Shown here: positions 1-44,026 of the stretch, in pieces | Layout: each line of letters starts with the position of its first letter | How positions within the stretch are numbered: position 1 is the stretch's first letter | Origin: a virus | Reading direction: 5' to 3' (one strand) | Virus record (IMG/VR): IMGVR_UViG_3300037466_003019 | Length of the DNA stretch: 44,026 nt | Position numbers and translations under genes: made by a program | Notes under the pieces: model-generated | What the model was told of the DNA's origin: nothing | The model's input: only the letters and a program-made list of their open reading frames with translations | Database searches by the model: none

Positions 1-126
1 ATGGCCGCCCGCAGGTGCTCAATGTCGGCACCCAGGTAGCACGCCGTGCTCTCCAGCGCACTGTGCCCGAGCATCTGCATGATGGCGGGCAGGGGACAGC
101 CGTGGTGGAGCAGGGTGGTGGCCATG
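1..126. repeat. Terminal direct repeat, copy 1 (identical to 43901-44026)
   Basis: Read directly: atggccgcccgcaggtgctcaatg...ggtggtggccatg is present at both ends. Confidence 0.97.
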
Positions 127-953
127 CTGGCGCGGAGCAGGTGCGGGTAGTGGCCGGACCACGGCCGCTGCCGGGCGGCGCGGCGCACGCGGTCATAGCC
201 CACGGCGGTGCCCAACGCGGCGCGTGCATGCTGGCTGACGATGAGCCACACGCTGCGGCGGCTGCGCAGCGCTTGGCCGCGGTGACTGACCCACAAGGCG
301 GCCCGCTTGCCGGGGCGCGTGGCGGTGCGCAGGGCGATGTAGCCCTGCAGCAGGTTGTGGAGCTCCGCGCTGATCGGCACCCAGCGGCTGCGGCCGCCCT
401 TGCCTGCCGCGACGTAGACGGCATCGGGATGCACGTCGCCCAGGCCGAGGTTCACCAGCTCGCTGGCGCGCAGGCCGGTTTCCCACAGCGTGCGCAGCAT
501 GACGGCATCGCGGAAGCCCACGAAGGTGGACACGTCCGGCGCGGACAGGATCGCCAGCACCTGGTCATCGGTGAACCAGCGCACGAGCCGGCGCGGCACC
601 CGACGATTGGACGGCAAATTATTCGATTCTCCTTGCGGCGCGGCACCGACAAGCGCCATGGTGTCGTAGAAGGCGCGCAGCGCCTTGATATCCACATTGA
701 CCGTCGCCGGCGAGGCATGCTGCCGGCGGCGGTCGGCCAGCCATTGGTGCAGGCGGTCGGCATGCAGCCGATCGACGGCACCGCCGTACGCCAGCCAACG
801 GCGCGCCACGCCCACGTAGAGGCGAACCGTCGTCGGCGACCGGCTACCGGCCAGGATGCGCGCAAACCGCGCCAGCGCATCCCGGCTATCAACGCTCAGG
901 ACAGCGCTTTCGACTTCGGGGCACTGTTCTTGACTATAACGGCGTGGTATCAC
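1..953 (-). CDS. int: Tyrosine integrase, N-terminal and catalytic part (gene wraps across the window ends; C-terminus at 43783-43900)
   Basis: Hand translation of the minus frame, which is absent from the ORF track because it runs off the edge: ...TVRLYVGVARRWL...FRDAVMLRTLWETGLRASEL...VYVAAGKGGRSRWVPIS...HYPHLLRASMATTLL. This gives box I R and H-x-x-R. The frame is open up to 1037. The GTG at 953 is only a guessed start and has no clear SD. Confidence 0.8.
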   Translation of the reverse strand, partial: MIPRRYSQEQCPEVESAVLSVDSRDALARFARILAGSRSPTTVRLYVGVARRWLAYGGAVDRLHADRLHQWLADRRRQHASPATVNVDIKALRAFYDTMALVGAAPQGESNNLPSNRRVPRRLVRWFTDDQVLAILSAPDVSTFVGFRDAVMLRTLWETGLRASELVNLGLGDVHPDAVYVAAGKGGRSRWVPISAELHNLLQGYIALRTATRPGKRAALWVSHRGQALRSRRSVWLIVSQHARAALGTAVGYDRVRRAARQRPWSGHYPHLLRASMATTLLHHGCPLPAIMQMLGHSALESTACYLGADIEHLRAA

Positions 954-1024
954 AAGTCGGGTCCAATTCTGGACCCGCGCAAGGGCAGTGAGGCGCTGAA
1001 TAATCAAGCTGTTACGTGAAATCT

Positions 1025-1053
1025 TTAACGTAAGTTCTTAGATTTTACATAAT
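1025..1053 (+). promoter_or_regulatory. Sigma70-like promoter candidate (TTAACG-17 nt-CATAAT) facing the replication genes
   Basis: Lies in the only AT-rich tract of the int/rep intergenic region (about 995-1065). Confidence 0.3.
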
Positions 1054-1216
1054 AGACAGTTTGACCGGTTCGTCGCCCACGCTGCCCCCGAACGGGGGTC
1101 AGGGTGGAAATCGTTGCAGCACAAGGCATCGCGAGGCGCACGGAGCCGCATGATGATGCTGGCGCGCGTGCAGCGCGCGTGCATGACCCGCGGCTTTCAG
1201 GGCAGGGGCGGCACTG

Positions 1217-2089
1217 ATGGAGTGGTGCCGCCAATACTTCGGTGAGGCCTGCGATCCGCGCTGGCTGGGCATCGCCCGTGAGGCCGGCCCAAGCGTAACG
1301 CCCGGGCATGTCGCCGCAATCATGTGGACCCTCAAGGAGTGCGCCTCCAAGGCGCGCCCGCGTGGCTGCGTGGCCGGCTACGACGCCCAGGCGATCAGCG
1401 ACTTCTACGGGTGGCCGCTCGACTCCATCATCATGCCGATCATGGGCGCGCTCCGTGCCCGCGGGATCATCGTGAACGGCCACCTGGCCAACTGGGACGA
1501 AACGCAGGCTACCAAGCACGACCGCACCAATGCCAAGCGGCAGCAGGCCTATCGGGACCGGAAGAAGGCAGAGAAGCAAAGCTCGCCCGAGGTCGCGCCC
1601 ACGGACGCGCGTAACGGCGTTACGAGCGTCGCCACCGTTACGGGTAACGAAATAACGACCACAGAGGAGAAAGAGCAGAGCAACTGCTCTTTCTCCGATA
1701 GCTCTAAGCAAGATACAGACATCTCGCTAAAGTTAGATACACCGCGCACCGTGCGCGAGTGCGGGCGCGCGATCGTTAATCCGGGTGCGTTCTGGTCATG
1801 GGCGGAAGCCAACGGCATCCCCACGACCATCGGCCTGCGGCGCTTCCAGGCCCGGAACCTCAGCCAGTGGATTGCACAGGGGCTTACCGACGAACAGCTC
1901 GGTGAGGCGCTGCGCCGTGCGCAGTCGAGGCGCGCCGCTTCCGGCAACTCGGCACCGGTGAACCTGGGCTACCTGGCGTGCTTCGTCGACGAGGTTCTGG
2001 CCGGGGAGCAGCCGCGAGACAACCAGCAAACGGGAGGTGGCAATGGGCGAGGTGACGAGCTCAGCCGCGCGTTCGCTCGCGTTGGCTGA
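1217..2089 (+). CDS. Phage replication-initiator-like protein (lambda O analogue by position), with a low-complexity, low-GC central linker
   Basis: 290-aa ORF with protein-like composition. It sits directly upstream of a lambda-P-like gene and its internal linker carries iteron-like repeats. The function is positional inference. Confidence 0.5.
   Translation: MEWCRQYFGEACDPRWLGIAREAGPSVTPGHVAAIMWTLKECASKARPRGCVAGYDAQAISDFYGWPLDSIIMPIMGALRARGIIVNGHLANWDETQATKHDRTNAKRQQAYRDRKKAEKQSSPEVAPTDARNGVTSVATVTGNEITTTEEKEQSNCSFSDSSKQDTDISLKLDTPRTVRECGRAIVNPGAFWSWAEANGIPTTIGLRRFQARNLSQWIAQGLTDEQLGEALRRAQSRRAASGNSAPVNLGYLACFVDEVLAGEQPRDNQQTGGGNGRGDELSRAFARVG
1605..1700. promoter_or_regulatory. Candidate origin of replication inside the O-like gene
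   Basis: CGTAAC/GTTACG motifs form inverted pairs at 1610-1624 and 1636-1649. A perfect 13-bp inverted repeat (1666-1678 / 1684-1696, 5-nt spacer) follows, in a locally low-GC stretch. Confidence 0.4.
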
Positions 2090-2660
2090 CCAGGAGGAGC
2101 TGCGTGTGGCGGTGGCAGAGCTGTTCTGCGTGTTCAAGCGCAAGTACGGCCATCGGTGGAACGCGCAGTTCGAGGATCCGCAGGCGCGTCCGGTGTGGTT
2201 CGCATCGCTGCGCGCCGCAGGTGTGACGGCTGATGCGGTGAAGCGTGGGCTGGCCATGCTGTCGAAGGTCGGCACCGGTTGGCCGCCGAGCGACGAGGAG
2301 TTCATCCGGCTGTGCAGTCCGGACGCACCATCGCTCGAGCAGGCGTTGGCCGAAGCGTTGAACTGGGCGCGGGACACGAGTGGCACGTTCGAGTTCAGCC
2401 ACCCAGCGATCGGCGCGGCGGCCAGGTCGGTCACTGCATGGGCGCTTCGATCGGAGAGTGCGGCCAGGTTGCGCCAGTTGTTCGACACCGCGTATCGCAC
2501 GGCGCTGAACCTGTACGCGAAGGGTGCGGACCTGAGCGCGCCGTTGCCGAAGGCGCTGCCGAAGGAGGTGCGCACAACGATCCCACCTGGTGCGGCGGAT
2601 CCGCCGAGCGTAGCCACAGCGCGGGCGAAGGCCGCGCGTCTGCTGGGGCTCGCGTCATGA
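2037..2660 (+). CDS. Replication protein P-like (helicase loader)
   Basis: The layout resembles lambda P as I recall it: ...RWNAQF...GVTADAVKRGLAMLSKVGTGWPPSDEEFIRLC...ALNLYAKGADLSAPLPKALP. The ATG at 2043 is an alternative start. Confidence 0.6.
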   Translation: MAMGEVTSSAARSLALADQEELRVAVAELFCVFKRKYGHRWNAQFEDPQARPVWFASLRAAGVTADAVKRGLAMLSKVGTGWPPSDEEFIRLCSPDAPSLEQALAEALNWARDTSGTFEFSHPAIGAAARSVTAWALRSESAARLRQLFDTAYRTALNLYAKGADLSAPLPKALPKEVRTTIPPGAADPPSVATARAKAARLLGLAS

Positions 2661-2937
2661 AGCTTCGCCTTACCGTTGTTCTTCCCACTTCCACCCTTGC
2701 CTCAGTGGTGGGGCGTAGACCGCGCTGCTGCGCTGGTCTAGCCGCTGCGGCCTCGCCTCGGGGTGTCGGGCTACGTGGCTTTGGCCTGAACCCGAAAGCC
2801 GATGGCCCGGAAGCCTTGCGTGGTGCGGGCTGCGGGCGTGCGGTAGGGGTCGGTGCAGGACAGAATGCGAATGGTTCGCACCACCCCCCTCCGAAAGCAG
2901 GCCGGCCGGCCCCCCGGCGCCTTACCTGTTTGCCCCT

Positions 2938-2966
2938 CGAAAAATGGGAGGCCTCCCGGGTTTTCG
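2938..2966. terminator. Imperfect palindrome, terminator-like (cgaaaaatgggaggcctcccgggttttcg)
   Basis: GGGAGG/CCTCCC core flanked by A-run and T-run. No real loop, so weak. Confidence 0.25.
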
Positions 2967-2993
2967 CCGGAGGGGGCGCGGGGGAGGTGCTGC

Positions 2994-4130
2994 GTGGCTG
3001 AGGTGCCGGCGATTCCGGCGGGGCTGGTGCTGCCGGCGCAGGAGCTGCAGCTGCGGGCGACGATCCTGGCCGAGGGCGGGCCGCTGGCGAGCGCGCTGCG
3101 CGCGGTCGAGGCGCGCGCGTGGCGCGACACGACGTGGCTGCGCACGTGCTGGCTGTGGGTGCAGTGCCTGGTGGTGGTGCGTGGCTTCCGCGGCGCGACG
3201 ACGGTGGCGGACTACGTCGAGGCCGTGGCGCGGTTCGTCGGCTGGGCCGAGGAGAAGGGGCTGGCGTGGCGCGAGCTGAAAACGAGCGACCTGGACGACT
3301 GGCAGCGGTGGCTCTACGTGCGCCGCCGCTTGTCGGCCGCGGCGCGCCGGCAGGCGCTGATGGCCGTGCGCAGCCTGTACAGCTATCTCGACACCCGCGG
3401 CGAAGGCCGCGACGTGACGCGCGGCTATGCGGCGCCCAAGCGCGTGATCAGCCAGGCCAAGAAGTACACGCCGGCGCAGCTGCGCGCGCTGTTCGGCGCC
3501 GTCGACGAGGGTGACACCGAGGAGGTACGCCAGCGCGACCGCGCCATGCTGCTGGTGCTGCTGACGGCCGGCCTGCGGCGCGAGGAGGTTTCCGCGCTGC
3601 GGGTGGACCAGCTGGAGCTGGCCAGCGACCGCAAGGGCCTGGTGCACGTGTTCGGCAAGGGCGCCAAGGAGCGCACCGTGCCGATCGAGGGGCCGGTGGT
3701 GCGCGAGCTGTTGCGCTGGCTGGACATGCGCAGCCGCCTGCCCGAGCTGCACACCGACGCGGTGTTCGTGAACCTGTCGCGCAGCGGCGGCAAGGGCGCG
3801 AGCCTGGGCGTGCGCGCCGTGGAAAACACCGTCACGCGCACGGCGCGCCGCGCCGGCCTGGGCTCCTGGGGCGTGCACCGGTTCCGCGTGACCTTCGCCA
3901 CGATGCTCTACGACGACGGCACCGACATCGAGCGGATCCGCGTGCTGATGGGGCACGAGTCGATCGAGACCACCCGGCGCTACCTCGCGGTGAGCAGCCG
4001 CATGAACCGCCACAGCCTAAAGGCCCACCGGCAGCACGCCGCGCTGGGCACCGCGCCCGACGACCTGCCGTTGTGGGCCCAAGACATCGAGAGGAAGCGC
4101 AATGGATCCGGCATTCTCCCGTCCCGGTGA
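2994..4130 (+). CDS. Tyrosine recombinase (XerC/D-like), second of three
   Basis: Motifs: LLTAGLRREEVSALRV, VFGKGAKERTVPI, HRFRVTFATML, LMGHESIETTRRYL. The GTG at 2994 is preceded by GGAGG at 2983-2987. The longest ORF starts at 2853. Confidence 0.85.
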   Translation: MAEVPAIPAGLVLPAQELQLRATILAEGGPLASALRAVEARAWRDTTWLRTCWLWVQCLVVVRGFRGATTVADYVEAVARFVGWAEEKGLAWRELKTSDLDDWQRWLYVRRRLSAAARRQALMAVRSLYSYLDTRGEGRDVTRGYAAPKRVISQAKKYTPAQLRALFGAVDEGDTEEVRQRDRAMLLVLLTAGLRREEVSALRVDQLELASDRKGLVHVFGKGAKERTVPIEGPVVRELLRWLDMRSRLPELHTDAVFVNLSRSGGKGASLGVRAVENTVTRTARRAGLGSWGVHRFRVTFATMLYDDGTDIERIRVLMGHESIETTRRYLAVSSRMNRHSLKAHRQHAALGTAPDDLPLWAQDIERKRNGSGILPSR

Positions 4131-4479
4131 GCGGCCTACGGCGTTCGAGGAGCAGCTGCTGGCCAGCGTGGAGCTGGCCCAACCGCGTAGCGGCAAGGAG
4201 CTGTGGCTCCTGCTCGCCCAGCGCATCGGCCTGGCCGACCTGATGGCCGTGCTTGACGAGTTCGGCGATGGCCAGGTGTGGGTACCGAGCCGCACCGGCC
4301 TGATGCAAGAGCTCTGGGTGCAGACGCGCTACGCGGAAATACAGCGGCTGCGCGCGGAGGAGGGGCTCAGCTGCCGCGAGGTGGCCGAGCGGATGAAGGT
4401 CAGCCCGGCCACGGTGATCCGGGCGGTTCGCTCGCAGTATGGAAGCGAAACACCCCCGCGTGGGAAACCGGGCGTATGA
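4102..4479 (+). CDS. Mor-family-like transcriptional activator (HTH)
   Basis: LMAVLDEFGDGQVWVPSRTG...YAEIQRLRAEEGLSCREVAERMKVSPATVIRAV resembles the Mu Mor/C signature (fGG..iYiP followed by a C-terminal HTH). Confidence 0.55.
   Translation: MDPAFSRPGERPTAFEEQLLASVELAQPRSGKELWLLLAQRIGLADLMAVLDEFGDGQVWVPSRTGLMQELWVQTRYAEIQRLRAEEGLSCREVAERMKVSPATVIRAVRSQYGSETPPRGKPGV
4425..4457 (+). promoter_or_regulatory. Conserved late-promoter-like motif, copy A (ggttcgctcgCAGTATGGAagcgaaacaccccc)
   Basis: One of three near-identical ~30-bp elements. CAGTAT starts 41 nt upstream of the terS-like ATG. Confidence 0.45.
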
Positions 4480-5237
4480 GCGACCCCACCGACCCGCCCG
4501 GCAAGCGCCCCTACACGATGAGCGACGCCGCCCTCGCGCAGCGCCGAGCCAACCTGCCGGCCGCCGCCGCGGCCGCGACCGGCCCGGTGACGGAGGAGGG
4601 CAAGGCCGCGAGCAGTCGCAACGGCTGGAAGCACGGCCGCTACAGCGCCGTCAACCGGGCGCAGTTCGGGCAGGGCGCCACGTCCATCGCCAAGATGTTC
4701 GGCAAGCCGTGCGTGACCACGTGCCCGTTCCACCCGGACAACCCCGCGCGCACCGAGGCGCCCTGCAGCCTGGTGCTGGACGGCCTGACCCACGCCGGCG
4801 GCAGCTGCCTGGACAAGTCCGTGTACGTGCACGCCCTGGACGCGCTGATGAGCGCGTTCACCGATGGCGACATGGATGGCATGCACGGCCTGCTGGCCAC
4901 CGAGATGGCCGCGAACATGCAGCTGCTGCGCCAGCTGCGCGAGGAGATCGCCCAGAACGGCCTCGTGGTGATGATTCCCCACGTGACCAAGGACGGCGAG
5001 GTGGTCTACGACAAGGACGACCACATGGTCGCGCACGACTACAAGCCCAACCCGGCACTGCTCGCGCTGATCAAGCTCAACGAAACGCTCGGCATCAACC
5101 TCGCCGAGCTGATGGCCACGCCCAAGGCGCGCCGCCAGATCAAGGACGACGACGATGCGGCCGCCGGCCTGCAGTCGCTGCTCGGCGCCATCTTCACGCG
5201 CTCGCAGCGCCGGCTCCCGCCGGGCGGTGGCGCGTGA
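4476..5237 (+). CDS. Putative terminase small subunit
   Basis: ATGA-coupled to the upstream gene and immediately upstream of terL. Contains an SRNGWKHGRYS-type motif. The call is mainly positional. Confidence 0.45.
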   Translation: MSDPTDPPGKRPYTMSDAALAQRRANLPAAAAAATGPVTEEGKAASSRNGWKHGRYSAVNRAQFGQGATSIAKMFGKPCVTTCPFHPDNPARTEAPCSLVLDGLTHAGGSCLDKSVYVHALDALMSAFTDGDMDGMHGLLATEMAANMQLLRQLREEIAQNGLVVMIPHVTKDGEVVYDKDDHMVAHDYKPNPALLALIKLNETLGINLAELMATPKARRQIKDDDDAAAGLQSLLGAIFTRSQRRLPPGGGA

Positions 5238-5545
5238 TGGGGTGGGCGCTCGCCCTGGCGGCCATCGCCATCGCCTTCGCGGTGGCAGAGTGTCGCCGCG
5301 AGCGCGCTGCGCGCCGCCAGCTGGCCGCGCTGCAGGCGGTGGTGGCCCAACAGCAGCGCAGCCTGCACCGCCTGGTGAAGGACAACGTGCTGCTCGACCA
5401 CTGGTGCGGGCGCTTCCGCGACCTGTACATCGCCACCGTGGCGCAGATCGACCCGGCCTATGCCGCCGAGCTGCGCGCGAAGTGGGCGCAGGTGCAGGCG
5501 CCCAGCGCCGTGGCGCGCCTGCTGGAGCGCGTGCGCCATGGCTAA
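5237..5545 (+). CDS. Small membrane-anchored hypothetical protein
   Basis: TGATG overlap with the upstream gene. Hydrophobic N-terminus MGWALALAAIAIAFAVA followed by a helical region. Confidence 0.5.
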   Translation: MGWALALAAIAIAFAVAECRRERAARRQLAALQAVVAQQQRSLHRLVKDNVLLDHWCGRFRDLYIATVAQIDPAYAAELRAKWAQVQAPSAVARLLERVRHG

Positions 5546-7424
5546 GCGCCTGCCCACCGGCGACCACGACGTGCTGCGGCAGATGGCCGACCGCGGCGTG
5601 TACGCGCCCGACGAGTTCGAAGCCTGGCTCGCAGCGCGTGCGTGGGCGTGGCAGGGCCTGGACCGCGGCGACTACGGCGTCAACCTCGAGCAGGCGCTGT
5701 TCCTGTTCGTGTTCGAAGATCCCGTGCGCTGGTCGGAGACGTTCCTGATCGAACCGCGCACGGGCGACCCGTGGCAATTCTTCGACTACCAGCGCGAGAG
5801 CTGCCGCGCCTGGGCGCAGGACGTGGTGCACCAGGACGGTGCCGAGGTGGGCAAGACGCGCGAGATCACCGTGCTGGTGCTATGGGGCCAGTGCACGTGC
5901 ATGGGCTTTACCGTGCGCCGGCCGTGGATGCTGGTGGGTGCGCCGCAGCAGACCCACCTGGATGAAATCATCCTGGCGATCGAGGAGCAGGTCGGCGCGC
6001 AGGATGGCGGCGAAAAGGCCAGCGGCTCGCTGCTCAGCCAGTTCTGGCTGAAACCGAAGCGCACGCCGCACATGATGCAGCGGTTCCTCACCATCCCGCT
6101 CGGCGAGAACGAAAAGCCCGGCATCGGGCGCGTGTACTACCGCCCGGCCGGCCACGATGGCGAGGCCTTCCGCGGCGTCCACGTGAACGCGATGGCGCTC
6201 ATGGACGAGGCGGCGAAGCTGAAGCGCGCCGTGCAGTGGTCGGAGTTCTGGCGCTCGGCCATGCCGGGGTGCCGCAAGCGCGTGTACAGCGTGCCCGATG
6301 GCGACCGCAGCACGGAGTTTTTCCGCCTCAGCCAGCAGGCCACGCCCAACCTGGCCGCCGCGGCGAAGGGCTGGCGCCTGTTCCACTGGCCCAAGACCAT
6401 CATGCCGGCGCCGTTCTGGAGCCCCGAGCGCGACGCGGAGTTCATCCGCCTGTTCGGTGGCCGGCACACGCCGGGCTACAAGCGCAACGTGCTGGGCGAG
6501 TGGGGCGAGGCAGAGAACCCGGTGTGGAGCTGGGATCTGCTGCTGCCCAACGTCTGCGACCTGCCGGACTACCGCGTGCTGGTGCTCAACGTGGATCGCC
6601 AGCGCGGCGACCTGCACGTGCGCGTCGCCCGCGTGGCGTTCGCGGTGCAGGAGGGCGGCCGCAAGAGCGGGCAGTACGACTGGCTGTTCGATGGCACCGT
6701 GGCGCTGGCGGCCTTCGCCAGCCGCGACAAGGACGAGCGCCGCGCCGCCATGCGCGCCCTGCTGCGCGAGCACATTACCGGCGCCAGCGCGGGCGTGTAC
6801 TGGGCCGGCGCGGACCTGGGCGAAACCAACGACCCCACCGAGATCATCATCAGCGAGCAGCGCGGCCCGAAGGACGAGGACGTGCTGCGCGTGCATGCCC
6901 GCGGCATGGACTACTACATCCAGCGCGAGCTCGTGTACTGCCTGCAGGAGCTGTTCGGCGGCCGCCCGCACTGGGGCGTCGACCTGGGCAGCGCCGGCAC
7001 CGTGGTGGTCAAGGACCTGCAGACGCTGGAGGAGTACGCCGACCAGCGCTTCGACGAGGTGATGACCGGCTTTCAGTTCTCCAACGCCGTGGACTGCATC
7101 GGCGAGGACGGCGAGCCGCTGATCGACCGCGCCCGCGACGACGGCAGCGAGGAAACCATCGTGCGCGCCCCGGCCAAGCACTGGGCCACCCAGTGCATCA
7201 GCCAGCGCCTGCAGGCCTGCGGCTACGCGCTCGCCTACGACATCGACGTGCTCAACCACATGACCAACCACACGGCCCGCCAGGGCACGAAGTGGCCGAT
7301 CTACGCCAAGAAAGACGACCACGACATCGACGCCCGGAGGATGCAGATGCTGCGCAAGTTGTACGACGAGGTGGGCGGCGAGGTGGACGTGTTCAGCTGC
7401 GGCGCGGAGGCGCGGACGGGATGA
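5538..7424 (+). CDS. terL: Terminase large subunit
   Basis: 628 aa. Walker-A-like HQDGAEVGKTRE, followed by a C-terminal nuclease-sized domain. Lies upstream of the portal gene. Confidence 0.8.
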   Translation: MAKRLPTGDHDVLRQMADRGVYAPDEFEAWLAARAWAWQGLDRGDYGVNLEQALFLFVFEDPVRWSETFLIEPRTGDPWQFFDYQRESCRAWAQDVVHQDGAEVGKTREITVLVLWGQCTCMGFTVRRPWMLVGAPQQTHLDEIILAIEEQVGAQDGGEKASGSLLSQFWLKPKRTPHMMQRFLTIPLGENEKPGIGRVYYRPAGHDGEAFRGVHVNAMALMDEAAKLKRAVQWSEFWRSAMPGCRKRVYSVPDGDRSTEFFRLSQQATPNLAAAAKGWRLFHWPKTIMPAPFWSPERDAEFIRLFGGRHTPGYKRNVLGEWGEAENPVWSWDLLLPNVCDLPDYRVLVLNVDRQRGDLHVRVARVAFAVQEGGRKSGQYDWLFDGTVALAAFASRDKDERRAAMRALLREHITGASAGVYWAGADLGETNDPTEIIISEQRGPKDEDVLRVHARGMDYYIQRELVYCLQELFGGRPHWGVDLGSAGTVVVKDLQTLEEYADQRFDEVMTGFQFSNAVDCIGEDGEPLIDRARDDGSEETIVRAPAKHWATQCISQRLQACGYALAYDIDVLNHMTNHTARQGTKWPIYAKKDDHDIDARRMQMLRKLYDEVGGEVDVFSCGAEARTG

Positions 7425-8203
7425 AGGCTGCCGAGGTAAAAGCCCTGTTCCCGACTGAGGCCGCGCTGTGTGACTTGTTCGTGCGGGACGTGCAGGAAAT
7501 GGGTGGTTGGACGATCTACCCCGAGACGGCTGGGTTTGACCTGCTTTTGGTGCGAGACAGCACTGGTCATCAGTTGGGCGTAGAGGCGAAATTGGCTCTC
7601 AACGCAAAGGTTGCCGACCAGATCATTCCGTGCTTGACGCCGTGGAGTTACGAGGCCGAAGGGCCCGACTTCCGCGCGGTGATCGTGCCATTCGTTGGCG
7701 AGGCATCCGAGGGCATCGCAAAGATGCTCCGCATCCTTGGGGTGCAGGTATGGTCACCGGACACACGGTGGAGTGGGCGCCTCAGGTTCTCTTTCGGTCG
7801 ATACAGCCAGGACGATGCCCGCGCATGCGATTCCACGGCAGGTCCGCTCAACGAATGGGACCAGGCGTGGCACGACTGGAATCCAACCGCGCGTTGCAGG
7901 CTACCCAGCATCGTCCCGCAGGTTCGAGCGGGGGTTCCGGCCCCGACCCAGCTTACGCCGTGGAAGATCGGCGCCCTTCGCGTGATAGCTGATCTTGAGC
8001 TGGATGGTTTTACCACCGCAAAGGGCGTTCGTTGTTGCGGGGTCGATCCGCGCCGGTTCTGTGCGGCGGATGGATGGCTCGAGCCAATCGGCGGTGGCAA
8101 GTGGCAACGCGGCAAGCTGCCCGCGTTCGAACAACAACACCCTGAGGCGTACGCACAGGTGCTTTCAGAGGCGCGCGCCAAGCGCCAGGAGATGGCCGCA
8201 TGA
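7421..8203 (+). CDS. PD-(D/E)xK nuclease-like protein inserted between terL and portal
   Basis: ATGA-coupled at both ends. ETAGFDLLLV...QLGVEAKL fits D...E-x-K. GC is visibly lower than in the flanks. Confidence 0.45.
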   Translation: MKAAEVKALFPTEAALCDLFVRDVQEMGGWTIYPETAGFDLLLVRDSTGHQLGVEAKLALNAKVADQIIPCLTPWSYEAEGPDFRAVIVPFVGEASEGIAKMLRILGVQVWSPDTRWSGRLRFSFGRYSQDDARACDSTAGPLNEWDQAWHDWNPTARCRLPSIVPQVRAGVPAPTQLTPWKIGALRVIADLELDGFTTAKGVRCCGVDPRRFCAADGWLEPIGGGKWQRGKLPAFEQQHPEAYAQVLSEARAKRQEMAA

Positions 8204-10422
8204 ACATCAATCCGCTCGGCTGGTTCGGCCGCAAGTCCAACGACATCGGCAGCAGCGCGCTGGCGCGCGCCGGCATGGCCATGGGCCCCTGGCAGCAGCT
8301 CATCAACGGGTTCGTGCCGCGGGAGGTGAACCCCTGGTTCTACGAGGCGCTGCGCTCCTCGCTCGGCGTGCTCGACGGCGCCATGAACCGGCTGGTGACG
8401 GTGGACGGCATCATCGACGTGGAGGGCGGCAACGACAAGCTGGTGCAGGAAATACAGCGCGACCTGATCGGCGCCATTCCCGTCAGCGACCTGCAGGCAG
8501 GCCTGCACGCGTTCTACGCGGGGCAGGGCAACGAGATGTACGAGCAGGGGTTCACGGTCGGCGAGATGGTGTTCGACCGCAAGGGCCGCGAGGTGATCGG
8601 CCTGCGCGTGGCCGACAGCAAGGGCATCCTGTTCCACCGCAACACCGACACCGGGCAGCTGGAGATCTGGTACCTGCCACCGATGCCGAACGTATACGGC
8701 CGCCGGGACGGCACCGACGCGGTGGAGACCGTGCTGCGCAACTCGCCGCGCCAGCTCAACGTGCAGATGATCCAGGGCAAGGGCTTCACGCTGCTGGACC
8801 CGTCCACGCTGATCTACAGCGCCTTCAACCCCGAGAACGACCAGCCCTACGGCGTGAGCCTGCTGCGCTCCATCGAGTTCGTGGGGCAGATCCTGCTGAA
8901 GATGCACAACGCCACCGGGCAGGTGTGGGACCGCTTCGGCGACCCCGTGTTCCACGTGAGCTACAAGACCAAGAACCGGCAGGCGTCCAACTCCGACACG
9001 CTGGAGAAGCGCCGGTTGAAACTGGCCGGCGATCTGCAGGCGGCGCTGAACGCCAAACGCAGCGGCAACAGCGCCGACTTCACCACGGCCGTGGGCGCGG
9101 ATGACGACGTGAGCATCACCATCGTCGGCGGCGACGGCAAGGTGCTGGGCATCGAGATGCCCGCCCGCCACATGCTCGAGCAGGTGCTCGCCAAGACCGG
9201 CCTGCCCGCGTGGATGCTGGGCATGCAGTTCTCCACCGCCGAGCGCATGGCCGACAACCAGGCCGAGGTGGTGCTGCAGGAGAGCAAGACCCGCTTCGAG
9301 GCGCGCCAGCCCGGCCTGAACCGGCTGGTGGAAACGTGGCTACGCGGACGCGGTCGCACCTGGCGCCCGGGCGACTGGCAGCTGGTGCAGCGCCTGCCGA
9401 ACCTGCGCGATGAGCTCAAACGCGCCCAGGCGGCATTCCTCAACGCGCAGACGCAGATGATGCTGGCCAACGGCGGCACCGCGCCCGTGCAGGCGCAGGG
9501 CGAGCCCGCACGGGACAACCCGGGGGGTACGCCGACCGAACCGGCGAAGGCGGCGGTGCTGGACCTGTTCGACCCGATGGTGGTTGCGGCGCTCAAGCGC
9601 CTGGCCGCGGGAACGAAGCAGCCCGCCGCCTGCACGCACCACAAGGATGCCGGCAGCGGCCCGGCCGAGTCCTGGGCGGTGGACGACCCCAACCTGCCGC
9701 GCATCGAGGGGGCGGCCATTGCCACGCTTCGTTCCGCGTGGAACAAGCTGCGCGACGACACCCTGGCCGCCCTGAGCCTGTCGACCAAGGGCGCCAAGGC
9801 GCCGGGCGACCCGATGTTCGCGTTCGATGCGGAGGCGGTGCTCGCGCGCCTGCAGGGCCTGCTGGAAGCGTTCATCACCGCCAACAGCAACCCGCAGAGC
9901 GCCTTTGTCGCCCAGGTGTTCGAGGCCTGGCTGCGCGGCGTGGAGAACGCCGCCACCAGCGTCGACCGCACTGCCGAGGCCGCGCAGGTGGTGGCCGAAG
10001 CCCGCGACAAGGCCACCACCGGCATCGCCGAGCGCGAGGCGCCGCAGTTCACCGAGACGGCCACGCGCACGTACTGGAACGACATCGTGGCGGAGCTGAA
10101 GCAGGGCGCCTACGACGGCAAGAACCCGCTGGAAGTGGCGGCCGGCCTGCGCAAGCGCTTCGGCGACAAGGCCTACGACTGGGAGCGCCTGGCGCGCTCG
10201 GAGATTGCGCTGTCGCAGGCGAAGGGCCAGCGCGACGGATTCAAGGGCCTGGGCTATTCCTGGTACGGCATCGACACCGCGCCCGATGCCTGCAAGGTGT
10301 GCCTGGAGTTGAAGGAGGCCGGCCCGTACAAGATCGACGAAGGCCCGCTGCCGATGGAGGACACGCACCCGCTGTGCCGCTGCGGCGTCGAGCCGGCCGA
10401 TCCACCGCAACCCGCCGCCTGA
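8200..10422 (+). CDS. Portal protein fused to a MuF/SPP1-gp7-like head morphogenesis domain
   Basis: 740 aa, in the portal position after terL. The C-terminus ...YSWYGIDTAPDACKVCLELKE...DTHPLCRCGVEP matches the MuF signature (HPnCRC). Confidence 0.75.
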   Translation: MNINPLGWFGRKSNDIGSSALARAGMAMGPWQQLINGFVPREVNPWFYEALRSSLGVLDGAMNRLVTVDGIIDVEGGNDKLVQEIQRDLIGAIPVSDLQAGLHAFYAGQGNEMYEQGFTVGEMVFDRKGREVIGLRVADSKGILFHRNTDTGQLEIWYLPPMPNVYGRRDGTDAVETVLRNSPRQLNVQMIQGKGFTLLDPSTLIYSAFNPENDQPYGVSLLRSIEFVGQILLKMHNATGQVWDRFGDPVFHVSYKTKNRQASNSDTLEKRRLKLAGDLQAALNAKRSGNSADFTTAVGADDDVSITIVGGDGKVLGIEMPARHMLEQVLAKTGLPAWMLGMQFSTAERMADNQAEVVLQESKTRFEARQPGLNRLVETWLRGRGRTWRPGDWQLVQRLPNLRDELKRAQAAFLNAQTQMMLANGGTAPVQAQGEPARDNPGGTPTEPAKAAVLDLFDPMVVAALKRLAAGTKQPAACTHHKDAGSGPAESWAVDDPNLPRIEGAAIATLRSAWNKLRDDTLAALSLSTKGAKAPGDPMFAFDAEAVLARLQGLLEAFITANSNPQSAFVAQVFEAWLRGVENAATSVDRTAEAAQVVAEARDKATTGIAEREAPQFTETATRTYWNDIVAELKQGAYDGKNPLEVAAGLRKRFGDKAYDWERLARSEIALSQAKGQRDGFKGLGYSWYGIDTAPDACKVCLELKEAGPYKIDEGPLPMEDTHPLCRCGVEPADPPQPAA

Positions 10423-10424
10423 CT

Positions 10425-10457
10425 GTTTCGCCCACAGTATGGAGGCGTAACGCAAGG
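10425..10457 (+). promoter_or_regulatory. Conserved late-promoter-like motif, copy B (gtttcgcccaCAGTATGGAggcgtaacgcaagg)
   Basis: Lies in the portal/head intergenic gap. 25 of 28 nt identical to copy C. Confidence 0.45.
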
Positions 10458-10511
10458 GGGTTGTGTGATGGGGCCTACCGACCATGCCACCGCATGCAGA
10501 GGCCCCGGACG

Positions 10512-10913
10512 ATGGACGACAAACAGCTGCAGGACCTGCTCGCGCAGGCGGTGCCCGCGATCACCGCCAAGCTGCCGGAGCTCGACCGCGACACGTTGGT
10601 GCAGTTGCAGGCGGCCGAGGTGGCCGGCGGCAACCGCGTCACGCTGCTCGGCGCCATCGACGAGCGCCTGAAGGCGCTGGATGCCGATGAAGGCGGCGAG
10701 AAGCCGCCGGCCGTCGCACAGACCAAGCCGGGCGACACGACGACCGAATCCGCGGGGGCGGGTGCAGGGAAGGGCGAGCCGGCGGCGCAAGCCGCCGGCA
10801 AGCTCACGCCCAAGGACTGGCAGCACCCTGACTACGCCGGTGCGCTCAACGGCGAGCAGGCCGCCTGGCGCATCGCCAACATCAAGCCGGCCGCGGCGGT
10901 GCGGCGCAAGTGA
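10512..10913 (+). CDS. Hypothetical head-module protein
   Basis: MDDKQLQDLLAQ... The ATG at 10494 is an in-frame alternative start. AGAGG lies 9 nt upstream of 10512. Confidence 0.5.
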   Translation: MDDKQLQDLLAQAVPAITAKLPELDRDTLVQLQAAEVAGGNRVTLLGAIDERLKALDADEGGEKPPAVAQTKPGDTTTESAGAGAGKGEPAAQAAGKLTPKDWQHPDYAGALNGEQAAWRIANIKPAAAVRRK

Positions 10914-11980
10914 GCATGCAGCGCAAAGCCCTCGCGATGCACGTCAAGGCCGCCACGGCGGCCGACGACGACACGCTGGCGGCCATCCGTGAGTACACCC
11001 TGCGCGACTTTGCGGCCGACGAGCTGCAGATCCGCGAGTACGTGCTCGCGCACAACTGCATCGACCGCGACAACGAGTGCTTCGACGAAAGCCTGCTGGA
11101 CGACTTCTCGCGCACGCTGCCGGGCAAGGGTGTCTACATCAAGCACCCGACCAGCTGGCAGGGCGATGGCGGCCCCGCCGAGGGCCGCGTGTTCGCGGCC
11201 GAGACGCAGGTGATGTCGCTGGACGAGCTGCGCACGCTGCTGCGCGAGCCCACCCTGCAGCTGCCGCCCGATCGCACCACGGCCAAGCTCCTGCGCGCCC
11301 GCGCGTTCTTCGCCAAGACCCCGGACAACGCGAGCCTGCTGATCAAGCAGGACGCCGGCATCGCCGGCGACGTGTCGATCGGCTTCGAGGCGCAGAACCG
11401 CGTGCCGATCACCGACCGCGACGGCCGCGAGCTGACCGCCCGCCGCTGGGTGGGTCCGGGCGCCGCGAACGAGATGTCGCTGGTGTGGCTGGGCGCGCAA
11501 CAGGGCGCCCGCGCCGTCAAGACCTTCAACACCGAGTCCAACCCGGAGCCGACCATGGACCTGACCAAAGAACAGATCGAAGCCCTGCAGGCCAAGGCGG
11601 CATCGGCCGACAAGGCCAACGCCACCCTCGCGGCGCTCAAGACCGCGCTGGGCGACGAGGCGGCCCTGCTGGACAACCCCGACCAGCTCAAGGCCTACGT
11701 GACCGACGCGAAGGCCTACAAGGCCGCGCTGGTCGACGAGGTGATCGCCATCGAGCGCCAGCTCGGCGTGGTGGGCGACAAGCCCGAGGACACGGCCGAA
11801 GCGCAGAAGTTCTACGCCGTCATGGGCGTGGACAGGCTCAAGGCGGTGCAGCAGGGCCTGGAAAAGCGCCTGCCGGCACGCCCCGCCGGCATGAAGGGCG
11901 CCAACACCAACCAGGCCGCGCCCGGCGCGCTGGAAACGCCGAAGGATTCCCCCCTCAACAACCCGGCCGTCGCCGCGTAA
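10910..11980 (+). CDS. Prohead serine protease with C-terminal scaffold-like coiled coil
   Basis: CIDRDNECFDESLL...GKGVYIKHP...NEMSLVWLGAQQGA is protease-like. This is followed by LTKEQIEALQAKAASADKANATLAALK, which is scaffold-like. Confidence 0.7.
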   Translation: MSMQRKALAMHVKAATAADDDTLAAIREYTLRDFAADELQIREYVLAHNCIDRDNECFDESLLDDFSRTLPGKGVYIKHPTSWQGDGGPAEGRVFAAETQVMSLDELRTLLREPTLQLPPDRTTAKLLRARAFFAKTPDNASLLIKQDAGIAGDVSIGFEAQNRVPITDRDGRELTARRWVGPGAANEMSLVWLGAQQGARAVKTFNTESNPEPTMDLTKEQIEALQAKAASADKANATLAALKTALGDEAALLDNPDQLKAYVTDAKAYKAALVDEVIAIERQLGVVGDKPEDTAEAQKFYAVMGVDRLKAVQQGLEKRLPARPAGMKGANTNQAAPGALETPKDSPLNNPAVAA

Positions 11981-12006
11981 CGCGCACTGCGTAAGGAGAA
12001 CAGACC

Positions 12007-12351
12007 ATGTTGCAGGTTCGCTCGCCGGCGTCGCAGATCAAGACGCTGCAGTACGCCCACTCCGCGGCCACCACGGCCCACACCCCGGTCAAGATCAACG
12101 GCCACCTGCTGATCCCCACCGACTACGCCGACGCCGCCGCGATCAACGGCTTCCTCTACGAGGGCGAGATCAGCGGCGCGGCCAAGGCGGCGGTCGCCTG
12201 GTCGGCGCTGGACAAGCTGTACTGGGACGACACCGCCAAGGTGGTGACCAACGTCGCCACCAGCAACACGCCGATCGGCTACGCGCTGGAGGCCGCCCTC
12301 GCCGGCGACGCCACCACCGGCCTGATCGCTTTCAACGCCTTCGCGTCCTAA
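12007..12351 (+). CDS. DUF2190-like head decoration protein
   Basis: 114 aa, between the protease and the capsid gene. The pattern ...AVAWSALDKLYWDD...TPIGYALEAA... is typical of this family. Confidence 0.6.
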   Translation: MLQVRSPASQIKTLQYAHSAATTAHTPVKINGHLLIPTDYADAAAINGFLYEGEISGAAKAAVAWSALDKLYWDDTAKVVTNVATSNTPIGYALEAALAGDATTGLIAFNAFAS

Positions 12352-12364
12352 GGAGCCGGCACCC

Positions 12365-13438
12365 ATGCGTACCTTCGGCAATTTCAGCAAGCTGGGCTCG
12401 ATCACCGACCCGGCGGAGCAGCGCAAGGCGCTGGCCCAGGCGATCGACCTGGAGTTCAGCCTGCCGGCCATCTACGCGGAGCTCGGCGGCTCGCCGCGCA
12501 TCGCGGACGTGGGCGGCATCAAGATCATCGGTGGCGGCAAGGGCGACGCCAAGATCCCCGGCGCCGACCGCGTCAAGAGCTTCCTCGCCCAGAAGTGGGC
12601 GGTGCCGGGCGACAACCCGAACCTGGTGGACCCGACCCTGCGCGTGGTGGAGTTCTTCCACTCCAACATGCCCGAGATGGACACCGGCTACACGCAGATC
12701 TACGACTTCGTGGACATGCGCAGCAGCACGCTGGATCGCTTCGACATCCTCGACGCGAACAACGGCATCACCTTCAACCAGGTGAAGTCGGGCGAGGTGG
12801 TGAAGATCCGCCGCGCGGTCTCCGACAACCTGATGAGCGTGCCGTACGTCACCTTCAGCGACGGCGTGGGCATCCAGGACGACTGGCTGCGCTTCCAGAA
12901 GTGGTGGGCGGTGAGCGACACCGTGGCCGAGTTCAACGCCAAGGCGTGGGACAAGAAGGCGCAGTGGCACTACGACCTGCTCACCGCGCTGCCGGCCGGC
13001 ATCAACGTCGCGTTCGACACCGACGACACCAAGACCCTGAACAAGGCGGCCGCGAGCATCCTGCGCACCGTCAACGGCAAGGGCTACGGCGCCGGCCAGA
13101 ATGCGGGCTTCGTGATCGTGTGCGCGCCGGAGAACGTGGGGCGCATCACCAAGATGCTCACCGCGGCCGCCGGCACGCTGATCGTGGCCTACAACGCCAA
13201 CGTGCAGCCGGTGACGGTGCATGTGAGCGCGGTGGTGGCGTCGGTGAAGATCCCGGCCAACCTCAACGGCTACTACCTGGTGCTGCCGGGCCGCAAGATG
13301 AAGCGCGGCGACTGGAAGGACCTGACCATCGAGAGCCAGCGCAACGTCTACGTGCGCGCCAACGACTACGTGGGCACCTTCCAGACCAACGCGGCCATCG
13401 GCGACCAGGACCAGGTCGCCCGCGTGCTGTTCCAGTAA
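12365..13438 (+). CDS. Major capsid protein
   Basis: 357 aa, in the capsid position after protease and decoration genes, and followed by a strong terminator. Confidence 0.75.
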   Translation: MRTFGNFSKLGSITDPAEQRKALAQAIDLEFSLPAIYAELGGSPRIADVGGIKIIGGGKGDAKIPGADRVKSFLAQKWAVPGDNPNLVDPTLRVVEFFHSNMPEMDTGYTQIYDFVDMRSSTLDRFDILDANNGITFNQVKSGEVVKIRRAVSDNLMSVPYVTFSDGVGIQDDWLRFQKWWAVSDTVAEFNAKAWDKKAQWHYDLLTALPAGINVAFDTDDTKTLNKAAASILRTVNGKGYGAGQNAGFVIVCAPENVGRITKMLTAAAGTLIVAYNANVQPVTVHVSAVVASVKIPANLNGYYLVLPGRKMKRGDWKDLTIESQRNVYVRANDYVGTFQTNAAIGDQDQVARVLFQ

Positions 13439-13458
13439 GCAACCCCAGCCGCCAGCCT

Positions 13459-13491
13459 TGCCGCGCGGCACGCCACCGCGCGGCATTTTTT
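13459..13491 (+). terminator. Rho-independent terminator after the capsid gene
   Basis: The 10-bp GC stem tgccgcgcgg (13459-13468) pairs with ccgcgcggca (13476-13485). The loop is 7 nt and is followed by TTTTTT (13486-13491). Confidence 0.8.
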
Positions 13492-13504
13492 CAGACGAGG
13501 GCGC

Positions 13505-13981
13505 ATGGCCAAGGCCTCCATCAACGACGTGCTCGACGAGGGCTTCAGCGCCCAGCAGTTCGGCGCGCCTCCCGACTGGGAAACCCCGACCACGGGTTAC
13601 CTGGCGCGCGTACTGACCATGGCCGGGCGCTGGGTGGAGTCGAAGATGGGCGCGCCCACGTATGCGGCGCTGGCCGCCGACAGCTACGCCCTGGACTGCG
13701 CGGCCAAGGCCGAGGTGCAGTACGCCAGCGCCGAGCTGTTCCGCCGCCGCTACACCTTCGTGGAGGCGGCGGCCACGGCGGGCCTGGGCAAGGACCAGTC
13801 GCCGGTGCTGCGGGAGCTTCGCGGCAAGGCCGACGAGGCGTTGCAGAACGCCAGCTACTGGTTGGGCGAGGCCCTGCGCGCCAGTGGCGTGGACGACGGC
13901 GCGCTCTATGCCGGCAGCGGCCTGGCCAGCGGCACCGTGGAAACCGGCCGCTACACCTCCCTGAGCGAGGTGACGCCGTGA
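13505..13981 (+). CDS. Putative head-tail connector/adaptor
   Basis: 158 aa, first gene after the capsid terminator. The call is positional. Confidence 0.45.
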   Translation: MAKASINDVLDEGFSAQQFGAPPDWETPTTGYLARVLTMAGRWVESKMGAPTYAALAADSYALDCAAKAEVQYASAELFRRRYTFVEAAATAGLGKDQSPVLRELRGKADEALQNASYWLGEALRASGVDDGALYAGSGLASGTVETGRYTSLSEVTP

Positions 13982-14379
13982 CGCTCAGCGAGCGCATGCG
14001 CAGCCTGGTCGCGGCGCTGGATGCCGGCCTGCGCCGTGGCCTGACGGCCGCGGTGAAGGCCGTGAACACCGCCGTGCGCGCCAACCTCAACGGCTCGCGC
14101 AGCGCCCCGCCGTGGTCCTACCCCGTGCCGCGTCGCACCGGCAACCTGCTGCGCAGCCAGCAACAGCAGGTGGCGTACCCCACCGGCTACGTGTTCAACA
14201 CGGCCACCTATGCCGCCGCCATCCACAACGGCTACGTGAGCGAGTGGGCCGGGCAGGGCAAGCACCGCATGCGCATGAAGGGCGACCCGCGCCCGTTCAT
14301 GGACGACGGCGTGGAAACCGCGCAGCCGCTCATGGTGATCCAGCGCGAGGTCGAGGGGGCGCTGCAGGCATGGGCGTAA
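13978..14379 (+). CDS. HK97 gp10-like head-tail joining protein
   Basis: GTGA-coupled to the upstream gene. ...PVPRRTGNLLRSQ...TATYAAAIHNGY... resembles the gp10 family motif. Confidence 0.55.
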   Translation: MTLSERMRSLVAALDAGLRRGLTAAVKAVNTAVRANLNGSRSAPPWSYPVPRRTGNLLRSQQQQVAYPTGYVFNTATYAAAIHNGYVSEWAGQGKHRMRMKGDPRPFMDDGVETAQPLMVIQREVEGALQAWA

Positions 14380-14852
14380 AGGACTTCACCGACGGCGTGC
14401 ACGACCTGCTCGCGGGCGGCGACGCCCAGTTCGCGGGCGACATCCAGCAGCTGCTGGGTGTGCCGGTCACCCGCGTGCTGCGCGCCAACACGCCGTGGGC
14501 GCAGATCGGCGCGAACCTGCTGCCGTGCTTCGTGATGGAGCAGGCCCCCGGACACGCCTCCGGCTGGGGCACCGGCGAGGAAAGCGGCCTGGTGATCGGC
14601 CACAGCTCACAGGGCTTCGAAAGCGAACTGGATGTGTGCGTGCTCTGGCAGCAGCAGGACCGCGAGGTGGCCGCCGACCAGCGCGCCCAGTTGCCCGAGA
14701 TCTTCGTGCGCCTGTTCCTGCGCAACCCCCAGCCCGGCGGCATCAATGGCGCCTGGGTGCAGGAATGGATGCCCGACCAGGGTGTGAGCCATCCCACGCA
14801 GTGCTGGGCCGCCCGTATCCGCGGCAACTACGAAATCACGAGGACGCCATGA
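14370..14852 (+). CDS. Putative tail completion/terminator protein
   Basis: 160 aa, overlaps the previous gene by 10 nt. The call is positional. Confidence 0.45.
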   Translation: MGVKDFTDGVHDLLAGGDAQFAGDIQQLLGVPVTRVLRANTPWAQIGANLLPCFVMEQAPGHASGWGTGEESGLVIGHSSQGFESELDVCVLWQQQDREVAADQRAQLPEIFVRLFLRNPQPGGINGAWVQEWMPDQGVSHPTQCWAARIRGNYEITRTP

Positions 14853-15130
14853 GCGATCAAGCCAAGAACCCCACGGTGGTGTTTCCCCAGGACGCGCGCC
14901 CGGGCGTGCTCGCCATCGGCGGGATCAAGCGCGGCGGCACGGCTCAGGTGGATGCCTTCGAGGCCGTGCGCCTGGTCGACGCCAAGGGGCTGCGCTTTGC
15001 CGATGGCGACCAGGAGCGCGAAGCCCGCGCCGTGGTCGACCAGGCGCGCGCCGCGTTTGGCCTGCCGCCCAGTGGCGCGGACGTTGCGCCGGAGCACCCA
15101 TCGACCGACACCCTGAGCGAGGAGCACTGA
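14849..15130 (+). CDS. Hypothetical protein
   Basis: ATGA-coupled 93-aa ORF upstream of the tail tube gene. Confidence 0.45.
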   Translation: MSDQAKNPTVVFPQDARPGVLAIGGIKRGGTAQVDAFEAVRLVDAKGLRFADGDQEREARAVVDQARAAFGLPPSGADVAPEHPSTDTLSEEH

Positions 15131-15131
15131 T

Positions 15132-16124
15132 ATGTCCCAGGTACGCGGCTCCAACGTCCGCACCGTCGCCGTCACCGACGCCACCTATGGCACGCCGCCG
15201 GGTACGCCCAGTGCGCTGATCCTGCCGTTCGTGCAGAACAACGTGAAGGCCGACCAGCAGCGCGACACCGACGAGACCATCAGCGGCTTCCGCGGCCAGG
15301 CGCGCAGCGTGGCCGGCAACCGCACGGTGGGCGGCACGCTGCAGGTGAACGTGGCGCCGCAGACGATCGGCTTCCTGCTCAAGCACCTGCTGGGCGCGCC
15401 CACCAGCACCACCGCCACCGGCGTCACCACGCACGTGTTCGGCGTGGCCGCGAGCGGCGCCAGCGCGCTGCCGCCGAGCTTCACGCTGGAAAACGACATG
15501 GGCGCGGGGTTCACCTCCGCCAGCCGCTACATGCGCTACACCGGGTGCCGCATCGGCCAGGGCCAGTTCGCCTTAAGCCCCAGCGGCTTCCTGCAGTTCA
15601 CCGCGACGGTCGCCGGCAGCGGCTACAGCAAGGGCAGCACGCCGCTGGACGCCTCGCCGGACGACAACGGCCACGCGGCCTTCAGCACGCTCACCGCCGC
15701 CATCGTGTTCGGCGGCGGCACGCTGCCGCTGGACGTGACCAAGCTGGACTTCACGCTCAACAACAACCTGGACGAAGACACCTTCGTCATCGGCGGCGGC
15801 GGCACCCGCGGCGACCTGCCCGAGGGCCTGCTCGCGGTCAGCGGCACCGTGGAGGCGCTGCTGAAGGATTCCGGCCTGGTCGACGCGGCGCTCGCCGACA
15901 CCGACAGCAGCCTGGTGCTGACGCTGCAGAACGGCACCGGCGATGGCACCGCCGGCAACGAGCAGCTGGTGATCAACATCCCGGCGCTGGTGTTCGCCAC
16001 CACCACGCCGACCGTGCCGGGCCCGAAGGGCTTGCGCCTGCAGGCCACGTTCTCCGCCCACCGCACCACGGGCGAGATCGGCGTGACCGCCACGCTCAAG
16101 ACGCCCATCGCCACGATCAACTGA
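15132..16124 (+). CDS. Major tail tube protein
   Basis: 330 aa, Gly/Thr-rich beta-type composition, immediately upstream of the chaperone and tape-measure genes. Confidence 0.7.
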   Translation: MSQVRGSNVRTVAVTDATYGTPPGTPSALILPFVQNNVKADQQRDTDETISGFRGQARSVAGNRTVGGTLQVNVAPQTIGFLLKHLLGAPTSTTATGVTTHVFGVAASGASALPPSFTLENDMGAGFTSASRYMRYTGCRIGQGQFALSPSGFLQFTATVAGSGYSKGSTPLDASPDDNGHAAFSTLTAAIVFGGGTLPLDVTKLDFTLNNNLDEDTFVIGGGGTRGDLPEGLLAVSGTVEALLKDSGLVDAALADTDSSLVLTLQNGTGDGTAGNEQLVINIPALVFATTTPTVPGPKGLRLQATFSAHRTTGEIGVTATLKTPIATIN

Positions 16125-16132
16125 GGTTGCCC

Positions 16133-16606
16133 ATGTTCCGTTTTGCCAGTGACGGCCGCGTGCGGTGGCCGCTGACCCTCGACCAGGTGCAGGAGGACGG
16201 CAGCACCGCGGCCGCCTCGTTCATCGTCGAGTACCGCGTGCTGACGCGCGACGAGCTCAAGGCCCGCGAGGATGCGCTGCGCGCCTACAGCCTGAAGATG
16301 GCCGAGCTGATGCCGGCCGCTGGCGCGCTGGACACCGCGGAGAACGCCAACCAGCGCCGCGCGCTCACCGACGAGCGCGTGAAGGCCGACGACGCCGAGC
16401 TGCGCGCGCGGGTGAAGGGCTGGAGCGGCATCGGCGATGCGGCCGGCGAGGCGCTGCCGGTCACCCCGGAGAACCTGCAGGCGCTGCTCGCCAACGCCCT
16501 GCTGCGCGACGTGCTGCTGGCCGGCCTGATCGAGGCCAGCACGGGGGCGCGAGGAAAAAACTCCTTGCCTGGGCTCGCTGGCTTGCCGGTGCCGGCCCAG
16601 GCGTAA
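16133..16606 (+). CDS. Tail assembly chaperone (gpG-like)
   Basis: 157 aa, between the tube and tape-measure genes. Contains the slippery site near its 3' end. Confidence 0.7.
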   Translation: MFRFASDGRVRWPLTLDQVQEDGSTAAASFIVEYRVLTRDELKAREDALRAYSLKMAELMPAAGALDTAENANQRRALTDERVKADDAELRARVKGWSGIGDAAGEALPVTPENLQALLANALLRDVLLAGLIEASTGARGKNSLPGLAGLPVPAQA

Positions 16607-17013
16607 CCAACGCGCAAGGCAAGGAGGAGCGGCTGTGGGATGTGGACGCGCTCTACCCGGACACCGACCTGCCGGCGTACTGCAAGCAATGCCGGCTGAC
16701 TGGCGGGTGCGGCACCCAATGCCCGCGCCCGCAGGTGCTGCCGGAGTGCCGGCCGGCGCTGGCCGCGTACGACCTGTGCGAGACGCAATGGCGTACGGGC
16801 TTCGGCTGCGTCACGGGGTTCGACTACAGCGCGTGCATCGCCACGCTGGCGCTCTACCTGCCGCGCTGGAAGGCCAGCGCGCCGCCGGGCGACCCGATCC
16901 ACGCCATGGAGGTGCCCGACCTGCTGGATGACCTGCGCACGATCGAGGAGGCCCTGCTCACCGCCTGGGCCGAAGTAGCCGAGCAGAAACGCACCGCGAG
17001 CCCTGACCCGTGA
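16133..17013 (+). CDS. Tail assembly chaperone frameshift product (gpGT-like, -1 slip at 16555-16561)
   Basis: The -1 frame reads ...GARKKLLAW...LWDVDALYPD...CETQWRTGFGCVTGFDYSACIATLALYL...TIEEALLTAW (DUF1799/gpT-like). It ends in a GTGA overlap with the tape-measure start. Confidence 0.6.
16555..16561 (+). other. -1 programmed frameshift slippery heptamer A_AAA_AAC
   Basis: Zero-frame codons are gga aaa aac. A -1 shift enters the frame that stays open to 17013. Confidence 0.6.
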
Positions 17014-20000
17014 TCACCGAGAACACCCTGCGCGTAAAGCTGGAAGTCGCCGGCGATGGCCAGATGAAGGCCGCGCTGCTCGACAACGCCGGTGCGCTCG
17101 ACACGCTGGAGAAGTCGCAGGAGGCGGTGACCGAAGCGGCCGGCGCGATGGCCGATGCGCAGAAGCAGGCGACCGCCGCCACCGAGGCCGCGGGCGAAAC
17201 CGCGGAGGAGGCGGCCGCCCGCATCCGCGCCATGGTACAGGCCTCTCGCGAGCGCGCCGAGACCGAGCGCGCCGCCATGGAGGCCACCCAGCGCAGCGCG
17301 CAGACCACCGCCAGCGCCACCGTGGGCCTGGACCGCCTGGTGCAGGCCCAGAACCGCGCCATGTCCGCCACCACGCGCAGGGTGCAGGAGGAGCAGCGCG
17401 CCGCGCAGTCGGCCGCCCAGGTTGCGAGCATCGGCCAGCAGCGGCAGGAGCTGGAAAAGCTGGTCGGCCAGATCGACCCGACCGTCGCGGCGCTGCACCG
17501 GCTGGACGTGCAGCAGCAGCAGCTCAACGATTTCCACAAGGCCGGCCTGCTCGGCACCGACGACTACAAGCGTTTCAGTAGCGCGATCGACGACAGCCGT
17601 ACCCGCATCGCGGCGGCCGGCGAGGCGATGCACAGCTTCAGCCTCAACAATGCGAACGCGCGGCGCGAGCTGGGTTACATCGTCAAGGACCTCGCCACCG
17701 GGCAATTCGGCCGTGCGCAGCAGAGTTTCCTGACCTTGGCCAACGCCAGCGGCCTGGTGCAGCTGGCGTTTAGCGGCGTGGGCGCCGTGCTCGGCGCCAC
17801 CGTGGCCGGTCTAGGACTGTTCGCCGTCGAGGCGGGCAAGGGCGTCGCGCAGGAACTCGCGCTGGACCGGGCCATCATCGCCACCGGCGAAAGCGCGGGC
17901 GTGACCACCGGCCAGGTACACGCCATGGCGTCCGCCATTGGCCGCGAGGGCGCTGCGGCCATGCAGCTGCTGGTCGAATCCGGGCGGGTAGGCGGCGAGC
18001 GGTTGCAGGAGGCCGGGCAGGCGGCGGTGGACATGGCCCAGGTGACGGGGCGCAGCCTGGCGTCCGCGGCCGCGGCGATCATCCAGCTGCAGGACGACCC
18101 GGTGCGGGCCGTGCAGGAGCTGGACAAGCAACTGCATTTCCTCACCGCCACCGAGTACGAGAACATCCGCGCGCTGCAGGAGATGGGCGACACGTCCGCC
18201 GCCGCGGCGATCGCGCAGACCGCGCTGGCGCAGGACGTGGCCGCGAAGGCGGCCGAGCAGCGCGAACACCTGACCCTGTTGGGGCGCGCCTGGTACGAGG
18301 TGCGCGACGCGATCGACGCCGCAGCGGAAGCCGCCAAGCGCTACGGACGCGAGGCCGTATACGGCAGCACCAACACGGACGACCTGGCCGAGGCGAACCG
18401 CCAGCTGGACGCCATCCGCCGGCGCTCGCCCCAGTTGGGTGGGCTCTCCGATGCGCAGCTGCTCGCCGCTGCCCGCACGCCGGGCGATCGCAACCATGCC
18501 CTGCTAGCCGGCGACCTTGGCACCATCCAGATGGCGGTGTCGGCCAAGCAACGCAGTGCGTCCGGCGCCTGGTTCGAGGGGGTGTTGGCCAGCACCGAGC
18601 AGCAGCGGGTGCAAGCCAACGGGATGCTCAAGGACGACGATGCGTTCTTCGACAACCTGCTCAAGCAGGCCAAGAGCGATCAAGCGAAGGCGAAGGAAAT
18701 CGCGGCGATCAACGCCCGCACCCAGCAGGACATCGCCGCCGCGCCCAACCGGCGGGCGGAGTTCGAGCAGCGCCAGAAAGAGGCCCTGGCGGCGGTGGAG
18801 AAGAAGTACACCGACCGCGGCGCCGCTGGCGTGGATCGCGCCTCGCTGCAGGCCGACGTGGACGCCTACCGGCAGGCCCAAAAACAAATCGACGATATCT
18901 TCGCCAACAGCAACCGCGCGCTGGGGGGCGAGCTGCGCGCCGGCCTGATCGACGAGCAGGACTACTACCAGCAGCGCATCAAGCTGATCAACGACCACGC
19001 CGCGCAGCTCGACGCCTCGCTGGCCAAGGAGGCCGAGGCCCTGCGCCAGCACAAGGCCTCCGGTGCCGATCAGATCCGCCTGGAGCAGCAGCTGCGCGAC
19101 GTGGAGGCCAAGCGCGCCCAGGTGGAGCAGGATGCCGCGGCGGCGCGCAAGGAGGCCGACAACGACCACCTGACCGCACTGCGGAAGATGGACGAGCTGA
19201 ACCAGCGCATCGCACTGGAGCTTGCCACGTACCAGCGGTCGCGTGAACAGGCGGTGGGGCGCGACATCGCTGGCATTGGCCACGGTACCGACTACGCGCA
19301 GCAGAGCCAGATCCTGGACCAGTTGCGCACGCAGGCCGATGCGCGGCGCGACGAGCTGACCCGCGCCGCCCAAAAGGACGGCACGCTGGGCACGGACAAG
19401 TATCTGGACGGCCTGCGGCAGATCGACGAGTGGGAGCAGCAGCAGGTCCAGCGCGAGGCTGGCTACTGGAAACAGCGCAAGGAAGCCATGGGCGAATGGC
19501 GCAACGGCGCCCGCGCCGCGTTGGAGGATTTCAAAAGCGCCGCCGAGGATGTGGCCGGTTCGGTACGTGAAGGCTTTGGCGGGATGTTCCGCGACATGGA
19601 GGACGATGCCGTCCAGTGGGCGGTCGGCAACCACGTCAGCCTGAAGAACGTGGAAAAGGATTTCGAGGTCATGCTCGCTCGCATGGCCATTCGCGCCGCC
19701 GAAGCGGAGGCCGCCAGCGCGCTGCTGGGATGGATTGGTCGCGGTGGCTCGGGCTTCACGTCGCTGGGTGGCTCGGCGGCTGACTACAGCAGCATCGGCA
19801 GCGACGGCAGCTTCGGCGGCGGCTTCAACCTGGCCACCGCCGGCCATGCCGAGGGTGGCCGCATCACGGGCCCGGGCACCGGTACCAGCGACAGCATCCT
19901 CGCTCGCCTGTCCAACGGCGAGAACGTGATGACGGCAAAGGCCACCAACTACTACGGCCAGCGATTCATGGACGACGTGAACGCCATGCGCCTGCCGCGC

Positions 20001-20261
20001 TTCGCCCAGGGTGGTCCGGTCGGCAGTGGCTCCATGCCCTTGGCCGCCGCGGGCGCCGCGGGCGGCACCGTCGTGAACATCTACGGCGCCGATCAGGACA
20101 CCCGCGTGCAGCAGCGCGAGGGAGGCGACGGCACCCGGTACATCGAGGTGTTCCTCAACGCCGCCGCGCAGGACGTGGCGCGGGGTGGGCGTCTCGGCCA
20201 GGCGATCAGCTCGGTCTACGGCGTGCGGCGGCAGGGCCGCAGCTATGGAGGCTCGAACTGA
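17010..20261 (+). CDS. Tape measure protein
   Basis: 1083 aa, with long Ala/Gln/Glu/Arg coiled-coil regions, in the canonical position. Confidence 0.9.
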   Translation: MITENTLRVKLEVAGDGQMKAALLDNAGALDTLEKSQEAVTEAAGAMADAQKQATAATEAAGETAEEAAARIRAMVQASRERAETERAAMEATQRSAQTTASATVGLDRLVQAQNRAMSATTRRVQEEQRAAQSAAQVASIGQQRQELEKLVGQIDPTVAALHRLDVQQQQLNDFHKAGLLGTDDYKRFSSAIDDSRTRIAAAGEAMHSFSLNNANARRELGYIVKDLATGQFGRAQQSFLTLANASGLVQLAFSGVGAVLGATVAGLGLFAVEAGKGVAQELALDRAIIATGESAGVTTGQVHAMASAIGREGAAAMQLLVESGRVGGERLQEAGQAAVDMAQVTGRSLASAAAAIIQLQDDPVRAVQELDKQLHFLTATEYENIRALQEMGDTSAAAAIAQTALAQDVAAKAAEQREHLTLLGRAWYEVRDAIDAAAEAAKRYGREAVYGSTNTDDLAEANRQLDAIRRRSPQLGGLSDAQLLAAARTPGDRNHALLAGDLGTIQMAVSAKQRSASGAWFEGVLASTEQQRVQANGMLKDDDAFFDNLLKQAKSDQAKAKEIAAINARTQQDIAAAPNRRAEFEQRQKEALAAVEKKYTDRGAAGVDRASLQADVDAYRQAQKQIDDIFANSNRALGGELRAGLIDEQDYYQQRIKLINDHAAQLDASLAKEAEALRQHKASGADQIRLEQQLRDVEAKRAQVEQDAAAARKEADNDHLTALRKMDELNQRIALELATYQRSREQAVGRDIAGIGHGTDYAQQSQILDQLRTQADARRDELTRAAQKDGTLGTDKYLDGLRQIDEWEQQQVQREAGYWKQRKEAMGEWRNGARAALEDFKSAAEDVAGSVREGFGGMFRDMEDDAVQWAVGNHVSLKNVEKDFEVMLARMAIRAAEAEAASALLGWIGRGGSGFTSLGGSAADYSSIGSDGSFGGGFNLATAGHAEGGRITGPGTGTSDSILARLSNGENVMTAKATNYYGQRFMDDVNAMRLPRFAQGGPVGSGSMPLAAAGAAGGTVVNIYGADQDTRVQQREGGDGTRYIEVFLNAAAQDVARGGRLGQAISSVYGVRRQGRSYGGSN

Positions 20262-20263
20262 CC

Positions 20264-20623
20264 ATGAGCAACCCGACCTGGCCCAGCACGCTGCCGCCAC
20301 CGGTCGCTGATAACAGCGCCGGCTACCAGGCCGTGAGCAACGCCGTACGCAGCAATACCGAGGCGGGCGTCGCCAAGGTGCGCCGCCGTTTCACGGCGGT
20401 GGCCACGCCGTTCAACTGCAACCTCAAGCTCACGCAGGCGCAGTACGCCACGCTGATCACTTTCTACGAGACAACCCTGCTCGACGTGCTGCCGTTCGAC
20501 TGGACCGACTGGCGCACCGGGGTCACCGCCAGCTACCGCTTCGTGCAGCGGCCGGGCGGCACGTTTATCCAGGGCTCGATCAACCGCTGGCTGGTGAACC
20601 TGCAACTGGAGAAGCTGCCGTGA
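20264..20623 (+). CDS. Minor tail protein (lambda gpM-like position)
   Basis: 119 aa, first gene after the tape measure. Confidence 0.5.
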   Translation: MSNPTWPSTLPPPVADNSAGYQAVSNAVRSNTEAGVAKVRRRFTAVATPFNCNLKLTQAQYATLITFYETTLLDVLPFDWTDWRTGVTASYRFVQRPGGTFIQGSINRWLVNLQLEKLP

Positions 20624-21093
20624 GGACGATGAGCCTCAACGCCATGCGCGCCATGTTCGCCCAGGAGACGGGCGAGGTGTTTCTGGTGTGCCTGACCATC
20701 ACGCACCCGGACATCACCACGCAGCGGCTGGTGAACAACACCCAGCCGGTGGTGCGGGCGGCGGGCACCTACCAGCCATACCCCATGCAACTGAAGCTGC
20801 CCGACGAGCGCGATGACCAACTGCCGCAGGTCGACATCGTGATCGACAACGTGGACCGCGCCGTGCTCGAGCAGATCCGCACGATCAAGGGCGTGCCGCA
20901 GGTGACCATGGAGGTGATCCTGGCCAGCAGCCCCGATACCGTGGAGGCCGGCCCGTTCGACTTTTCGCTCAAGACGGCGAGCTACGACGTGCTGGCGATC
21001 ACCGGCACGCTGGGCTACGAGGACGACATCCTCAACCAGACCGTGCCGGCCACCGAGTACACGCCGACGAACTCGCCGGGGCTGTTCGAGTGA
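20620..21093 (+). CDS. Minor tail protein (gpL-like, DUF1833-like)
   Basis: EVFLVCLTITHPD...QLPQVDIVIDNVDRAVLEQI pattern. ATGA-coupled. Confidence 0.55.
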   Translation: MRTMSLNAMRAMFAQETGEVFLVCLTITHPDITTQRLVNNTQPVVRAAGTYQPYPMQLKLPDERDDQLPQVDIVIDNVDRAVLEQIRTIKGVPQVTMEVILASSPDTVEAGPFDFSLKTASYDVLAITGTLGYEDDILNQTVPATEYTPTNSPGLFE

Positions 21094-21500
21094 ACGGCGC
21101 CATCCCCGACTGGGCGGCGCCCTACATCGGCCTTCCCTACGTGGACAAGGGCCGCACGCGCGAGGGCGTGGATTGCTGGGGCCTGGTGCGCCTGGTGCTG
21201 GCCGATGTGTTCCACGTGAACCTGCCTGACTACAGCGGCGCCTACCGGGATGGGGACGACTGGGGCGGCATCGCGCACGCCGTGCGCGCTGGCCTGGCCG
21301 AAGGCCCCTGGGTGAAGACCCAGCAGCCGCGTGCGGGTGACCTGCTCATCCTGAAGATCGCCGACCGCCCATGGCATTGCGGGGTGATGCTGAGCTCCAC
21401 CCGCTTCCTGCACGCCAAGCCGGGGGACTCGGTAGTGCATGAGCCGCTGGATACACCACGCTGGTCCAACCGGATCGAGGGGATCTACCGCCATGGCTGA
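21090..21500 (+). CDS. NlpC/P60-family tail tip protein (gpK-like)
   Basis: GVDCWGLVRLVL supplies the catalytic Cys and ...PWHCGVML the His. 136 aa. Confidence 0.75.
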   Translation: MNGAIPDWAAPYIGLPYVDKGRTREGVDCWGLVRLVLADVFHVNLPDYSGAYRDGDDWGGIAHAVRAGLAEGPWVKTQQPRAGDLLILKIADRPWHCGVMLSSTRFLHAKPGDSVVHEPLDTPRWSNRIEGIYRHG

Positions 21501-24342
21501 CGGCAGCACCGGCCTGGTCTCGCTGGTGGCGAGGCCGCACCCGTTCCAGCCCGACACCTACTACGCCGAGGCCGTTGCGGGGCAGACCATCGCCGAACTG
21601 CTGGGGCCGGGCGCGCGGCACAGCCTGCGCGTGGAGGTGGGAGGCGTCGAGGTGCCGGCGCAGGTGTGGCACCGCGTGAAGCCCAAGGCGGGGCAGCAGC
21701 TCACCGTCACCGCCTTTCCCCAGGGCGGTGGGAACAACAACAAGCTGCTCAAGATCGTGGTGGTGATCGTCGCCTTTGCATACCTCTGGTACACGGGGTT
21801 CACCGATTGGCACGGCGCCGGGCAGATCCTGGCCTACGGCTTCACCGCGGTGAACCTGCTGGTGCCCCCGCCGCAGCCCAAGCTACCGAACGGCGCCGAC
21901 CCGTTCGACCCGCTGCAATCGCTCACCGGCACGCAGAACCGCGCCGCGGTCTACAGCCCGATTCCATTCGTGATCGGCACGGTGCGCTTCTACCCCACCC
22001 ACGCCGCGCTGCCGTACACCGAGATCAGCGGCGCCGATCAGTACCTGCGCATGCTGCTCGACCTCGGGCCAGGCACCCTGGACGTCACCGACATCACCAT
22101 CGGCGAAACGGACATCGCTTCCTATGACGATGTCGAGTGGGAGATCAGCACCAACCCCACGCTGTTCGCCAATGACATCTTCGAGCTGCAGGTAGGCACC
22201 AGCCTGAATACCGCCGGCAGCAGCGACCTGCGCGCCGGGCAATCCAGCAGCTCGGAAATGTCGCTGGACCTTCAGTTTCCCACCGGCTTGTTCGGCGTCG
22301 ACAAGAAAGGCAACGACGTGGTGGGCCACGTCGGCGTGAGCATCCAGTACCGCCTGGTGGGCTCCTCCACGTGGAACAGTGCAGCGAGCGCACCGGGCCT
22401 GTCGCTGTCCTCCAGCGCGATCGCTGCCGCTGGTGGCAATTTCACCGTGACCGGCAGCGCCCACAAGGCGTTGCGCGTGGGCGTGCGCTGGACGGTGCCG
22501 GTGGGGCAGTACGAGGTGCAGGTCACCCGCAACACCACCAGTTGGGACAACACCACGTCCGCCAACTATTCCGACATGGTATGGACGGTGCTGCGCAGCA
22601 TCAGCAGCGCGAAGCCGAGCACTACGGGCAACAACTATCTCGCCATCCGCATCCGCGCCACCGATCAGCTCAACCAGGTGGTGAGCACCGTGAGCGTGCT
22701 GGCGAGCCAGCGTATCCGCACGTGGGACCGCAGCACCGGCACCTGGACCTACAACGTCGCCACGGCCAATAACGCCTGGGTCTACCACTGGCTGCTGACC
22801 AATGCACCCAGCCAGGCTGTTGCGCGGCCGGTGGCCGAGACCCGCGTCGACATCGACGCCATTGCCGATTGGGCCGACGACTGCACGGCCATGGGGTACA
22901 CGTACAACCAGCTGGAGCAGAGCGGCCGCACCCTGTTCGACCTGCTCAAGGATGTGCTGGCCAGCGGCCGGGCCACCTTTGGCATGCGCAACGGCAAGTA
23001 CAGCTGCGTGCGCGACGTGGCGCAGACCGTGCCCGTGCAGCTGTTCACGCCGGCCAACAGCTGGGACTTCCGCGGCGAGCGGGCGTATTTCGACCCGCCG
23101 CATGCGCTGCGCTGCCAGTTCATCAACCCGGAAGCGAACAACCAGCAGGACGAGCGCATCGTCTACGCCGCGGGCTACGACGCCTCCAACGCCACGCGCT
23201 TCGAGCCGATGGACCTGCGCATGTGTACGGACCCCGGCCCGGTGTGGCGCCTGGGCACCTACCACCTCGAGGCGGCGGACAAGCGGCAGAACACCTATTC
23301 CTGGATGGCCGACGTGGAGAACCTGGTGTGCGAGCGCGGCGACCTGGTGCACGTGGCCCATGACGTGGTGGAGTGGGGCGCCGGCAGCGGCCGTATCAAG
23401 AGCATTGCCGCCGATCGGCTGAGCGTGACGCTGGATGGCGCGGCGGCGTTGAAGTCGGGCGCGCTCTACGCCATGCAGGTGCGCGCGGACAATGCTGTGC
23501 AGCAGGTGATCAACACCACCACGACCGGCAACGGGGACGTAAGCGTGTTCGCGTTCGCCAGCGCGTTGCCGAGCAATGTGCAGGTGGGCGACCTGTGCGT
23601 GATCGGCGATCGCACGCTGGTAACCACGCCGTTGATCGTGCAGATGATCCAGCCGCAGGGCGACCTGACCGCGCGCCTCACCGGCGTGGACGCTGCGCCC
23701 ACCGTGCCGGCCGCCGGCACCGGCACGCCGCCGCCGTTCGTCAGCGCCATCAACGGCAAACCCTGGTGCGCAGCCCCGGACCTGCCTGACGTGACCATCC
23801 GCATCGGCGACAGCCCGCCGGACGACGCCGGCGTGATCCATGCCCAGCCCGGCGTGTACGGCTCGCCCAAGCCGGGCATCCACCGCATCCCCATCCACGG
23901 CCCGGGATGCGTGCTGGTCGACAGCGAGGTAATCGCGGTGGTGGACGGCCAAGACGTGACCAAGCGCGCCGGTGACGTGCAGGTGGGTGACACGCTGCGC
24001 CTGTTCGACCCGGTGACGCTTGCGCCCACCACTGGCGTGGTGAGCTACAGCGAGCCGACGCCGCAGCCCTGCGTGGTGATCACCACGCGCAGCGGCAAGC
24101 GCCTGCGCTGCTCCACAAGCGCGCCGATCCCCACCCAGCACGGCGGCCTGCGCACCGCGCCCAACGTAGCCGGGCAGGCCGTTGCCGTGCGCGTGGATGG
24201 CGTGGCGCAGTGGGAGGAGGTGGCCTCGGTGCGCGTGCTGGGTCGCCAGATGGTGCAGCACATCACCTGCGAAAACGGCTGCTTCTGGGCTGACGACGTG
24301 GGCCACCACAACCTCAAGCCCATTGCACGAGGGGACGACTGA
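21493..24342 (+). CDS. Tail tip/host-specificity protein (gpI-like N-terminus fused to a gpJ-like body) with C-terminal Hint domain
   Basis: 949 aa. The N-terminus ...PQGGGNNNKLLKIVVVIVAFAYLWY is gpI-like with a TM segment. ...LTGTQNRAAVYSPIPFVIGTVRFYP is J-like. The C-terminus is intein-like. Confidence 0.75.
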   Translation: MADGSTGLVSLVARPHPFQPDTYYAEAVAGQTIAELLGPGARHSLRVEVGGVEVPAQVWHRVKPKAGQQLTVTAFPQGGGNNNKLLKIVVVIVAFAYLWYTGFTDWHGAGQILAYGFTAVNLLVPPPQPKLPNGADPFDPLQSLTGTQNRAAVYSPIPFVIGTVRFYPTHAALPYTEISGADQYLRMLLDLGPGTLDVTDITIGETDIASYDDVEWEISTNPTLFANDIFELQVGTSLNTAGSSDLRAGQSSSSEMSLDLQFPTGLFGVDKKGNDVVGHVGVSIQYRLVGSSTWNSAASAPGLSLSSSAIAAAGGNFTVTGSAHKALRVGVRWTVPVGQYEVQVTRNTTSWDNTTSANYSDMVWTVLRSISSAKPSTTGNNYLAIRIRATDQLNQVVSTVSVLASQRIRTWDRSTGTWTYNVATANNAWVYHWLLTNAPSQAVARPVAETRVDIDAIADWADDCTAMGYTYNQLEQSGRTLFDLLKDVLASGRATFGMRNGKYSCVRDVAQTVPVQLFTPANSWDFRGERAYFDPPHALRCQFINPEANNQQDERIVYAAGYDASNATRFEPMDLRMCTDPGPVWRLGTYHLEAADKRQNTYSWMADVENLVCERGDLVHVAHDVVEWGAGSGRIKSIAADRLSVTLDGAAALKSGALYAMQVRADNAVQQVINTTTTGNGDVSVFAFASALPSNVQVGDLCVIGDRTLVTTPLIVQMIQPQGDLTARLTGVDAAPTVPAAGTGTPPPFVSAINGKPWCAAPDLPDVTIRIGDSPPDDAGVIHAQPGVYGSPKPGIHRIPIHGPGCVLVDSEVIAVVDGQDVTKRAGDVQVGDTLRLFDPVTLAPTTGVVSYSEPTPQPCVVITTRSGKRLRCSTSAPIPTQHGGLRTAPNVAGQAVAVRVDGVAQWEEVASVRVLGRQMVQHITCENGCFWADDVGHHNLKPIARGDD
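23908..24339 (+). other. Hint (intein-like) domain at the C-terminus of the J-like protein
   Basis: Begins with Cys (GPG-CVLVDSEVIAV). Contains AGDVQVGDTLRL. Ends VQHITCENGCFWADDVGHHN-LKPIARGDD, which resembles intein blocks F/G with terminal HN. Confidence 0.6.
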
Positions 24343-26921
24343 TGGCCACGTCCGCCGCCGTCAAGCTGGAGGTCCGCTGGCGCGAAGTCGGCACCGAGGC
24401 ATGGAGCAACATCGCCGAGGCGCCGGTGATGAACGAGCTCTACATCGAGGGCCTCACGCGCGGCAAGCAGTACGAGGTGGAATGGCGCGGCGTGTCGGCT
24501 TGCGGTGCGAAAAGCGCGTGGGGCAGCACGCTCCACACGCCGCCGGGCGTAGCGGTGCCGCTGGCGATCTCCACGCTGACCGCCGCATCGCTCGCCGATG
24601 GCGTGCACCTCACCTGGGCGACCGATGGCATCCAGCCGGCCGGCATCGAGTATTCGATCGAGCGCAGCGCCTCGTCCACCACCGGCTTCGTGGAACGGGC
24701 GCGCGTGCGCGCCACCGCCTTCACGGACCCGGAAACGAGCGGCACCACCTACTACTACCGCGTGCGCGGGGTGAATTTCTCCGAGGTGTACGGGCCCTAC
24801 AGCTCGGTGGTGAGCAGCAACGGCGTGAACGTCGGGGCGATCGGCAACACGGCCAACCAGGCCAACGCCAACGTGCCGACGGTCATCAACCCGCAGTTCA
24901 AGAACGGCACCACCGGCTGGACGTTCGACAACGCCGCGGGCTTCTACCAGGAGCAGGGCGCGAACAGCCCGGACAGCGCGTGCAACACCTACCTGGTGCG
25001 CCAGGGGCAGGCCGGTGGCGCGACCACGGCAGCGCGCAACCTCGGATACGTGAGCGTGGTTCCCGGGCAGACCGTCACGGCGCTGTGCTGTCTGAAGTCG
25101 CTCAGCGCCAATGCCGGCGCTTATGCAGGCGTCCGCATCTCCTGGCGTGACCTCAACCATTCTGAGCTATCGGTGACGCATGCGAGTGTCACCTGCGGCC
25201 CCGGCGGCACCTATCTGCAATGCGTGAGCAAGGCCGCTGGGCAGGCGCCAGCAAACGCGCAATTCGCCCATCTCGAAATCGAGTATCTCCTCCACACGAG
25301 CGGGTACCTCAACGCCACCAGTTGCAACCTTACGGTGCAGCCGGCGAGCCTCGGCGAGGTGCCCGACGGCGGTGGCCGCTACGGCGTGCACCAGGTCGAC
25401 GGCAATGGCCTGGCCATCGTGGACTTCTCGCAAGCGGGCCACGTCAACAAGAACCTCGACTACATCAACGACGGCGGCTCGTTCGCAAAGATCCGCAAAG
25501 GCCAGTTAAGCAATGGCATCCTGAGCCTGCTCCAGAATGGCCGCAATTGCATCTTCAACCCGACGTTCACCCAGAACGCTGCCGGTATAGGGAACGGTGC
25601 GTTCGTGACGAGCGGCACCGTCATCGACGGCTGGACGGTTTCGGGAGGCTCCGCGGTTGCGGGCTGCATCGCCTATTTCGGGCAGTTGTACTCGCGCGTC
25701 CTCGCCGGGTATGTCGTTGCAGCGGGTAGCGCCGGCAGTCCGGTTGCCTCTTATGGCGGCATCGCATCCTCTACCCCTTTTGCCGTTATCCCAAACAGCA
25801 TCTACGCATTCTCGGTTGGCAAGTTCTCTGGCGCGTCCATGCCGATCGGTTCGTTGCCTGCGGGCGTGAGTGTCTATCACCGCGTCTACATCAGTTTCAA
25901 GGATTCAACGGGAGCGGTGATCCGCAACGACATCTTCGATGACGGCCTTTACAACACCCGCGCCCTCGTTACCGCGGCAGGAACCGTCCCATCGAACGCC
26001 ACACAAGCAGTCATCTTCCTCTACATTTACTTTCTCAACACGGGGTCCGCCTGGACGCTACCGGCTGGCTCCTATTTCGACGCGGATATTTCTTCGATTG
26101 AATATGTTCAAGCGTCCGACTTGTCCTACCAGGTGACCGGCACCCTTAGCACGCAGCGCAACCTGCCGCTGGTCACGTGGGGCAACTACGGCGGCGGCTG
26201 GAGCGGCCTGTCGATCCCCTACACCACGACCACCACCAGCTGCACCTTCAACGCGAGCGCCGGCACGTACATCGGCGGCGGCGACTCGATCGCCTACAAC
26301 GCTAGCAGCGTGACCGTCAGCGGCAGCGCCGGTGCCGTCATCACCTACTACCTGTTCTACGACGATCCGGGCATGACGGGTGGCAGCAAGACGCTGCAAG
26401 CCACGACGAACCAGATCACCAGCCTCAACGCCAACGGCCGCGTGCTGGTGGCGACGGTGAAGGTCACCTTCCCGACCAGTGGCACGGGTGGCGGGACGGG
26501 GGGCGGCAGCTGCCCGCAGGTCGACCAGCCAGTCATCTGCATCCGCCAAGGCGACTCGGACCCGGAGACGATCCGTGCCGGCGACGTGCGTGTGGGCGAC
26601 CGCCTGCTGCTTTCCAGCGGCCGCTGGGGCCTGGTGTCGTTCTCCGAGCGCCGGCAGCAGCCCGGCGTGCGCGTGGTCGGCGCGGATGGCTCCAGCATCA
26701 CCTGCAGCGCCAGCGCGCCGCTGGAGACGGCGGAGGGTCCCTGCGTGGTGGCGCCCTACACCCGCGGCTTGGTGCTGCGCCATCGCACGCACGGCGTCAT
26801 GCGCGTGGCCGAGGTGTTCGACGTGGGCGACATCTGGGTCCAGCACATCACCTGCGAGAACGATTGCTTCTGGGTAGGCGACTACTCCCACCACAACCGC
26901 AAACCGGACCCCATCACATGA
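24342..26921 (+). CDS. Tail fibre protein with N-terminal FN3 repeats, a lower-GC central receptor-binding-like region and a C-terminal Hint domain
   Basis: 859 aa. FN3-like segments: ...YEVEWRGVSACG... and ...YYYRVRGVNFSEVYGPYS. The region around 25150-26150 is visibly lower in GC. The C-terminus is homologous to that of the J-like protein. Confidence 0.75.
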   Translation: MATSAAVKLEVRWREVGTEAWSNIAEAPVMNELYIEGLTRGKQYEVEWRGVSACGAKSAWGSTLHTPPGVAVPLAISTLTAASLADGVHLTWATDGIQPAGIEYSIERSASSTTGFVERARVRATAFTDPETSGTTYYYRVRGVNFSEVYGPYSSVVSSNGVNVGAIGNTANQANANVPTVINPQFKNGTTGWTFDNAAGFYQEQGANSPDSACNTYLVRQGQAGGATTAARNLGYVSVVPGQTVTALCCLKSLSANAGAYAGVRISWRDLNHSELSVTHASVTCGPGGTYLQCVSKAAGQAPANAQFAHLEIEYLLHTSGYLNATSCNLTVQPASLGEVPDGGGRYGVHQVDGNGLAIVDFSQAGHVNKNLDYINDGGSFAKIRKGQLSNGILSLLQNGRNCIFNPTFTQNAAGIGNGAFVTSGTVIDGWTVSGGSAVAGCIAYFGQLYSRVLAGYVVAAGSAGSPVASYGGIASSTPFAVIPNSIYAFSVGKFSGASMPIGSLPAGVSVYHRVYISFKDSTGAVIRNDIFDDGLYNTRALVTAAGTVPSNATQAVIFLYIYFLNTGSAWTLPAGSYFDADISSIEYVQASDLSYQVTGTLSTQRNLPLVTWGNYGGGWSGLSIPYTTTTTSCTFNASAGTYIGGGDSIAYNASSVTVSGSAGAVITYYLFYDDPGMTGGSKTLQATTNQITSLNANGRVLVATVKVTFPTSGTGGGTGGGSCPQVDQPVICIRQGDSDPETIRAGDVRVGDRLLLSSGRWGLVSFSERRQQPGVRVVGADGSSITCSASAPLETAEGPCVVAPYTRGLVLRHRTHGVMRVAEVFDVGDIWVQHITCENDCFWVGDYSHHNRKPDPIT
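26511..26918 (+). other. Hint (intein-like) domain at the C-terminus of the tail fibre
   Basis: A GGGTGGGS linker precedes CPQVDQPVICI. Contains AGDVRVGDRLLL and ITCSASAP. Ends VQHITCENDCFWVGDYSHHN-RKPDPIT. Confidence 0.6.
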
Positions 26922-27430
26922 GCTACACGAAGCAGACCGACCCGATCCCCGGCATTGCCGATGCGCTGGCGCAGGCGCTGAAGCAGTCCGCCATCACCGA
27001 CCCCGTGGTCGACGACCTGCTCGCCGCCGGCAGCGCCGTGCAGCTGGAAACGGGCGACAAGGTGTGGGTGTCGAGCGTCATCCACGACAAGCCTGAGACG
27101 CTGCAGGTCGACGTCATCACCGTCGCCATCGCCTGTCGGCCGGATGTGACGCCGTGGTACAAGCCCAACGGCCAGGTGGTGTGCACGGTCTTCTGGCACG
27201 GCGTATGGGCGCAGGAGCTCGCCAACCTCACCACCAACACGGTGCGCAAGGCGCTGATGATGGTCGCCCTGGGCGAGCCGCAGCCGCAGGTGCCGATCCC
27301 CAACCCGGACCCGTTGCCGGCGCCGCAGGAGCAGGACGCGCTTCCCGGCCTGTCGCAGGCGCAGCTGTCGATCCGCCAGGCGATCACCGCGGCTACGGAA
27401 ATCACGCAGCCGGTGGAGGACGTCCTCTGA
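26918..27430 (+). CDS. Hypothetical protein (possible fibre accessory/assembly protein)
   Basis: 170 aa, ATGA-coupled to the fibre gene. Confidence 0.5.
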   Translation: MSYTKQTDPIPGIADALAQALKQSAITDPVVDDLLAAGSAVQLETGDKVWVSSVIHDKPETLQVDVITVAIACRPDVTPWYKPNGQVVCTVFWHGVWAQELANLTTNTVRKALMMVALGEPQPQVPIPNPDPLPAPQEQDALPGLSQAQLSIRQAITAATEITQPVEDVL

Positions 27431-27622
27431 CGAGCAAGCCGCCGCTGCCGGCGAACGGATCGAGCATGGCCTAGAGTCCGCGGCGCTCGAGGGCGCCACG
27501 AAAGAGGGGCCATTGCGGGCCATGGCTGGGCTCGGCCATTGACCCAGGGGAAACAGGCATATCACGCGACCTTTGGCCGCGTGGCCTCAGCATGCGGTCG
27601 ACGCGGGTTCGGAGACGTTGGC

Positions 27623-27958
27623 ATGGCACAGATTGACGAAGATCTCAGGGACATCCTTCGGATGGAGGCCGCGTGGGGCGCGATCTACGCGGATGCCACG
27701 CCGGAGGCCCATGAGCTGCGGGCCAAAATCGAGAACGCATGCACGAACTTTGTGCACACACATGCCTACAAGATCCTTGGGCTCTACCATCTCCATGAGA
27801 TGGACAGGGAACAGGCGCGGATCGATGACTTCATGCGGCGCTCGGAGGAGAAGAACGCGGTGCGCGAGGCCGTGGAGCGCGTAAGGCTACAAGGCTTGGG
27901 AGGCGAGGGACATTCGAACCCCACCTCGGCCGAGGGCGACCGCGAGTCGGACGCGTAG
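27623..27958 (+). CDS. Hypothetical protein (moron region)
   Basis: MAQIDEDLRDIL..., with GGAGA 7 nt upstream. Lower GC. The longest ORF starts at 27539. Confidence 0.45.
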   Translation: MAQIDEDLRDILRMEAAWGAIYADATPEAHELRAKIENACTNFVHTHAYKILGLYHLHEMDREQARIDDFMRRSEEKNAVREAVERVRLQGLGGEGHSNPTSAEGDRESDA

Positions 27959-27964
27959 CGCGGC

Positions 27965-28336
27965 TCACCTCGAGGTGCCAGTCACGGCCTGGTAGGCCCA
28001 GCGGATCCGCTCGGCAAGTTGCCTGGGCACCTCGTAACGCTGGCTACGGAACCGGTCGGCCAGCTTGTTGTATTCCTCCCACAGGTCCGCGACGGTGACT
28101 TCCTCGCGTGGCGTGGCCAGCACGCCGGCGCCGCGGCACGTCTCGCAAAGGATGCTGTGGAACGCGCAGTCCGGGCACGGCGTATAGCGCCAGAACATCC
28201 GGTGCATGAGCAGGCCATCGCGGCAGAAGAAGCAGGGCAGGCCGGCGACGTGACAGTCCCAGCCCGGCTTGCCGCAGGTGTCGCAGATCGCGGTGGGCCC
28301 GAGAAAGTTTAAGTTGCGGCGGGGCTGGCGAGGCAT
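27965..28336 (-). CDS. Cys-rich zinc-finger hypothetical protein (contains a DnaJ-type CxxCxGxG motif)
   Basis: MPRQPRRNLNFLGPTAICDTCGKPGWDCH...CPDCAFHSILCETCRGAG. One of the few minus-strand genes. The start is taken from the ORF-track frame. Confidence 0.5.
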   Translation of the reverse strand: MPRQPRRNLNFLGPTAICDTCGKPGWDCHVAGLPCFFCRDGLLMHRMFWRYTPCPDCAFHSILCETCRGAGVLATPREEVTVADLWEEYNKLADRFRSQRYEVPRQLAERIRWAYQAVTGTSR

Positions 28337-28391
28337 GCCGGCAGGGTAGGCCGCGGGCGTCTCACCTTGAGCGAACAGCCGCGCCCGGCGC

Positions 28392-28424
28392 GTTTCGCCC
28401 GCAGTATGGAGGCGCAACACCCTG
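28392..28424 (+). promoter_or_regulatory. Conserved late-promoter-like motif, copy C (gtttcgcccgCAGTATGGAggcgcaacaccctg)
   Basis: CAGTAT starts 42 nt upstream of the endolysin ATG. Confidence 0.45.
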
Positions 28425-28443
28425 GGCCCGCACGCTGCCGTGC

Positions 28444-29076
28444 ATGAGCACCGGCGCCTTTGAGATCAGCTACCCCCTCACGCTCGTGTACGAGCGGGGG
28501 TACAGCAACCATCCGCTGGACCCGGGCAAGGCCACCATGGACGGCGTGACGCAGGCGGTGTACGACGAGGACCGCCTGATGCGCGGCCTGCCGCGCCGCA
28601 GCGTGCGCGAGAGCACCGAGGCCGAGCGCCGCAGCATCTACCGCCGCCGCTACTGGGTCCTGGCCCAGTGCGACGAGTTGCCGAGCGGCGTGGATTACGC
28701 GGTGTTCGACTTTGCCGTGAACAGCGGCGTGGCCCGCGCGGTGAAGACCCTGCAGATGATCGTGGGCGCGGCCGCCGATGGGCAGTGCGGCCCGCGCACG
28801 CTGGCGCGCGTGCAGCGGCACGCCGCCACCTACGGCGTCACTGCGATCACCGACGAGCTGTGCCAGGAGCGCCTGCGGTTCCTGCAGGGCCTGCCGACCT
28901 TCGGCACGTTCGGCGAGGGCTGGACGCGCCGCGTGATGGGCCGCTGGCAAGGCACGCAGCGCGGCGACACCGGCGTGATCGATCGCGCCTTCGACATGGC
29001 GCAGGGCCGCGTACCGACCGCACCGGCTGCGCCCATGCCCACTCCCAAGACCTACGCCGCGAGGGCCGCTGCATGA
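28444..29076 (+). CDS. Endolysin, glycoside hydrolase family 108-like with C-terminal peptidoglycan-binding region
   Basis: The N-terminus YERGYSNHPLDPGKATMDGVTQAVY matches the GH108 signature (E.GYsnhp.D.GG.T..GIT). Confidence 0.8.
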   Translation: MSTGAFEISYPLTLVYERGYSNHPLDPGKATMDGVTQAVYDEDRLMRGLPRRSVRESTEAERRSIYRRRYWVLAQCDELPSGVDYAVFDFAVNSGVARAVKTLQMIVGAAADGQCGPRTLARVQRHAATYGVTAITDELCQERLRFLQGLPTFGTFGEGWTRRVMGRWQGTQRGDTGVIDRAFDMAQGRVPTAPAAPMPTPKTYAARAAA

Positions 29077-29468
29077 CGTACGTACCGGGGGCTGGCTGGT
29101 TCAAGGCAAGCGCGAGCGCCTGGGTGGCCGCGGTGATGACGTGGAGCGAGCCCTTCGCGTTCGTCGGTATCCCGGCCCCGGTGGTGTTCATGGCCTTTGC
29201 CGGCGCCGCGGCGGGGCTGATCCTGCAGCCGCCCAAGGTGACGCGCGCGCGCATGTTTGCCTGGGCGCTGGCCTTTACGCTGTTCGGCGCGGTGGCCACC
29301 GTGGTGCTGGGCGTGCTGCCGCACATGGCCTGGTCGCGCGAGGCCGCGCCCGCCATCGCCGGCCTGATCTCTCTGTTCGCGCAGGCGCTGGTGCCGGCGG
29401 TACGCGACCGGCTGGGCCGCGAGGTGAAGGACCGCGCCGCGCCTTCCCCGAGTGGAGACGCCCCATGA
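29073..29468 (+). CDS. Holin-like membrane protein
   Basis: 131 aa, with several hydrophobic helices and a charged C-terminus. ATGA-coupled to the endolysin gene. Confidence 0.6.
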   Translation: MTYVPGAGWFKASASAWVAAVMTWSEPFAFVGIPAPVVFMAFAGAAAGLILQPPKVTRARMFAWALAFTLFGAVATVVLGVLPHMAWSREAAPAIAGLISLFAQALVPAVRDRLGREVKDRAAPSPSGDAP

Positions 29469-29764
29469 TGTCGCTGATCAGCACGGTGGCCGCGCTGGTG
29501 GCCCTGGTGACCGGCATGGCGATGTTGCACGACGCCACCCCGCGCCCGACCGACACGACGCCCCGCGGCTGGCTGCGGCACGTGCTGCGCCTGGCCGTGC
29601 TGGTGGCGATCACCGCCAGCGCGGGCGTGCTGGTGCTGATCCCCCGCATGCGCGGCACGTCGCTGTACGAGGTGGCGTTCCATTGCGCCCTGGCGGCGTT
29701 CATGGCCATGCAGGCGCCGTGCCCCTGGTGGCGCTATGTGACGCGCGGGAGGGCGACCGGATGA
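29465..29764 (+). CDS. Second small membrane protein (holin/antiholin-like)
   Basis: 99 aa, 2-3 TM segments, ATGA-coupled. Confidence 0.5.
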   Translation: MMSLISTVAALVALVTGMAMLHDATPRPTDTTPRGWLRHVLRLAVLVAITASAGVLVLIPRMRGTSLYEVAFHCALAAFMAMQAPCPWWRYVTRGRATG

Positions 29765-30171
29765 AGGCGATACCGCTCCCCTGGCTGCTGGTGGCGCTGC
29801 TGGCGTGGACCGCGCTGTGCATAGGCGGCGGCTATGCCTGGGGCAGTCACGCCGAGGGCAACGCCCGCGACGCGGCGGCCCATCGCGCGGACACCCAGCG
29901 CGACGACGCCACCGCTAAGCGCGACCAGCGCATCGACGCCATCGGCGCCAGCACGCGGCACGCGACCGACCGCGCCCGCAACGACACCCAAGGAGCCGGC
30001 GATGAAGCTGCCGCACGTATCCGCACCGTGGTGGTGCCTGCCGATTGTCGCGCTGTGCCTGCTGACGTCCTGCACGAGTTGGACCAGGCACGCGACCGTA
30101 TCAACGCCAAGATCGGAGGCGGTGTGCGACCAGGCCCCGCCCACGCCGGTACCGCCCCAGCCCCGGACTGA
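29761..30171 (+). CDS. i-spanin (Rz-like)
   Basis: N-terminal TM segment (LPWLLVALLAWTALCIGG), then a charged helical periplasmic part. Confidence 0.7.
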   Translation: MKAIPLPWLLVALLAWTALCIGGGYAWGSHAEGNARDAAAHRADTQRDDATAKRDQRIDAIGASTRHATDRARNDTQGAGDEAAARIRTVVVPADCRAVPADVLHELDQARDRINAKIGGGVRPGPAHAGTAPAPD

Positions 30172-30316
30172 GCCGGAGCACGCCGCCTGGGTACGCATCC
30201 TGATGGCGCTCTACGAGTTCGAGGTGGACAAGTACAACATCGCCCAGCCGTGCCGGGAGCGGGTGAGGGCGGAGAATGCGCAGGCCGCGGGCGGCGCACA
30301 TTGGTCGAGATACTGA
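30002..30316 (+). CDS. o-spanin lipoprotein (Rz1-like), overlapped architecture
   Basis: AAGGAG lies 6-7 nt upstream. Signal peptide with lipobox LLTSC and a Pro-rich mature part. It starts inside the i-spanin gene in another frame. Confidence 0.7.
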   Translation: MKLPHVSAPWWCLPIVALCLLTSCTSWTRHATVSTPRSEAVCDQAPPTPVPPQPRTEPEHAAWVRILMALYEFEVDKYNIAQPCRERVRAENAQAAGGAHWSRY

Positions 30317-30712
30317 CTATCTGCAGGCGATATCGCCGGATTTCACGGATGCCTCGACGGCATCCAGATCTTGCTCACTCCATTGGAGCGAGTGTTTGAT
30401 CGTAGCGACCATCACGTGTGCGCCAGAATCGGTTGGCGTTACCGTCGCGCGGGCAACAATGACGCCGCTGCTGTTCGCCACATTGACCTCACCCGTGCGC
30501 GTGTCTGGATAGAGATTGCTGCTCACCACGTTCGGTGCAAATCCCACAAAGCCGCGCGCGCATTGCTGAAAAAAGCTGCTGGCATGGTGGTACGCCTGTT
30601 CGTACGCCATGCCTGGGACATCGAAGTCGCGACGAAGGCCGTTGCTTCCATCTGGCCGAACGCCACAACCCGCGACTAGCGACGCAGCTATGAGAACCAG
30701 AATCTGTCGCAT
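30317..30712 (-). CDS. Lipoprotein co-transcribed with the repressor (superinfection-exclusion candidate)
   Basis: MRQILVLIAASLVAGC contains a lipobox. Its start overlaps the repressor stop (TGATG on the minus strand). Lower GC. Confidence 0.6.
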   Translation of the reverse strand: MRQILVLIAASLVAGCGVRPDGSNGLRRDFDVPGMAYEQAYHHASSFFQQCARGFVGFAPNVVSSNLYPDTRTGEVNVANSSGVIVARATVTPTDSGAHVMVATIKHSLQWSEQDLDAVEASVKSGDIACR

Positions 30713-31110
30713 CACTCGCCCCCTGTCCGTTCCAGCTTGAGAAACTCCAGCAACGCCTCTTGCCGCTTGGCCTCCAGGGCACGATAGCGCATCAACAGCG
30801 CAAACTCCTTGGCATCCTTGGCACAACCCACCGATGCAGGCGGCGCCTTGTAGTCAGGCGGCCGGCCGTCCAAAAGGTTCAGTCCGGCTCGCGCCGTAGC
30901 GGCCACATCTGCGTCACCGCAGATCAGGTCGTCTAGAGAGATGCCAAGCGCCGCTCTAAGGCGTGGCCATTTGTCGAATCCCGGGTAGCTCCGCCCGTTT
31001 TCCCACGCCGCCACCGCTTGCTTCGTCATCCCGACCGCGAAGCCAAGCTGGTCCTGGGTCAGGTCGGCGGCGATCCGCGCGCGGCGCAGTCGATCGCCAA
31101 AGCTAACCAT
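30712..31110 (-). CDS. CI-like repressor (XRE-family HTH)
   Basis: MVSFGDRLRRARIAADLTQDQLGFAVGMTKQAVAAWENGRSYP. Divergent from a Cro-like gene. Confidence 0.75.
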   Translation of the reverse strand: MVSFGDRLRRARIAADLTQDQLGFAVGMTKQAVAAWENGRSYPGFDKWPRLRAALGISLDDLICGDADVAATARAGLNLLDGRPPDYKAPPASVGCAKDAKEFALLMRYRALEAKRQEALLEFLKLERTGGE

Positions 31111-31155
31111 GTCCGGACTCCCGACTTCAGTAGGCCGGGAGTGTACGGGGGCGTT

Positions 31156-31165
31156 TGACGCGTCA
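31156..31165. promoter_or_regulatory. Perfect 10-bp palindrome TGACGCGTCA (operator candidate) in the switch region
   Basis: A related half-site, TTGACACGTG, lies at 31179-31188. Confidence 0.3.
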
Positions 31166-31178
31166 GGGACAAAGGTGA

Positions 31179-31208
31179 TTGACACGTGAAGTAAACCATC
31201 CTTAGACT
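31179..31208 (+). promoter_or_regulatory. Sigma70-like promoter candidate (TTGACA-18 nt-TAGACT) for the Cro-like gene
   Basis: The -10 element ends 8 nt before the ATG at 31217, so the transcript would be nearly leaderless. Confidence 0.35.
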
Positions 31209-31216
31209 CGCATCCC

Positions 31217-31474
31217 ATGGACGAGTCACCCACAAATCCCATCCGCGCCGCCCGACTGAAGCGCCGCCTGTCCCAGCAAGGGCTGGCGGCCAAGGTGAAG
31301 GTCTCCAAGGCGGCCGTCAGCGCGTGGGAATGCGGCAAGGCCGAGCCCGCTCCGCGGACGGCCTTGGCCCTTGTGAAGGTTTTGCCAACGCTGCGGTTCG
31401 AACAGATCTACCCGGTAGTGCCTCCTTCCGACGAGGAGCAGGGCGGCGACCCAGTGCAGAGGGCCGCCGCATGA
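31217..31474 (+). CDS. Cro-like XRE-family HTH protein
   Basis: IRAARLKRRLSQQGLAAKVKVSKAAVSAWECGK. Confidence 0.7.
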   Translation: MDESPTNPIRAARLKRRLSQQGLAAKVKVSKAAVSAWECGKAEPAPRTALALVKVLPTLRFEQIYPVVPPSDEEQGGDPVQRAAA

Positions 31475-32238
31475 ACCTCCTCGGCTACGTGCGCGTGTCC
31501 ACCGAGGAGCAGGCCCGCGAGGGCGTGAGCCTGGGCCAGCAGGTCGAGCGGCTGCGCGCGTATTGCGCGCTGCATGGGCACCAGCTGGTCGGCGCGGTGC
31601 TCGACGAGGGCGTGAGCGCCAGCGTGCCGCTGGCCAAGCGCGAGGGCGGCCGCACACTGCTGGCGCGCCTGAAAGCCGGCGATGCGGAAGGCGTGGTGGT
31701 GGTGCGGCTGGACCGGCTGTTCCGCGACGCGCTGGACGGGCTGATGTTTTTCCGCGGGCCGGCCGAGCGGCTGGGCGTGGCCGTGCACAGCATCAGCGAG
31801 CTGATCGACAGCAGCACGCCGGCCGGGCGCCTGAGCCTGACCATTCAGCTGGCCGCGGCGCAGTACGAGCGCGACCTGGCCGTGCAGCGCGCGACCGAGT
31901 GCAACGCCGCACTGCGGGAGCAGGGCAGGGTGTACGGCCACGTGCCCTACGGGTGCGTGGCGGTGGGGGAGGGCGACGGCCGCCACCTGGCGCGCGACCC
32001 GCAGACCTGGTGCCACCGCGAGGCGGCCGTGCGCCTGCTCGACAAGCACAGCCTTCGCGGCGCCGCCCTCGAACTGGCGGCGCGCGGCATCCCCAGCCCC
32101 ACGGGCAAGCCGCGCTGGTCGCCGAACACGTTGCGCGCGTTGCGCACCCACCACGACTCCCTCCGCAAGCTACCGATGGCTCAGCCTGCCACCGGTGATA
32201 CCGCCTCGCCTGACCCGGAGGTTTCACCCCATGCTTGA
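31471..32238 (+). CDS. Serine recombinase (resolvase domain plus partial large-serine-recombinase 'recombinase' domain)
   Basis: MNLLGYVRVSTEEQAREGVSL supplies the catalytic Ser motif. Also ...VVVVRLDRLFRD..., ...SLTIQLAAAQYERD..., then GIPSPTGKPRWSPNTLRALR. ATGA-coupled to the Cro-like gene. Confidence 0.8.
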   Translation: MNLLGYVRVSTEEQAREGVSLGQQVERLRAYCALHGHQLVGAVLDEGVSASVPLAKREGGRTLLARLKAGDAEGVVVVRLDRLFRDALDGLMFFRGPAERLGVAVHSISELIDSSTPAGRLSLTIQLAAAQYERDLAVQRATECNAALREQGRVYGHVPYGCVAVGEGDGRHLARDPQTWCHREAAVRLLDKHSLRGAALELAARGIPSPTGKPRWSPNTLRALRTHHDSLRKLPMAQPATGDTASPDPEVSPHA

Positions 32239-32488
32239 GTTGCAGGAAAGCGCCGCGCCGGCGCGTGCGCGCCACGTGTTCGCCAGCCAGGCGCATGCAG
32301 CAGCGCACGAGGTGATCACCCTGCGTGAGCTGCTGGCACGGGCCCGTTGCGAGGGGCTGGCGACCGAAGGCCTGCGCGGCCTGGTGCTGGGCATGATCGC
32401 CGAGCGCGGGCGGTTTCTTGCCGCCGCCGGCGCGGACGTGGCCAGCGACCTGATCGAGCTTGCCGGGGAGGAGCGCCGCCGTGCGTGA
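32231..32488 (+). CDS. Hypothetical protein
   Basis: 85-aa ORF overlapping the previous stop by 8 nt. Confidence 0.4.
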   Translation: MLELQESAAPARARHVFASQAHAAAHEVITLRELLARARCEGLATEGLRGLVLGMIAERGRFLAAAGADVASDLIELAGEERRRA

Positions 32489-33053
32489 GACCCGCGCCCA
32501 GGTGATCGCCGAGCACGTGACGTTCGCCCTGACCCGCAGCGCGCTCACCGAGCGCACCTACGCGCAGGCGGTGGCGGACCTGTACCACGAGCGCACGCCG
32601 CTGCATGCGCGCACCGTGCCGTTCCAGCACAGCAAGGACCCGTATGCCGACAGCGAGGCCAACCGGCAAACGGTGAAGCGCATGCTGGACGGCCGCGTGC
32701 GCATGGCGGTGGACGTGGAGGAGGCGCTGGTGCTGGCGCTGCCGCAGCCCTACCGCGACCACGCGCTGACCGAACTGAGCGCGCGGCTGGGCCTGCTGGC
32801 GGTGCATTGCCCCTCGCACCTGGCCGCCGGGCAGCAGCACCAGGTGGGCGAGCTGCTTAAGCACGTGGGCGAGAGCATGCAGCGGCTGGCGCCCCTGCTC
32901 GAGGACGGCGTGATCGACGCCCGCGACGCCGCCTACGCCGACAGCGCGCTGCGCGAGCTGGATGTGCTGCTGGGCCAGGTGGTGACGCTGCGCAGCGCCA
33001 TCCGCCAGTACGCCAAGGGCGAGCCCTGCGACGCCGTGGAGGACGTGCCGTGA
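32481..33053 (+). CDS. Hypothetical early protein
   Basis: GTG start with GGGGAGGAG upstream. 190 aa of protein-like composition. Confidence 0.5.
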   Translation: MRETRAQVIAEHVTFALTRSALTERTYAQAVADLYHERTPLHARTVPFQHSKDPYADSEANRQTVKRMLDGRVRMAVDVEEALVLALPQPYRDHALTELSARLGLLAVHCPSHLAAGQQHQVGELLKHVGESMQRLAPLLEDGVIDARDAAYADSALRELDVLLGQVVTLRSAIRQYAKGEPCDAVEDVP

Positions 33054-33286
33054 CGCGGCGCAGCTGGAAGGCCATGCGCGCCGCGGCCGAGGCGGTGATC
33101 GCCCACACCACGCTGGCCGAGGAGCTGCAGGCGTCCGGGCATCGCCGGGCGGCGGCAACGCTGCGCTGGAAGGCAGCGCGGCGCGCGCTGATGGCGATGG
33201 CGGCGGCACGGTCCGTGCTCGGCCTGCCGAGCCGGGAGCAGACCGCCGCCATGACGGCGCTCACGCGGGAGGCCTTCCTGCAATGA
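33050..33286 (+). CDS. Hypothetical protein
   Basis: 78-aa GTGA-coupled ORF. Confidence 0.35.
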   Translation: MTRRSWKAMRAAAEAVIAHTTLAEELQASGHRRAAATLRWKAARRALMAMAAARSVLGLPSREQTAAMTALTREAFLQ

Positions 33287-33627
33287 CCTTCGGACGCTTC
33301 GCCGATGGCCTGGCCGCGTTGCGCGCGGCTTTCCCCCTGAGGTTCGCGCACCTCGGTCGGGCCATCGGCGCAGCGCCTGCTGCAAAAGAGAACGCCCAGG
33401 GCGGCAACCCCGGGCGTTCGGATGTCACCCCGCCCCTTGGAGAACGGAAGGACATGAACACTCTACCCCAAGCGCCCGACGCGCGCCAAATGGCGGCGGG
33501 ACGCGCTGCGCTGCTGCGCTGGTACCCCACCATGCCGCTGCGCATGGTCGACGCCCTCCGCCTGCACCGTCCGGGCTATCCGCTGATCGCGGGTGGCAAG
33601 GACGGGCAGGGGAGGGTGCGCACGTGA
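33283..33627 (+). CDS. Hypothetical protein
   Basis: 114-aa coupled ORF. The start is uncertain. Confidence 0.35.
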   Translation: MTFGRFADGLAALRAAFPLRFAHLGRAIGAAPAAKENAQGGNPGRSDVTPPLGERKDMNTLPQAPDARQMAAGRAALLRWYPTMPLRMVDALRLHRPGYPLIAGGKDGQGRVRT

Positions 33628-34013
33628 ACCCCCCCCTGTACATCGGCCCGGGTTCGCTGGCGCTGTGCGCGAAGGCGCACGAGCTGCGCGCGGCGGCCAA
33701 GGAAGCCAAGACGCCGTTGAAGCAGGTGGCGGCGGAGATGGGCATCTCGCGCTCGACGCTGCGCACCTGGGCGGACGCGCACGAAAAGATGACCACGTTC
33801 GCGGTGCAACTGGCCCGCGAGGGCTCGCCGACGATGAACGTGTGCATGGTGGTGACGCCGAGCGGCGCGGGCGCTGCAGCCATCGCCGTTTTCCGCGAGT
33901 ACCCGGGCACGTTCAAGAACCTGGAGCTGCCCGGCTGGCGCATGCTGGTGGGCGAGATGAGCTATCCGCTCGAGCAAGTGCGCGCCGAGGCGACGCCGCG
34001 GAGGGCCGCCTGA
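33624..34013 (+). CDS. HTH-containing hypothetical protein
   Basis: GTG start with AGGGGAGGG upstream. LKQVAAEMGISRSTLRTWA is HTH-like. Confidence 0.5.
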   Translation: MNPPLYIGPGSLALCAKAHELRAAAKEAKTPLKQVAAEMGISRSTLRTWADAHEKMTTFAVQLAREGSPTMNVCMVVTPSGAGAAAIAVFREYPGTFKNLELPGWRMLVGEMSYPLEQVRAEATPRRAA

Positions 34014-34309
34014 TGCCCGCCGCCAACCGTTTCAGCGGGCTGGACCCGCTCGACACCTTCCACGGCCGCCTGCGGGCCGCGCGCACCCATGCACGCCTCA
34101 CCGAGGAGGAGGCCGCCGGCCTGGGCCAACTCACGGTGAAGAAGCTGCAGGGCATGGAGCGCGGCAGCGAGTCCGGTAAGCAGCCGAACATGCCGGCGCT
34201 CACGCGCCTGGGCGCCGCCTACGGCGTCAGCGCCGTGTGGCTCGCCGCCGGCGGCGCGGCGGGCGCGAAGCTGGTGCCGGAGTGGTACGTACCGGGGAGG
34301 GCGGGCTGA
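34013..34309 (+). CDS. XRE-family HTH protein
   Basis: RLRAARTHARLTEEEAAGLGQLTVKKLQGMERG...LTRLGAAYGVSAVWL. Confidence 0.55.
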   Translation: MPAANRFSGLDPLDTFHGRLRAARTHARLTEEEAAGLGQLTVKKLQGMERGSESGKQPNMPALTRLGAAYGVSAVWLAAGGAAGAKLVPEWYVPGRAG

Positions 34310-34677
34310 TGCAGTCCCTGAACTCTTGCCGGGGTAACCGGACACAACTCGCCCAAGCCGTGGCCCTGCGCTTCGGCGTTGACCCGAACGCTGCGTATCC
34401 AGTTTCCGCATTTATCGTTCAACTGCTTGAGCAGCAGGGTGACGACGGAGCTAATGGCATCGACCAGGCCATCGCAGGAACGATGGGCCCTGACGATTAC
34501 TACGACCTGCTCGAAGGGTTCCAGATTGGGCACCGCCAGATCCGTACATGGGTGCGGGAAGGCCGCGCCGGCGAACCAGTCGCGCTGACTACGCGGGGGC
34601 GGGAGCTTGCGCGTCGGATCAACGATGAGCTCGTAATTTTCACCGGCGCAGATTCGACGATGGAGGCCACCCCGTGA
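34309..34677 (+). CDS. Hypothetical protein
   Basis: 122 aa, TGATG-coupled, lower GC. Confidence 0.45.
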   Translation: MQSLNSCRGNRTQLAQAVALRFGVDPNAAYPVSAFIVQLLEQQGDDGANGIDQAIAGTMGPDDYYDLLEGFQIGHRQIRTWVREGRAGEPVALTTRGRELARRINDELVIFTGADSTMEATP

Positions 34678-35636
34678 CCTCCAACGTCATCACCATCGCC
34701 GGCCACAGCGTTACGCCCGTTACGCTGACCCAGGCCATCGCGCACTTCCTGCAGCGCAAGCGCCTGCGCAACGCCGCGCTGAACACCTTGGTGGCCTATG
34801 CGGGCGACCTGCAGGACTTCGCCGACTTCGCCGCCACGCAGGGCGTGGAGCTGGTCGGCCTGGTGGGCGAGCGGCTGGTCGGCCGCTGGCTGGACCGGCT
34901 CGGCCACCGCGGCCTGTCGCCGCGCAGCCAGGCACGCAAGCTGACCGTGCTGCGGCAGCTGGTGCTGCACAGCATTCGCGAGGGCTGGCTGAGCCACGAC
35001 CCGACCAAAGATGACCGTGTGCACTTCGTGCAATTGCCGAAGATCGCACCGGAGCTGTCGCCGCTGCTCACCATGTTGGATGCACTGCCCACCCGCACGC
35101 CGCAGGACCTGCGCGACCGCGCCATGCTGCGCCTGACGCTGGATGCAGCCTTGCGCGTGGGCGACCTGACCGGCCTGGACGTGCCAAACCCGGTGCGGCC
35201 GCCCTTCAACACGGTGGACCTCGGCCGCCGTGAGGTTCGCACGCTGGGCAAGGGCCGCAAGCCGGCCGTGGTGCCCATCAACCAGCGCAGCGCCGAATGG
35301 CTGGGCGACTGGCTGCGCGTGCGTGACCGCATGGCCCGCGAGGGCGAGTGCGCGATCTTCGTGAGCAATCGCGGCACGCGCATCACCCGTCAGCAGATCT
35401 ACAACCGCGTGCGCCAGCTGGGCGCGCAGCACGGTCTGCCGGACCTGCACCCGCACCTGCTGCGCCACCGCCGCGTAGGTGACGTGGTGGAGCAGCTGGG
35501 CCTGGAGGCCGGCCAGCACCTGGCGCGCCACAAGAGCAAGTCCACCACCGCCGCCGTGTACGGCGCCCAGGCCGCCGCCGTGGTGCGCCACGTGCTACGC
35601 GAGCGAGCGGACCTGGATGCAAGGAGGGTGGGCTGA
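34674..35636 (+). CDS. Tyrosine recombinase (XerD-like), third of three
   Basis: RDRAMLRLTLDAALRVGDLTGL, TLGKGRKPAVVPI, HPHLLRHRRVGDVV, ARHKSKSTTAAVY. Confidence 0.8.
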   Translation: MTSNVITIAGHSVTPVTLTQAIAHFLQRKRLRNAALNTLVAYAGDLQDFADFAATQGVELVGLVGERLVGRWLDRLGHRGLSPRSQARKLTVLRQLVLHSIREGWLSHDPTKDDRVHFVQLPKIAPELSPLLTMLDALPTRTPQDLRDRAMLRLTLDAALRVGDLTGLDVPNPVRPPFNTVDLGRREVRTLGKGRKPAVVPINQRSAEWLGDWLRVRDRMAREGECAIFVSNRGTRITRQQIYNRVRQLGAQHGLPDLHPHLLRHRRVGDVVEQLGLEAGQHLARHKSKSTTAAVYGAQAAAVVRHVLRERADLDARRVG

Positions 35637-36160
35637 TGGATGTGCTGACCGTTACCGCCGGCGCGGTGCTCTCCGAGTGCGGCCGGTACCGCTACAGCCT
35701 GACGCGCCACGTGGGCGAGCAGGGCCCGCTCTACGGCTTCGTAGGCGTGAACCCCTCGACCGCCGACGCCGAGATCGATGACGCGACCGTGCGCAAGTGG
35801 CGCGGCTTCGTGCAGCGCTGGGGCGGCCGCGGCTTCGTGGTAGCCAACCTGTTCGCCTGGCGCGCCACGGACGTGACCGCACTGGCGTGCCCGCCGGATC
35901 CCGTTGGTACCGGCAACATGGCGGCGCTGGCAGCGATGGTGGACGCCTGCGATGTAATCGTGCCGTGCTGGGGGAGCCGCATGAAGCTGCCCCGGGCGCT
36001 GTGGCCGCAGATCAACCGCGTGCGCGCGCAGCTGCTGGCCAGCGGCAAACCCGTCATGTGCTTCGGGCACGCCAAGAGCGGCGACCCGATGCATCCGCTG
36101 ATGCTGGGCTATGACACGCCGCTGGTGCCGCTGGTGGCGCCGATGGCAGGTGCCGCATGA
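35636..36160 (+). CDS. DUF1643-family protein
   Basis: CGRYRYSLTRHV...FVGVNPSTADAEIDDATVRKWRGF...VVANLFAWRATD...DPVGTGN...VPCWG matches the family pattern. AAGGAGGG RBS. Confidence 0.7.
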   Translation: MDVLTVTAGAVLSECGRYRYSLTRHVGEQGPLYGFVGVNPSTADAEIDDATVRKWRGFVQRWGGRGFVVANLFAWRATDVTALACPPDPVGTGNMAALAAMVDACDVIVPCWGSRMKLPRALWPQINRVRAQLLASGKPVMCFGHAKSGDPMHPLMLGYDTPLVPLVAPMAGAA

Positions 36161-36456
36161 GCGCCGTCATGGATCTGCGCCCGACCGTGGGCAATGACGG
36201 CGCCGGCAAGTTCACCGTCTACATCGGCGCCGGCTACCGCGAGCTGACGCGCGACCAGGCCTTCCGCCTGTTCGTGGAGCTGGGCGAGGCACTGAGCGTG
36301 CCCACGGTGGCCCGGGCGCATTTCTTCGCCTGGGCCGCCAGCCTGCGCCACCTGCCGACCACCGAGCAGGTGATGGAGAAGTTCAACGTGTCCCGCGCCA
36401 CCGCCTGCCGCTGGCTGGTGTTCGAGCGTGCGCAACGCGAAGGGGAAAGCGCATGA
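36157..36456 (+). CDS. Hypothetical DNA-binding-like protein
   Basis: 99 aa. The C-terminal segment EKFNVSRATACRWL is HTH-like. Confidence 0.45.
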   Translation: MSAVMDLRPTVGNDGAGKFTVYIGAGYRELTRDQAFRLFVELGEALSVPTVARAHFFAWAASLRHLPTTEQVMEKFNVSRATACRWLVFERAQREGESA

Positions 36457-36764
36457 AGCAGAAGCAGATCCCGCACCCGCCGGGCACGTTCGCTGCCTGC
36501 GCCGATTGCCGCCGCGAGCCCACCCACTGGGAGGTGCAGGGCCGCACCAGCCGCGAGCCGGTGACGTTCGCACCGGTGCCCACCCGACACCTGCTGGAAT
36601 GCCGGCCACCGTGCAAACGCCGCACGATGTTGCACCTGTCGCTGCCCGCCGCCATTGGCGAGTGGGGCCAGTTGGGCGAGACGCTGCCGCTGCCATTGCC
36701 GTCGCCGGTGGTGAGCAACGTGCGCTCGATCCGCTCCCGGGCGAAGGGGAGGGCGCACGCATGA
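36453..36764 (+). CDS. Hypothetical protein
   Basis: 103-aa ATGA-coupled ORF. Confidence 0.4.
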   Translation: MKQKQIPHPPGTFAACADCRREPTHWEVQGRTSREPVTFAPVPTRHLLECRPPCKRRTMLHLSLPAAIGEWGQLGETLPLPLPSPVVSNVRSIRSRAKGRAHA

Positions 36765-37057
36765 CATCGTCGCGCGCCAACGCCATGACGCCCGCCGCGC
36801 CGCCAGCCATCGGCGCGCTGCCAACCCCGAACGCCAGCGCGGAGGAGGTGCTGGCCAACCTGCAGCGCCTGCTCGCGGCACGCCGCGAGCGCATCGCCAC
36901 GGCCGCGCTGCAGGGGCTGCTGGCGTCCTGCGGGAACGTCCAAACCAACCGGCCCTCGGCCGAGCACCTGGCGGCCCGCTCGGTGCATTACGCCGATGCG
37001 CTGATCGATGCCCTCAACAAGGTGACGAAGGAGGCCGCCCATGCACGCCCTCGCTGA
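36761..37057 (+). CDS. Hypothetical protein
   Basis: 98-aa ATGA-coupled ORF. Confidence 0.4.
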   Translation: MTSSRANAMTPAAPPAIGALPTPNASAEEVLANLQRLLAARRERIATAALQGLLASCGNVQTNRPSAEHLAARSVHYADALIDALNKVTKEAAHARPR

Positions 37058-37271
37058 CGACGTGGTGCCCCTGACGCAAACCAAGGCCGGCCAGAAAGCC
37101 CGCGCCAGCGTGATCGGCCGGGCGGTGCGCGCCGGCGTGAGCCGCGGCTGCTACCGCTGCACCTGCTGCGGCGGGCGCTGCGAGGTGCGCGTGGACTACG
37201 ACGCCAACGGCGAGCCGGCCCGCACCCGCGGCCAGTGCCGCACGCCCAACTGCATCGCGTGGGAGGACTGA
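37041..37271 (+). CDS. Hypothetical Cys-rich protein
   Basis: 76 aa, with CYRCTCCGGRC...CRTPNC. Confidence 0.4.
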   Translation: MHALADDVVPLTQTKAGQKARASVIGRAVRAGVSRGCYRCTCCGGRCEVRVDYDANGEPARTRGQCRTPNCIAWED

Positions 37272-37275
37272 CGCC

Positions 37276-37524
37276 ATGGCCGACCACCTCAGCCCCCAGC
37301 ACGAGGCGATCCTGACCGAGCTGCGCAAAGGCCCGGCCACCACCATGCAGCTGATCAAGCGCTGCGGCGTCATCTGCGTGCAGGCCCGCCTGCACGAGCT
37401 CAAGACCGACCACGGCTACGCCATCGGCATGCAGATGGTGACCGTGCGCGACCGCCGGCGCGCCACCGTGCGCGTCGCCCAGTACAGCCTGCTACCGCAG
37501 CGCGCCCACAAGCGCGCCGCCTGA
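37276..37524 (+). CDS. Winged-helix-like hypothetical protein
   Basis: HEAILTELRKGPATTMQLIKR... Confidence 0.45.
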   Translation: MADHLSPQHEAILTELRKGPATTMQLIKRCGVICVQARLHELKTDHGYAIGMQMVTVRDRRRATVRVAQYSLLPQRAHKRAA

Positions 37525-37542
37525 CCTGAGGAAGCCCCTTCG

Positions 37543-37884
37543 ATGGAACTGAATATCCAGCCAGGGCAAAAGGCCCTGATCACTACCAACGCGTGGTTCT
37601 ACGGGCCGGACGGCCGCCAGTACCACGCCGTGTTTGGCACGGTGAAGGCCATCCGCGCCGACGAGGAAACCCTCGGCATCAAGTCCAACCGCAACAGCAC
37701 CAACTGGTACGTCGAGATCGGCAACATGACGATCGCCGGGTGCCAGGTGCACTACGCCATTCGCTGCGAGACCTGCAATACCGGTGAGACCGAGGCATGG
37801 ACTTCCGATGCTGCGAACGGGGTGCGCGTTTTCCGCCGCCCGAGCTCGATCTACAACGCCGATGCCGACGTGCGGGAGGGCTGA
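37543..37884 (+). CDS. Hypothetical protein
   Basis: 113 aa of non-biased composition. Confidence 0.5.
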   Translation: MELNIQPGQKALITTNAWFYGPDGRQYHAVFGTVKAIRADEETLGIKSNRNSTNWYVEIGNMTIAGCQVHYAIRCETCNTGETEAWTSDAANGVRVFRRPSSIYNADADVREG

Positions 37885-37887
37885 GCC

Positions 37888-38805
37888 ATGTTCTTCCGCA
37901 ACCTCACCCTGATGCGTTTCTCGCCCGCCGTAGCGCAGGACCTGGCGCGCCTCGACGAGGCGCTGGCCGATCACCGGCTGCGCCCCTGCGGCCCGCTGGA
38001 GCTGTTCACCAAGGGCTTCGTGCCGCCGATCGGCCGCGAGGCCGACTCGCCGCTGACGCACGCGGTGCGGAACTTCACCTGGTTCACCGTGGGCGGCGCG
38101 GACAAGCTGCTGCCCGCCGCGGTGGTCAACGACGAGCTGCACCGCCGCGTGCAGAAGATCGCCGAGGAGGAGGGCCGCAAGGTCGGCGGGCGCGAGCGCA
38201 AGCGCATGAAAGAGGACCTGCTGAACGAGTTGCTGCCGCGCGCCTTTGTGCGTGACTCGCGCCTGTCCGGCTACGTCGACACCCGCGAGGGCTGGCTGGT
38301 GCTGGACACCGCCGGCCGCAGGCCCGCGGAGAACGCGCTGACGCAGTTGCGCGAGGCGCTGGGCAGCTTCCCGGCTGTGCCGCTGGCGCCGGAGGAGGGG
38401 CCGCGCGTGCTGCTCACCGACTGGCTGGCCAACGGCACGCTGCCGGCCGGCCTGAGCCTGGGCGACGTGGTGGAGTTGCGCGACCCGGGCAGCACCACTG
38501 GCGCCATCGCCCGCTGCCGCCGGCAGGACCTGGAGAGCGAGGAGATCAAGGAGCACCTGCGCAATGGCAAGCAGGTGTTCCAGCTCGGCCTGGTGTTCGA
38601 CGACCGCCTGAGCTTCGTGCTGGGCGAAGACCTGGTGGTGCGCCACCTGAAGTTGCTGGACGTGGTGTTGGACGAGCTGGCCGACAGCGCGCCCGATGCC
38701 GCCGCCGAACTGGATGCCCGGTTCGCGCTGTTCACCCTGGAGGTGGAGCGCCTGCTCGGCCGCATGGCCGAGTGGTTTGCCCTGCCGCGCCCGAAAGACG
38801 CTTGA
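37888..38805 (+). CDS. rdgC: Recombination-associated protein RdgC
   Basis: The MFFRNLTLMRF N-terminus and the ~305-aa length are typical of RdgC. Confidence 0.8.
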   Translation: MFFRNLTLMRFSPAVAQDLARLDEALADHRLRPCGPLELFTKGFVPPIGREADSPLTHAVRNFTWFTVGGADKLLPAAVVNDELHRRVQKIAEEEGRKVGGRERKRMKEDLLNELLPRAFVRDSRLSGYVDTREGWLVLDTAGRRPAENALTQLREALGSFPAVPLAPEEGPRVLLTDWLANGTLPAGLSLGDVVELRDPGSTTGAIARCRRQDLESEEIKEHLRNGKQVFQLGLVFDDRLSFVLGEDLVVRHLKLLDVVLDELADSAPDAAAELDARFALFTLEVERLLGRMAEWFALPRPKDA

Positions 38806-38858
38806 CCCTGACCCGCCCCTTGAACGCCGCACCCGCGGCCAACCGGAAAGGAATACCC

Positions 38859-39383
38859 ATGCAACAGCCCAACATCCATATCGACCGCATGACCGTCCAC
38901 GTGCACGGCCCTGAGCCCGAAAGCAGCGGGCTGCTGGTCGCGCCGCTGATCCAGGCGGTCTTCGGAGACGTCAAAAAGGCCTCGGGCAAGAGCGAGGCCG
39001 AACGCTTCGAGCTGCGCCCGGACGGCACCACGGTCGACCATAAGACCGGCCTGCAGTGGGCCACCGAGGAAAGCCCCAAGCAGCTGAATTTCGAGGAGGC
39101 CGAGAAGCACTGCGCCGCGCTGCGTCTCGGCGGCTTCGACGACTGGCGCCTGCCCGACCTGGAGGAGCTGGAGTCCATCCGCGACCTCGGCCGCCACAAC
39201 CCCTGCATCGATCCGAAGTTCTTCAAGAGCAACGCCAACTGGGTGTGGTCGCGCACGCCCACGGCGTGGTCTTCGGGCTGCGCGTGGGTCGTCTACTTCT
39301 ACTACGGCAACGTGAACTACGACGACCGGTACGGCAGGGCGTTCGTCCGGGCTGTGCGTCGCGTGTCGCCGGCCGGTCAGTGA
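38859..39383 (+). CDS. DGR target protein 1 (DUF1566 / C-type-lectin-fold)
   Basis: DHKTGLQWATEE...EAEKHCAALRLGGFDDWRLPDLEELESI...WVWSRTPTAWSSGCAW-VVYFYYGNVNYDDRYG-RAFVRAVRRV. AAAGGA RBS. The longest ORF starts at 38772. Confidence 0.9.
   Translation: MQQPNIHIDRMTVHVHGPEPESSGLLVAPLIQAVFGDVKKASGKSEAERFELRPDGTTVDHKTGLQWATEESPKQLNFEEAEKHCAALRLGGFDDWRLPDLEELESIRDLGRHNPCIDPKFFKSNANWVWSRTPTAWSSGCAWVVYFYYGNVNYDDRYGRAFVRAVRRVSPAGQ
39263..39377 (+). repeat. DGR variable repeat VR1
   Basis: 115 nt aligned to the TR, with 10 mismatches, all at TR adenines. The variable window is 39288-39336. Confidence 0.95.
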
Positions 39384-39425
39384 TTGGCCTTTTGGCCCAT
39401 CCCTCCATTCACAAGGAAACGCTCC

Positions 39426-39854
39426 ATGGAAACCATGATCAAGATCGGTGCGCAGGGCGAGCAGCTGCCGGCCGAGGCCACCCAGTGGGACGCCGTGCTG
39501 CTGCCGCAGCTCGGCCTGATGTTCAGCGCCACCGACACGGGCGAGGGGGAACTGACCTTCAAGCAGGCCGAGGCGGCCTGCGCCAGCCTCACGCTCGCCA
39601 GCTTCAGCGATTGGCGGATGCCGGAACGGCAGGAGCTGGAGGCGATTCTGGACCTGACTCGCTACGAGCCGGCCATCGACCCGGCGTTCTTCCGCGACAC
39701 CAAGAGCGACTGGTACTGGACCCGCACGCCTACGGCGTGGTCTTCGGGCTGCGCGTGGATCGTCAGCTTCGACGACGGCGGCGTGGGCAACGGCACCCGG
39801 AACCTCAGGGCGTTCGTCCGGGCTGTGCGTCGCGTGTCGCCGGCCGGTCAGTGA
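39426..39854 (+). CDS. DGR target protein 2 (DUF1566 / C-type-lectin-fold)
   Basis: METMIKIG...ASFSDWRMPERQELEAIL...WYWTRTPTAWSSGCAW-IVSFDDGGVGNGTRNL-RAFVRAVRRV. AAGGA lies 8 nt upstream. Confidence 0.9.
   Translation: METMIKIGAQGEQLPAEATQWDAVLLPQLGLMFSATDTGEGELTFKQAEAACASLTLASFSDWRMPERQELEAILDLTRYEPAIDPAFFRDTKSDWYWTRTPTAWSSGCAWIVSFDDGGVGNGTRNLRAFVRAVRRVSPAGQ
39734..39848 (+). repeat. DGR variable repeat VR2
   Basis: 12 mismatches to the TR, all at TR adenines. Confidence 0.95.
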
Positions 39855-39896
39855 TTGGCCTTTTGGCCCATCCCTCCATTCACAAGGAAACGCTCC

Positions 39897-40325
39897 ATGG
39901 AAACCATGATCAAGATCGGTGCGCAGGGCGAGCAGCTGCCGGCCGAGGCCACCCAGTGGGACGCCGTGCTGCTGCCGCAGCTCGGCCTGATGTTCAGCGC
40001 CACCGACACGGGCGAGGGGGAACTGACCTTCAAGCAGGCCGAGGCGGCCTGCGCCAGCCTCACGCTCGCCAGCTTCAGCGATTGGCGGATGCCGGAACGG
40101 CAGGAGCTGGAGGCGATTCTGGACCTGACTCGCTACGAGCCGGCCATCGACCCGGCGTTCTTCCGCGACACCAAGAGCGACTGGTACTGGACCCGCACGC
40201 CTACGGCGTGGTCTTCGGGCTGCGCGTGGTTCGTCGGCTTCCTCGACGGCTACGTGGGCAACAACGCCCGACACGGCAGGGCGTTCGTCCGGGCTGTGCG
40301 TCGCGTGTCGCCGGCCGGTCAGTGA
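39897..40325 (+). CDS. DGR target protein 3 (duplicate of target 2 apart from the VR)
   Basis: Identical to target 2 except for the VR residues FVGFLDGYVGNNARHG. Confidence 0.9.
   Translation: METMIKIGAQGEQLPAEATQWDAVLLPQLGLMFSATDTGEGELTFKQAEAACASLTLASFSDWRMPERQELEAILDLTRYEPAIDPAFFRDTKSDWYWTRTPTAWSSGCAWFVGFLDGYVGNNARHGRAFVRAVRRVSPAGQ
40205..40319 (+). repeat. DGR variable repeat VR3
   Basis: 15 mismatches to the TR. 14 are at TR adenines. The other is a synonymous G->A (cgg->cga) at 40271. Confidence 0.95.
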
Positions 40326-40351
40326 TCGGCTTCTCGGCCTGAGCTAACACC

Positions 40352-40786
40352 ATGACCTTCACCCTCCCACCCGCCGTGCGCCTGGCCGAAGGCTTGGCTC
40401 GGGACATCGAGCAGGCCGTCGCGCGGTTCCAGCGCGCCTACCGCTATACGTTCGGCGCGGATCTTCGCGCCCGGGCGTGGGCGGTGTTGCGCACCGCCCA
40501 CCGGGCGGCGCGCGACCAGGCGCGCCGGGGCCATTGGCTGACGCAACTGGTGTGGGAGGTGGACGAGCTCAAGTTGAGCCTGCAGTTGGGCAAGCAGTTG
40601 CACGCCTTCGTCAGCTTCGCGCAGTTCGAGGCGCTGGCGCGGGCGGCCGCGCAGCTGGGCCGCCAGGTGGGCGGCTGGCACAAGCAGCAACACCCTCAAG
40701 GCCAGAGTGGTCCGGCGCGAGCGCCGGGCCAGCGTGCCATGACACTGAGTTCCCGTGCCGCCTCGAACCGTGAGGCCAATCGATGA
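40352..40786 (+). CDS. avd: DGR accessory variability determinant (Avd, four-helix-bundle type)
   Basis: 144 aa, helical and Arg/Ala-rich (...AVARFQRAYRYTFGADLRARAW...ELKLSLQLGKQLHAF...FEALARAAAQLGRQVGGW), in the canonical position between VR and TR. Confidence 0.8.
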   Translation: MTFTLPPAVRLAEGLARDIEQAVARFQRAYRYTFGADLRARAWAVLRTAHRAARDQARRGHWLTQLVWEVDELKLSLQLGKQLHAFVSFAQFEALARAAAQLGRQVGGWHKQQHPQGQSGPARAPGQRAMTLSSRAASNREANR

Positions 40787-42141
40787 CGACGCCGCGCTAC
40801 TCCACCATGGAATGCGCGGCCGGGTCGCAAGTGCACGGGCGGGCGTGGTCTTCGGGCTGCGCGTGGATCGTCAACTTCAACAACGGCAACGTGAACAACA
40901 ACAACCGGAACAACAGGGCGTTCGTCCGGGCTGTGCGTCGCGTGTCGCCGGCCGGTGAGTGTCGGGGTGAGGTGAGCCTGCGGGCGCTATACGAAGCATG
41001 GCGCGCCGCTCGCCGCAAGAAGCAACCCAGTGCCAACCAGCTAGCGTTCGAGCTGCGCTCGATCGACCGCCTGCTGGACCTGCAGGAACAACTCAACGCC
41101 GGCCGCTGGTCGCCGGCCCCCACCACGTGCTTCGTGGCCACGCGGCCCAAGGCGCGCGAGATCCATGCGCCGGACTTTGCCGACCGTGTGGTGCACCACT
41201 GGCTGGTGCCGCAGCTGGAGGCGATCTACGAGCCTGGTTTCATCCACGACAGCTACGCCAACCGCAAGGGCAAGGGCACGCACGCGGCGGTACGCCGCCT
41301 GCAACAGTTCGTGCGCCAGGTGCACAGCGGACAGGGCGGCGGCTGGTACCTGCAGCTGGACGTGCACAACTTCTTCAACTCGATCCACCGCGCGACGCTG
41401 TACGGCATGCTCAAGGCGCGTCTGTCCCGCGCCGGCTTGGGTGAAGTGCCGATGCGGGCCGTGCACGCGCTGCTGCGCCACCCGGTGCAACAACAAGGCG
41501 TCATCCACCGCGCCACGCCGGCAGAGCGGGCACTGGTGCCGCCGCACAAACGGCTGGAGAACGCACCGCCCGGGTGCGGCTTGCCGATCGGCAATCTGTC
41601 GTCGCAGTTCTTCGCCAACGTGTACCTGGATGCGCTGGACCAGTTCGTCAAGCACACGCTCAAGGCCAAGCGCTACCTACGCTACGTGGACGACTTCGTG
41701 CTGGTGCACCGCGACCGGGGCCAGCTCGAGCAATGGCACGCGGCGATCGAACGCTTCCTCGGGCAGACGCTTCGGCTCGGCCTGAAGGCCGACCAGCGCC
41801 TGCGCCCGCTGTCCGCCGGCATCGACTTCCTGGGCTACGTGGTCTACCCCACGCACACCCGCGTGCGGCCGCGCGTGCTGCGCCACGCGACGGACAGCCT
41901 GCAGCGCTGGCAGCGGGCGCACCGCGCGGGCGGCGGCTACAGGGGCACGCCGGAGGACTTCCAGCGCCTCGATTCCATCTGGGCCAGCTACCAGGGCCAC
42001 TTCGCGCACGCGAACAGCTGGCGCCTGCAGCAGCGCCTGCTGCGGCGGCGCCCCTGGCTCGCCGCGCTCGCCAACCCACGGCGCCGCTTCCATCACCGCC
42101 TGAGCGGGCGGCGCCTCACTGTGAGGGTTTCACATCCATGA
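40783..42141 (+). CDS. DGR reverse transcriptase (ORF as tracked; the functional start may be GTG 40972, downstream of the TR)
   Basis: LPIGNLSSQFFANVYLD is the DGR-type motif and RYLRYVDDFVLVH carries YxDD at 41683-41694. The N-terminal core LRALYEAWRAARRKK...PKAREIHAPDFADRVVHHWL is also present. ATG 40783 overlaps the avd stop (ATGA), but the first ~60 codons are simply the TR read in frame. Confidence 0.92.
   Translation: MTTPRYSTMECAAGSQVHGRAWSSGCAWIVNFNNGNVNNNNRNNRAFVRAVRRVSPAGECRGEVSLRALYEAWRAARRKKQPSANQLAFELRSIDRLLDLQEQLNAGRWSPAPTTCFVATRPKAREIHAPDFADRVVHHWLVPQLEAIYEPGFIHDSYANRKGKGTHAAVRRLQQFVRQVHSGQGGGWYLQLDVHNFFNSIHRATLYGMLKARLSRAGLGEVPMRAVHALLRHPVQQQGVIHRATPAERALVPPHKRLENAPPGCGLPIGNLSSQFFANVYLDALDQFVKHTLKAKRYLRYVDDFVLVHRDRGQLEQWHAAIERFLGQTLRLGLKADQRLRPLSAGIDFLGYVVYPTHTRVRPRVLRHATDSLQRWQRAHRAGGGYRGTPEDFQRLDSIWASYQGHFAHANSWRLQQRLLRRRPWLAALANPRRRFHHRLSGRRLTVRVSHP
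40842..40956 (+). repeat. DGR template repeat (TR)
   Basis: 115 nt. The A-free flanks (25 nt at the 5' end, 41 nt at the 3' end) are identical to all three VRs. The central window 40867-40915 holds 22 adenines: 10 AAC codons plus one ATC and one AGG in the VR reading frame. Homology continues with one mismatch to about 40961. Confidence 0.95.
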
Positions 42142-43043
42142 GCCAATACACACCGGAACAGGTTGACCTGCGCAATCTCATCTACGCCGACCTGCAGTTC
42201 GAGCATCGCGGCGAAACCGATCTCAAATGGGAAGAGATTCAGGCCTTGGTGGAGCGTGGCTGGATGCACGAAGGTCAGAATAACGACGAGTTCGACCTCA
42301 CCGACGAGGGCCGAACCGTTCTCGCAGATGCCCTCTCCCAGCTGCAGCAGGGAGAGCAGCGGGCGGTGATTGATGGCAAGTACGACAACGTGCTGGTGCC
42401 GTTCGCTCGCCTGATGGCGAAGGAGCTGCACGCCAACGCTGGCAAGGGTGATCGCCCAGGGTGGCTGAGCATGACGCCGGCCACCGGCATGCTGGAAATC
42501 TACTACCACACGGCCAAGCTGCAGAAGGCGGTGAAGGGCGGCAACTGCGACGGGATCCGCGAGTTCGCCGCCGACGTGGCGAACATGGCGATGATGCTGC
42601 TGGACGCGTGCGGCGGCTTGGCCGTGGACGAGCGGATGGACCGGGCGGGCTCGTTCCAAGAACGCGTGTCTGAGTGGATGGAGCAGTGCTTCTTGCCATC
42701 CCTCTACAGCAACATGACCGAGCGCGGTGATCGCCTCCTCGAGGAGGTGCTGGAGCTACTGCAATCCAAGGGCTATGACCGCACCCGGGTCGCCACGCTG
42801 GTCGACTACGTGTGGGGTCGCCCGGTGGGCGAGCCGGCGCAGGAAGTGGGCGGCGTTATGGTGACGCTGGCCGGGTTCTGCTGGATCGCCGGCCTGGACA
42901 TGCACGCCGCGGGCGACGCCGAGCTGGCACGCATTAACGCGCCCGAGGTGATGGAGAAGATCCGGCGCAAGCAGGAGGCCAAGAACGCGCTGCACTTCGA
43001 CACGCCGCTGCCAGGGCAGGTCAAGGTGCTGGGGGCGGCATGA
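42138..43043 (+). CDS. MazG-like nucleotide pyrophosphohydrolase-domain protein (tentative), ATGA-coupled to the RT
   Basis: 302 aa. Helical segments LMAKELHANAGKGDRPGW...IREFAADVANMAMMLLD and ERGDRLLEEVLELLQSKGYD...EVGGVMVTLAGF resemble all-alpha NTP-PPase motifs. Confidence 0.4.
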   Translation: MSQYTPEQVDLRNLIYADLQFEHRGETDLKWEEIQALVERGWMHEGQNNDEFDLTDEGRTVLADALSQLQQGEQRAVIDGKYDNVLVPFARLMAKELHANAGKGDRPGWLSMTPATGMLEIYYHTAKLQKAVKGGNCDGIREFAADVANMAMMLLDACGGLAVDERMDRAGSFQERVSEWMEQCFLPSLYSNMTERGDRLLEEVLELLQSKGYDRTRVATLVDYVWGRPVGEPAQEVGGVMVTLAGFCWIAGLDMHAAGDAELARINAPEVMEKIRRKQEAKNALHFDTPLPGQVKVLGAA

Positions 43044-43054
43044 AGCACGAACCG

Positions 43055-43279
43055 CTACGCGTCGATGAAGTCGCGCGCCAGCGTGTGACCCGCGGTCACT
43101 GTCCCTTCGAGCGTGGTGAACCGGCGACCCTCTTTGTCGCGGATCTTCGGCAGGCCTTCGATGTCGATGGCATCGATCCAGTAGCAGCCCGTGCCCTCGT
43201 AGATCGTGAGGATGTAGGCCTTACCTTTGTAGACGCCATCGCGCAGGTAAATCGGCGCCTTGCTTCGTGTCCCGCTCAT
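43055..43279 (-). CDS. Small hypothetical protein
   Basis: MSGTRSKAPIYLRDGVYKGKAYILTIYEGTGCYWIDAIDIEG... has normal composition, with a GAGGGA RBS. Preferred over the antisense + ORF 43040-43312. Confidence 0.5.
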   Translation of the reverse strand: MSGTRSKAPIYLRDGVYKGKAYILTIYEGTGCYWIDAIDIEGLPKIRDKEGRRFTTLEGTVTAGHTLARDFIDA

Positions 43280-43308
43280 GCGTCCCTCGCTTTGCTGCGG
43301 AGTCCCCA

Positions 43309-43557
43309 ATGATGGTTGAGCATAGCGTTGATCTCGAAGCTGGTGCGCACGTAACGCTGGATGGCGCTCAGGCCGTCTACGCCATCGTGGCTCGGCGCCT
43401 AGACGCCACCACGCCTTCGGGCGTGACCTTCCGGTTGCTACCGGATGCCGGCGGCTGGGTAGACGCCGGCCGGGTGACCTACGCCGCGGGCTTCGTCGAA
43501 CGGCAGAGGTTCGACCCCGAGGAGGAACTGGACCCCGACGCCGAGTGGGAGTGGTAA
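43309..43557 (+). CDS. Hypothetical protein
   Basis: 82 aa, with GGAG 8 nt upstream. Confidence 0.45.
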   Translation: MMVEHSVDLEAGAHVTLDGAQAVYAIVARRLDATTPSGVTFRLLPDAGGWVDAGRVTYAAGFVERQRFDPEEELDPDAEWEW

Positions 43558-43560
43558 CCG

Positions 43561-43878
43561 ATGCGCACGTGCCCACGCTGCCAGCAGACCACCGCCAGCA
43601 CCTGGTGCTGCGGCCTGGACCTGACCGCCCGCAAGCGCTGGCGGATGACGCGTGATCGCGTGCGCCTGATCCACGTGCTGGCGCTGGCGCGCAAGGGACT
43701 CACCGACGAGCAATACCGGCTGCGCCTGGGCGCGGTGGGCGTCGATTCCAGCCTGAAGTTGTCGCGGGACCAGTTCCACGCGCTACTGCGCGGGCTTCGC
43801 GCGCTTCCGGACTCGCCCAGCTGGCTGAGTGGCGCCCGCCATGCCCGCCGGCGCGGGCGCATCGCGAGGGCGGGCTGA
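43561..43878 (+). CDS. GemA/Mu gp16-like (DUF1018-like) regulatory protein
   Basis: RVRLIHVLALARKGLTDEQYRLRLGAVGVDSSLKLSRDQFHALLRGLRAL. Confidence 0.55.
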   Translation: MRTCPRCQQTTASTWCCGLDLTARKRWRMTRDRVRLIHVLALARKGLTDEQYRLRLGAVGVDSSLKLSRDQFHALLRGLRALPDSPSWLSGARHARRRGRIARAG

Positions 43879-44026
43879 GCCATGGCGCGGATGCTTCGCT
43901 ATGGCCGCCCGCAGGTGCTCAATGTCGGCACCCAGGTAGCACGCCGTGCTCTCCAGCGCACTGTGCCCGAGCATCTGCATGATGGCGGGCAGGGGACAGC
44001 CGTGGTGGAGCAGGGTGGTGGCCATG
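43783..44026 (-). CDS. int: Tyrosine integrase, C-terminal part (continuation of the 1-953 fragment; 43901-44026 duplicates 1-126)
   Basis: HLLRASMATTLLHHGCPLPAIMQMLGHSALESTACYLG gives H-x-x-R, H and the catalytic Y. The stop is at 43783. Confidence 0.85.
   Translation of the reverse strand, partial: MATTLLHHGCPLPAIMQMLGHSALESTACYLGADIEHLRAAIAKHPRHGSARPRDAPAPAGMAGATQPAGRVRKRAKPAQ
43901..44026. repeat. Terminal direct repeat, copy 2 (identical to 1-126)
   Basis: Same 126 nt as the window start. Confidence 0.97.

Follow-up and report, generated by a model that had tools for sequence, protein, structure and literature searches.

Can a single template repeat (TR) supply three separately diversified genes of one phage, and how unusual is such an arrangement? 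The question is raised by a locus in the window, by which we mean the whole 44,026-nucleotide stretch of the viral record IMGVR_UViG_3300037466_003019, where a first-pass annotation had recognised a DGR with one TR and three variable repeats (VRs). That identification proved correct, and so did the coordinates of the repeats, the counts of mismatches, the motifs and the diversity calculation given with it. The cassette is a genuine DGR of known type, and its three-target layout is normal for its family. We put at roughly 0.9 the probability that it is a working or very recently working DGR, with the common target(s)-avd-TR-RT layout, in a temperate phage. The coordinates of its features are collected in Table 1.

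Table 1. Features of the DGR cassette (positions in the window).
Feature	Position	Strand	Description
Target gene 1, 174 aa	38859..39383	+	Pfam PF07603 Lcl_C, E 2.9e-26
VR1	39263..39377	+	3' end of gene 1; 10 mismatches to TR, all at TR adenines
VR-only motif GTCAGTGATTGGCCTTTTGGCC	39376..39397; again 39847..39868; variant GTCAGTGATCGGCTTCTCGGCC 40318..40339	+	Includes stop codon
Two tandem 471-bp units	39378..40319 (39378-39848, 39849-40319)	+	Each starts just past one VR, takes in the spacer and gene body and ends with the following VR
Target gene 2, 142 aa	39426..39854	+	Pfam Lcl_C, E 3.6e-23; scarcely more than the Lcl_C/DUF1566 domain
VR2	39734..39848	+	12 mismatches to TR, all at TR adenines
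Target gene 3, 142 aa	39897..40325	+	Tandem duplicate of gene 2; differs only in the VR core
VR3	40205..40319	+	15 mismatches to TR: 14 at TR adenines, one G>A opposite TR 40908
avd, 144 aa	40352..40786	+	PHROG 3206 'Avd protein of DGR', E 1e-15
Small hairpin GCCTC-N7-GAGGC	40760..40776	+	3' end of avd; 3' arm is the SD-like GAGG 7 nt upstream of ATG 40783
RT ORF, 452 aa	40783..42141	+	RT-homologous part from ~40969; Pfam RVT_1 E 4.6e-15; PHROG 1423 E 1.5e-98
Conserved RNA stem-loop	40791..40820	+	22 nt upstream of TR; 7-bp stem GCCGCGC/GCGCGGC, 16-nt loop
TR (template repeat)	40842..40956	+	115 nt, 22 A; in the ORF that runs on into RT
RT motifs	IGNLSSQFFAN 41587-41619; YVDD 41683-41694	+	ORF translation

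Adenine-specific variation and the DGR machinery

Gapless re-alignment of the TR to the three VRs returned the coordinates and the counts of 10, 12 and 15 mismatches previously given. The mismatches are not spread over all four TR bases: 36 of the 37 fall on adenines, the sole exception being G40908 of the TR, which is A in VR3. As adenine makes up 19% of the TR, the probability of at least 36 of 37 mismatches falling on it is 4e-25. The adenines change, as had been described, to G (22 cases), T (9) or C (5), and the flanking A-free blocks (25 nt on the 5' side, 41 nt on the 3' side) are indeed identical in all four copies; the constant block is present exactly four times in the window, which holds no further copy of the repeat. 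A TR/VR pair differing almost only at template adenines, one of the marks by which a DGR is recognised, is thus found in three VRs. The 22 adenines of the TR and its in-frame variable codons (ten AAC, plus ATC and AGG) were confirmed, and with them the calculated diversity of 4^22 = 1.8e13 DNA variants and 15^10 x 4 x 3 = 6.9e12 peptides. No stop codon can arise in the diversified VRs, also as claimed, because NNC, NTC and NGG never make one. The homology between TR and VRs extends 5 nt more at the 3' end, where it contains a fixed difference, G40957 in the TR against C in every VR, that sets the stop codon of each VR in a CAG TGA context.

The same pattern holds in a comparison set of 97 related loci, window included. 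TR/VR pairs are present in 90 of these, mostly Xanthomonadales-type prophages, with 2267 mismatches on A and 212 elsewhere, and 165 of the 212 correspond to one conserved TR-G/VR-C difference lying 4-5 nt from the 3' end. One might read the repeats as the ends of paralogous genes under gene conversion, and the 'TR' as the decayed fragment of a fourth gene, given that it is in frame and open like coding sequence. However, neither gene conversion nor drift would confine 36 of 37 differences to the adenines of a single copy, and in all ~90 related cassettes the TR lies between the Avd gene and a DGR-type RT and is constant while the VRs vary. We regard this reading as extremely improbable, and the mismatch spectrum effectively refutes it.

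The components of the cassette are all intact and all in one orientation. The Avd-like protein reported in the cassette is recognised by three libraries, PHROG and, under their curated cut-offs, NCBIfam (DivGenRetAVD, E 7e-9) and Pfam (bAvd, E 6.6e-8), so that an accessory protein of the kind associated with DGRs (Avd or HRDC) is present; a sequence search of the PDB gave no match for it. The RT ORF carries the DGR-type motifs attributed to it, PIGNLSSQFFAN and YVDD, and a DGR-type RT ([ILV]GxxxSQ plus YxDD) therefore stands beside the TR. By sequence, its closest PDB entry is 8ub7_A, an RT of 328 aa (E 4e-38), with group II intron RTs at 2e-15, and NCBIfam gave only sub-threshold group II and retron matches. 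The PDB label of 8ub7_A reads only 'Reverse transcriptase'; we take it to be the Bordetella phage bRT, from the length of 328 residues and from the existence of a cryo-EM study of bRT-Avd. The accession '8UB' was not found in the text of that study (10.1101/2023.10.23.563531).

A further mark of DGRs is an asymmetry between the 3' ends of VR and TR (IMH versus IMH*), by which the direction of transfer is set. Here, the 3' end presents in order the shared GC-rich 41-nt block, the fixed TR-G/VR-C difference and a 20-nt VR-only motif, the last two conserved in the clade. The motif is absent after the TR and occurs three times in the window, where 0 occurrences would be expected, and its consensus GTCAGT[AG]ATTGGCCTTTTGG is kept across 156 distinct VR ends of the clade; it also contains a direct-repeat signal at an 8-nt offset (0.423 versus 0.343 in controls). 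From this distribution we propose that it may form part of target-site recognition as an IMH-like mark. In place of the GC-rich inverted repeat seen in BPP-1, only a 4-bp GGCC hairpin was found after the VRs, and folds downstream of the VRs are no better than those of shuffled sequence (z 0.08 to 0.27). Such an inverted repeat downstream of the VR occurs in only about a third of DGRs.

By analogy with the Bordetella phage system, a transcript running from the end of avd through the TR into the beginning of RT would be bound by an RT-Avd complex. The RT would copy the TR to cDNA with misincorporation opposite adenines, of which the A-only mismatch spectrum would be the footprint, and the cDNA would then replace the homologous 3' end of genes carrying the GC-rich constant blocks and the VR-only motif (GTCAGT[AG]AT[TC]GGC...), both of which are present in all three VRs. 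Three small proteins with a C-type-lectin fold (DUF1566/Lcl_C) would in this way have up to 12 codons rewritten on their ligand-binding face.

The target proteins and their genomic setting

In each target the Pfam Lcl_C domain spans the VR, which is located at the C-terminus of a C-type-lectin-fold protein, as is typical of DGR targets. In target 1, this Lcl_C/DUF1566 domain covers residues 56-167 and is well modelled by AF2 (pLDDT 80 overall, >88 at residues 50-170), while the N-terminal 55 residues are of low confidence. The best PDB match of the model is the C-terminal domain of Legionella Lcl (8q4e), followed by C-type-lectin-like domains, and the best viral matches of target 1 are phage DUF1566 proteins. 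Target 2 has an ortholog of 84% identity in a Frateuria MAG. No signal peptide or lipobox is visible on reading the target sequences.

The carrier is a circular 43.9-kb temperate siphovirus-like phage: the contig ends overlap exactly over 126 bp, a second, circularly permuted contig of 43,259 bp is identical to it, and its gene set includes a portal, a tape-measure protein, tail protein J, an endolysin, a CII-like regulator and integrases. Its host probably belongs to Rhodanobacteraceae or other Xanthomonadales. No sibling contigs turned up in exact-pattern scans of collections of metagenomes and viruses. Some 12 kb separate the last tail gene, which stops at 26921, from the DGR cassette; regulatory genes and an endolysin gene lie in this interval, and the target genes sit between rdgC and avd. 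At such a distance from the tail genes, switching of tail-fibre tropism cannot be assumed. The targets are not tail-fibre genes by either position or domain content: in place of the tail-module target of BPP-1-type tropism switching, we find DUF1566-only proteins of 142-174 aa next to rdgC. Our best guess is that they function in ligand or receptor binding, maybe on the virion, where they may have a role despite their position outside the tail module.

A third target arising by recent duplication

The first-pass annotation had called three targets for a single TR uncommon. This stands for DGRs at large, multi-target cassettes being a minority in general surveys (PMC5758913) and several VRs being present in about one in seven DGRs (Schillinger et al., 2012, PMC3521204), although cassettes with three, four or eight targets are already on record (PMC5758913, PMC3521204). 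It does not stand for this RT clade, where several targets are usual: 78 of the 90 cassettes have at least two VRs (two in 64, three in 13, four in one), and three or four are found in 14. Moreover, the third target is itself a recent duplicate.

Genes 2 and 3 are related by a 471-bp tandem duplication, and a shift of this length gives perfect identity from 39335 to 39758. All 381 bases between the VRs are identical (381/381), as are the VR constant blocks, and the 13 differences between the two genes all lie inside the 49-nt VR core, 12 of them at TR adenines (probabilities 3e-14 and 7e-5). Among the cassettes compared, this is the only pair of paralogous targets with 100% identity outside the core. 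The three targets therefore represent two gene types, not three. The closest syntenic relative, in the Frateuria MAG mentioned above, has the order RdgC-T1-T2-Avd-RT with only two targets; its RT is 90% identical, and its TR is nearly unchanged with respect to the window, in contrast to its VRs, which have diverged at many adenine positions. Duplication and relative together indicate that the third target arose very recently and has been diversified since.

The junctions of the duplication fall within VRs, and the pattern is that expected if unequal recombination had occurred between VR1 and an ancestral VR2. The spacers after VR1 and VR2 are identical, that after VR3 is different, and sequence comparison indicates that VR2 is not a simple VR3/VR1 chimera. 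In our best explanation, two targets are the ancestral state of the lineage; unequal recombination between VRs duplicated gene 2, and the DGR afterwards rewrote at least one of the two copies.

The duplicate is known from metagenome assemblies, which calls for caution: there might be genes 1 and 2 only, with two VR alleles of gene 2 laid in tandem by the assembler. The copies are 100% identical outside the VR core, the 43,259-bp contig begins and ends inside the repeat, which at least one assembler could thus not resolve, and the two targets of the closest syntenic relative would fit such an artefact. However, the VR2 core precedes a VR1-type spacer and not a VR3-type one, implying that the junction must exist in reads. 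The proteins of targets 2 and 3 are each recorded on two contigs, and relatives, L018 and L005 among them, commonly carry two to four such genes in tandem. We therefore consider an artefact unlikely; were it real, it would itself be direct evidence of population heterogeneity at adenine sites only, and the DGR reading would stand.

The duplication also bears on whether the cassette is still active. It could be an inactive relic whose A-biased differences date from past activity and whose three VRs are now fixed, and identical VR alleles were indeed assembled more than once, on two or three contigs or from separate samples, with no sign of turnover between those assemblies. On the other hand, every component is intact and points the same way, the RT retains YVDD and the SQ motif, and identity over the constant blocks remains 100% among the TR and its three VRs. 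Above all, genes 2 and 3 have accumulated no substitutions outside the VR core, yet 12 adenine sites already separate their cores; with zero divergence elsewhere, this places DGR activity later than the duplication. We judge a relic quite improbable, and favour a DGR that is working or was so until very recently.

Overlap between template and RT coding sequence

The RT ORF contains the TR in frame and opens at an ATG that overlaps the stop codon of avd (ATGA). Public gene calls also start upstream of the TR, both at JGI (452 aa, this product) and at NCBI (436 aa, Frateuria MAG). This location of the TR, like the ~12 kb that separate the cassette from the tail genes, had been passed over in the first-pass annotation.

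The arrangement is widespread among relatives. An ATGA overlap followed by an unbroken frame into RT is found in 67 of 80 distinct cassettes, and of 69 loci 65 have an SD-like motif ahead of the RT ATG, 59 of them at a spacing of 7 nt. Insertions and deletions in the linker between TR and RT keep the frame, 15 distinct lengths falling into one phase in 62 of 69 loci, and in six loci the TR is read in another frame and the RT frame is regained afterwards. Downstream of the TR, many cassettes lack any ATG, GTG or TTG before the conserved N-terminus of the RT is reached; in the window, a possible internal GTG start is present at 40972. Both GC3 and third-position variability of the leader resemble those of coding sequence. 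The avd overlap, the SD-like motif, the frame-keeping indels and the compensating frameshifts are comparative evidence suggesting that the inclusion of the TR in the RT ORF is maintained by selection.

The leader also holds RNA structure. In an RNAalifold analysis of 53 sequences, the stem-loop upstream of the TR is paired in 97.4% of cells, with compensatory changes in four of five tested pairs; the observed covariation was reached by none of 500 shuffles, and moving the partners by one to three columns abolishes pairing. The stem-loop is probably part of the DGR RNA's upstream element. Part of the conservation of the leader thus acts at the RNA level. For the hairpin at the end of avd, 84.5% of cells are paired (53 sequences) and both sides have changed in two of five pairs, which is weak support.

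Whether the TR is part of the translated RT gene across this Xanthomonadales-type prophage clade, one RNA being both mRNA and template of the mutagenic RT, seems to us evenly balanced. Ribosomes would start at the ATG overlapping avd and read through the TR to make the RT. If so, synthesis of Avd and RT would be coupled, and translation and cDNA synthesis would be forced into either competition or coupling in cis.

Relation to described DGRs

The order target, avd, TR, RT is that of Bordetella phage BPP-1 (mtd-avd-TR-brt). BPP-1 has a single target, the tail-fibre protein Mtd, whose gene lies in the tail module, whereas here three small DUF1566-only proteins are encoded beside rdgC. BPP-1 is also of the GC-rich cruciform type, and no such cruciform follows the VRs of the window. 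Finally, the spacer between TR and brt is ~140 nt in BPP-1 (10.1101/2023.10.23.563531), while RT-homologous coding begins here 12 nt past the TR.

The target domain family is shared with the Legionella pneumophila DGR and the 'category d' CLec2 targets (DUF1566, DUF823, Fib_succ_major). Short DUF1566-only proteins make up about half of category d (Wu et al., 2018, PMC5758913), and those of the window resemble them. Legionella LdtA differs in being a surface lipoprotein, with its gene on an integrative conjugative element; the present targets are phage-encoded and devoid of a visible signal peptide or lipobox.

As in catalogued multi-target DGRs, one TR serves several tandem paralogous targets. 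Many relatives of the window cassette come from xanthomonads, a group that includes Stenotrophomonas. Eight tandem targets have been described in a Stenotrophomonas sp. cassette, and a three-target case appears in Fig. 4B of the same study (Wu et al., 2018, PMC5758913); cassettes with two to four VRs have also been catalogued (Schillinger et al., 2012, PMC3521204). Gene duplication has been proposed as the origin of multi-target DGRs (PMC5758913, PMC3521204). In comparison with these, the duplicate in the window shows zero divergence outside the VR, and its junctions lie within VRs.

A TR overlapping the annotated RT ORF defines structural group 3 of DiGReF, a class set by annotation only (Schillinger et al., 2012, PMC3521204). 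The window cassette falls into this group, its TR lying within the RT coding sequence as called by both JGI and NCBI; in contrast to a class so defined, comparative evidence here points to selection on the TR/RT overlap itself.

Template and variable repeats

Re-alignment of the template repeat (TR) with the three variable repeats (VR1-VR3) returned the coordinates and mismatch counts (10, 12 and 15) of the first-pass annotation, which had called a diversity-generating retroelement (DGR) here. As it had also counted, 36 of the 37 mismatches are at TR adenines; by type, there are 22 A>G, nine A>T and five A>C. Given that adenine makes up 19% of the TR, the probability of at least 36 of 37 falling on it is 4e-25. 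The one remaining mismatch is at TR G40908, where VR3 has A. Two flanking blocks without adenine, one of 25 nt on the 5' side and one of 41 nt on the 3' side, are indeed identical in all four copies, and the 3' block occurs exactly four times in the whole window. The TR/VR homology extends 5 nt beyond the 3' end initially proposed, and this extension includes a fixed difference, G40957 in the TR versus C in every VR. The codon count of the TR (10 AAC, one ATC and one AGG) proved correct, as did the diversity arithmetic, with 6.9e12 peptides and 1.8e13 DNA variants.

Features of the phage genome and of the DGR cassette, with their positions in the window
Feature	Position	Remarks
Tyrosine recombinase/integrase homologue	2853-4130	
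Portal gene	8200	
Tape-measure gene	17010	
J-like tail gene	21439	
Endolysin	28444	
Serine recombinase	31324-32238	resolvase family
CII-like regulator	32460	
Tyrosine recombinase/integrase homologue	34674-35636	
RdgC (rdgC-like gene)	37888-38805	
Target 1	38859-39383	Pfam Lcl_C (DUF1566); targets 1-3 E 1e-22 to 3e-26
VR1	39263-39377	10 mismatches to TR, ungapped
VR-only 3' motif	39376-39397	
Target 2	39426-39854	Pfam Lcl_C (DUF1566); targets 1-3 E 1e-22 to 3e-26
VR2	39734-39848	12 mismatches to TR, ungapped
VR-only 3' motif	39847-39868	
Target 3	39897-40325	Pfam Lcl_C (DUF1566); targets 1-3 E 1e-22 to 3e-26
VR3	40205-40319	15 mismatches to TR, ungapped
VR-only 3' motif	40318-40339	
avd	40352-40786	PHROG 'Avd protein of DGR', 1e-15
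RT ORF	40783-42141	RVT_1 (Pfam); PHROG 1423, 1.5e-98
TR	40842-40956	115 nt; 22 A, 39 G, 34 C, 20 T
RT motif PIGNLSSQFFAN	41587-41619	
RT motif YVDD	41683-41694	
Tyrosine integrase, 356 aa	43783-44026 joined to about 127-953	minus strand; spans contig-end junction

Cassette proteins

The AlphaFold model of target 1 (pLDDT 80 overall, >88 over residues 50-170) best matches the Legionella Lcl C-terminal domain (8q4e) among solved structures, followed by C-type-lectin-like domains, and phage DUF1566 proteins among viral models; a PDB sequence search with this protein gave only chance matches to antibody chains. Concerning Avd, its matches to the NCBIfam and Pfam Avd models score under the model cut-offs, and no match was obtained by PDB sequence search. 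The nearest solved relative of the RT by sequence is 8ub7_A (E 4e-38; group II intron RTs, 2e-15), a chain of 328 residues labelled just 'Reverse transcriptase' in the PDB, which we take to be bRT of the Bordetella phage, given its length and the fact that bRT-Avd has been studied by cryo-EM (10.1101/2023.10.23.563531).

The start of the gene at 42138-43043 (301 aa, PHROG 14118) overlaps the RT stop as ATGA. It was rejected as an accessory gene of the DGR, since most relatives lack it there, among them the syntenic locus L058 of a Frateuria MAG, and it is probably not a component of the element.

Genomic context

The cassette is carried by a siphovirus-like temperate phage. Bases 1-126 of the contig recur exactly as bases 43901-44026, a terminal repeat of 126 bp. 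A second JGI contig, Ga0395899_0000507 (43,259 bp), is 100% identical and circularly permuted, and breaks within the repeat formed by genes 2 and 3. We conclude that the genome is a circle of 43,900 bp. This 43.9-kb phage has four recombinase genes, i.e. three tyrosine-recombinase/integrase homologues and one serine recombinase, which exceeds the normal need of a temperate phage. The DGR lies ~12 kb past the last tail gene, amid early and recombination genes, and its targets have no tail-fibre domain.

A near-identity DNA search of GenBank phages returned nothing for the cassette and, for the first 25 kb, a single 1-kb match at 80% identity (window 5547-6578, a hypothetical protein gene) to 'Microcystis phage MACPNOA1' (KY697807); the phage is therefore distinct from those described. 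The match is an odd one, the G+C content of the window being ~66% to 72% and its relatives xanthomonad prophages. The 39-nt constant block of the VRs, scanned as an exact pattern against collections of metagenome and viral contigs, gave no matches, and exact-protein look-ups returned nothing for target 1, a 1.3-kb contig only for RdgC, and one circularly permuted identical contig, with VR3 unchanged, for Avd.

Related cassettes and number of targets

RT-guided searches collected 57 viral and 39 genome loci, the genomes being mostly Frateuria, Rhodanobacter, Dyella, Lysobacter, Luteimonas, Pseudoxanthomonas and other Gammaproteobacteria; L060 and L067 are prophages of Rhodanobacter glycinis S10 and Dyella mobilis. 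An rdgC-like gene is found directly or closely upstream of the targets in the window and in the related loci L008, L051, L058, L060, L063, L041, L042 and L084; the DGR moves together with the recombination/early module rather than the tail module. A self-comparison script, with VRs counted inside 6-kb flanks, identified adenine-biased TR/VR pairs in 90 cassettes including that of the window. Their pooled mismatches comprise 2267 on A and 212 elsewhere, 165 of the latter being one TR-G/VR-C difference located 4-5 nt from the 3' end. One VR is present in 12 cassettes, two in 64, three in 13 and four in a single one; a cassette of this clade thus normally has several targets. The first-pass annotation was right that the DGR is real, and its view that three targets are uncommon is only partly borne out. 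The window DGR has a conventional mechanism, a known target family and a clade-typical number of targets.

A recent duplication of target gene 2

When the sequence is shifted by 471 bp, identity is perfect across 39335-39758. Between the VRs, the two 471-bp units agree at all 381 positions, and their 13 differences all lie in the 49-nt VR core, 12 of them at TR adenines (P 3e-14 and 7e-5). The syntenic L058 has two targets only (identities to the window: RdgC 93%, target 1 73%, target 2 84%, Avd 78%, RT 90%), and no paralogous target pair exceeds 87% identity in the other cassettes compared. From these comparisons, the third target is very probably a fresh duplicate. Were the assembly in error here, the two 'copies' would represent coexisting alleles differing solely at adenine sites, which would likewise point to DGR activity.

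The spacers after VR1 and VR2 are the same and that after VR3 differs, which places the duplication junctions inside VRs, as would be expected from unequal recombination of VR1 with an ancestral VR2. Sequence comparison ruled out that VR2 is a simple chimera, with its 5' part taken from VR3 and its 3' part from VR1; at least one homing event must therefore have come after the duplication. Between the window and L058 the TR is all but unchanged, while the VRs of the two loci differ at many adenine sites. A tandem duplication without divergence outside the VR represents a clean natural experiment, in which the element acted post-duplication, and shows growth of target arrays through VR-VR recombination.

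Candidate recognition elements

Downstream of every VR of the clade comes a conserved stretch of ~20 nt, GTCAGT[AG]ATTGGCCTTTTGG (consensus of 156 VR ends in related loci). This motif takes in the stop codon and has an internal direct repeat, a weak one, offset by 8 nt. It is absent after TRs, and may represent a target-recognition element. A fold test gave no significant hairpin after the VRs, and a cruciform or terminator at this place was discarded, the region folding no better than shuffled sequence.

After the avd stop codon, upstream of the TR, is a stem-loop (40791-40820) with a 7-bp stem (40791-40797 with 40814-40820), in which four of five tested pairs show compensatory changes among 53 relatives. 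It is probably part of the DGR RNA, by analogy with BPP-1, which requires an upstream RNA segment (10.1101/2023.10.23.563531). A weaker hairpin (40760-40776) contains the SD-like sequence. A general RNAalifold run gave no convincing sign of a long-range duplex joining the sequences on either side of the TR, and Rfam nothing relevant over 36000-44026. The VR-only motif and the covarying upstream hairpin are candidate recognition elements of the clade.

The template repeat within the RT reading frame

The avd stop codon shares bases with ATG 40783 (as ATGA), whose frame continues through the TR into the RT; the gene calls of JGI and of NCBI alike count the TR as part of the RT product. The arrangement lies at 40783-40972 in the window and recurs among loci L001-L084. 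The ATGA overlap occurs in 73 of 80 distinct cassettes, 67 of them with an unbroken frame to the RT, and 59 of 69 loci carry an SD-like motif (GAGG in the window) at a distance of 7 nt upstream. The TR-to-RT linker has 15 different lengths, yet a single phase in 62 of 69 loci; in six loci the TR is read in another frame and the RT frame is then restored. The leader has a GC3 of 0.75 against 0.62-0.63 in the other two frames, and its third codon position is the most variable. From the TR to the conserved RT N-terminus, many cassettes, including L058 with its closely similar RT, have no ATG, GTG or TTG; the window has a possible internal GTG start at 40972. The continuous frame is missing in the distant cassettes L085-L088, L093 and L095 (RT identity 51-67%). 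Together, the ATGA overlap, the SD-like motif, the frame-keeping indels and the coding-like leader make translation through the TR, maintained by selection in the clade, plausible, if unproven.

Comparison with known DGRs

Cassettes with two to eight targets are already catalogued, including one from Stenotrophomonas that has eight targets in tandem; DUF1566 targets, too, are a recognised category, half of them short proteins (PMC5758913, PMC3521204). As a multi-target DGR, the window cassette therefore brings nothing new in kind. The recent duplication and the embedded TR are modest points worth a note. Schillinger et al. define one structural group in which the 'TR overlaps the annotated RT ORF' (PMC3521204), and Wu et al. 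consider the TR as not translated (PMC5758913). If confirmed, a TR embedded in the RT frame, following a start that is coupled translationally, in a well-sampled clade of ~90 cassettes would raise the question of how one RNA serves as both message and template, and would contradict the usual assumption of an untranslated TR.

Follow-up and report, generated by a model that had tools for sequence, protein, structure and literature searches.

Three short, leaderless Lcl_C/DUF1566 proteins as predicted DGR targets in the putative early operon of a temperate phage genome

The window analysed here, that is, the whole 44,026-nt stretch of viral DNA (IMG/VR record IMGVR_UViG_3300037466_003019), has ends that overlap by 126 nt, the genome being circular. 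Three consecutive open reading frames (T1, T2 and T3) are followed on it by a gene for an Avd accessory protein, a TR and a DGR reverse transcriptase (RT) (Table 1). The starts of T1-T3 are backed by Shine-Dalgarno-like motifs and by orthologues beginning at the same residues, and their GC3 values of 0.89-0.91 fit coding frames in a genome of 69% GC. T1 shares 52-73% identity with its orthologues. The 471-nt units that contain T2 and T3 (39384-39854 and 39855-40325) are identical outside the VR, their 13 differing positions all falling within 39759-39805; since the two units differ solely at VR adenine sites, diversification came after the duplication.

Table 1. Features of the DGR cassette and of its surroundings, with positions in the window
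Feature	Position	Strand	Remarks
J-like central fibre	21493-24342		
859-aa ORF, called fibre protein	24342-26921		
Repressor-like HTH ORF	30712-31338	-	PHROG repressor/regulator matches
Cro-like HTH gene	31217-31474	+	PHROG repressor/regulator matches; divergent from the repressor-like ORF, pair at ~31.1 kb
RdgC-like recombination-associated gene	37888..38805	+	Pfam RdgC E 2.9e-94, phrog_724; directly upstream of T1
T1, DGR target, 174 aa	38859..39383	+	~47 N-terminal residues (conserved strand-turn-strand motif and variable linker), then Lcl_C/DUF1566 C-type-lectin-like domain
VR1, 3' end of T1	39263..39377	+	91% identity to TR; 10/10 mismatches at TR adenines
T2, DGR target, 142 aa	39426..39854	+	Lone Lcl_C domain
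VR2, in T2	39734..39848	+	12/12 mismatches at TR adenines
T3, DGR target, 142 aa	39897..40325	+	Tandem duplicate of T2
VR3, in T3	40205..40319	+	15 mismatches: 14 at TR adenines and one G>A at TR 40908
Avd accessory protein, four-helix-bundle type	40352..40786	+	phrog_3206 'Avd protein of DGR' E 1e-15
DGR reverse transcriptase	40783..42141	+	phrog_1423 E 1.5e-98; Pfam RVT_1 E 3.2e-15
TR	40842..40956	+	115 positions, 22 adenines; 12 variable codons, 10 of them AAC
Tyrosine integrase, 3' part	43783..44026	-	Pfam Phage_integrase E 1.5e-23
Tyrosine integrase, 5' part	1..815	-	Joined ORF continuous over the circular junction

Taken over the three VRs, 36 of the 37 mismatches to the TR lie at TR adenines, which bears out the previous assignment of the three ORFs as DGR targets. 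Adenines account for 22 of the 115 TR positions, yet they attract nearly every mismatch, so such a distribution is not due to chance. TR and VRs part ways from position 40957 on, as expected for IMH versus IMH*, and VR1 and VR2 are followed by just a 4-bp stem (GGCC/TTTT/GGCC) with folding energies no better than those of shuffled sequences. The TR gives access to ~7e12 amino-acid combinations, with stop codons being unreachable. The ATG of the RT ORF overlaps the Avd stop codon and its frame runs through the TR in the frame of the targets, RT homology proper beginning near 40960-40975. Both the IGNLSSQ and the YVDD motifs (DGR-clade I/LGxxxSQ and YxDD) are found in the RT, for which PADLOC returned generic RT/DRT cross-hits alone. 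Avd scores 33.4 bits against Pfam bAvd, under the gathering score of 40. No further VRs, e.g., in tail fibre genes, were found across the whole window, and the tail was rejected as an additional DGR target upon this empty search. As read from the sequence, T1-T3 are the sole targets in this genome of a canonical and apparently active DGR (Avd, TR and RT), and their putative C-terminal binding face, comprising 12 codons, is predicted to be rewritten by adenine-specific mutagenic retrohoming.

Matches of T1-T3 to Pfam Lcl_C/DUF1566 (PF07603) reach 80.9-92.5 bits against a cut-off of 34.9, with E-values of 2.9e-26 for T1 (residues 56-167), 3.6e-23 for T2 and 1.2e-22 for T3. These matches, far over threshold, and the exact coordinates agree with the initial annotation, in which the targets were described as DUF1566 proteins of 142-174 aa. 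In the AF2 model of T2 (pLDDT 94.6), residues 1-140 form a single compact domain; the model of T1 (mean pLDDT 86.9) shows values above 93 for residues ~50-170 and of 59-70 at the N-terminus. The top Foldseek match for both is 8q4e, the Legionella Lcl C-terminal domain (E 1e-5 and TM 0.60/0.65 for T2), the Bdellovibrio fibre tip 8oks being also among their matches. According to these models, each of T1-T3 is essentially one leaderless Lcl_C/DUF1566 domain of C-type-lectin fold. Residues 1-47 of T1 match no protein family and are modelled by AF2 with low confidence. Nonetheless, within T1-type paralogues the N-terminal strand-turn-strand motif is conserved and the linker after it is variable, the motif being, at ~16 residues, too short for meaningful searching, and a long T1-type paralogue is usually paired with a bare one. 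No N-terminal domain anchoring the lectin head to a tail fibre, Mtd-style, was found in T1-T3, and fusions to tail or fibre domains are lacking among the close homologues, the longer of which are tandem Lcl_C doublets. Structure prediction, formerly proposed as a check, gave compact CLec-like domains for T1 and T2; the N-terminal motif of T1 would fit a docking element. An exhaustive DUF1566 profile search collected 61,405 representatives, mostly giant multi-repeat surface proteins with little bearing on the T1-T3 subfamily.

Sec signals, lipoboxes, twin-arginine motifs and transmembrane helices were all absent from T1-T3, whichever of the possible upstream starts was tried. The maximal 19-residue Kyte-Doolittle hydropathy is 0.99, and the sole hydrophobic 10-mer begins at residue 24-25, behind an acidic N-region. 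Leaders were sought with a home-made heuristic rather than with SignalP; this heuristic recognized the OmpA, PhoA and Lpp controls and missed the Tat leader of TorA, Tat being tested in T1-T3 only, via the twin-arginine motif search. No Sec-like leader, lipobox or transmembrane helix was seen in any of the 126 closest homologues either, so the earlier statement that signal peptide and lipobox are lacking holds for T1-T3 and also for these homologues. A cleavable signal peptide or a known tail-attachment domain, either of which had been said to make the case ordinary, was looked for, and neither was found. Cellular relatives in the same RT clade (L028-L031) exhibit clear signal peptides or large multidomain targets, the leaders being clear in L029 and L031, the leaderless state being restricted to the phage-borne branch. 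Since the cytoplasm is where virions are assembled and their proteins need no export signal, its absence is no argument against a virion role; it counts only against a role at the lysogen surface.

The gap between the RdgC-like gene and T1 is 53 nt, and intergenic gaps across the cassette are of 26-53 nt. The plus-strand early operon with the DGR begins at the immunity switch (30712..31474), a CII-like activator being encoded at 32460-33053, and the order of genes is CI-like, Cro-like, CII-like, recombinases, RdgC, T1-T3, Avd-TR-RT and integrase. The integrase is found ~3.5 kb beyond T3, with a helicase-loader-like gene just beyond the circular junction, and on the upstream side 11.9 kb lie between the end of the final tail gene and T1. 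This arrangement coincides with that initially described, in which the targets were placed after rdgC, near the integrase and about 12 kb from the tail fibre genes. The window also carries a tape-measure and a J-like protein, as in a siphovirus. Judging by the order of genes, the three targets and the RT would belong to the early operon on the Cro side of a temperate siphovirus that is circular and lambda-like. No promoter or terminator sites were detected on the + strand between 37400 and 44026, although a scan relying on the sigma-70 consensus only is weak evidence at 69% GC. The neighbours of the cassette in the window are RdgC, recombinases and unknowns. Identity with a defence system was considered and is not supported, PADLOC defence models matching neither targets, Avd nor neighbours, and no known anti-defence family was identified near the cassette, either in the window or in its relatives.

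Comparison with homologous DGR-positive phages, a check suggested in the initial annotation, returned early-operon placement, between repressor/recombination genes and xis/int, in 11 of the 11 other phage or prophage contexts inspected. In the Burkholderia phage Magia, target gp57 heads the exo/RecT operon and gp47-gp46-Avd-RT lie upstream of xis-int, a remote homology to T2 being detected for gp57 and gp47 alike (hhalign 96%). Eight metagenomic phage contigs (L043, L044 and L046 to L051) display repressor/Cro, early ORFs, 1-3 Lcl_C genes, Avd and RT, and after the RT either excisionase/integrase or methylases; tRNA-Asn is directly behind the integrase in L044 and L047, and DNA methyltransferases adjoin the RT in L051 and L048. 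The window shares synteny with two prophages, L001 and L003, and its integrase is 90% identical to the one that ends the syntenic Frateuria prophage L001, this prophage ending right after it. The Pfam families most often met downstream of the RT, over 23 genome loci, are Phage_integrase (10), DUF5131 (5) and DNA_methylase (4). Upstream, in 18 loci, the top PHROGs correspond to repressors, RecE-like exonuclease, RdgC, Erf, NinB, ParB-like and replication O-like proteins, with no tail family among the top 25. Adenine-biased VRs were recognized in 62 of 68 small ORFs from 33 loci, including remote targets located 3-6 kb upstream among early genes. Thus, what had been framed as a departure from the classic phage case turns out to be the rule for this whole RT clade in temperate proteobacterial phages.

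RTs at 57-90% identity occur in ~35 genomes, and the pattern recurs in Rhodanobacteraceae, Lysobacteraceae, Burkholderia and other hosts, phage Magia, Rhodanobacter glycinis S10, Dyella mobilis and Dyella lutea being culturable carriers; the target family has hundreds of members. Megablast of 25 kb of the window against isolated phages gave one unrelated 1-kb match only, and T2 was without tblastn matches in 50,697 phage records. When IMG/VR viral contigs were searched with T1, no relative could be confirmed, and looking up T1's contigs by exact match returned no entry.

To our knowledge, BPP-1 is the one phage DGR dissected experimentally, and it diversifies a receptor-binding protein. Its target, Mtd, is a 381-aa multi-domain trimer on the tail fibres, and a switch of tropism is the explanation given for almost all phage DGRs. 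The BPP-1 cassette (mtd-avd-TR-brt) and that of the window share an Avd-type gene, an AAC-rich TR upstream of the RT and a VR that lies at the 3' end of its target, in a C-type-lectin fold, and undergoes adenine-specific mutagenesis, brt and the window RT being 31.6% identical by tblastn (E 1e-35). On the contrary, T1-T3 comprise essentially one domain each, their class is DUF1566/CLec2 and not that of Mtd, and their genes lie in the early operon.

Closer parallels are already published in parts. DUF1566 targets constitute category d of Wu et al. (2018), 14% of DGRs, about half of them being short and DUF1566-only, and eight tandem targets were reported for one Stenotrophomonas DGR (PMC5758913). 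In the same category and with the same class of VR-bearing domain, LdtA of Legionella pneumophila is a lipoprotein of the cell surface that exposes its variable end (PMC5758913), whereas T1-T3 have neither leader nor lipobox. Magia, an isolated temperate phage, also encodes 'lectin fold' targets, of 120-126 aa, in an early operon extending from exo/RecT to xis/int, together with Avd (gp45) and an RT (gp44) 42% identical to that of the window; its genome note describes two 'relatively short' targets with a guessed role in host range (PMC7883833). Magia differs in that it is a myovirus (PMC7883833), its targets are shorter and more divergent, one of them lies 6 kb from the cassette, and no long T1-type paralogue is present. 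A non-structural phage DGR target was described by Benler et al. in 2021, ORF84 of the Bacteroides phage Quimbyvirus, which lies in a counter-defence island and for which a conflict role was proposed from its neighbourhood (PMC8008677). As in the window, this second target is outside the structural module; however, Quimbyvirus also has a structural target beside its tail fibres, of which the window has none, and host phylum and target architecture differ. Regarding structure, Lcl (8q4e), the best match to T1/T2, is of the same Pfam family, with a CLec-like fold free of disulfides, but it is type II-secreted and undiversified, is carried on a collagen-like stalk and uses a basic surface to bind glycosaminoglycans of the host, whereas T2 and T3 are acidic (pI of 4.6-4.8), stand-alone and hypervariable. 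Its C-terminal domain is a trimeric glycan binder, and its authors suggest that DUF1566 may bind carbohydrate and/or promote trimers (PMC11162425).

T1-T3 could be accessory adhesins of the virion, made in the cytoplasm and attached to tail tip, fibre or capsid, where they would vary recognition of hosts or surface glycans like Mtd does; attachment would possibly occur through the N-terminal motif of T1 or through hetero-trimers of long and short paralogues. Such a role has its prior in BPP-1 and in the Bacteroides 'Bacuni' phages, whose host range varies in step with differences in DUF1566-type VRs (PMC8143477), and it agrees with the trimeric, glycan-binding nature of the Lcl domain. It also agrees with the location of the DUF1566 fold at the tips of fibre-like proteins, as in 8oks and at the distal end of large phage proteins of 594 aa (with Peptidase_S74), 1034 aa (with collagen repeats) and 1417 aa (a 'tail fiber protein'). 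The conserved motif and linker of T1, which together with the recurrent long/short pairing fit a tether or docking element, keep the docking idea alive. The BPP-1 precedent, the host-range tracking in Bacuni phages, the fibre-tip location of DUF1566, and the T1 motif with its pairing also stand against an early-binder reading. Nonetheless, the single compact domain of T2 and T3 leaves no residues over for docking, tail-domain fusions occur in none of the close homologues, and a conserved surface patch is not obvious beyond the C-terminus encoded by the IMH, the invariant residues being mostly core ones (W, L, P and G). Moreover, all 12 contexts inspected are early/recombination operons, the target sometimes coming first after the immunity region and in no case falling within the late structural genes, and the same target family coexists with unrelated tails (myovirus Magia versus the siphovirus-like window). 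We regard the adhesin role as somewhat unlikely.

Expression from the prophage to the benefit of the lysogen, as 'moron' proteins that would, e.g., sense or block superinfecting phages in the cytoplasm, is improbable. The integrase-proximal prophage end is a typical moron site, as illustrated by L001, putative conflict-system sensors are reported to be diversified by cellular DGRs (PMC10907252), and cellular-DGR homologues are exported surface proteins. However, T1-T3, lacking a leader, would not be displayed at the surface. Neither an own promoter-like site nor flanking terminators accompany the three genes, which are packed in an operon downstream of the Cro-like gene, so that the repressor should silence them in lysogens, and they encode no effector domain. 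Very improbable too are both a release at lysis of soluble lectins that would coat debris, exopolysaccharide or neighbour cells, since leaderless cytoplasmic proteins would indeed be set free but, as a public good without genotype-phenotype link, would put the DGR variants under weak selection, and a selfish mobile cassette of no benefit to the phage, given that the Avd-RT-target module, 57-90% identical across genera with unrelated flanks, suggests modular transfer, but its intact ORFs, stop-avoiding AAC-rich TR, retained duplicate and hundreds of family members point to selection for function.

We favour, with a rough probability of 0.45 and on grounds of sequence and gene order, the reading that T1-T3 are soluble cytoplasmic variable binders made early, rather than receptor-binding proteins of the tail module. 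Their position on the Cro side of the early operon suggests that they would be produced in the cytoplasm early after infection or induction, alongside recombination and replication functions and not with the late tail genes. There they may act as soluble, possibly trimeric, variable binding modules within the infected cell. Each incoming genome would bring three variants and express all of them early, and a variant able to bind a strain-variable host or rival factor (e.g., a defence component) would be directly rewarded. Precedent for such a role comes from the Quimbyvirus target in its counter-defence island (PMC8008677) and from the putative conflict sensors varied by cellular DGRs (PMC10907252). 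The adsorption apparatus, formed by the J-like protein and the 859-aa downstream ORF, would be complete without them. If they do act as early intracellular binders, T1-T3 are then not tail receptor-binding proteins of the Mtd type, even though early synthesis does not forbid incorporation into virions.

A broader and rather doubtful extension of this early-binder reading is that, in a widespread clade of temperate proteobacterial phages, small, early cytoplasmic lectin-fold proteins, varied by the DGR in place of the adsorption apparatus, might constitute an antibody-like repertoire neutralising strain-variable proteins of host defence or rival phages, with 2-4 variants per genome and selection operating on the infecting genome.

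The phage of the window is a further case of a layout shared by many of its relatives, the elements of which have been catalogued piecemeal. Within one RT clade, cassette and all targets are located in the early recombination/integration arm, unlike in the usual tropism-switch account, and the targets are bare lectin domains devoid of the leaders borne by their cellular cousins. The vague notion of 'non-structural DGR targets' is thereby turned into a defined and testable class. Should T1-T3 be virion parts, the finding would reduce to an ordinary relocation of an adhesin gene. If, on the contrary, they act inside the cell, they would represent the first programmable binder system of a bacterial virus against its host, and also a compact natural scaffold for binder engineering, with 142 aa and ~7e12 variants.

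The three small Lcl_C/DUF1566 ORFs, T1, T2 and T3, were located exactly where the initial annotation had placed them, and their assignment as true targets of a diversity-generating retroelement (DGR) is borne out by comparison of their variable repeats (VR1-VR3) with the template repeat (TR). The 115-nt alignments are gapless and 36 of the 37 mismatches fall at TR adenines, the sole exception being position 40271 in VR3, where the G at TR 40908 becomes A. All three ORFs are matched by Lcl_C/DUF1566 (Pfam) at 80.9-92.5 bits (threshold 34.9), show coding-type GC3 values of 0.89-0.91, are preceded by Shine-Dalgarno-like motifs, and begin at the same residues as their orthologues. The 22 adenines of the TR are spread over 12 codons, ten of which are AAC, and adenine substitution makes ~7e12 peptide variants possible while stop codons are unreachable. 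That the DGR part of the locus is canonical is, hence, well supported. No further VRs were found in the window genome and, therefore, the tail genes were rejected as DGR targets.

Coordinates of the main features of the phage genome
Feature	Position	Strand	Remarks
Helicase-loader-like gene	2037-2660		beyond circular junction
Tape-measure protein	17010-20261		late block
J-like central fibre	21493-24342		late block
859-aa ORF	24342-26921		late block, directly after J-like gene
Endolysin	28444-29076		late block
Repressor-like HTH ORF	~30.7-31.3 kb	minus	immunity switch, after late block
Cro-like HTH gene	31217-31474		immunity switch, facing repressor-like ORF
CII-like activator	32460-33053	+	
Tyrosine recombinase	34674-35636	+	
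RdgC	37888-38805	+	
T1	38859-39383	+	174 aa
VR1	39263-39377		T1 3' end; 10 mismatches to TR
T2	39426-39854	+	142 aa
VR2	39734-39848		T2 3' end; 12 mismatches to TR
T3	39897-40325	+	142 aa
VR3	40205-40319		T3 3' end; 15 mismatches to TR
Accessory protein (Avd) gene	40352-40786		phrog_3206, E 1e-15
TR	40842-40956		115 nt
Reverse transcriptase (RT)	ends 42141		phrog_1423, E 1.5e-98; motifs IGNLSSQ, YVDD
Tyrosine integrase	43783-44026 joined to 1-815	minus	ORF continuous across junction

T2 and T3 form a 471-nt tandem duplication (39384-40325) that includes a 42-nt upstream spacer, and the two units differ at 13 positions, every one within the VR, being otherwise identical. This confinement of the differences is good indirect evidence, drawn from sequence, that diversification probably went on after the duplication. 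The near-identity of both units would mean either that they were duplicated very recently or that they are still being homogenised. Regarding the RT, its frame is open from an ATG overlapping the Avd stop (ATGA; 40783-40975) and reads through the entire TR in the frame of the targets (...AWSSGCAWIVNFNNGNVNNNNRNNRAFVRAVRRVSPAG...), and gene callers also predict ~450-aa RTs, TR included, in the relatives. The protein may thus start either with a TR-encoded N-terminal extension or at a GTG near 40972.

The genome has 69% GC and carries nearly every gene on the + strand. Since its ends (1-126 and 43901-44026) are identical over 126 nt and the integrase ORF crosses the junction, the contig represents a complete genome, either circular or with terminal redundancy, whose last positions therefore adjoin its first ones. 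The late block is lambda-like, with a small-terminase-like gene, portal, head genes, tape measure, fibre and endolysin. Directly 3' of the J-like gene, the 859-aa ORF and a following 170-aa ORF (24342-27430) lack matches in Pfam and PHROGs; they presumably encode a side fibre plus the tip or assembly factor belonging to it, and would be natural candidates for the actual receptor-binding proteins of the phage. The large-terminase position is occupied by a 654-aa ORF (5460-7424), also without PHROG or Pfam match, ~1 kb of which is 80% identical in DNA to a 'hypothetical protein' of Microcystis phage MACPNOA1 (KY697807), an odd match given the GC content.

After the immunity switch, a + strand operon comprises resolvase, CII-like activator, tyrosine recombinase, DUF1643, HTH_39, RdgC, T1-T3, Avd, TR, RT and a gene of unknown product, with the integrase on the opposite strand. 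Gaps between genes around the targets are of 26-53 nt and no + strand terminator-like site was found there, so the targets form part of the early operon; the tail genes end 11.9 kb before them, and the integrase follows after 3.5 kb. Their previously noted placement outside the tail module, after RdgC and near the integrase, is thereby corroborated. The ORF after RT (42126-43043) matches phrog_14118 (E 3e-50) and phrog_8593 (E 1e-40), both of unknown function, and has homologues also 3' of RT in two related loci (L014, L016); its sequence gives no hint of a DGR role. Four site-specific recombinase genes (2853-4130, 31471-32238, 34674-35636 and 43783-815), three of them Phage_integrase-family tyrosine recombinases and one a resolvase-type serine recombinase, are unusually many for a 44-kb phage, and may serve in integration, dimer resolution or inversion.

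Homologous RTs (57-90% identity) were found in ~35 genomes, mostly from Rhodanobacteraceae and Lysobacteraceae, but also from other Gammaproteobacteria and some Betaproteobacteria, and nearly all these loci show one to four small DUF1566 ORFs followed by Avd and RT. Adenine-biased VRs (8-19 adenine-site mismatches, 0-3 others) are present in 62 of 68 small DUF1566 ORFs from 33 loci, including copies 3-6 kb upstream amid other genes. Target lengths cluster at ~140 aa (34 ORFs of <=155 aa) and at 156-210 aa (20 ORFs), a long and a short target being frequently paired. Prophages of Frateuria (L001) and Rhodanobacter glycinis S10 (L003) are syntenic with the window, running from early genes to RdgC, T1, T2, Avd, RT and then integrase, where similarity ends.

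Eight metagenomic phage contigs, compared by precomputed Pfam labels, display related layouts. Cro-like and/or CI-like (Peptidase_S24) genes, early ORFs, Lcl_C genes, Avd, RT, an excisionase-like gene and integrase occur in L044, L046, L047 and L049, with the size pattern of the window recurring in L044 (173+143+143 aa) and a tRNA-Asn 3' of the integrase in L044 and L047. The same series from Cro-like and/or CI-like genes to RT ends in a serine recombinase in L048 and is followed by two DNA methyltransferases in L051; L050 carries ERF, SSB, RdgC, ParB_N, two Lcl_C genes, Avd, RT and integrase, and L043 a Cro-like gene, early ORFs, two Lcl_C genes, Avd and RT, the contig stopping ~3 kb past RT, short of any integrase. 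The commonest Pfam families 3' of RT in 23 loci are Phage_integrase (10), DUF5131 (5) and DNA_methylase (4), while the commonest upstream PHROGs in 18 loci are repressors, RecE-like exonuclease, RdgC, Erf, NinB, ParB-like and replication O-like proteins, and the 25 commonest include no tail family. Likewise, the isolated temperate Burkholderia phage Magia has a 'lectin fold' target, gp57 (126 aa), at the head of its exo/RecT operon and gp47 (120 aa)-gp46-Avd-RT upstream of xis-int, both gp47 and gp57 being remotely homologous to T2 (hhalign 96%, E 4e-9 and 7e-9). The early, integrase-proximal arrangement is, then, a clade-wide rule; the small size, family, placement and leaderless state described initially all stand, but the layout is not peculiar to the window, and the initial interpretation is supported in part. 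DUF5131 and DNA methyltransferase genes recur just 3' of RT (among the 23 loci pooled above, and in L048, L050 and L051), and DUF1643 genes lie within a few kb of DGR cassettes in otherwise unrelated loci (window 35636-36160, L003 13171-13665, L019 8052-8561, L024 18329-18799).

The AlphaFold2 model of T2, from an 84-sequence alignment, is a single compact domain (residues 1-140, mean pLDDT 94.6), and that of T1 contains a T2-like domain at residues ~50-170 (pLDDT above 93) preceded by ~47 residues of lower confidence. For both, the best solved-structure match is the C-terminal domain of Legionella Lcl (8q4e, E 1e-5, TM 0.60-0.65), which is a trimer that binds glycans and lacks disulfides (PMC11162425); C-type-lectin-like domains and the fibre tip Bd2740 of Bdellovibrio rank next. 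With a pI of 4.6-4.8, T2 and T3 are acidic. T1-type long paralogues (156-200 aa; window 38859-39000, L004, L006, L010, L013, L022, L023) have in common a ~16-residue, strand-turn-strand-like N-terminal motif of alternating hydrophobic residues, M..P.I.I.h..IH. (e.g., NIHIDRMTVHVH, SISIHIKKATIHV, ITIHAEHVTLNLH), then a variable, Pro/Ala-rich linker, and usually adjoin a bare short paralogue of ~142 aa. This N-terminal segment has no Pfam match, and its motif may serve in oligomerisation or docking.

Profile searching of a 90%-clustered collection gave 1242 matches at E ≤ 1e-5, mostly of 140-149 aa and many on 35-57 kb contigs; the longer ones among the close homologues consist of two Lcl_C domains in tandem, without any tail-type domain. 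Among predicted viral structures the fold is seen both in stand-alone proteins (115-185 aa) and terminally in fibre-like ones (594-1417 aa), and giant repeat proteins predominate among the 61,405 representatives of the whole superfamily. On the 44-kb phage contig L045, a 149-aa close T2 homologue (3640-4089) lies amid small ORFs of early type, with neither Avd nor RT in the retrieved flanks (3.6 kb upstream to contig end, 10 kb downstream); stand-alone members with no neighbouring DGR therefore also exist.

Concerning export, the proposed lack of a signal holds for T1-T3 and beyond. Whichever start codon is considered, they lack lipobox, twin-arginine motif and transmembrane-grade hydrophobic stretch, their single hydrophobic 10-mer being preceded by an acidic N-region and starting at residue 24-25, and none of the 126 closest homologues gave a signal in the same crude leader test, which did pick up the controls OmpA, PhoA and Lpp. 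Within this RT clade, the cellular, non-phage DGRs (L028-L031) have DUF1566 targets with textbook leaders, as in L029 (165 aa, MLMFTLHFTRLGLTFLLSAALLSTTQAAERF...) and L031 (164 aa, MFKMNRTRIALAVSLGLLAFLPSVQAADRY...), which serve as a family-internal positive control, or large multidomain ones (855-1471 aa). These Burkholderiaceae, Methylococcaceae and Polaromonas loci are more distant clade members (RT identity 51-58%) that look cellular rather than phage-borne, with one DUF1566 target 3' of RT. Thus, the phage-borne targets represent the same domain minus the leader.

Considering (i) the conserved early-operon position, (ii) the interspersion of target genes with recombination and regulatory genes, (iii) the single-domain architecture, (iv) the leader loss relative to cellular cousins, (v) the independence of tail type (Magia being a myovirus and the window siphovirus-like), (vi) the direct coupling of genotype to phenotype in an early-expressed binder, and (vii) the non-structural DGR target of the Bacteroides phage Quimbyvirus (Benler et al. 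2021, PMC8008677), the targets are putatively early cytoplasmic variable binders, to which we assign a probability of roughly 0.45. That they are instead virion accessory adhesins is less likely, even though BPP-1 and Bacuni provide precedents, the same fold is used at fibre tips and the T1-type N-terminal motif would fit such a role; leader absence is neutral here, because virions assemble in the cytoplasm. Proteins expressed by the lysogen are improbable, as leader absence disfavours display on its surface. Lectins freed at lysis, or a selfish cassette, are the least probable readings.

The DUF1566/CLec2 target category was already defined by Wu et al. 2018 (PMC5758913) as 14% of DGRs, half of its targets being short and DUF1566-only, with Stenotrophomonas tandem arrays of up to eight. 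DGR targets are typically multidomain according to Roux et al. 2021, with viral clades 1, 4 and 6 mostly diversifying tail proteins and clade 3 being mixed, and the Magia genome note describes its targets as 'relatively short' (PMC7883833). In the open-access literature, no paper was found stating that a whole clade encodes all its targets as leaderless single domains within the early arm near the integrase. The locus raises the question of what these targets do, a worthwhile one that is now better defined.

Follow-up and report, generated by a model that had tools for sequence, protein, structure and literature searches.

The locus lies on the plus strand of the window (the whole stretch of DNA analysed, 44,026 nt) and is a complete diversity-generating retroelement (DGR), composed of three Lcl_C/DUF1566 target genes, an avd-like gene, a template repeat (TR) and a reverse transcriptase (RT) in canonical order (Table 1). 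All three targets match the Lcl_C/DUF1566 family above the gathering score, and the variable repeat (VR) forms the last ~25 residues of each; by these profile matches, the products are predicted C-type-lectin-like proteins. Target gene 1 is a diverged paralog of the unit that follows it, with ~57% amino acid identity over 108 residues and 62% nucleotide identity in the body. A single base, C at 39260, sets the VR1 block apart from the two unit blocks, which carry T at the equivalent positions (39731 and 40202).

Table 1. Features of the retroelement cassette and its duplicated target units
Feature	Position	Strand	Details
Target gene 1, 174 aa, VR1 at 3' end	38859..39383	+	Pfam Lcl_C PF07603, E=2.9e-26
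VR1 block	39252..39383	+	TR-homologous 39263-39382; variable window 39288-39334; TRF array begins at 39252
Duplicated unit 1	39384..39854	+	Post-VR motif TTGGCCTTTTGG; RBS AAGGAAA; CDS 39426-39854 (142 aa, Lcl_C); VR2 variable window 39759-39805
Duplicated unit 2	39855..40325	+	Sequence as in unit 1; CDS 39897-40325 (142 aa, Lcl_C); VR3 variable window 40230-40276
Only inter-unit difference off the TR adenines	40271 (unit 1: 39800)	+	TR G, unit 1 G, unit 2 A; synonymous CGG>CGA; adjoins an A>C site
avd-like accessory gene, 144 aa	40352..40786	+	Sub-threshold Avd profile matches and position
Template repeat (TR)	40842..40961	+	Single TR for VR1, VR2 and VR3; a fourth repeat copy, more diverged
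Reverse transcriptase ORF, 452 aa as called	40783..42141	+	Pfam RVT_1, E=4.6e-15

The adenine-rich window of the TR (40867-40915, 49 nt) contains 22 adenines, mostly as AAC codons. Over ~120 nt, the differences between the TR and its VRs fall at TR adenines in 10 of 10 cases for VR1, 12 of 12 for VR2 and 14 of 15 for VR3 (36/37 in total), the one remaining change in VR3 being a G>A at 40271.

The avd-like ORF matches only Avd families among the profiles, in both cases below threshold: Pfam bAvd (E=6.6e-8, 33.4 bits, gathering score 40) and NCBIfam DivGenRetAVD (E=7e-9, 35.9 bits, cut-off 80). No PDB sequence matched it. Its position between target and TR and its size are canonical, and both are kept in relatives. 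The best match of the RT ORF among solved structures is 8ub7_A, a 328-aa reverse transcriptase (E=6.7e-38), which we take to be the bRT of BPP-1; a group II intron RT matches 23 orders of magnitude more weakly (E=3.7e-15). The similarity to solved RTs covers residues ~100-408, the Pfam RVT_1 match begins at residue 123, and the ORF contains the motif LPIGNLSSQFFANVYL as well as YVDD. Against NCBIfam, the RT ORF gave sub-threshold matches only.

As called, the RT ORF starts at an ATG that overlaps the avd stop codon (ATGA) and stays in frame through the whole TR (40783-40975), where the TR has GAGTGT in place of the CAGTGA stop of the VRs. The same read-through is seen in the two closest relatives, L061 (from 5806) and L014 (from 5803). 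Either the RT bears a TR-encoded N-terminal extension, or its true start is the in-frame GTG just past the TR.

The first and last 126 nt of the window (1-126 and 43901-44026) are identical, and the contig is thus circularly closed with a unique length of 43,900 nt. Given the 127-nt break points of another contig, described below, this terminal overlap is most likely an assembler k-mer overlap and not a biological terminal repeat. The window encodes a portal protein, a tape-measure protein, a J-type central tail fibre and integrases, has 69% G+C, and is a complete circular 43.9-kb genome of a temperate siphovirus-like phage. Its hosts are apparently of Rhodanobacteraceae type; relatives of the RT occur in prophages of Frateuria, Rhodanobacter, Dyella, Lysobacter and allied genera. 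In a BLASTN comparison of the cassette with GenBank phages, only RT matches of 130-225 nt at 71-80% identity were found, and the phage therefore has no close cultured relative there.

Several other features of the genome were recorded. The DGR targets are stand-alone Lcl_C proteins of 142-174 aa without an obvious signal peptide by eye, and their genes (38859-40325) adjoin RdgC and integrase genes in the early/lysogeny region, ~12 kb from the tail module (17010-26921). A ~40-nt motif (..GTTTCGCCCrCAGTATGGAGGCGyAAC) occurs three times, at 4412-4451, 10412-10451 and 28379-28418, with 65-80% identity; at least one copy sits just past a gene end (the portal ORF ends at 10422), and the motif may be a phage regulatory or terminator-like element. 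A 69-nt direct repeat with 80% identity (24252-24320 and 26837-26905) marks the 3' ends of two consecutive tail genes (21439-24342 and 24342-26921), which suggests a C-terminal module shared by these two large genes. Three genes are apparently of the tyrosine-recombinase type: 2853-4130, which has a PHROG integrase match; 34674-35636, assigned from a 48-nt repeat (family D4, 3530 and 35108) taken to encode a recombinase motif; and a minus-strand gene running from 43783 across the contig end, with a JGI Pfam Phage_integrase call in L001.

Two units identical outside the variable window

The first-pass annotation had described two perfect tandem units that diverge within the VR. Exact pairwise alignment of 39384-39854 with 39855-40325 gave 471 ungapped columns, of which 458 are identical and 13 are mismatched (columns 376, 382, 388, 389, 397, 398, 409, 410, 412, 417, 418, 421 and 422). 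All of the mismatches lie within 47 nt, namely unit columns 376-422 (39759-39805 and 40230-40276), and the two units are identical over the other 424 nt. In agreement with this alignment, TRF detected a single array in the whole window (39252-40330, period 471, 2.3 copies, score 1976), the extra 0.3 copy being the 3' end of the upstream paralogous target with VR1. Were 13 differences scattered at random over the 471 nt, the chance of finding every one in a given 47-nt stretch would be ~1e-13. Thus, substitutions do not occur outside the VR at a density similar to that inside (0/424 nt as against 13/47 nt), and the identity claimed for the flanks holds throughout.

Twelve of the 13 inter-unit differences are located at TR adenines, every one of them at codon position 1 or 2. 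Given 21 adenines in the 47 nt, the probability of at least 12 of 13 hitting an adenine is ~5e-4. The changes are nonsynonymous in 12 of 13 cases, and the translations of the two units differ at 8 of 156 residues, all between residues 126 and 141 of the 156-codon ORF. The first-pass annotation had counted 125 + 15 matching residues and identical antisense ORFs, both of which are correct, and had placed many of the VR differences at TR adenines, as was found. Its 49-nt variable window does confine the differences, but 49 nt is the length of the adenine-bearing window of the TR and the span that differs between the units is 47 nt. Its description of the two VRs as fully different was too strong: 13 sites differ, as compared to 22 TR adenine sites.

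A reading without any retroelement, in which diversifying selection acted on ordinary point mutations in the VRs, is scarcely credible. The excess of nonsynonymous changes is what such selection would leave, but selection would not account for the restriction to TR adenines, significant even within the variable window, or for the lack of any change in the remaining 424 nt. The same adenine-limited pattern is found in VR1 and in ~170 VRs of related loci.

The array itself was judged from assemblies. A 957-nt contig from JGI sample 3300037419 (L060) matches window positions 39632-40588 with 0 mismatches; it spans VR2, all of unit 2, VR3 and the first part of avd, and includes the exact unit-2 protein. 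Starting at 40103 and passing through the circle junction to 39461, a 43,259-nt contig from sample 3300037312 (Ga0395899_0000507) matches the window without a difference. One of its ends is placed precisely 127 nt ahead of 40230, where VR3 begins to vary, and the other precisely 127 nt past 39334, the last site to vary in VR1; between VR3 and avd the contig does not branch. A de Bruijn graph built with k=127 should take this shape for VR1-body-VR2-body-VR3, a true internal repeat with a third VR. The common k-mer of 127 was deduced from these 127-nt breaks and the 126-nt terminal overlap, and the supporting assemblies appear to belong to one JGI sample series, as their record identifiers are consecutive.

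The position of VR2 within the array is also informative. Towards its 3' end, 51 nt separate its last variable site from the base that parts the next unit (TTGGCC) from the avd side (TCGGCT); towards its 5' end, the unit-specific T at 39731 stands 28 nt ahead of the first site that varies. Single 127-mers or reads can therefore cover either junction of VR2.

An assembler could in principle have strung two VR variants of a population, each with one real unit, into a false tandem. The data come from short-read metagenome assembly, as the 126-nt terminal overlap indicates; the k-mer is shorter than the identical 424-nt body, which could be crossed only with repeat resolution; and Wu et al. 2018 (PMC5758913) doubted an eight-target array in Stenotrophomonas likewise. 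Nevertheless, both VR2 junctions are spanned by single 127-mers or reads, the second sample assembled VR2-unit-VR3-avd identically, and the 43,259-nt contig passes from VR3 into avd unbranched and breaks where a VR2 loop predicts, while a plain VR bubble would have branched on the avd side. We consider an artefact very unlikely, and the independent assemblies support the duplication as real.

Exact 41-mer scans with the unit body found no match in metagenome_contigs or viral_contigs, and a scan with the IMH region found none in metagenome_contigs; these collections evidently do not contain the JGI samples that hold the phage, and they yielded no additional VR or copy-number variants.

The 3' boundary of the repeats and the origin of the second unit

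At their 3' ends, the TR and the VRs are identical for 43 nt past the last TR adenine (anchor column 74), and they diverge at column 116 (40957) and from column 121 (40962) onwards. The asymmetry between VR (IMH) and TR (IMH*) is thus present at this end, where it is predicted to play a role in the direction of homing. The 49-nt flank and the stop codon are identical after all three VRs. Beyond them, the side leading into a next unit reads TTGGCC (TTGGCCTTTTGG) and the avd side reads TCGGCT (TCGGCTTCTCGG). Among the relatives, T[TC]GG[CT][CT] directly follows 82 of 174 VRs as compared to 0 of 83 TRs, the TRs continuing with a GAGTGTCAGGGTG-like sequence.

In a longer form, T(T/C)GGCC(Y)(Y)TTG, the motif stands right past the stop codon of many VR-bearing targets among the ~170 VRs of L002-L095. 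Its sites in the window are 39384-39399, 39855-39870 and 40326-40341; it opens each duplicated unit and is not a hairpin. Recipient repeats, on the IMH side, may be told apart from donors partly by this motif.

A GC-rich hairpin of the BPP-1 type after the VR was considered as a feature of the family and dropped. Folding of the 91 nt past each VR was not significant for a hairpin or cruciform (z = -0.83 and +1.23), and no such structure is conserved in relatives, where a hairpin of at least 4 bp follows 20 of 160 VRs, a lower share than for the TRs (18/76). To our knowledge, the post-VR hairpin is not universal among DGRs. A scan for sigma-70 promoters and terminators found none on the plus strand around the array and none separate for either unit, which is compatible with co-transcription of the units.

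To place the duplication among related cassettes, ~90 loci were fetched by RT similarity. Most have two or three VRs (range 1-4) matching one TR, with tandem small targets typically 390-650 nt apart. The bodies of these tandem targets are 56-75% identical, or 86% in one pair of L005, and none of the ~90 loci has an identical pair. Such pairs represent earlier duplications of a like kind. The nearest relative, L061, is a prophage in a Frateuria MAG whose RT is 90% identical at the amino acid level. Its order is RdgC, gene 1, one 142-aa 'METMIKIG' unit, avd and TR/RT, with the VR blocks 469 nt apart, and its unit body is 86.5% identical to that of the window, as compared to 100% between the two units of the window. 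The single unit of L061 indicates that the two-target cassette is ancestral and that the second unit is a lineage-specific gain.

The boundaries of the duplication can be placed. The repeat period of 471 nt equals the spacing of the VR1 and VR2 blocks. On its 5' side the middle block carries the unit-type T (39731), and on its 3' side it is followed by the sequence that stands after VR1 (TTGGCCTTTTGG...). Any exchange would thus lie between the equivalents of 39261 and 39384, inside the VR block, in agreement with the prediction for slippage or unequal homologous exchange between VR blocks. The claim that target number grows by tandem duplication mediated by the VR flanks is supported by these boundaries and by the single unit of L061.

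We suggest the following route. The ancestral cassette would have consisted of gene1(VR1), gene2(VR), avd, TR and RT. Repeated overwriting from one TR would keep the last ~130 nt of both targets near-identical at non-adenine positions; the VR blocks are indeed near-identical despite 62%-identical bodies, presumably because both were templated by the same TR. The VR blocks would thereby act as direct repeats 471 nt apart, between which unequal homologous exchange or a replication slip could generate the 471-nt head-to-tail duplication. The duplicated segment would bring with it the whole second-target gene, the RBS and post-VR motif that belong to it, and a full VR/IMH end. The copies would then have been set apart by mutagenic retrohoming, templated by the TR, before any ordinary substitution arose in the other 424 nt, and the outcome would be three independently diversifiable Lcl_C/DUF1566 proteins served by one TR and RT. 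Taken as a whole, VR-block duplication combined with adenine-directed homing is in our judgement a highly probable account of the target array.

A related phage, L014 (IMGVR_UViG_3300038393_003169, 4652-5806), has an RT that is 89% identical. In L014, avd directly adjoins a gene1-type target, no 'METMIKIG' unit is present, and a further target is found 1.6 kb upstream. A deletion reciprocal to the duplication, from the same exchange between VR blocks, could have produced this arrangement.

Order of events and age of the duplication

Two candidate explanations of VR2 were examined and set aside. VR2 is not a crossover chimera of the 5' part of VR3 and the 3' part of VR1, as it has unique bases at its first and last variable sites. 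Residual shared ancestry of VR2 and VR3 was likewise rejected: 5 of 9 co-mutated sites are the same, which is within the range of 0-6 seen between unrelated genomes. Since VR2 is non-chimeric and shares no excess of sites with VR3, at least one full adenine-mutagenic rewriting separates the two.

The first-pass annotation had proposed that mutagenic homing acted after the duplication. This is the simplest order, but it is not the only possible one, since an exchange between co-existing VR variants gives the same array with no need of later homing. In that case the VR of the second target would already have been polymorphic through homing in the phage or prophage population, and unequal recombination within the 49-nt 3' flank would then have joined two genomes. 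The identity of this flank and the stop codon after all three VRs provides a stretch long enough for homologous exchange. Furthermore, a crossover 3' of the variable window would have left VR2 whole, and VR2 does extend unbroken over all of its variable sites; the VRs are also static across assemblies. Such an event, however, requires a co-infection or a meeting of prophage and phage bearing different variants, of which none are on record, and it would still imply DGR activity within the same short time frame, with only the order of events changed. We regard this reversed order as a minority possibility, and homing after duplication as the preferred sequence.

The lack of flanking substitutions had also been read as a sign that the duplication is too recent to have acquired any. 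The 0/424 nt is confirmed, but zero divergence sets only a lower limit on age, because gene conversion could maintain identity. An older duplication could be kept identical in its bodies by gene conversion or repeated unequal exchange, while the 28%-diverged VR window would block conversion tracts or be re-diversified. Tandem repeats with a ~375-nt identical stretch are good substrates for recombination, and the VR blocks of diverged paralogs do stay identical at non-adenine positions while the bodies drift. On the other hand, the nearest relative has a single unit, no related locus has an identical pair, and a recent origin is the simplest explanation for complete identity on either side of the VR. 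An old duplication thus seems improbable, and we favor a recent one.

The statement that the DGR is or was recently active stands for its second part. Recent activity follows from adenine-site changes accompanied by no change in 424 nt of flank, and every reading of order and age requires that the DGR was active very recently. As for present activity, all assemblies in which VR1, VR2 or VR3 occurs show the same sequence for it, and the protein cluster at 90% identity has no versions other than those with VR2 and VR3, the unit-1 protein being listed on 2 contigs. With the same VRs in all assemblies and no further variants on record, there is no sign of ongoing diversification.

Comparison with known DGRs and implications

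Target expansion by duplication is already known in the literature, and the locus is not a new kind of system. Multi-target DGRs make up ~15% of catalogued elements, non-adenine differences between TR and VR occur in 23% of DGRs, and DUF1566 is an established target category, 'd' (Wu et al. 2018, PMC5758913). As in the window, the multi-target cassettes described earlier have one TR and RT serving several adjacent VR-bearing paralogs, gene duplication is their stated origin, and their VRs are diversified independently and at adenines only (Schillinger et al. 2012, PMC3521204; Wu et al. 2018, PMC5758913). Their paralogs are 41-72% identical, whereas one pair here is 100% identical outside the VR. 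The duplication in this phage has therefore been caught before divergence, with boundaries that can still be placed inside the VR blocks.

Another parallel is the eight-gene tandem target array of a Stenotrophomonas sp., which has only five unique VRs and whose assembly was doubted (Wu et al. 2018, PMC5758913). By its published description, this DGR resembles the present one in having tandem targets with repeated sequence; here, in contrast, each copy has a unique VR and the array was reproduced in a second assembly. Stenotrophomonas, Frateuria, Rhodanobacter, Dyella and Lysobacter all belong to the Xanthomonadales/Lysobacterales.

Other systems share single features with the window phage. The DGR of Legionella pneumophila likewise places a variable C-terminus in a DUF1566/Lcl_C domain (LdtA) and has an AAC-rich TR. 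LdtA is a surface lipoprotein encoded on a genomic island, whereas the proteins here are stand-alone, 142-174 aa long, and encoded in the early/lysogeny region of a phage and not in its tail module. Bordetella phage BPP-1 (mtd-avd-TR-brt) has the same order of target, avd, TR and RT, is also phage-borne, and shows adenine-only differences. Its one target is a tail-fibre receptor-binding protein, and a GC-rich hairpin follows its VR; the window phage, as compared to BPP-1, has three small targets outside the tail, lacks a significant hairpin and carries another conserved motif after the VR. Recent target duplication has been described in cyanobacteria and Thiohalocapsa, where, as here, target repertoires grow by recent duplication and recombination. 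Those duplications are dispersed, transposon-associated and accompanied by domain shuffling, unlike the simple tandem, VR-block-mediated event proposed here. What the locus adds is a zero-divergence case, a junction mapped to the VR blocks, and a phage with small non-tail targets.

The array serves as a natural internal clock, with zero background substitutions set against 12 adenine-site changes, and by this measure the DGR of an uncultivated environmental phage mutates its targets far faster than ordinary mutation does. Surveys have inferred target gain from diverged paralogs, 41-72% identical, without catching the moment of origin. The location of the junction at the VR blocks supports a simple route to multi-target DGRs, in which repeats homogenised by the TR act as substrates for recombination. 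In short-read assemblies with k=127, such arrays show as contigs that break exactly k bases from variable sites, and fresh target duplications are probably under-counted in metagenomic DGR catalogues.

More tentatively, homing from one TR, by keeping the 3' ends of all targets identical, might turn these ends into recombination hotspots of the DGR's own making, so that the number of targets in this phage family would expand and shrink quickly, like an 'accordion'. Repeated unequal exchange between VR blocks would then add whole target genes, as in the window, the 86% pair of L005 and the evenly spaced triple of L019, and would also remove them, each new copy being instantly re-diversified. We hold this view to be doubtful at present; were it true, the retroelement would be the driver of target gene number as well as of target sequence diversity.
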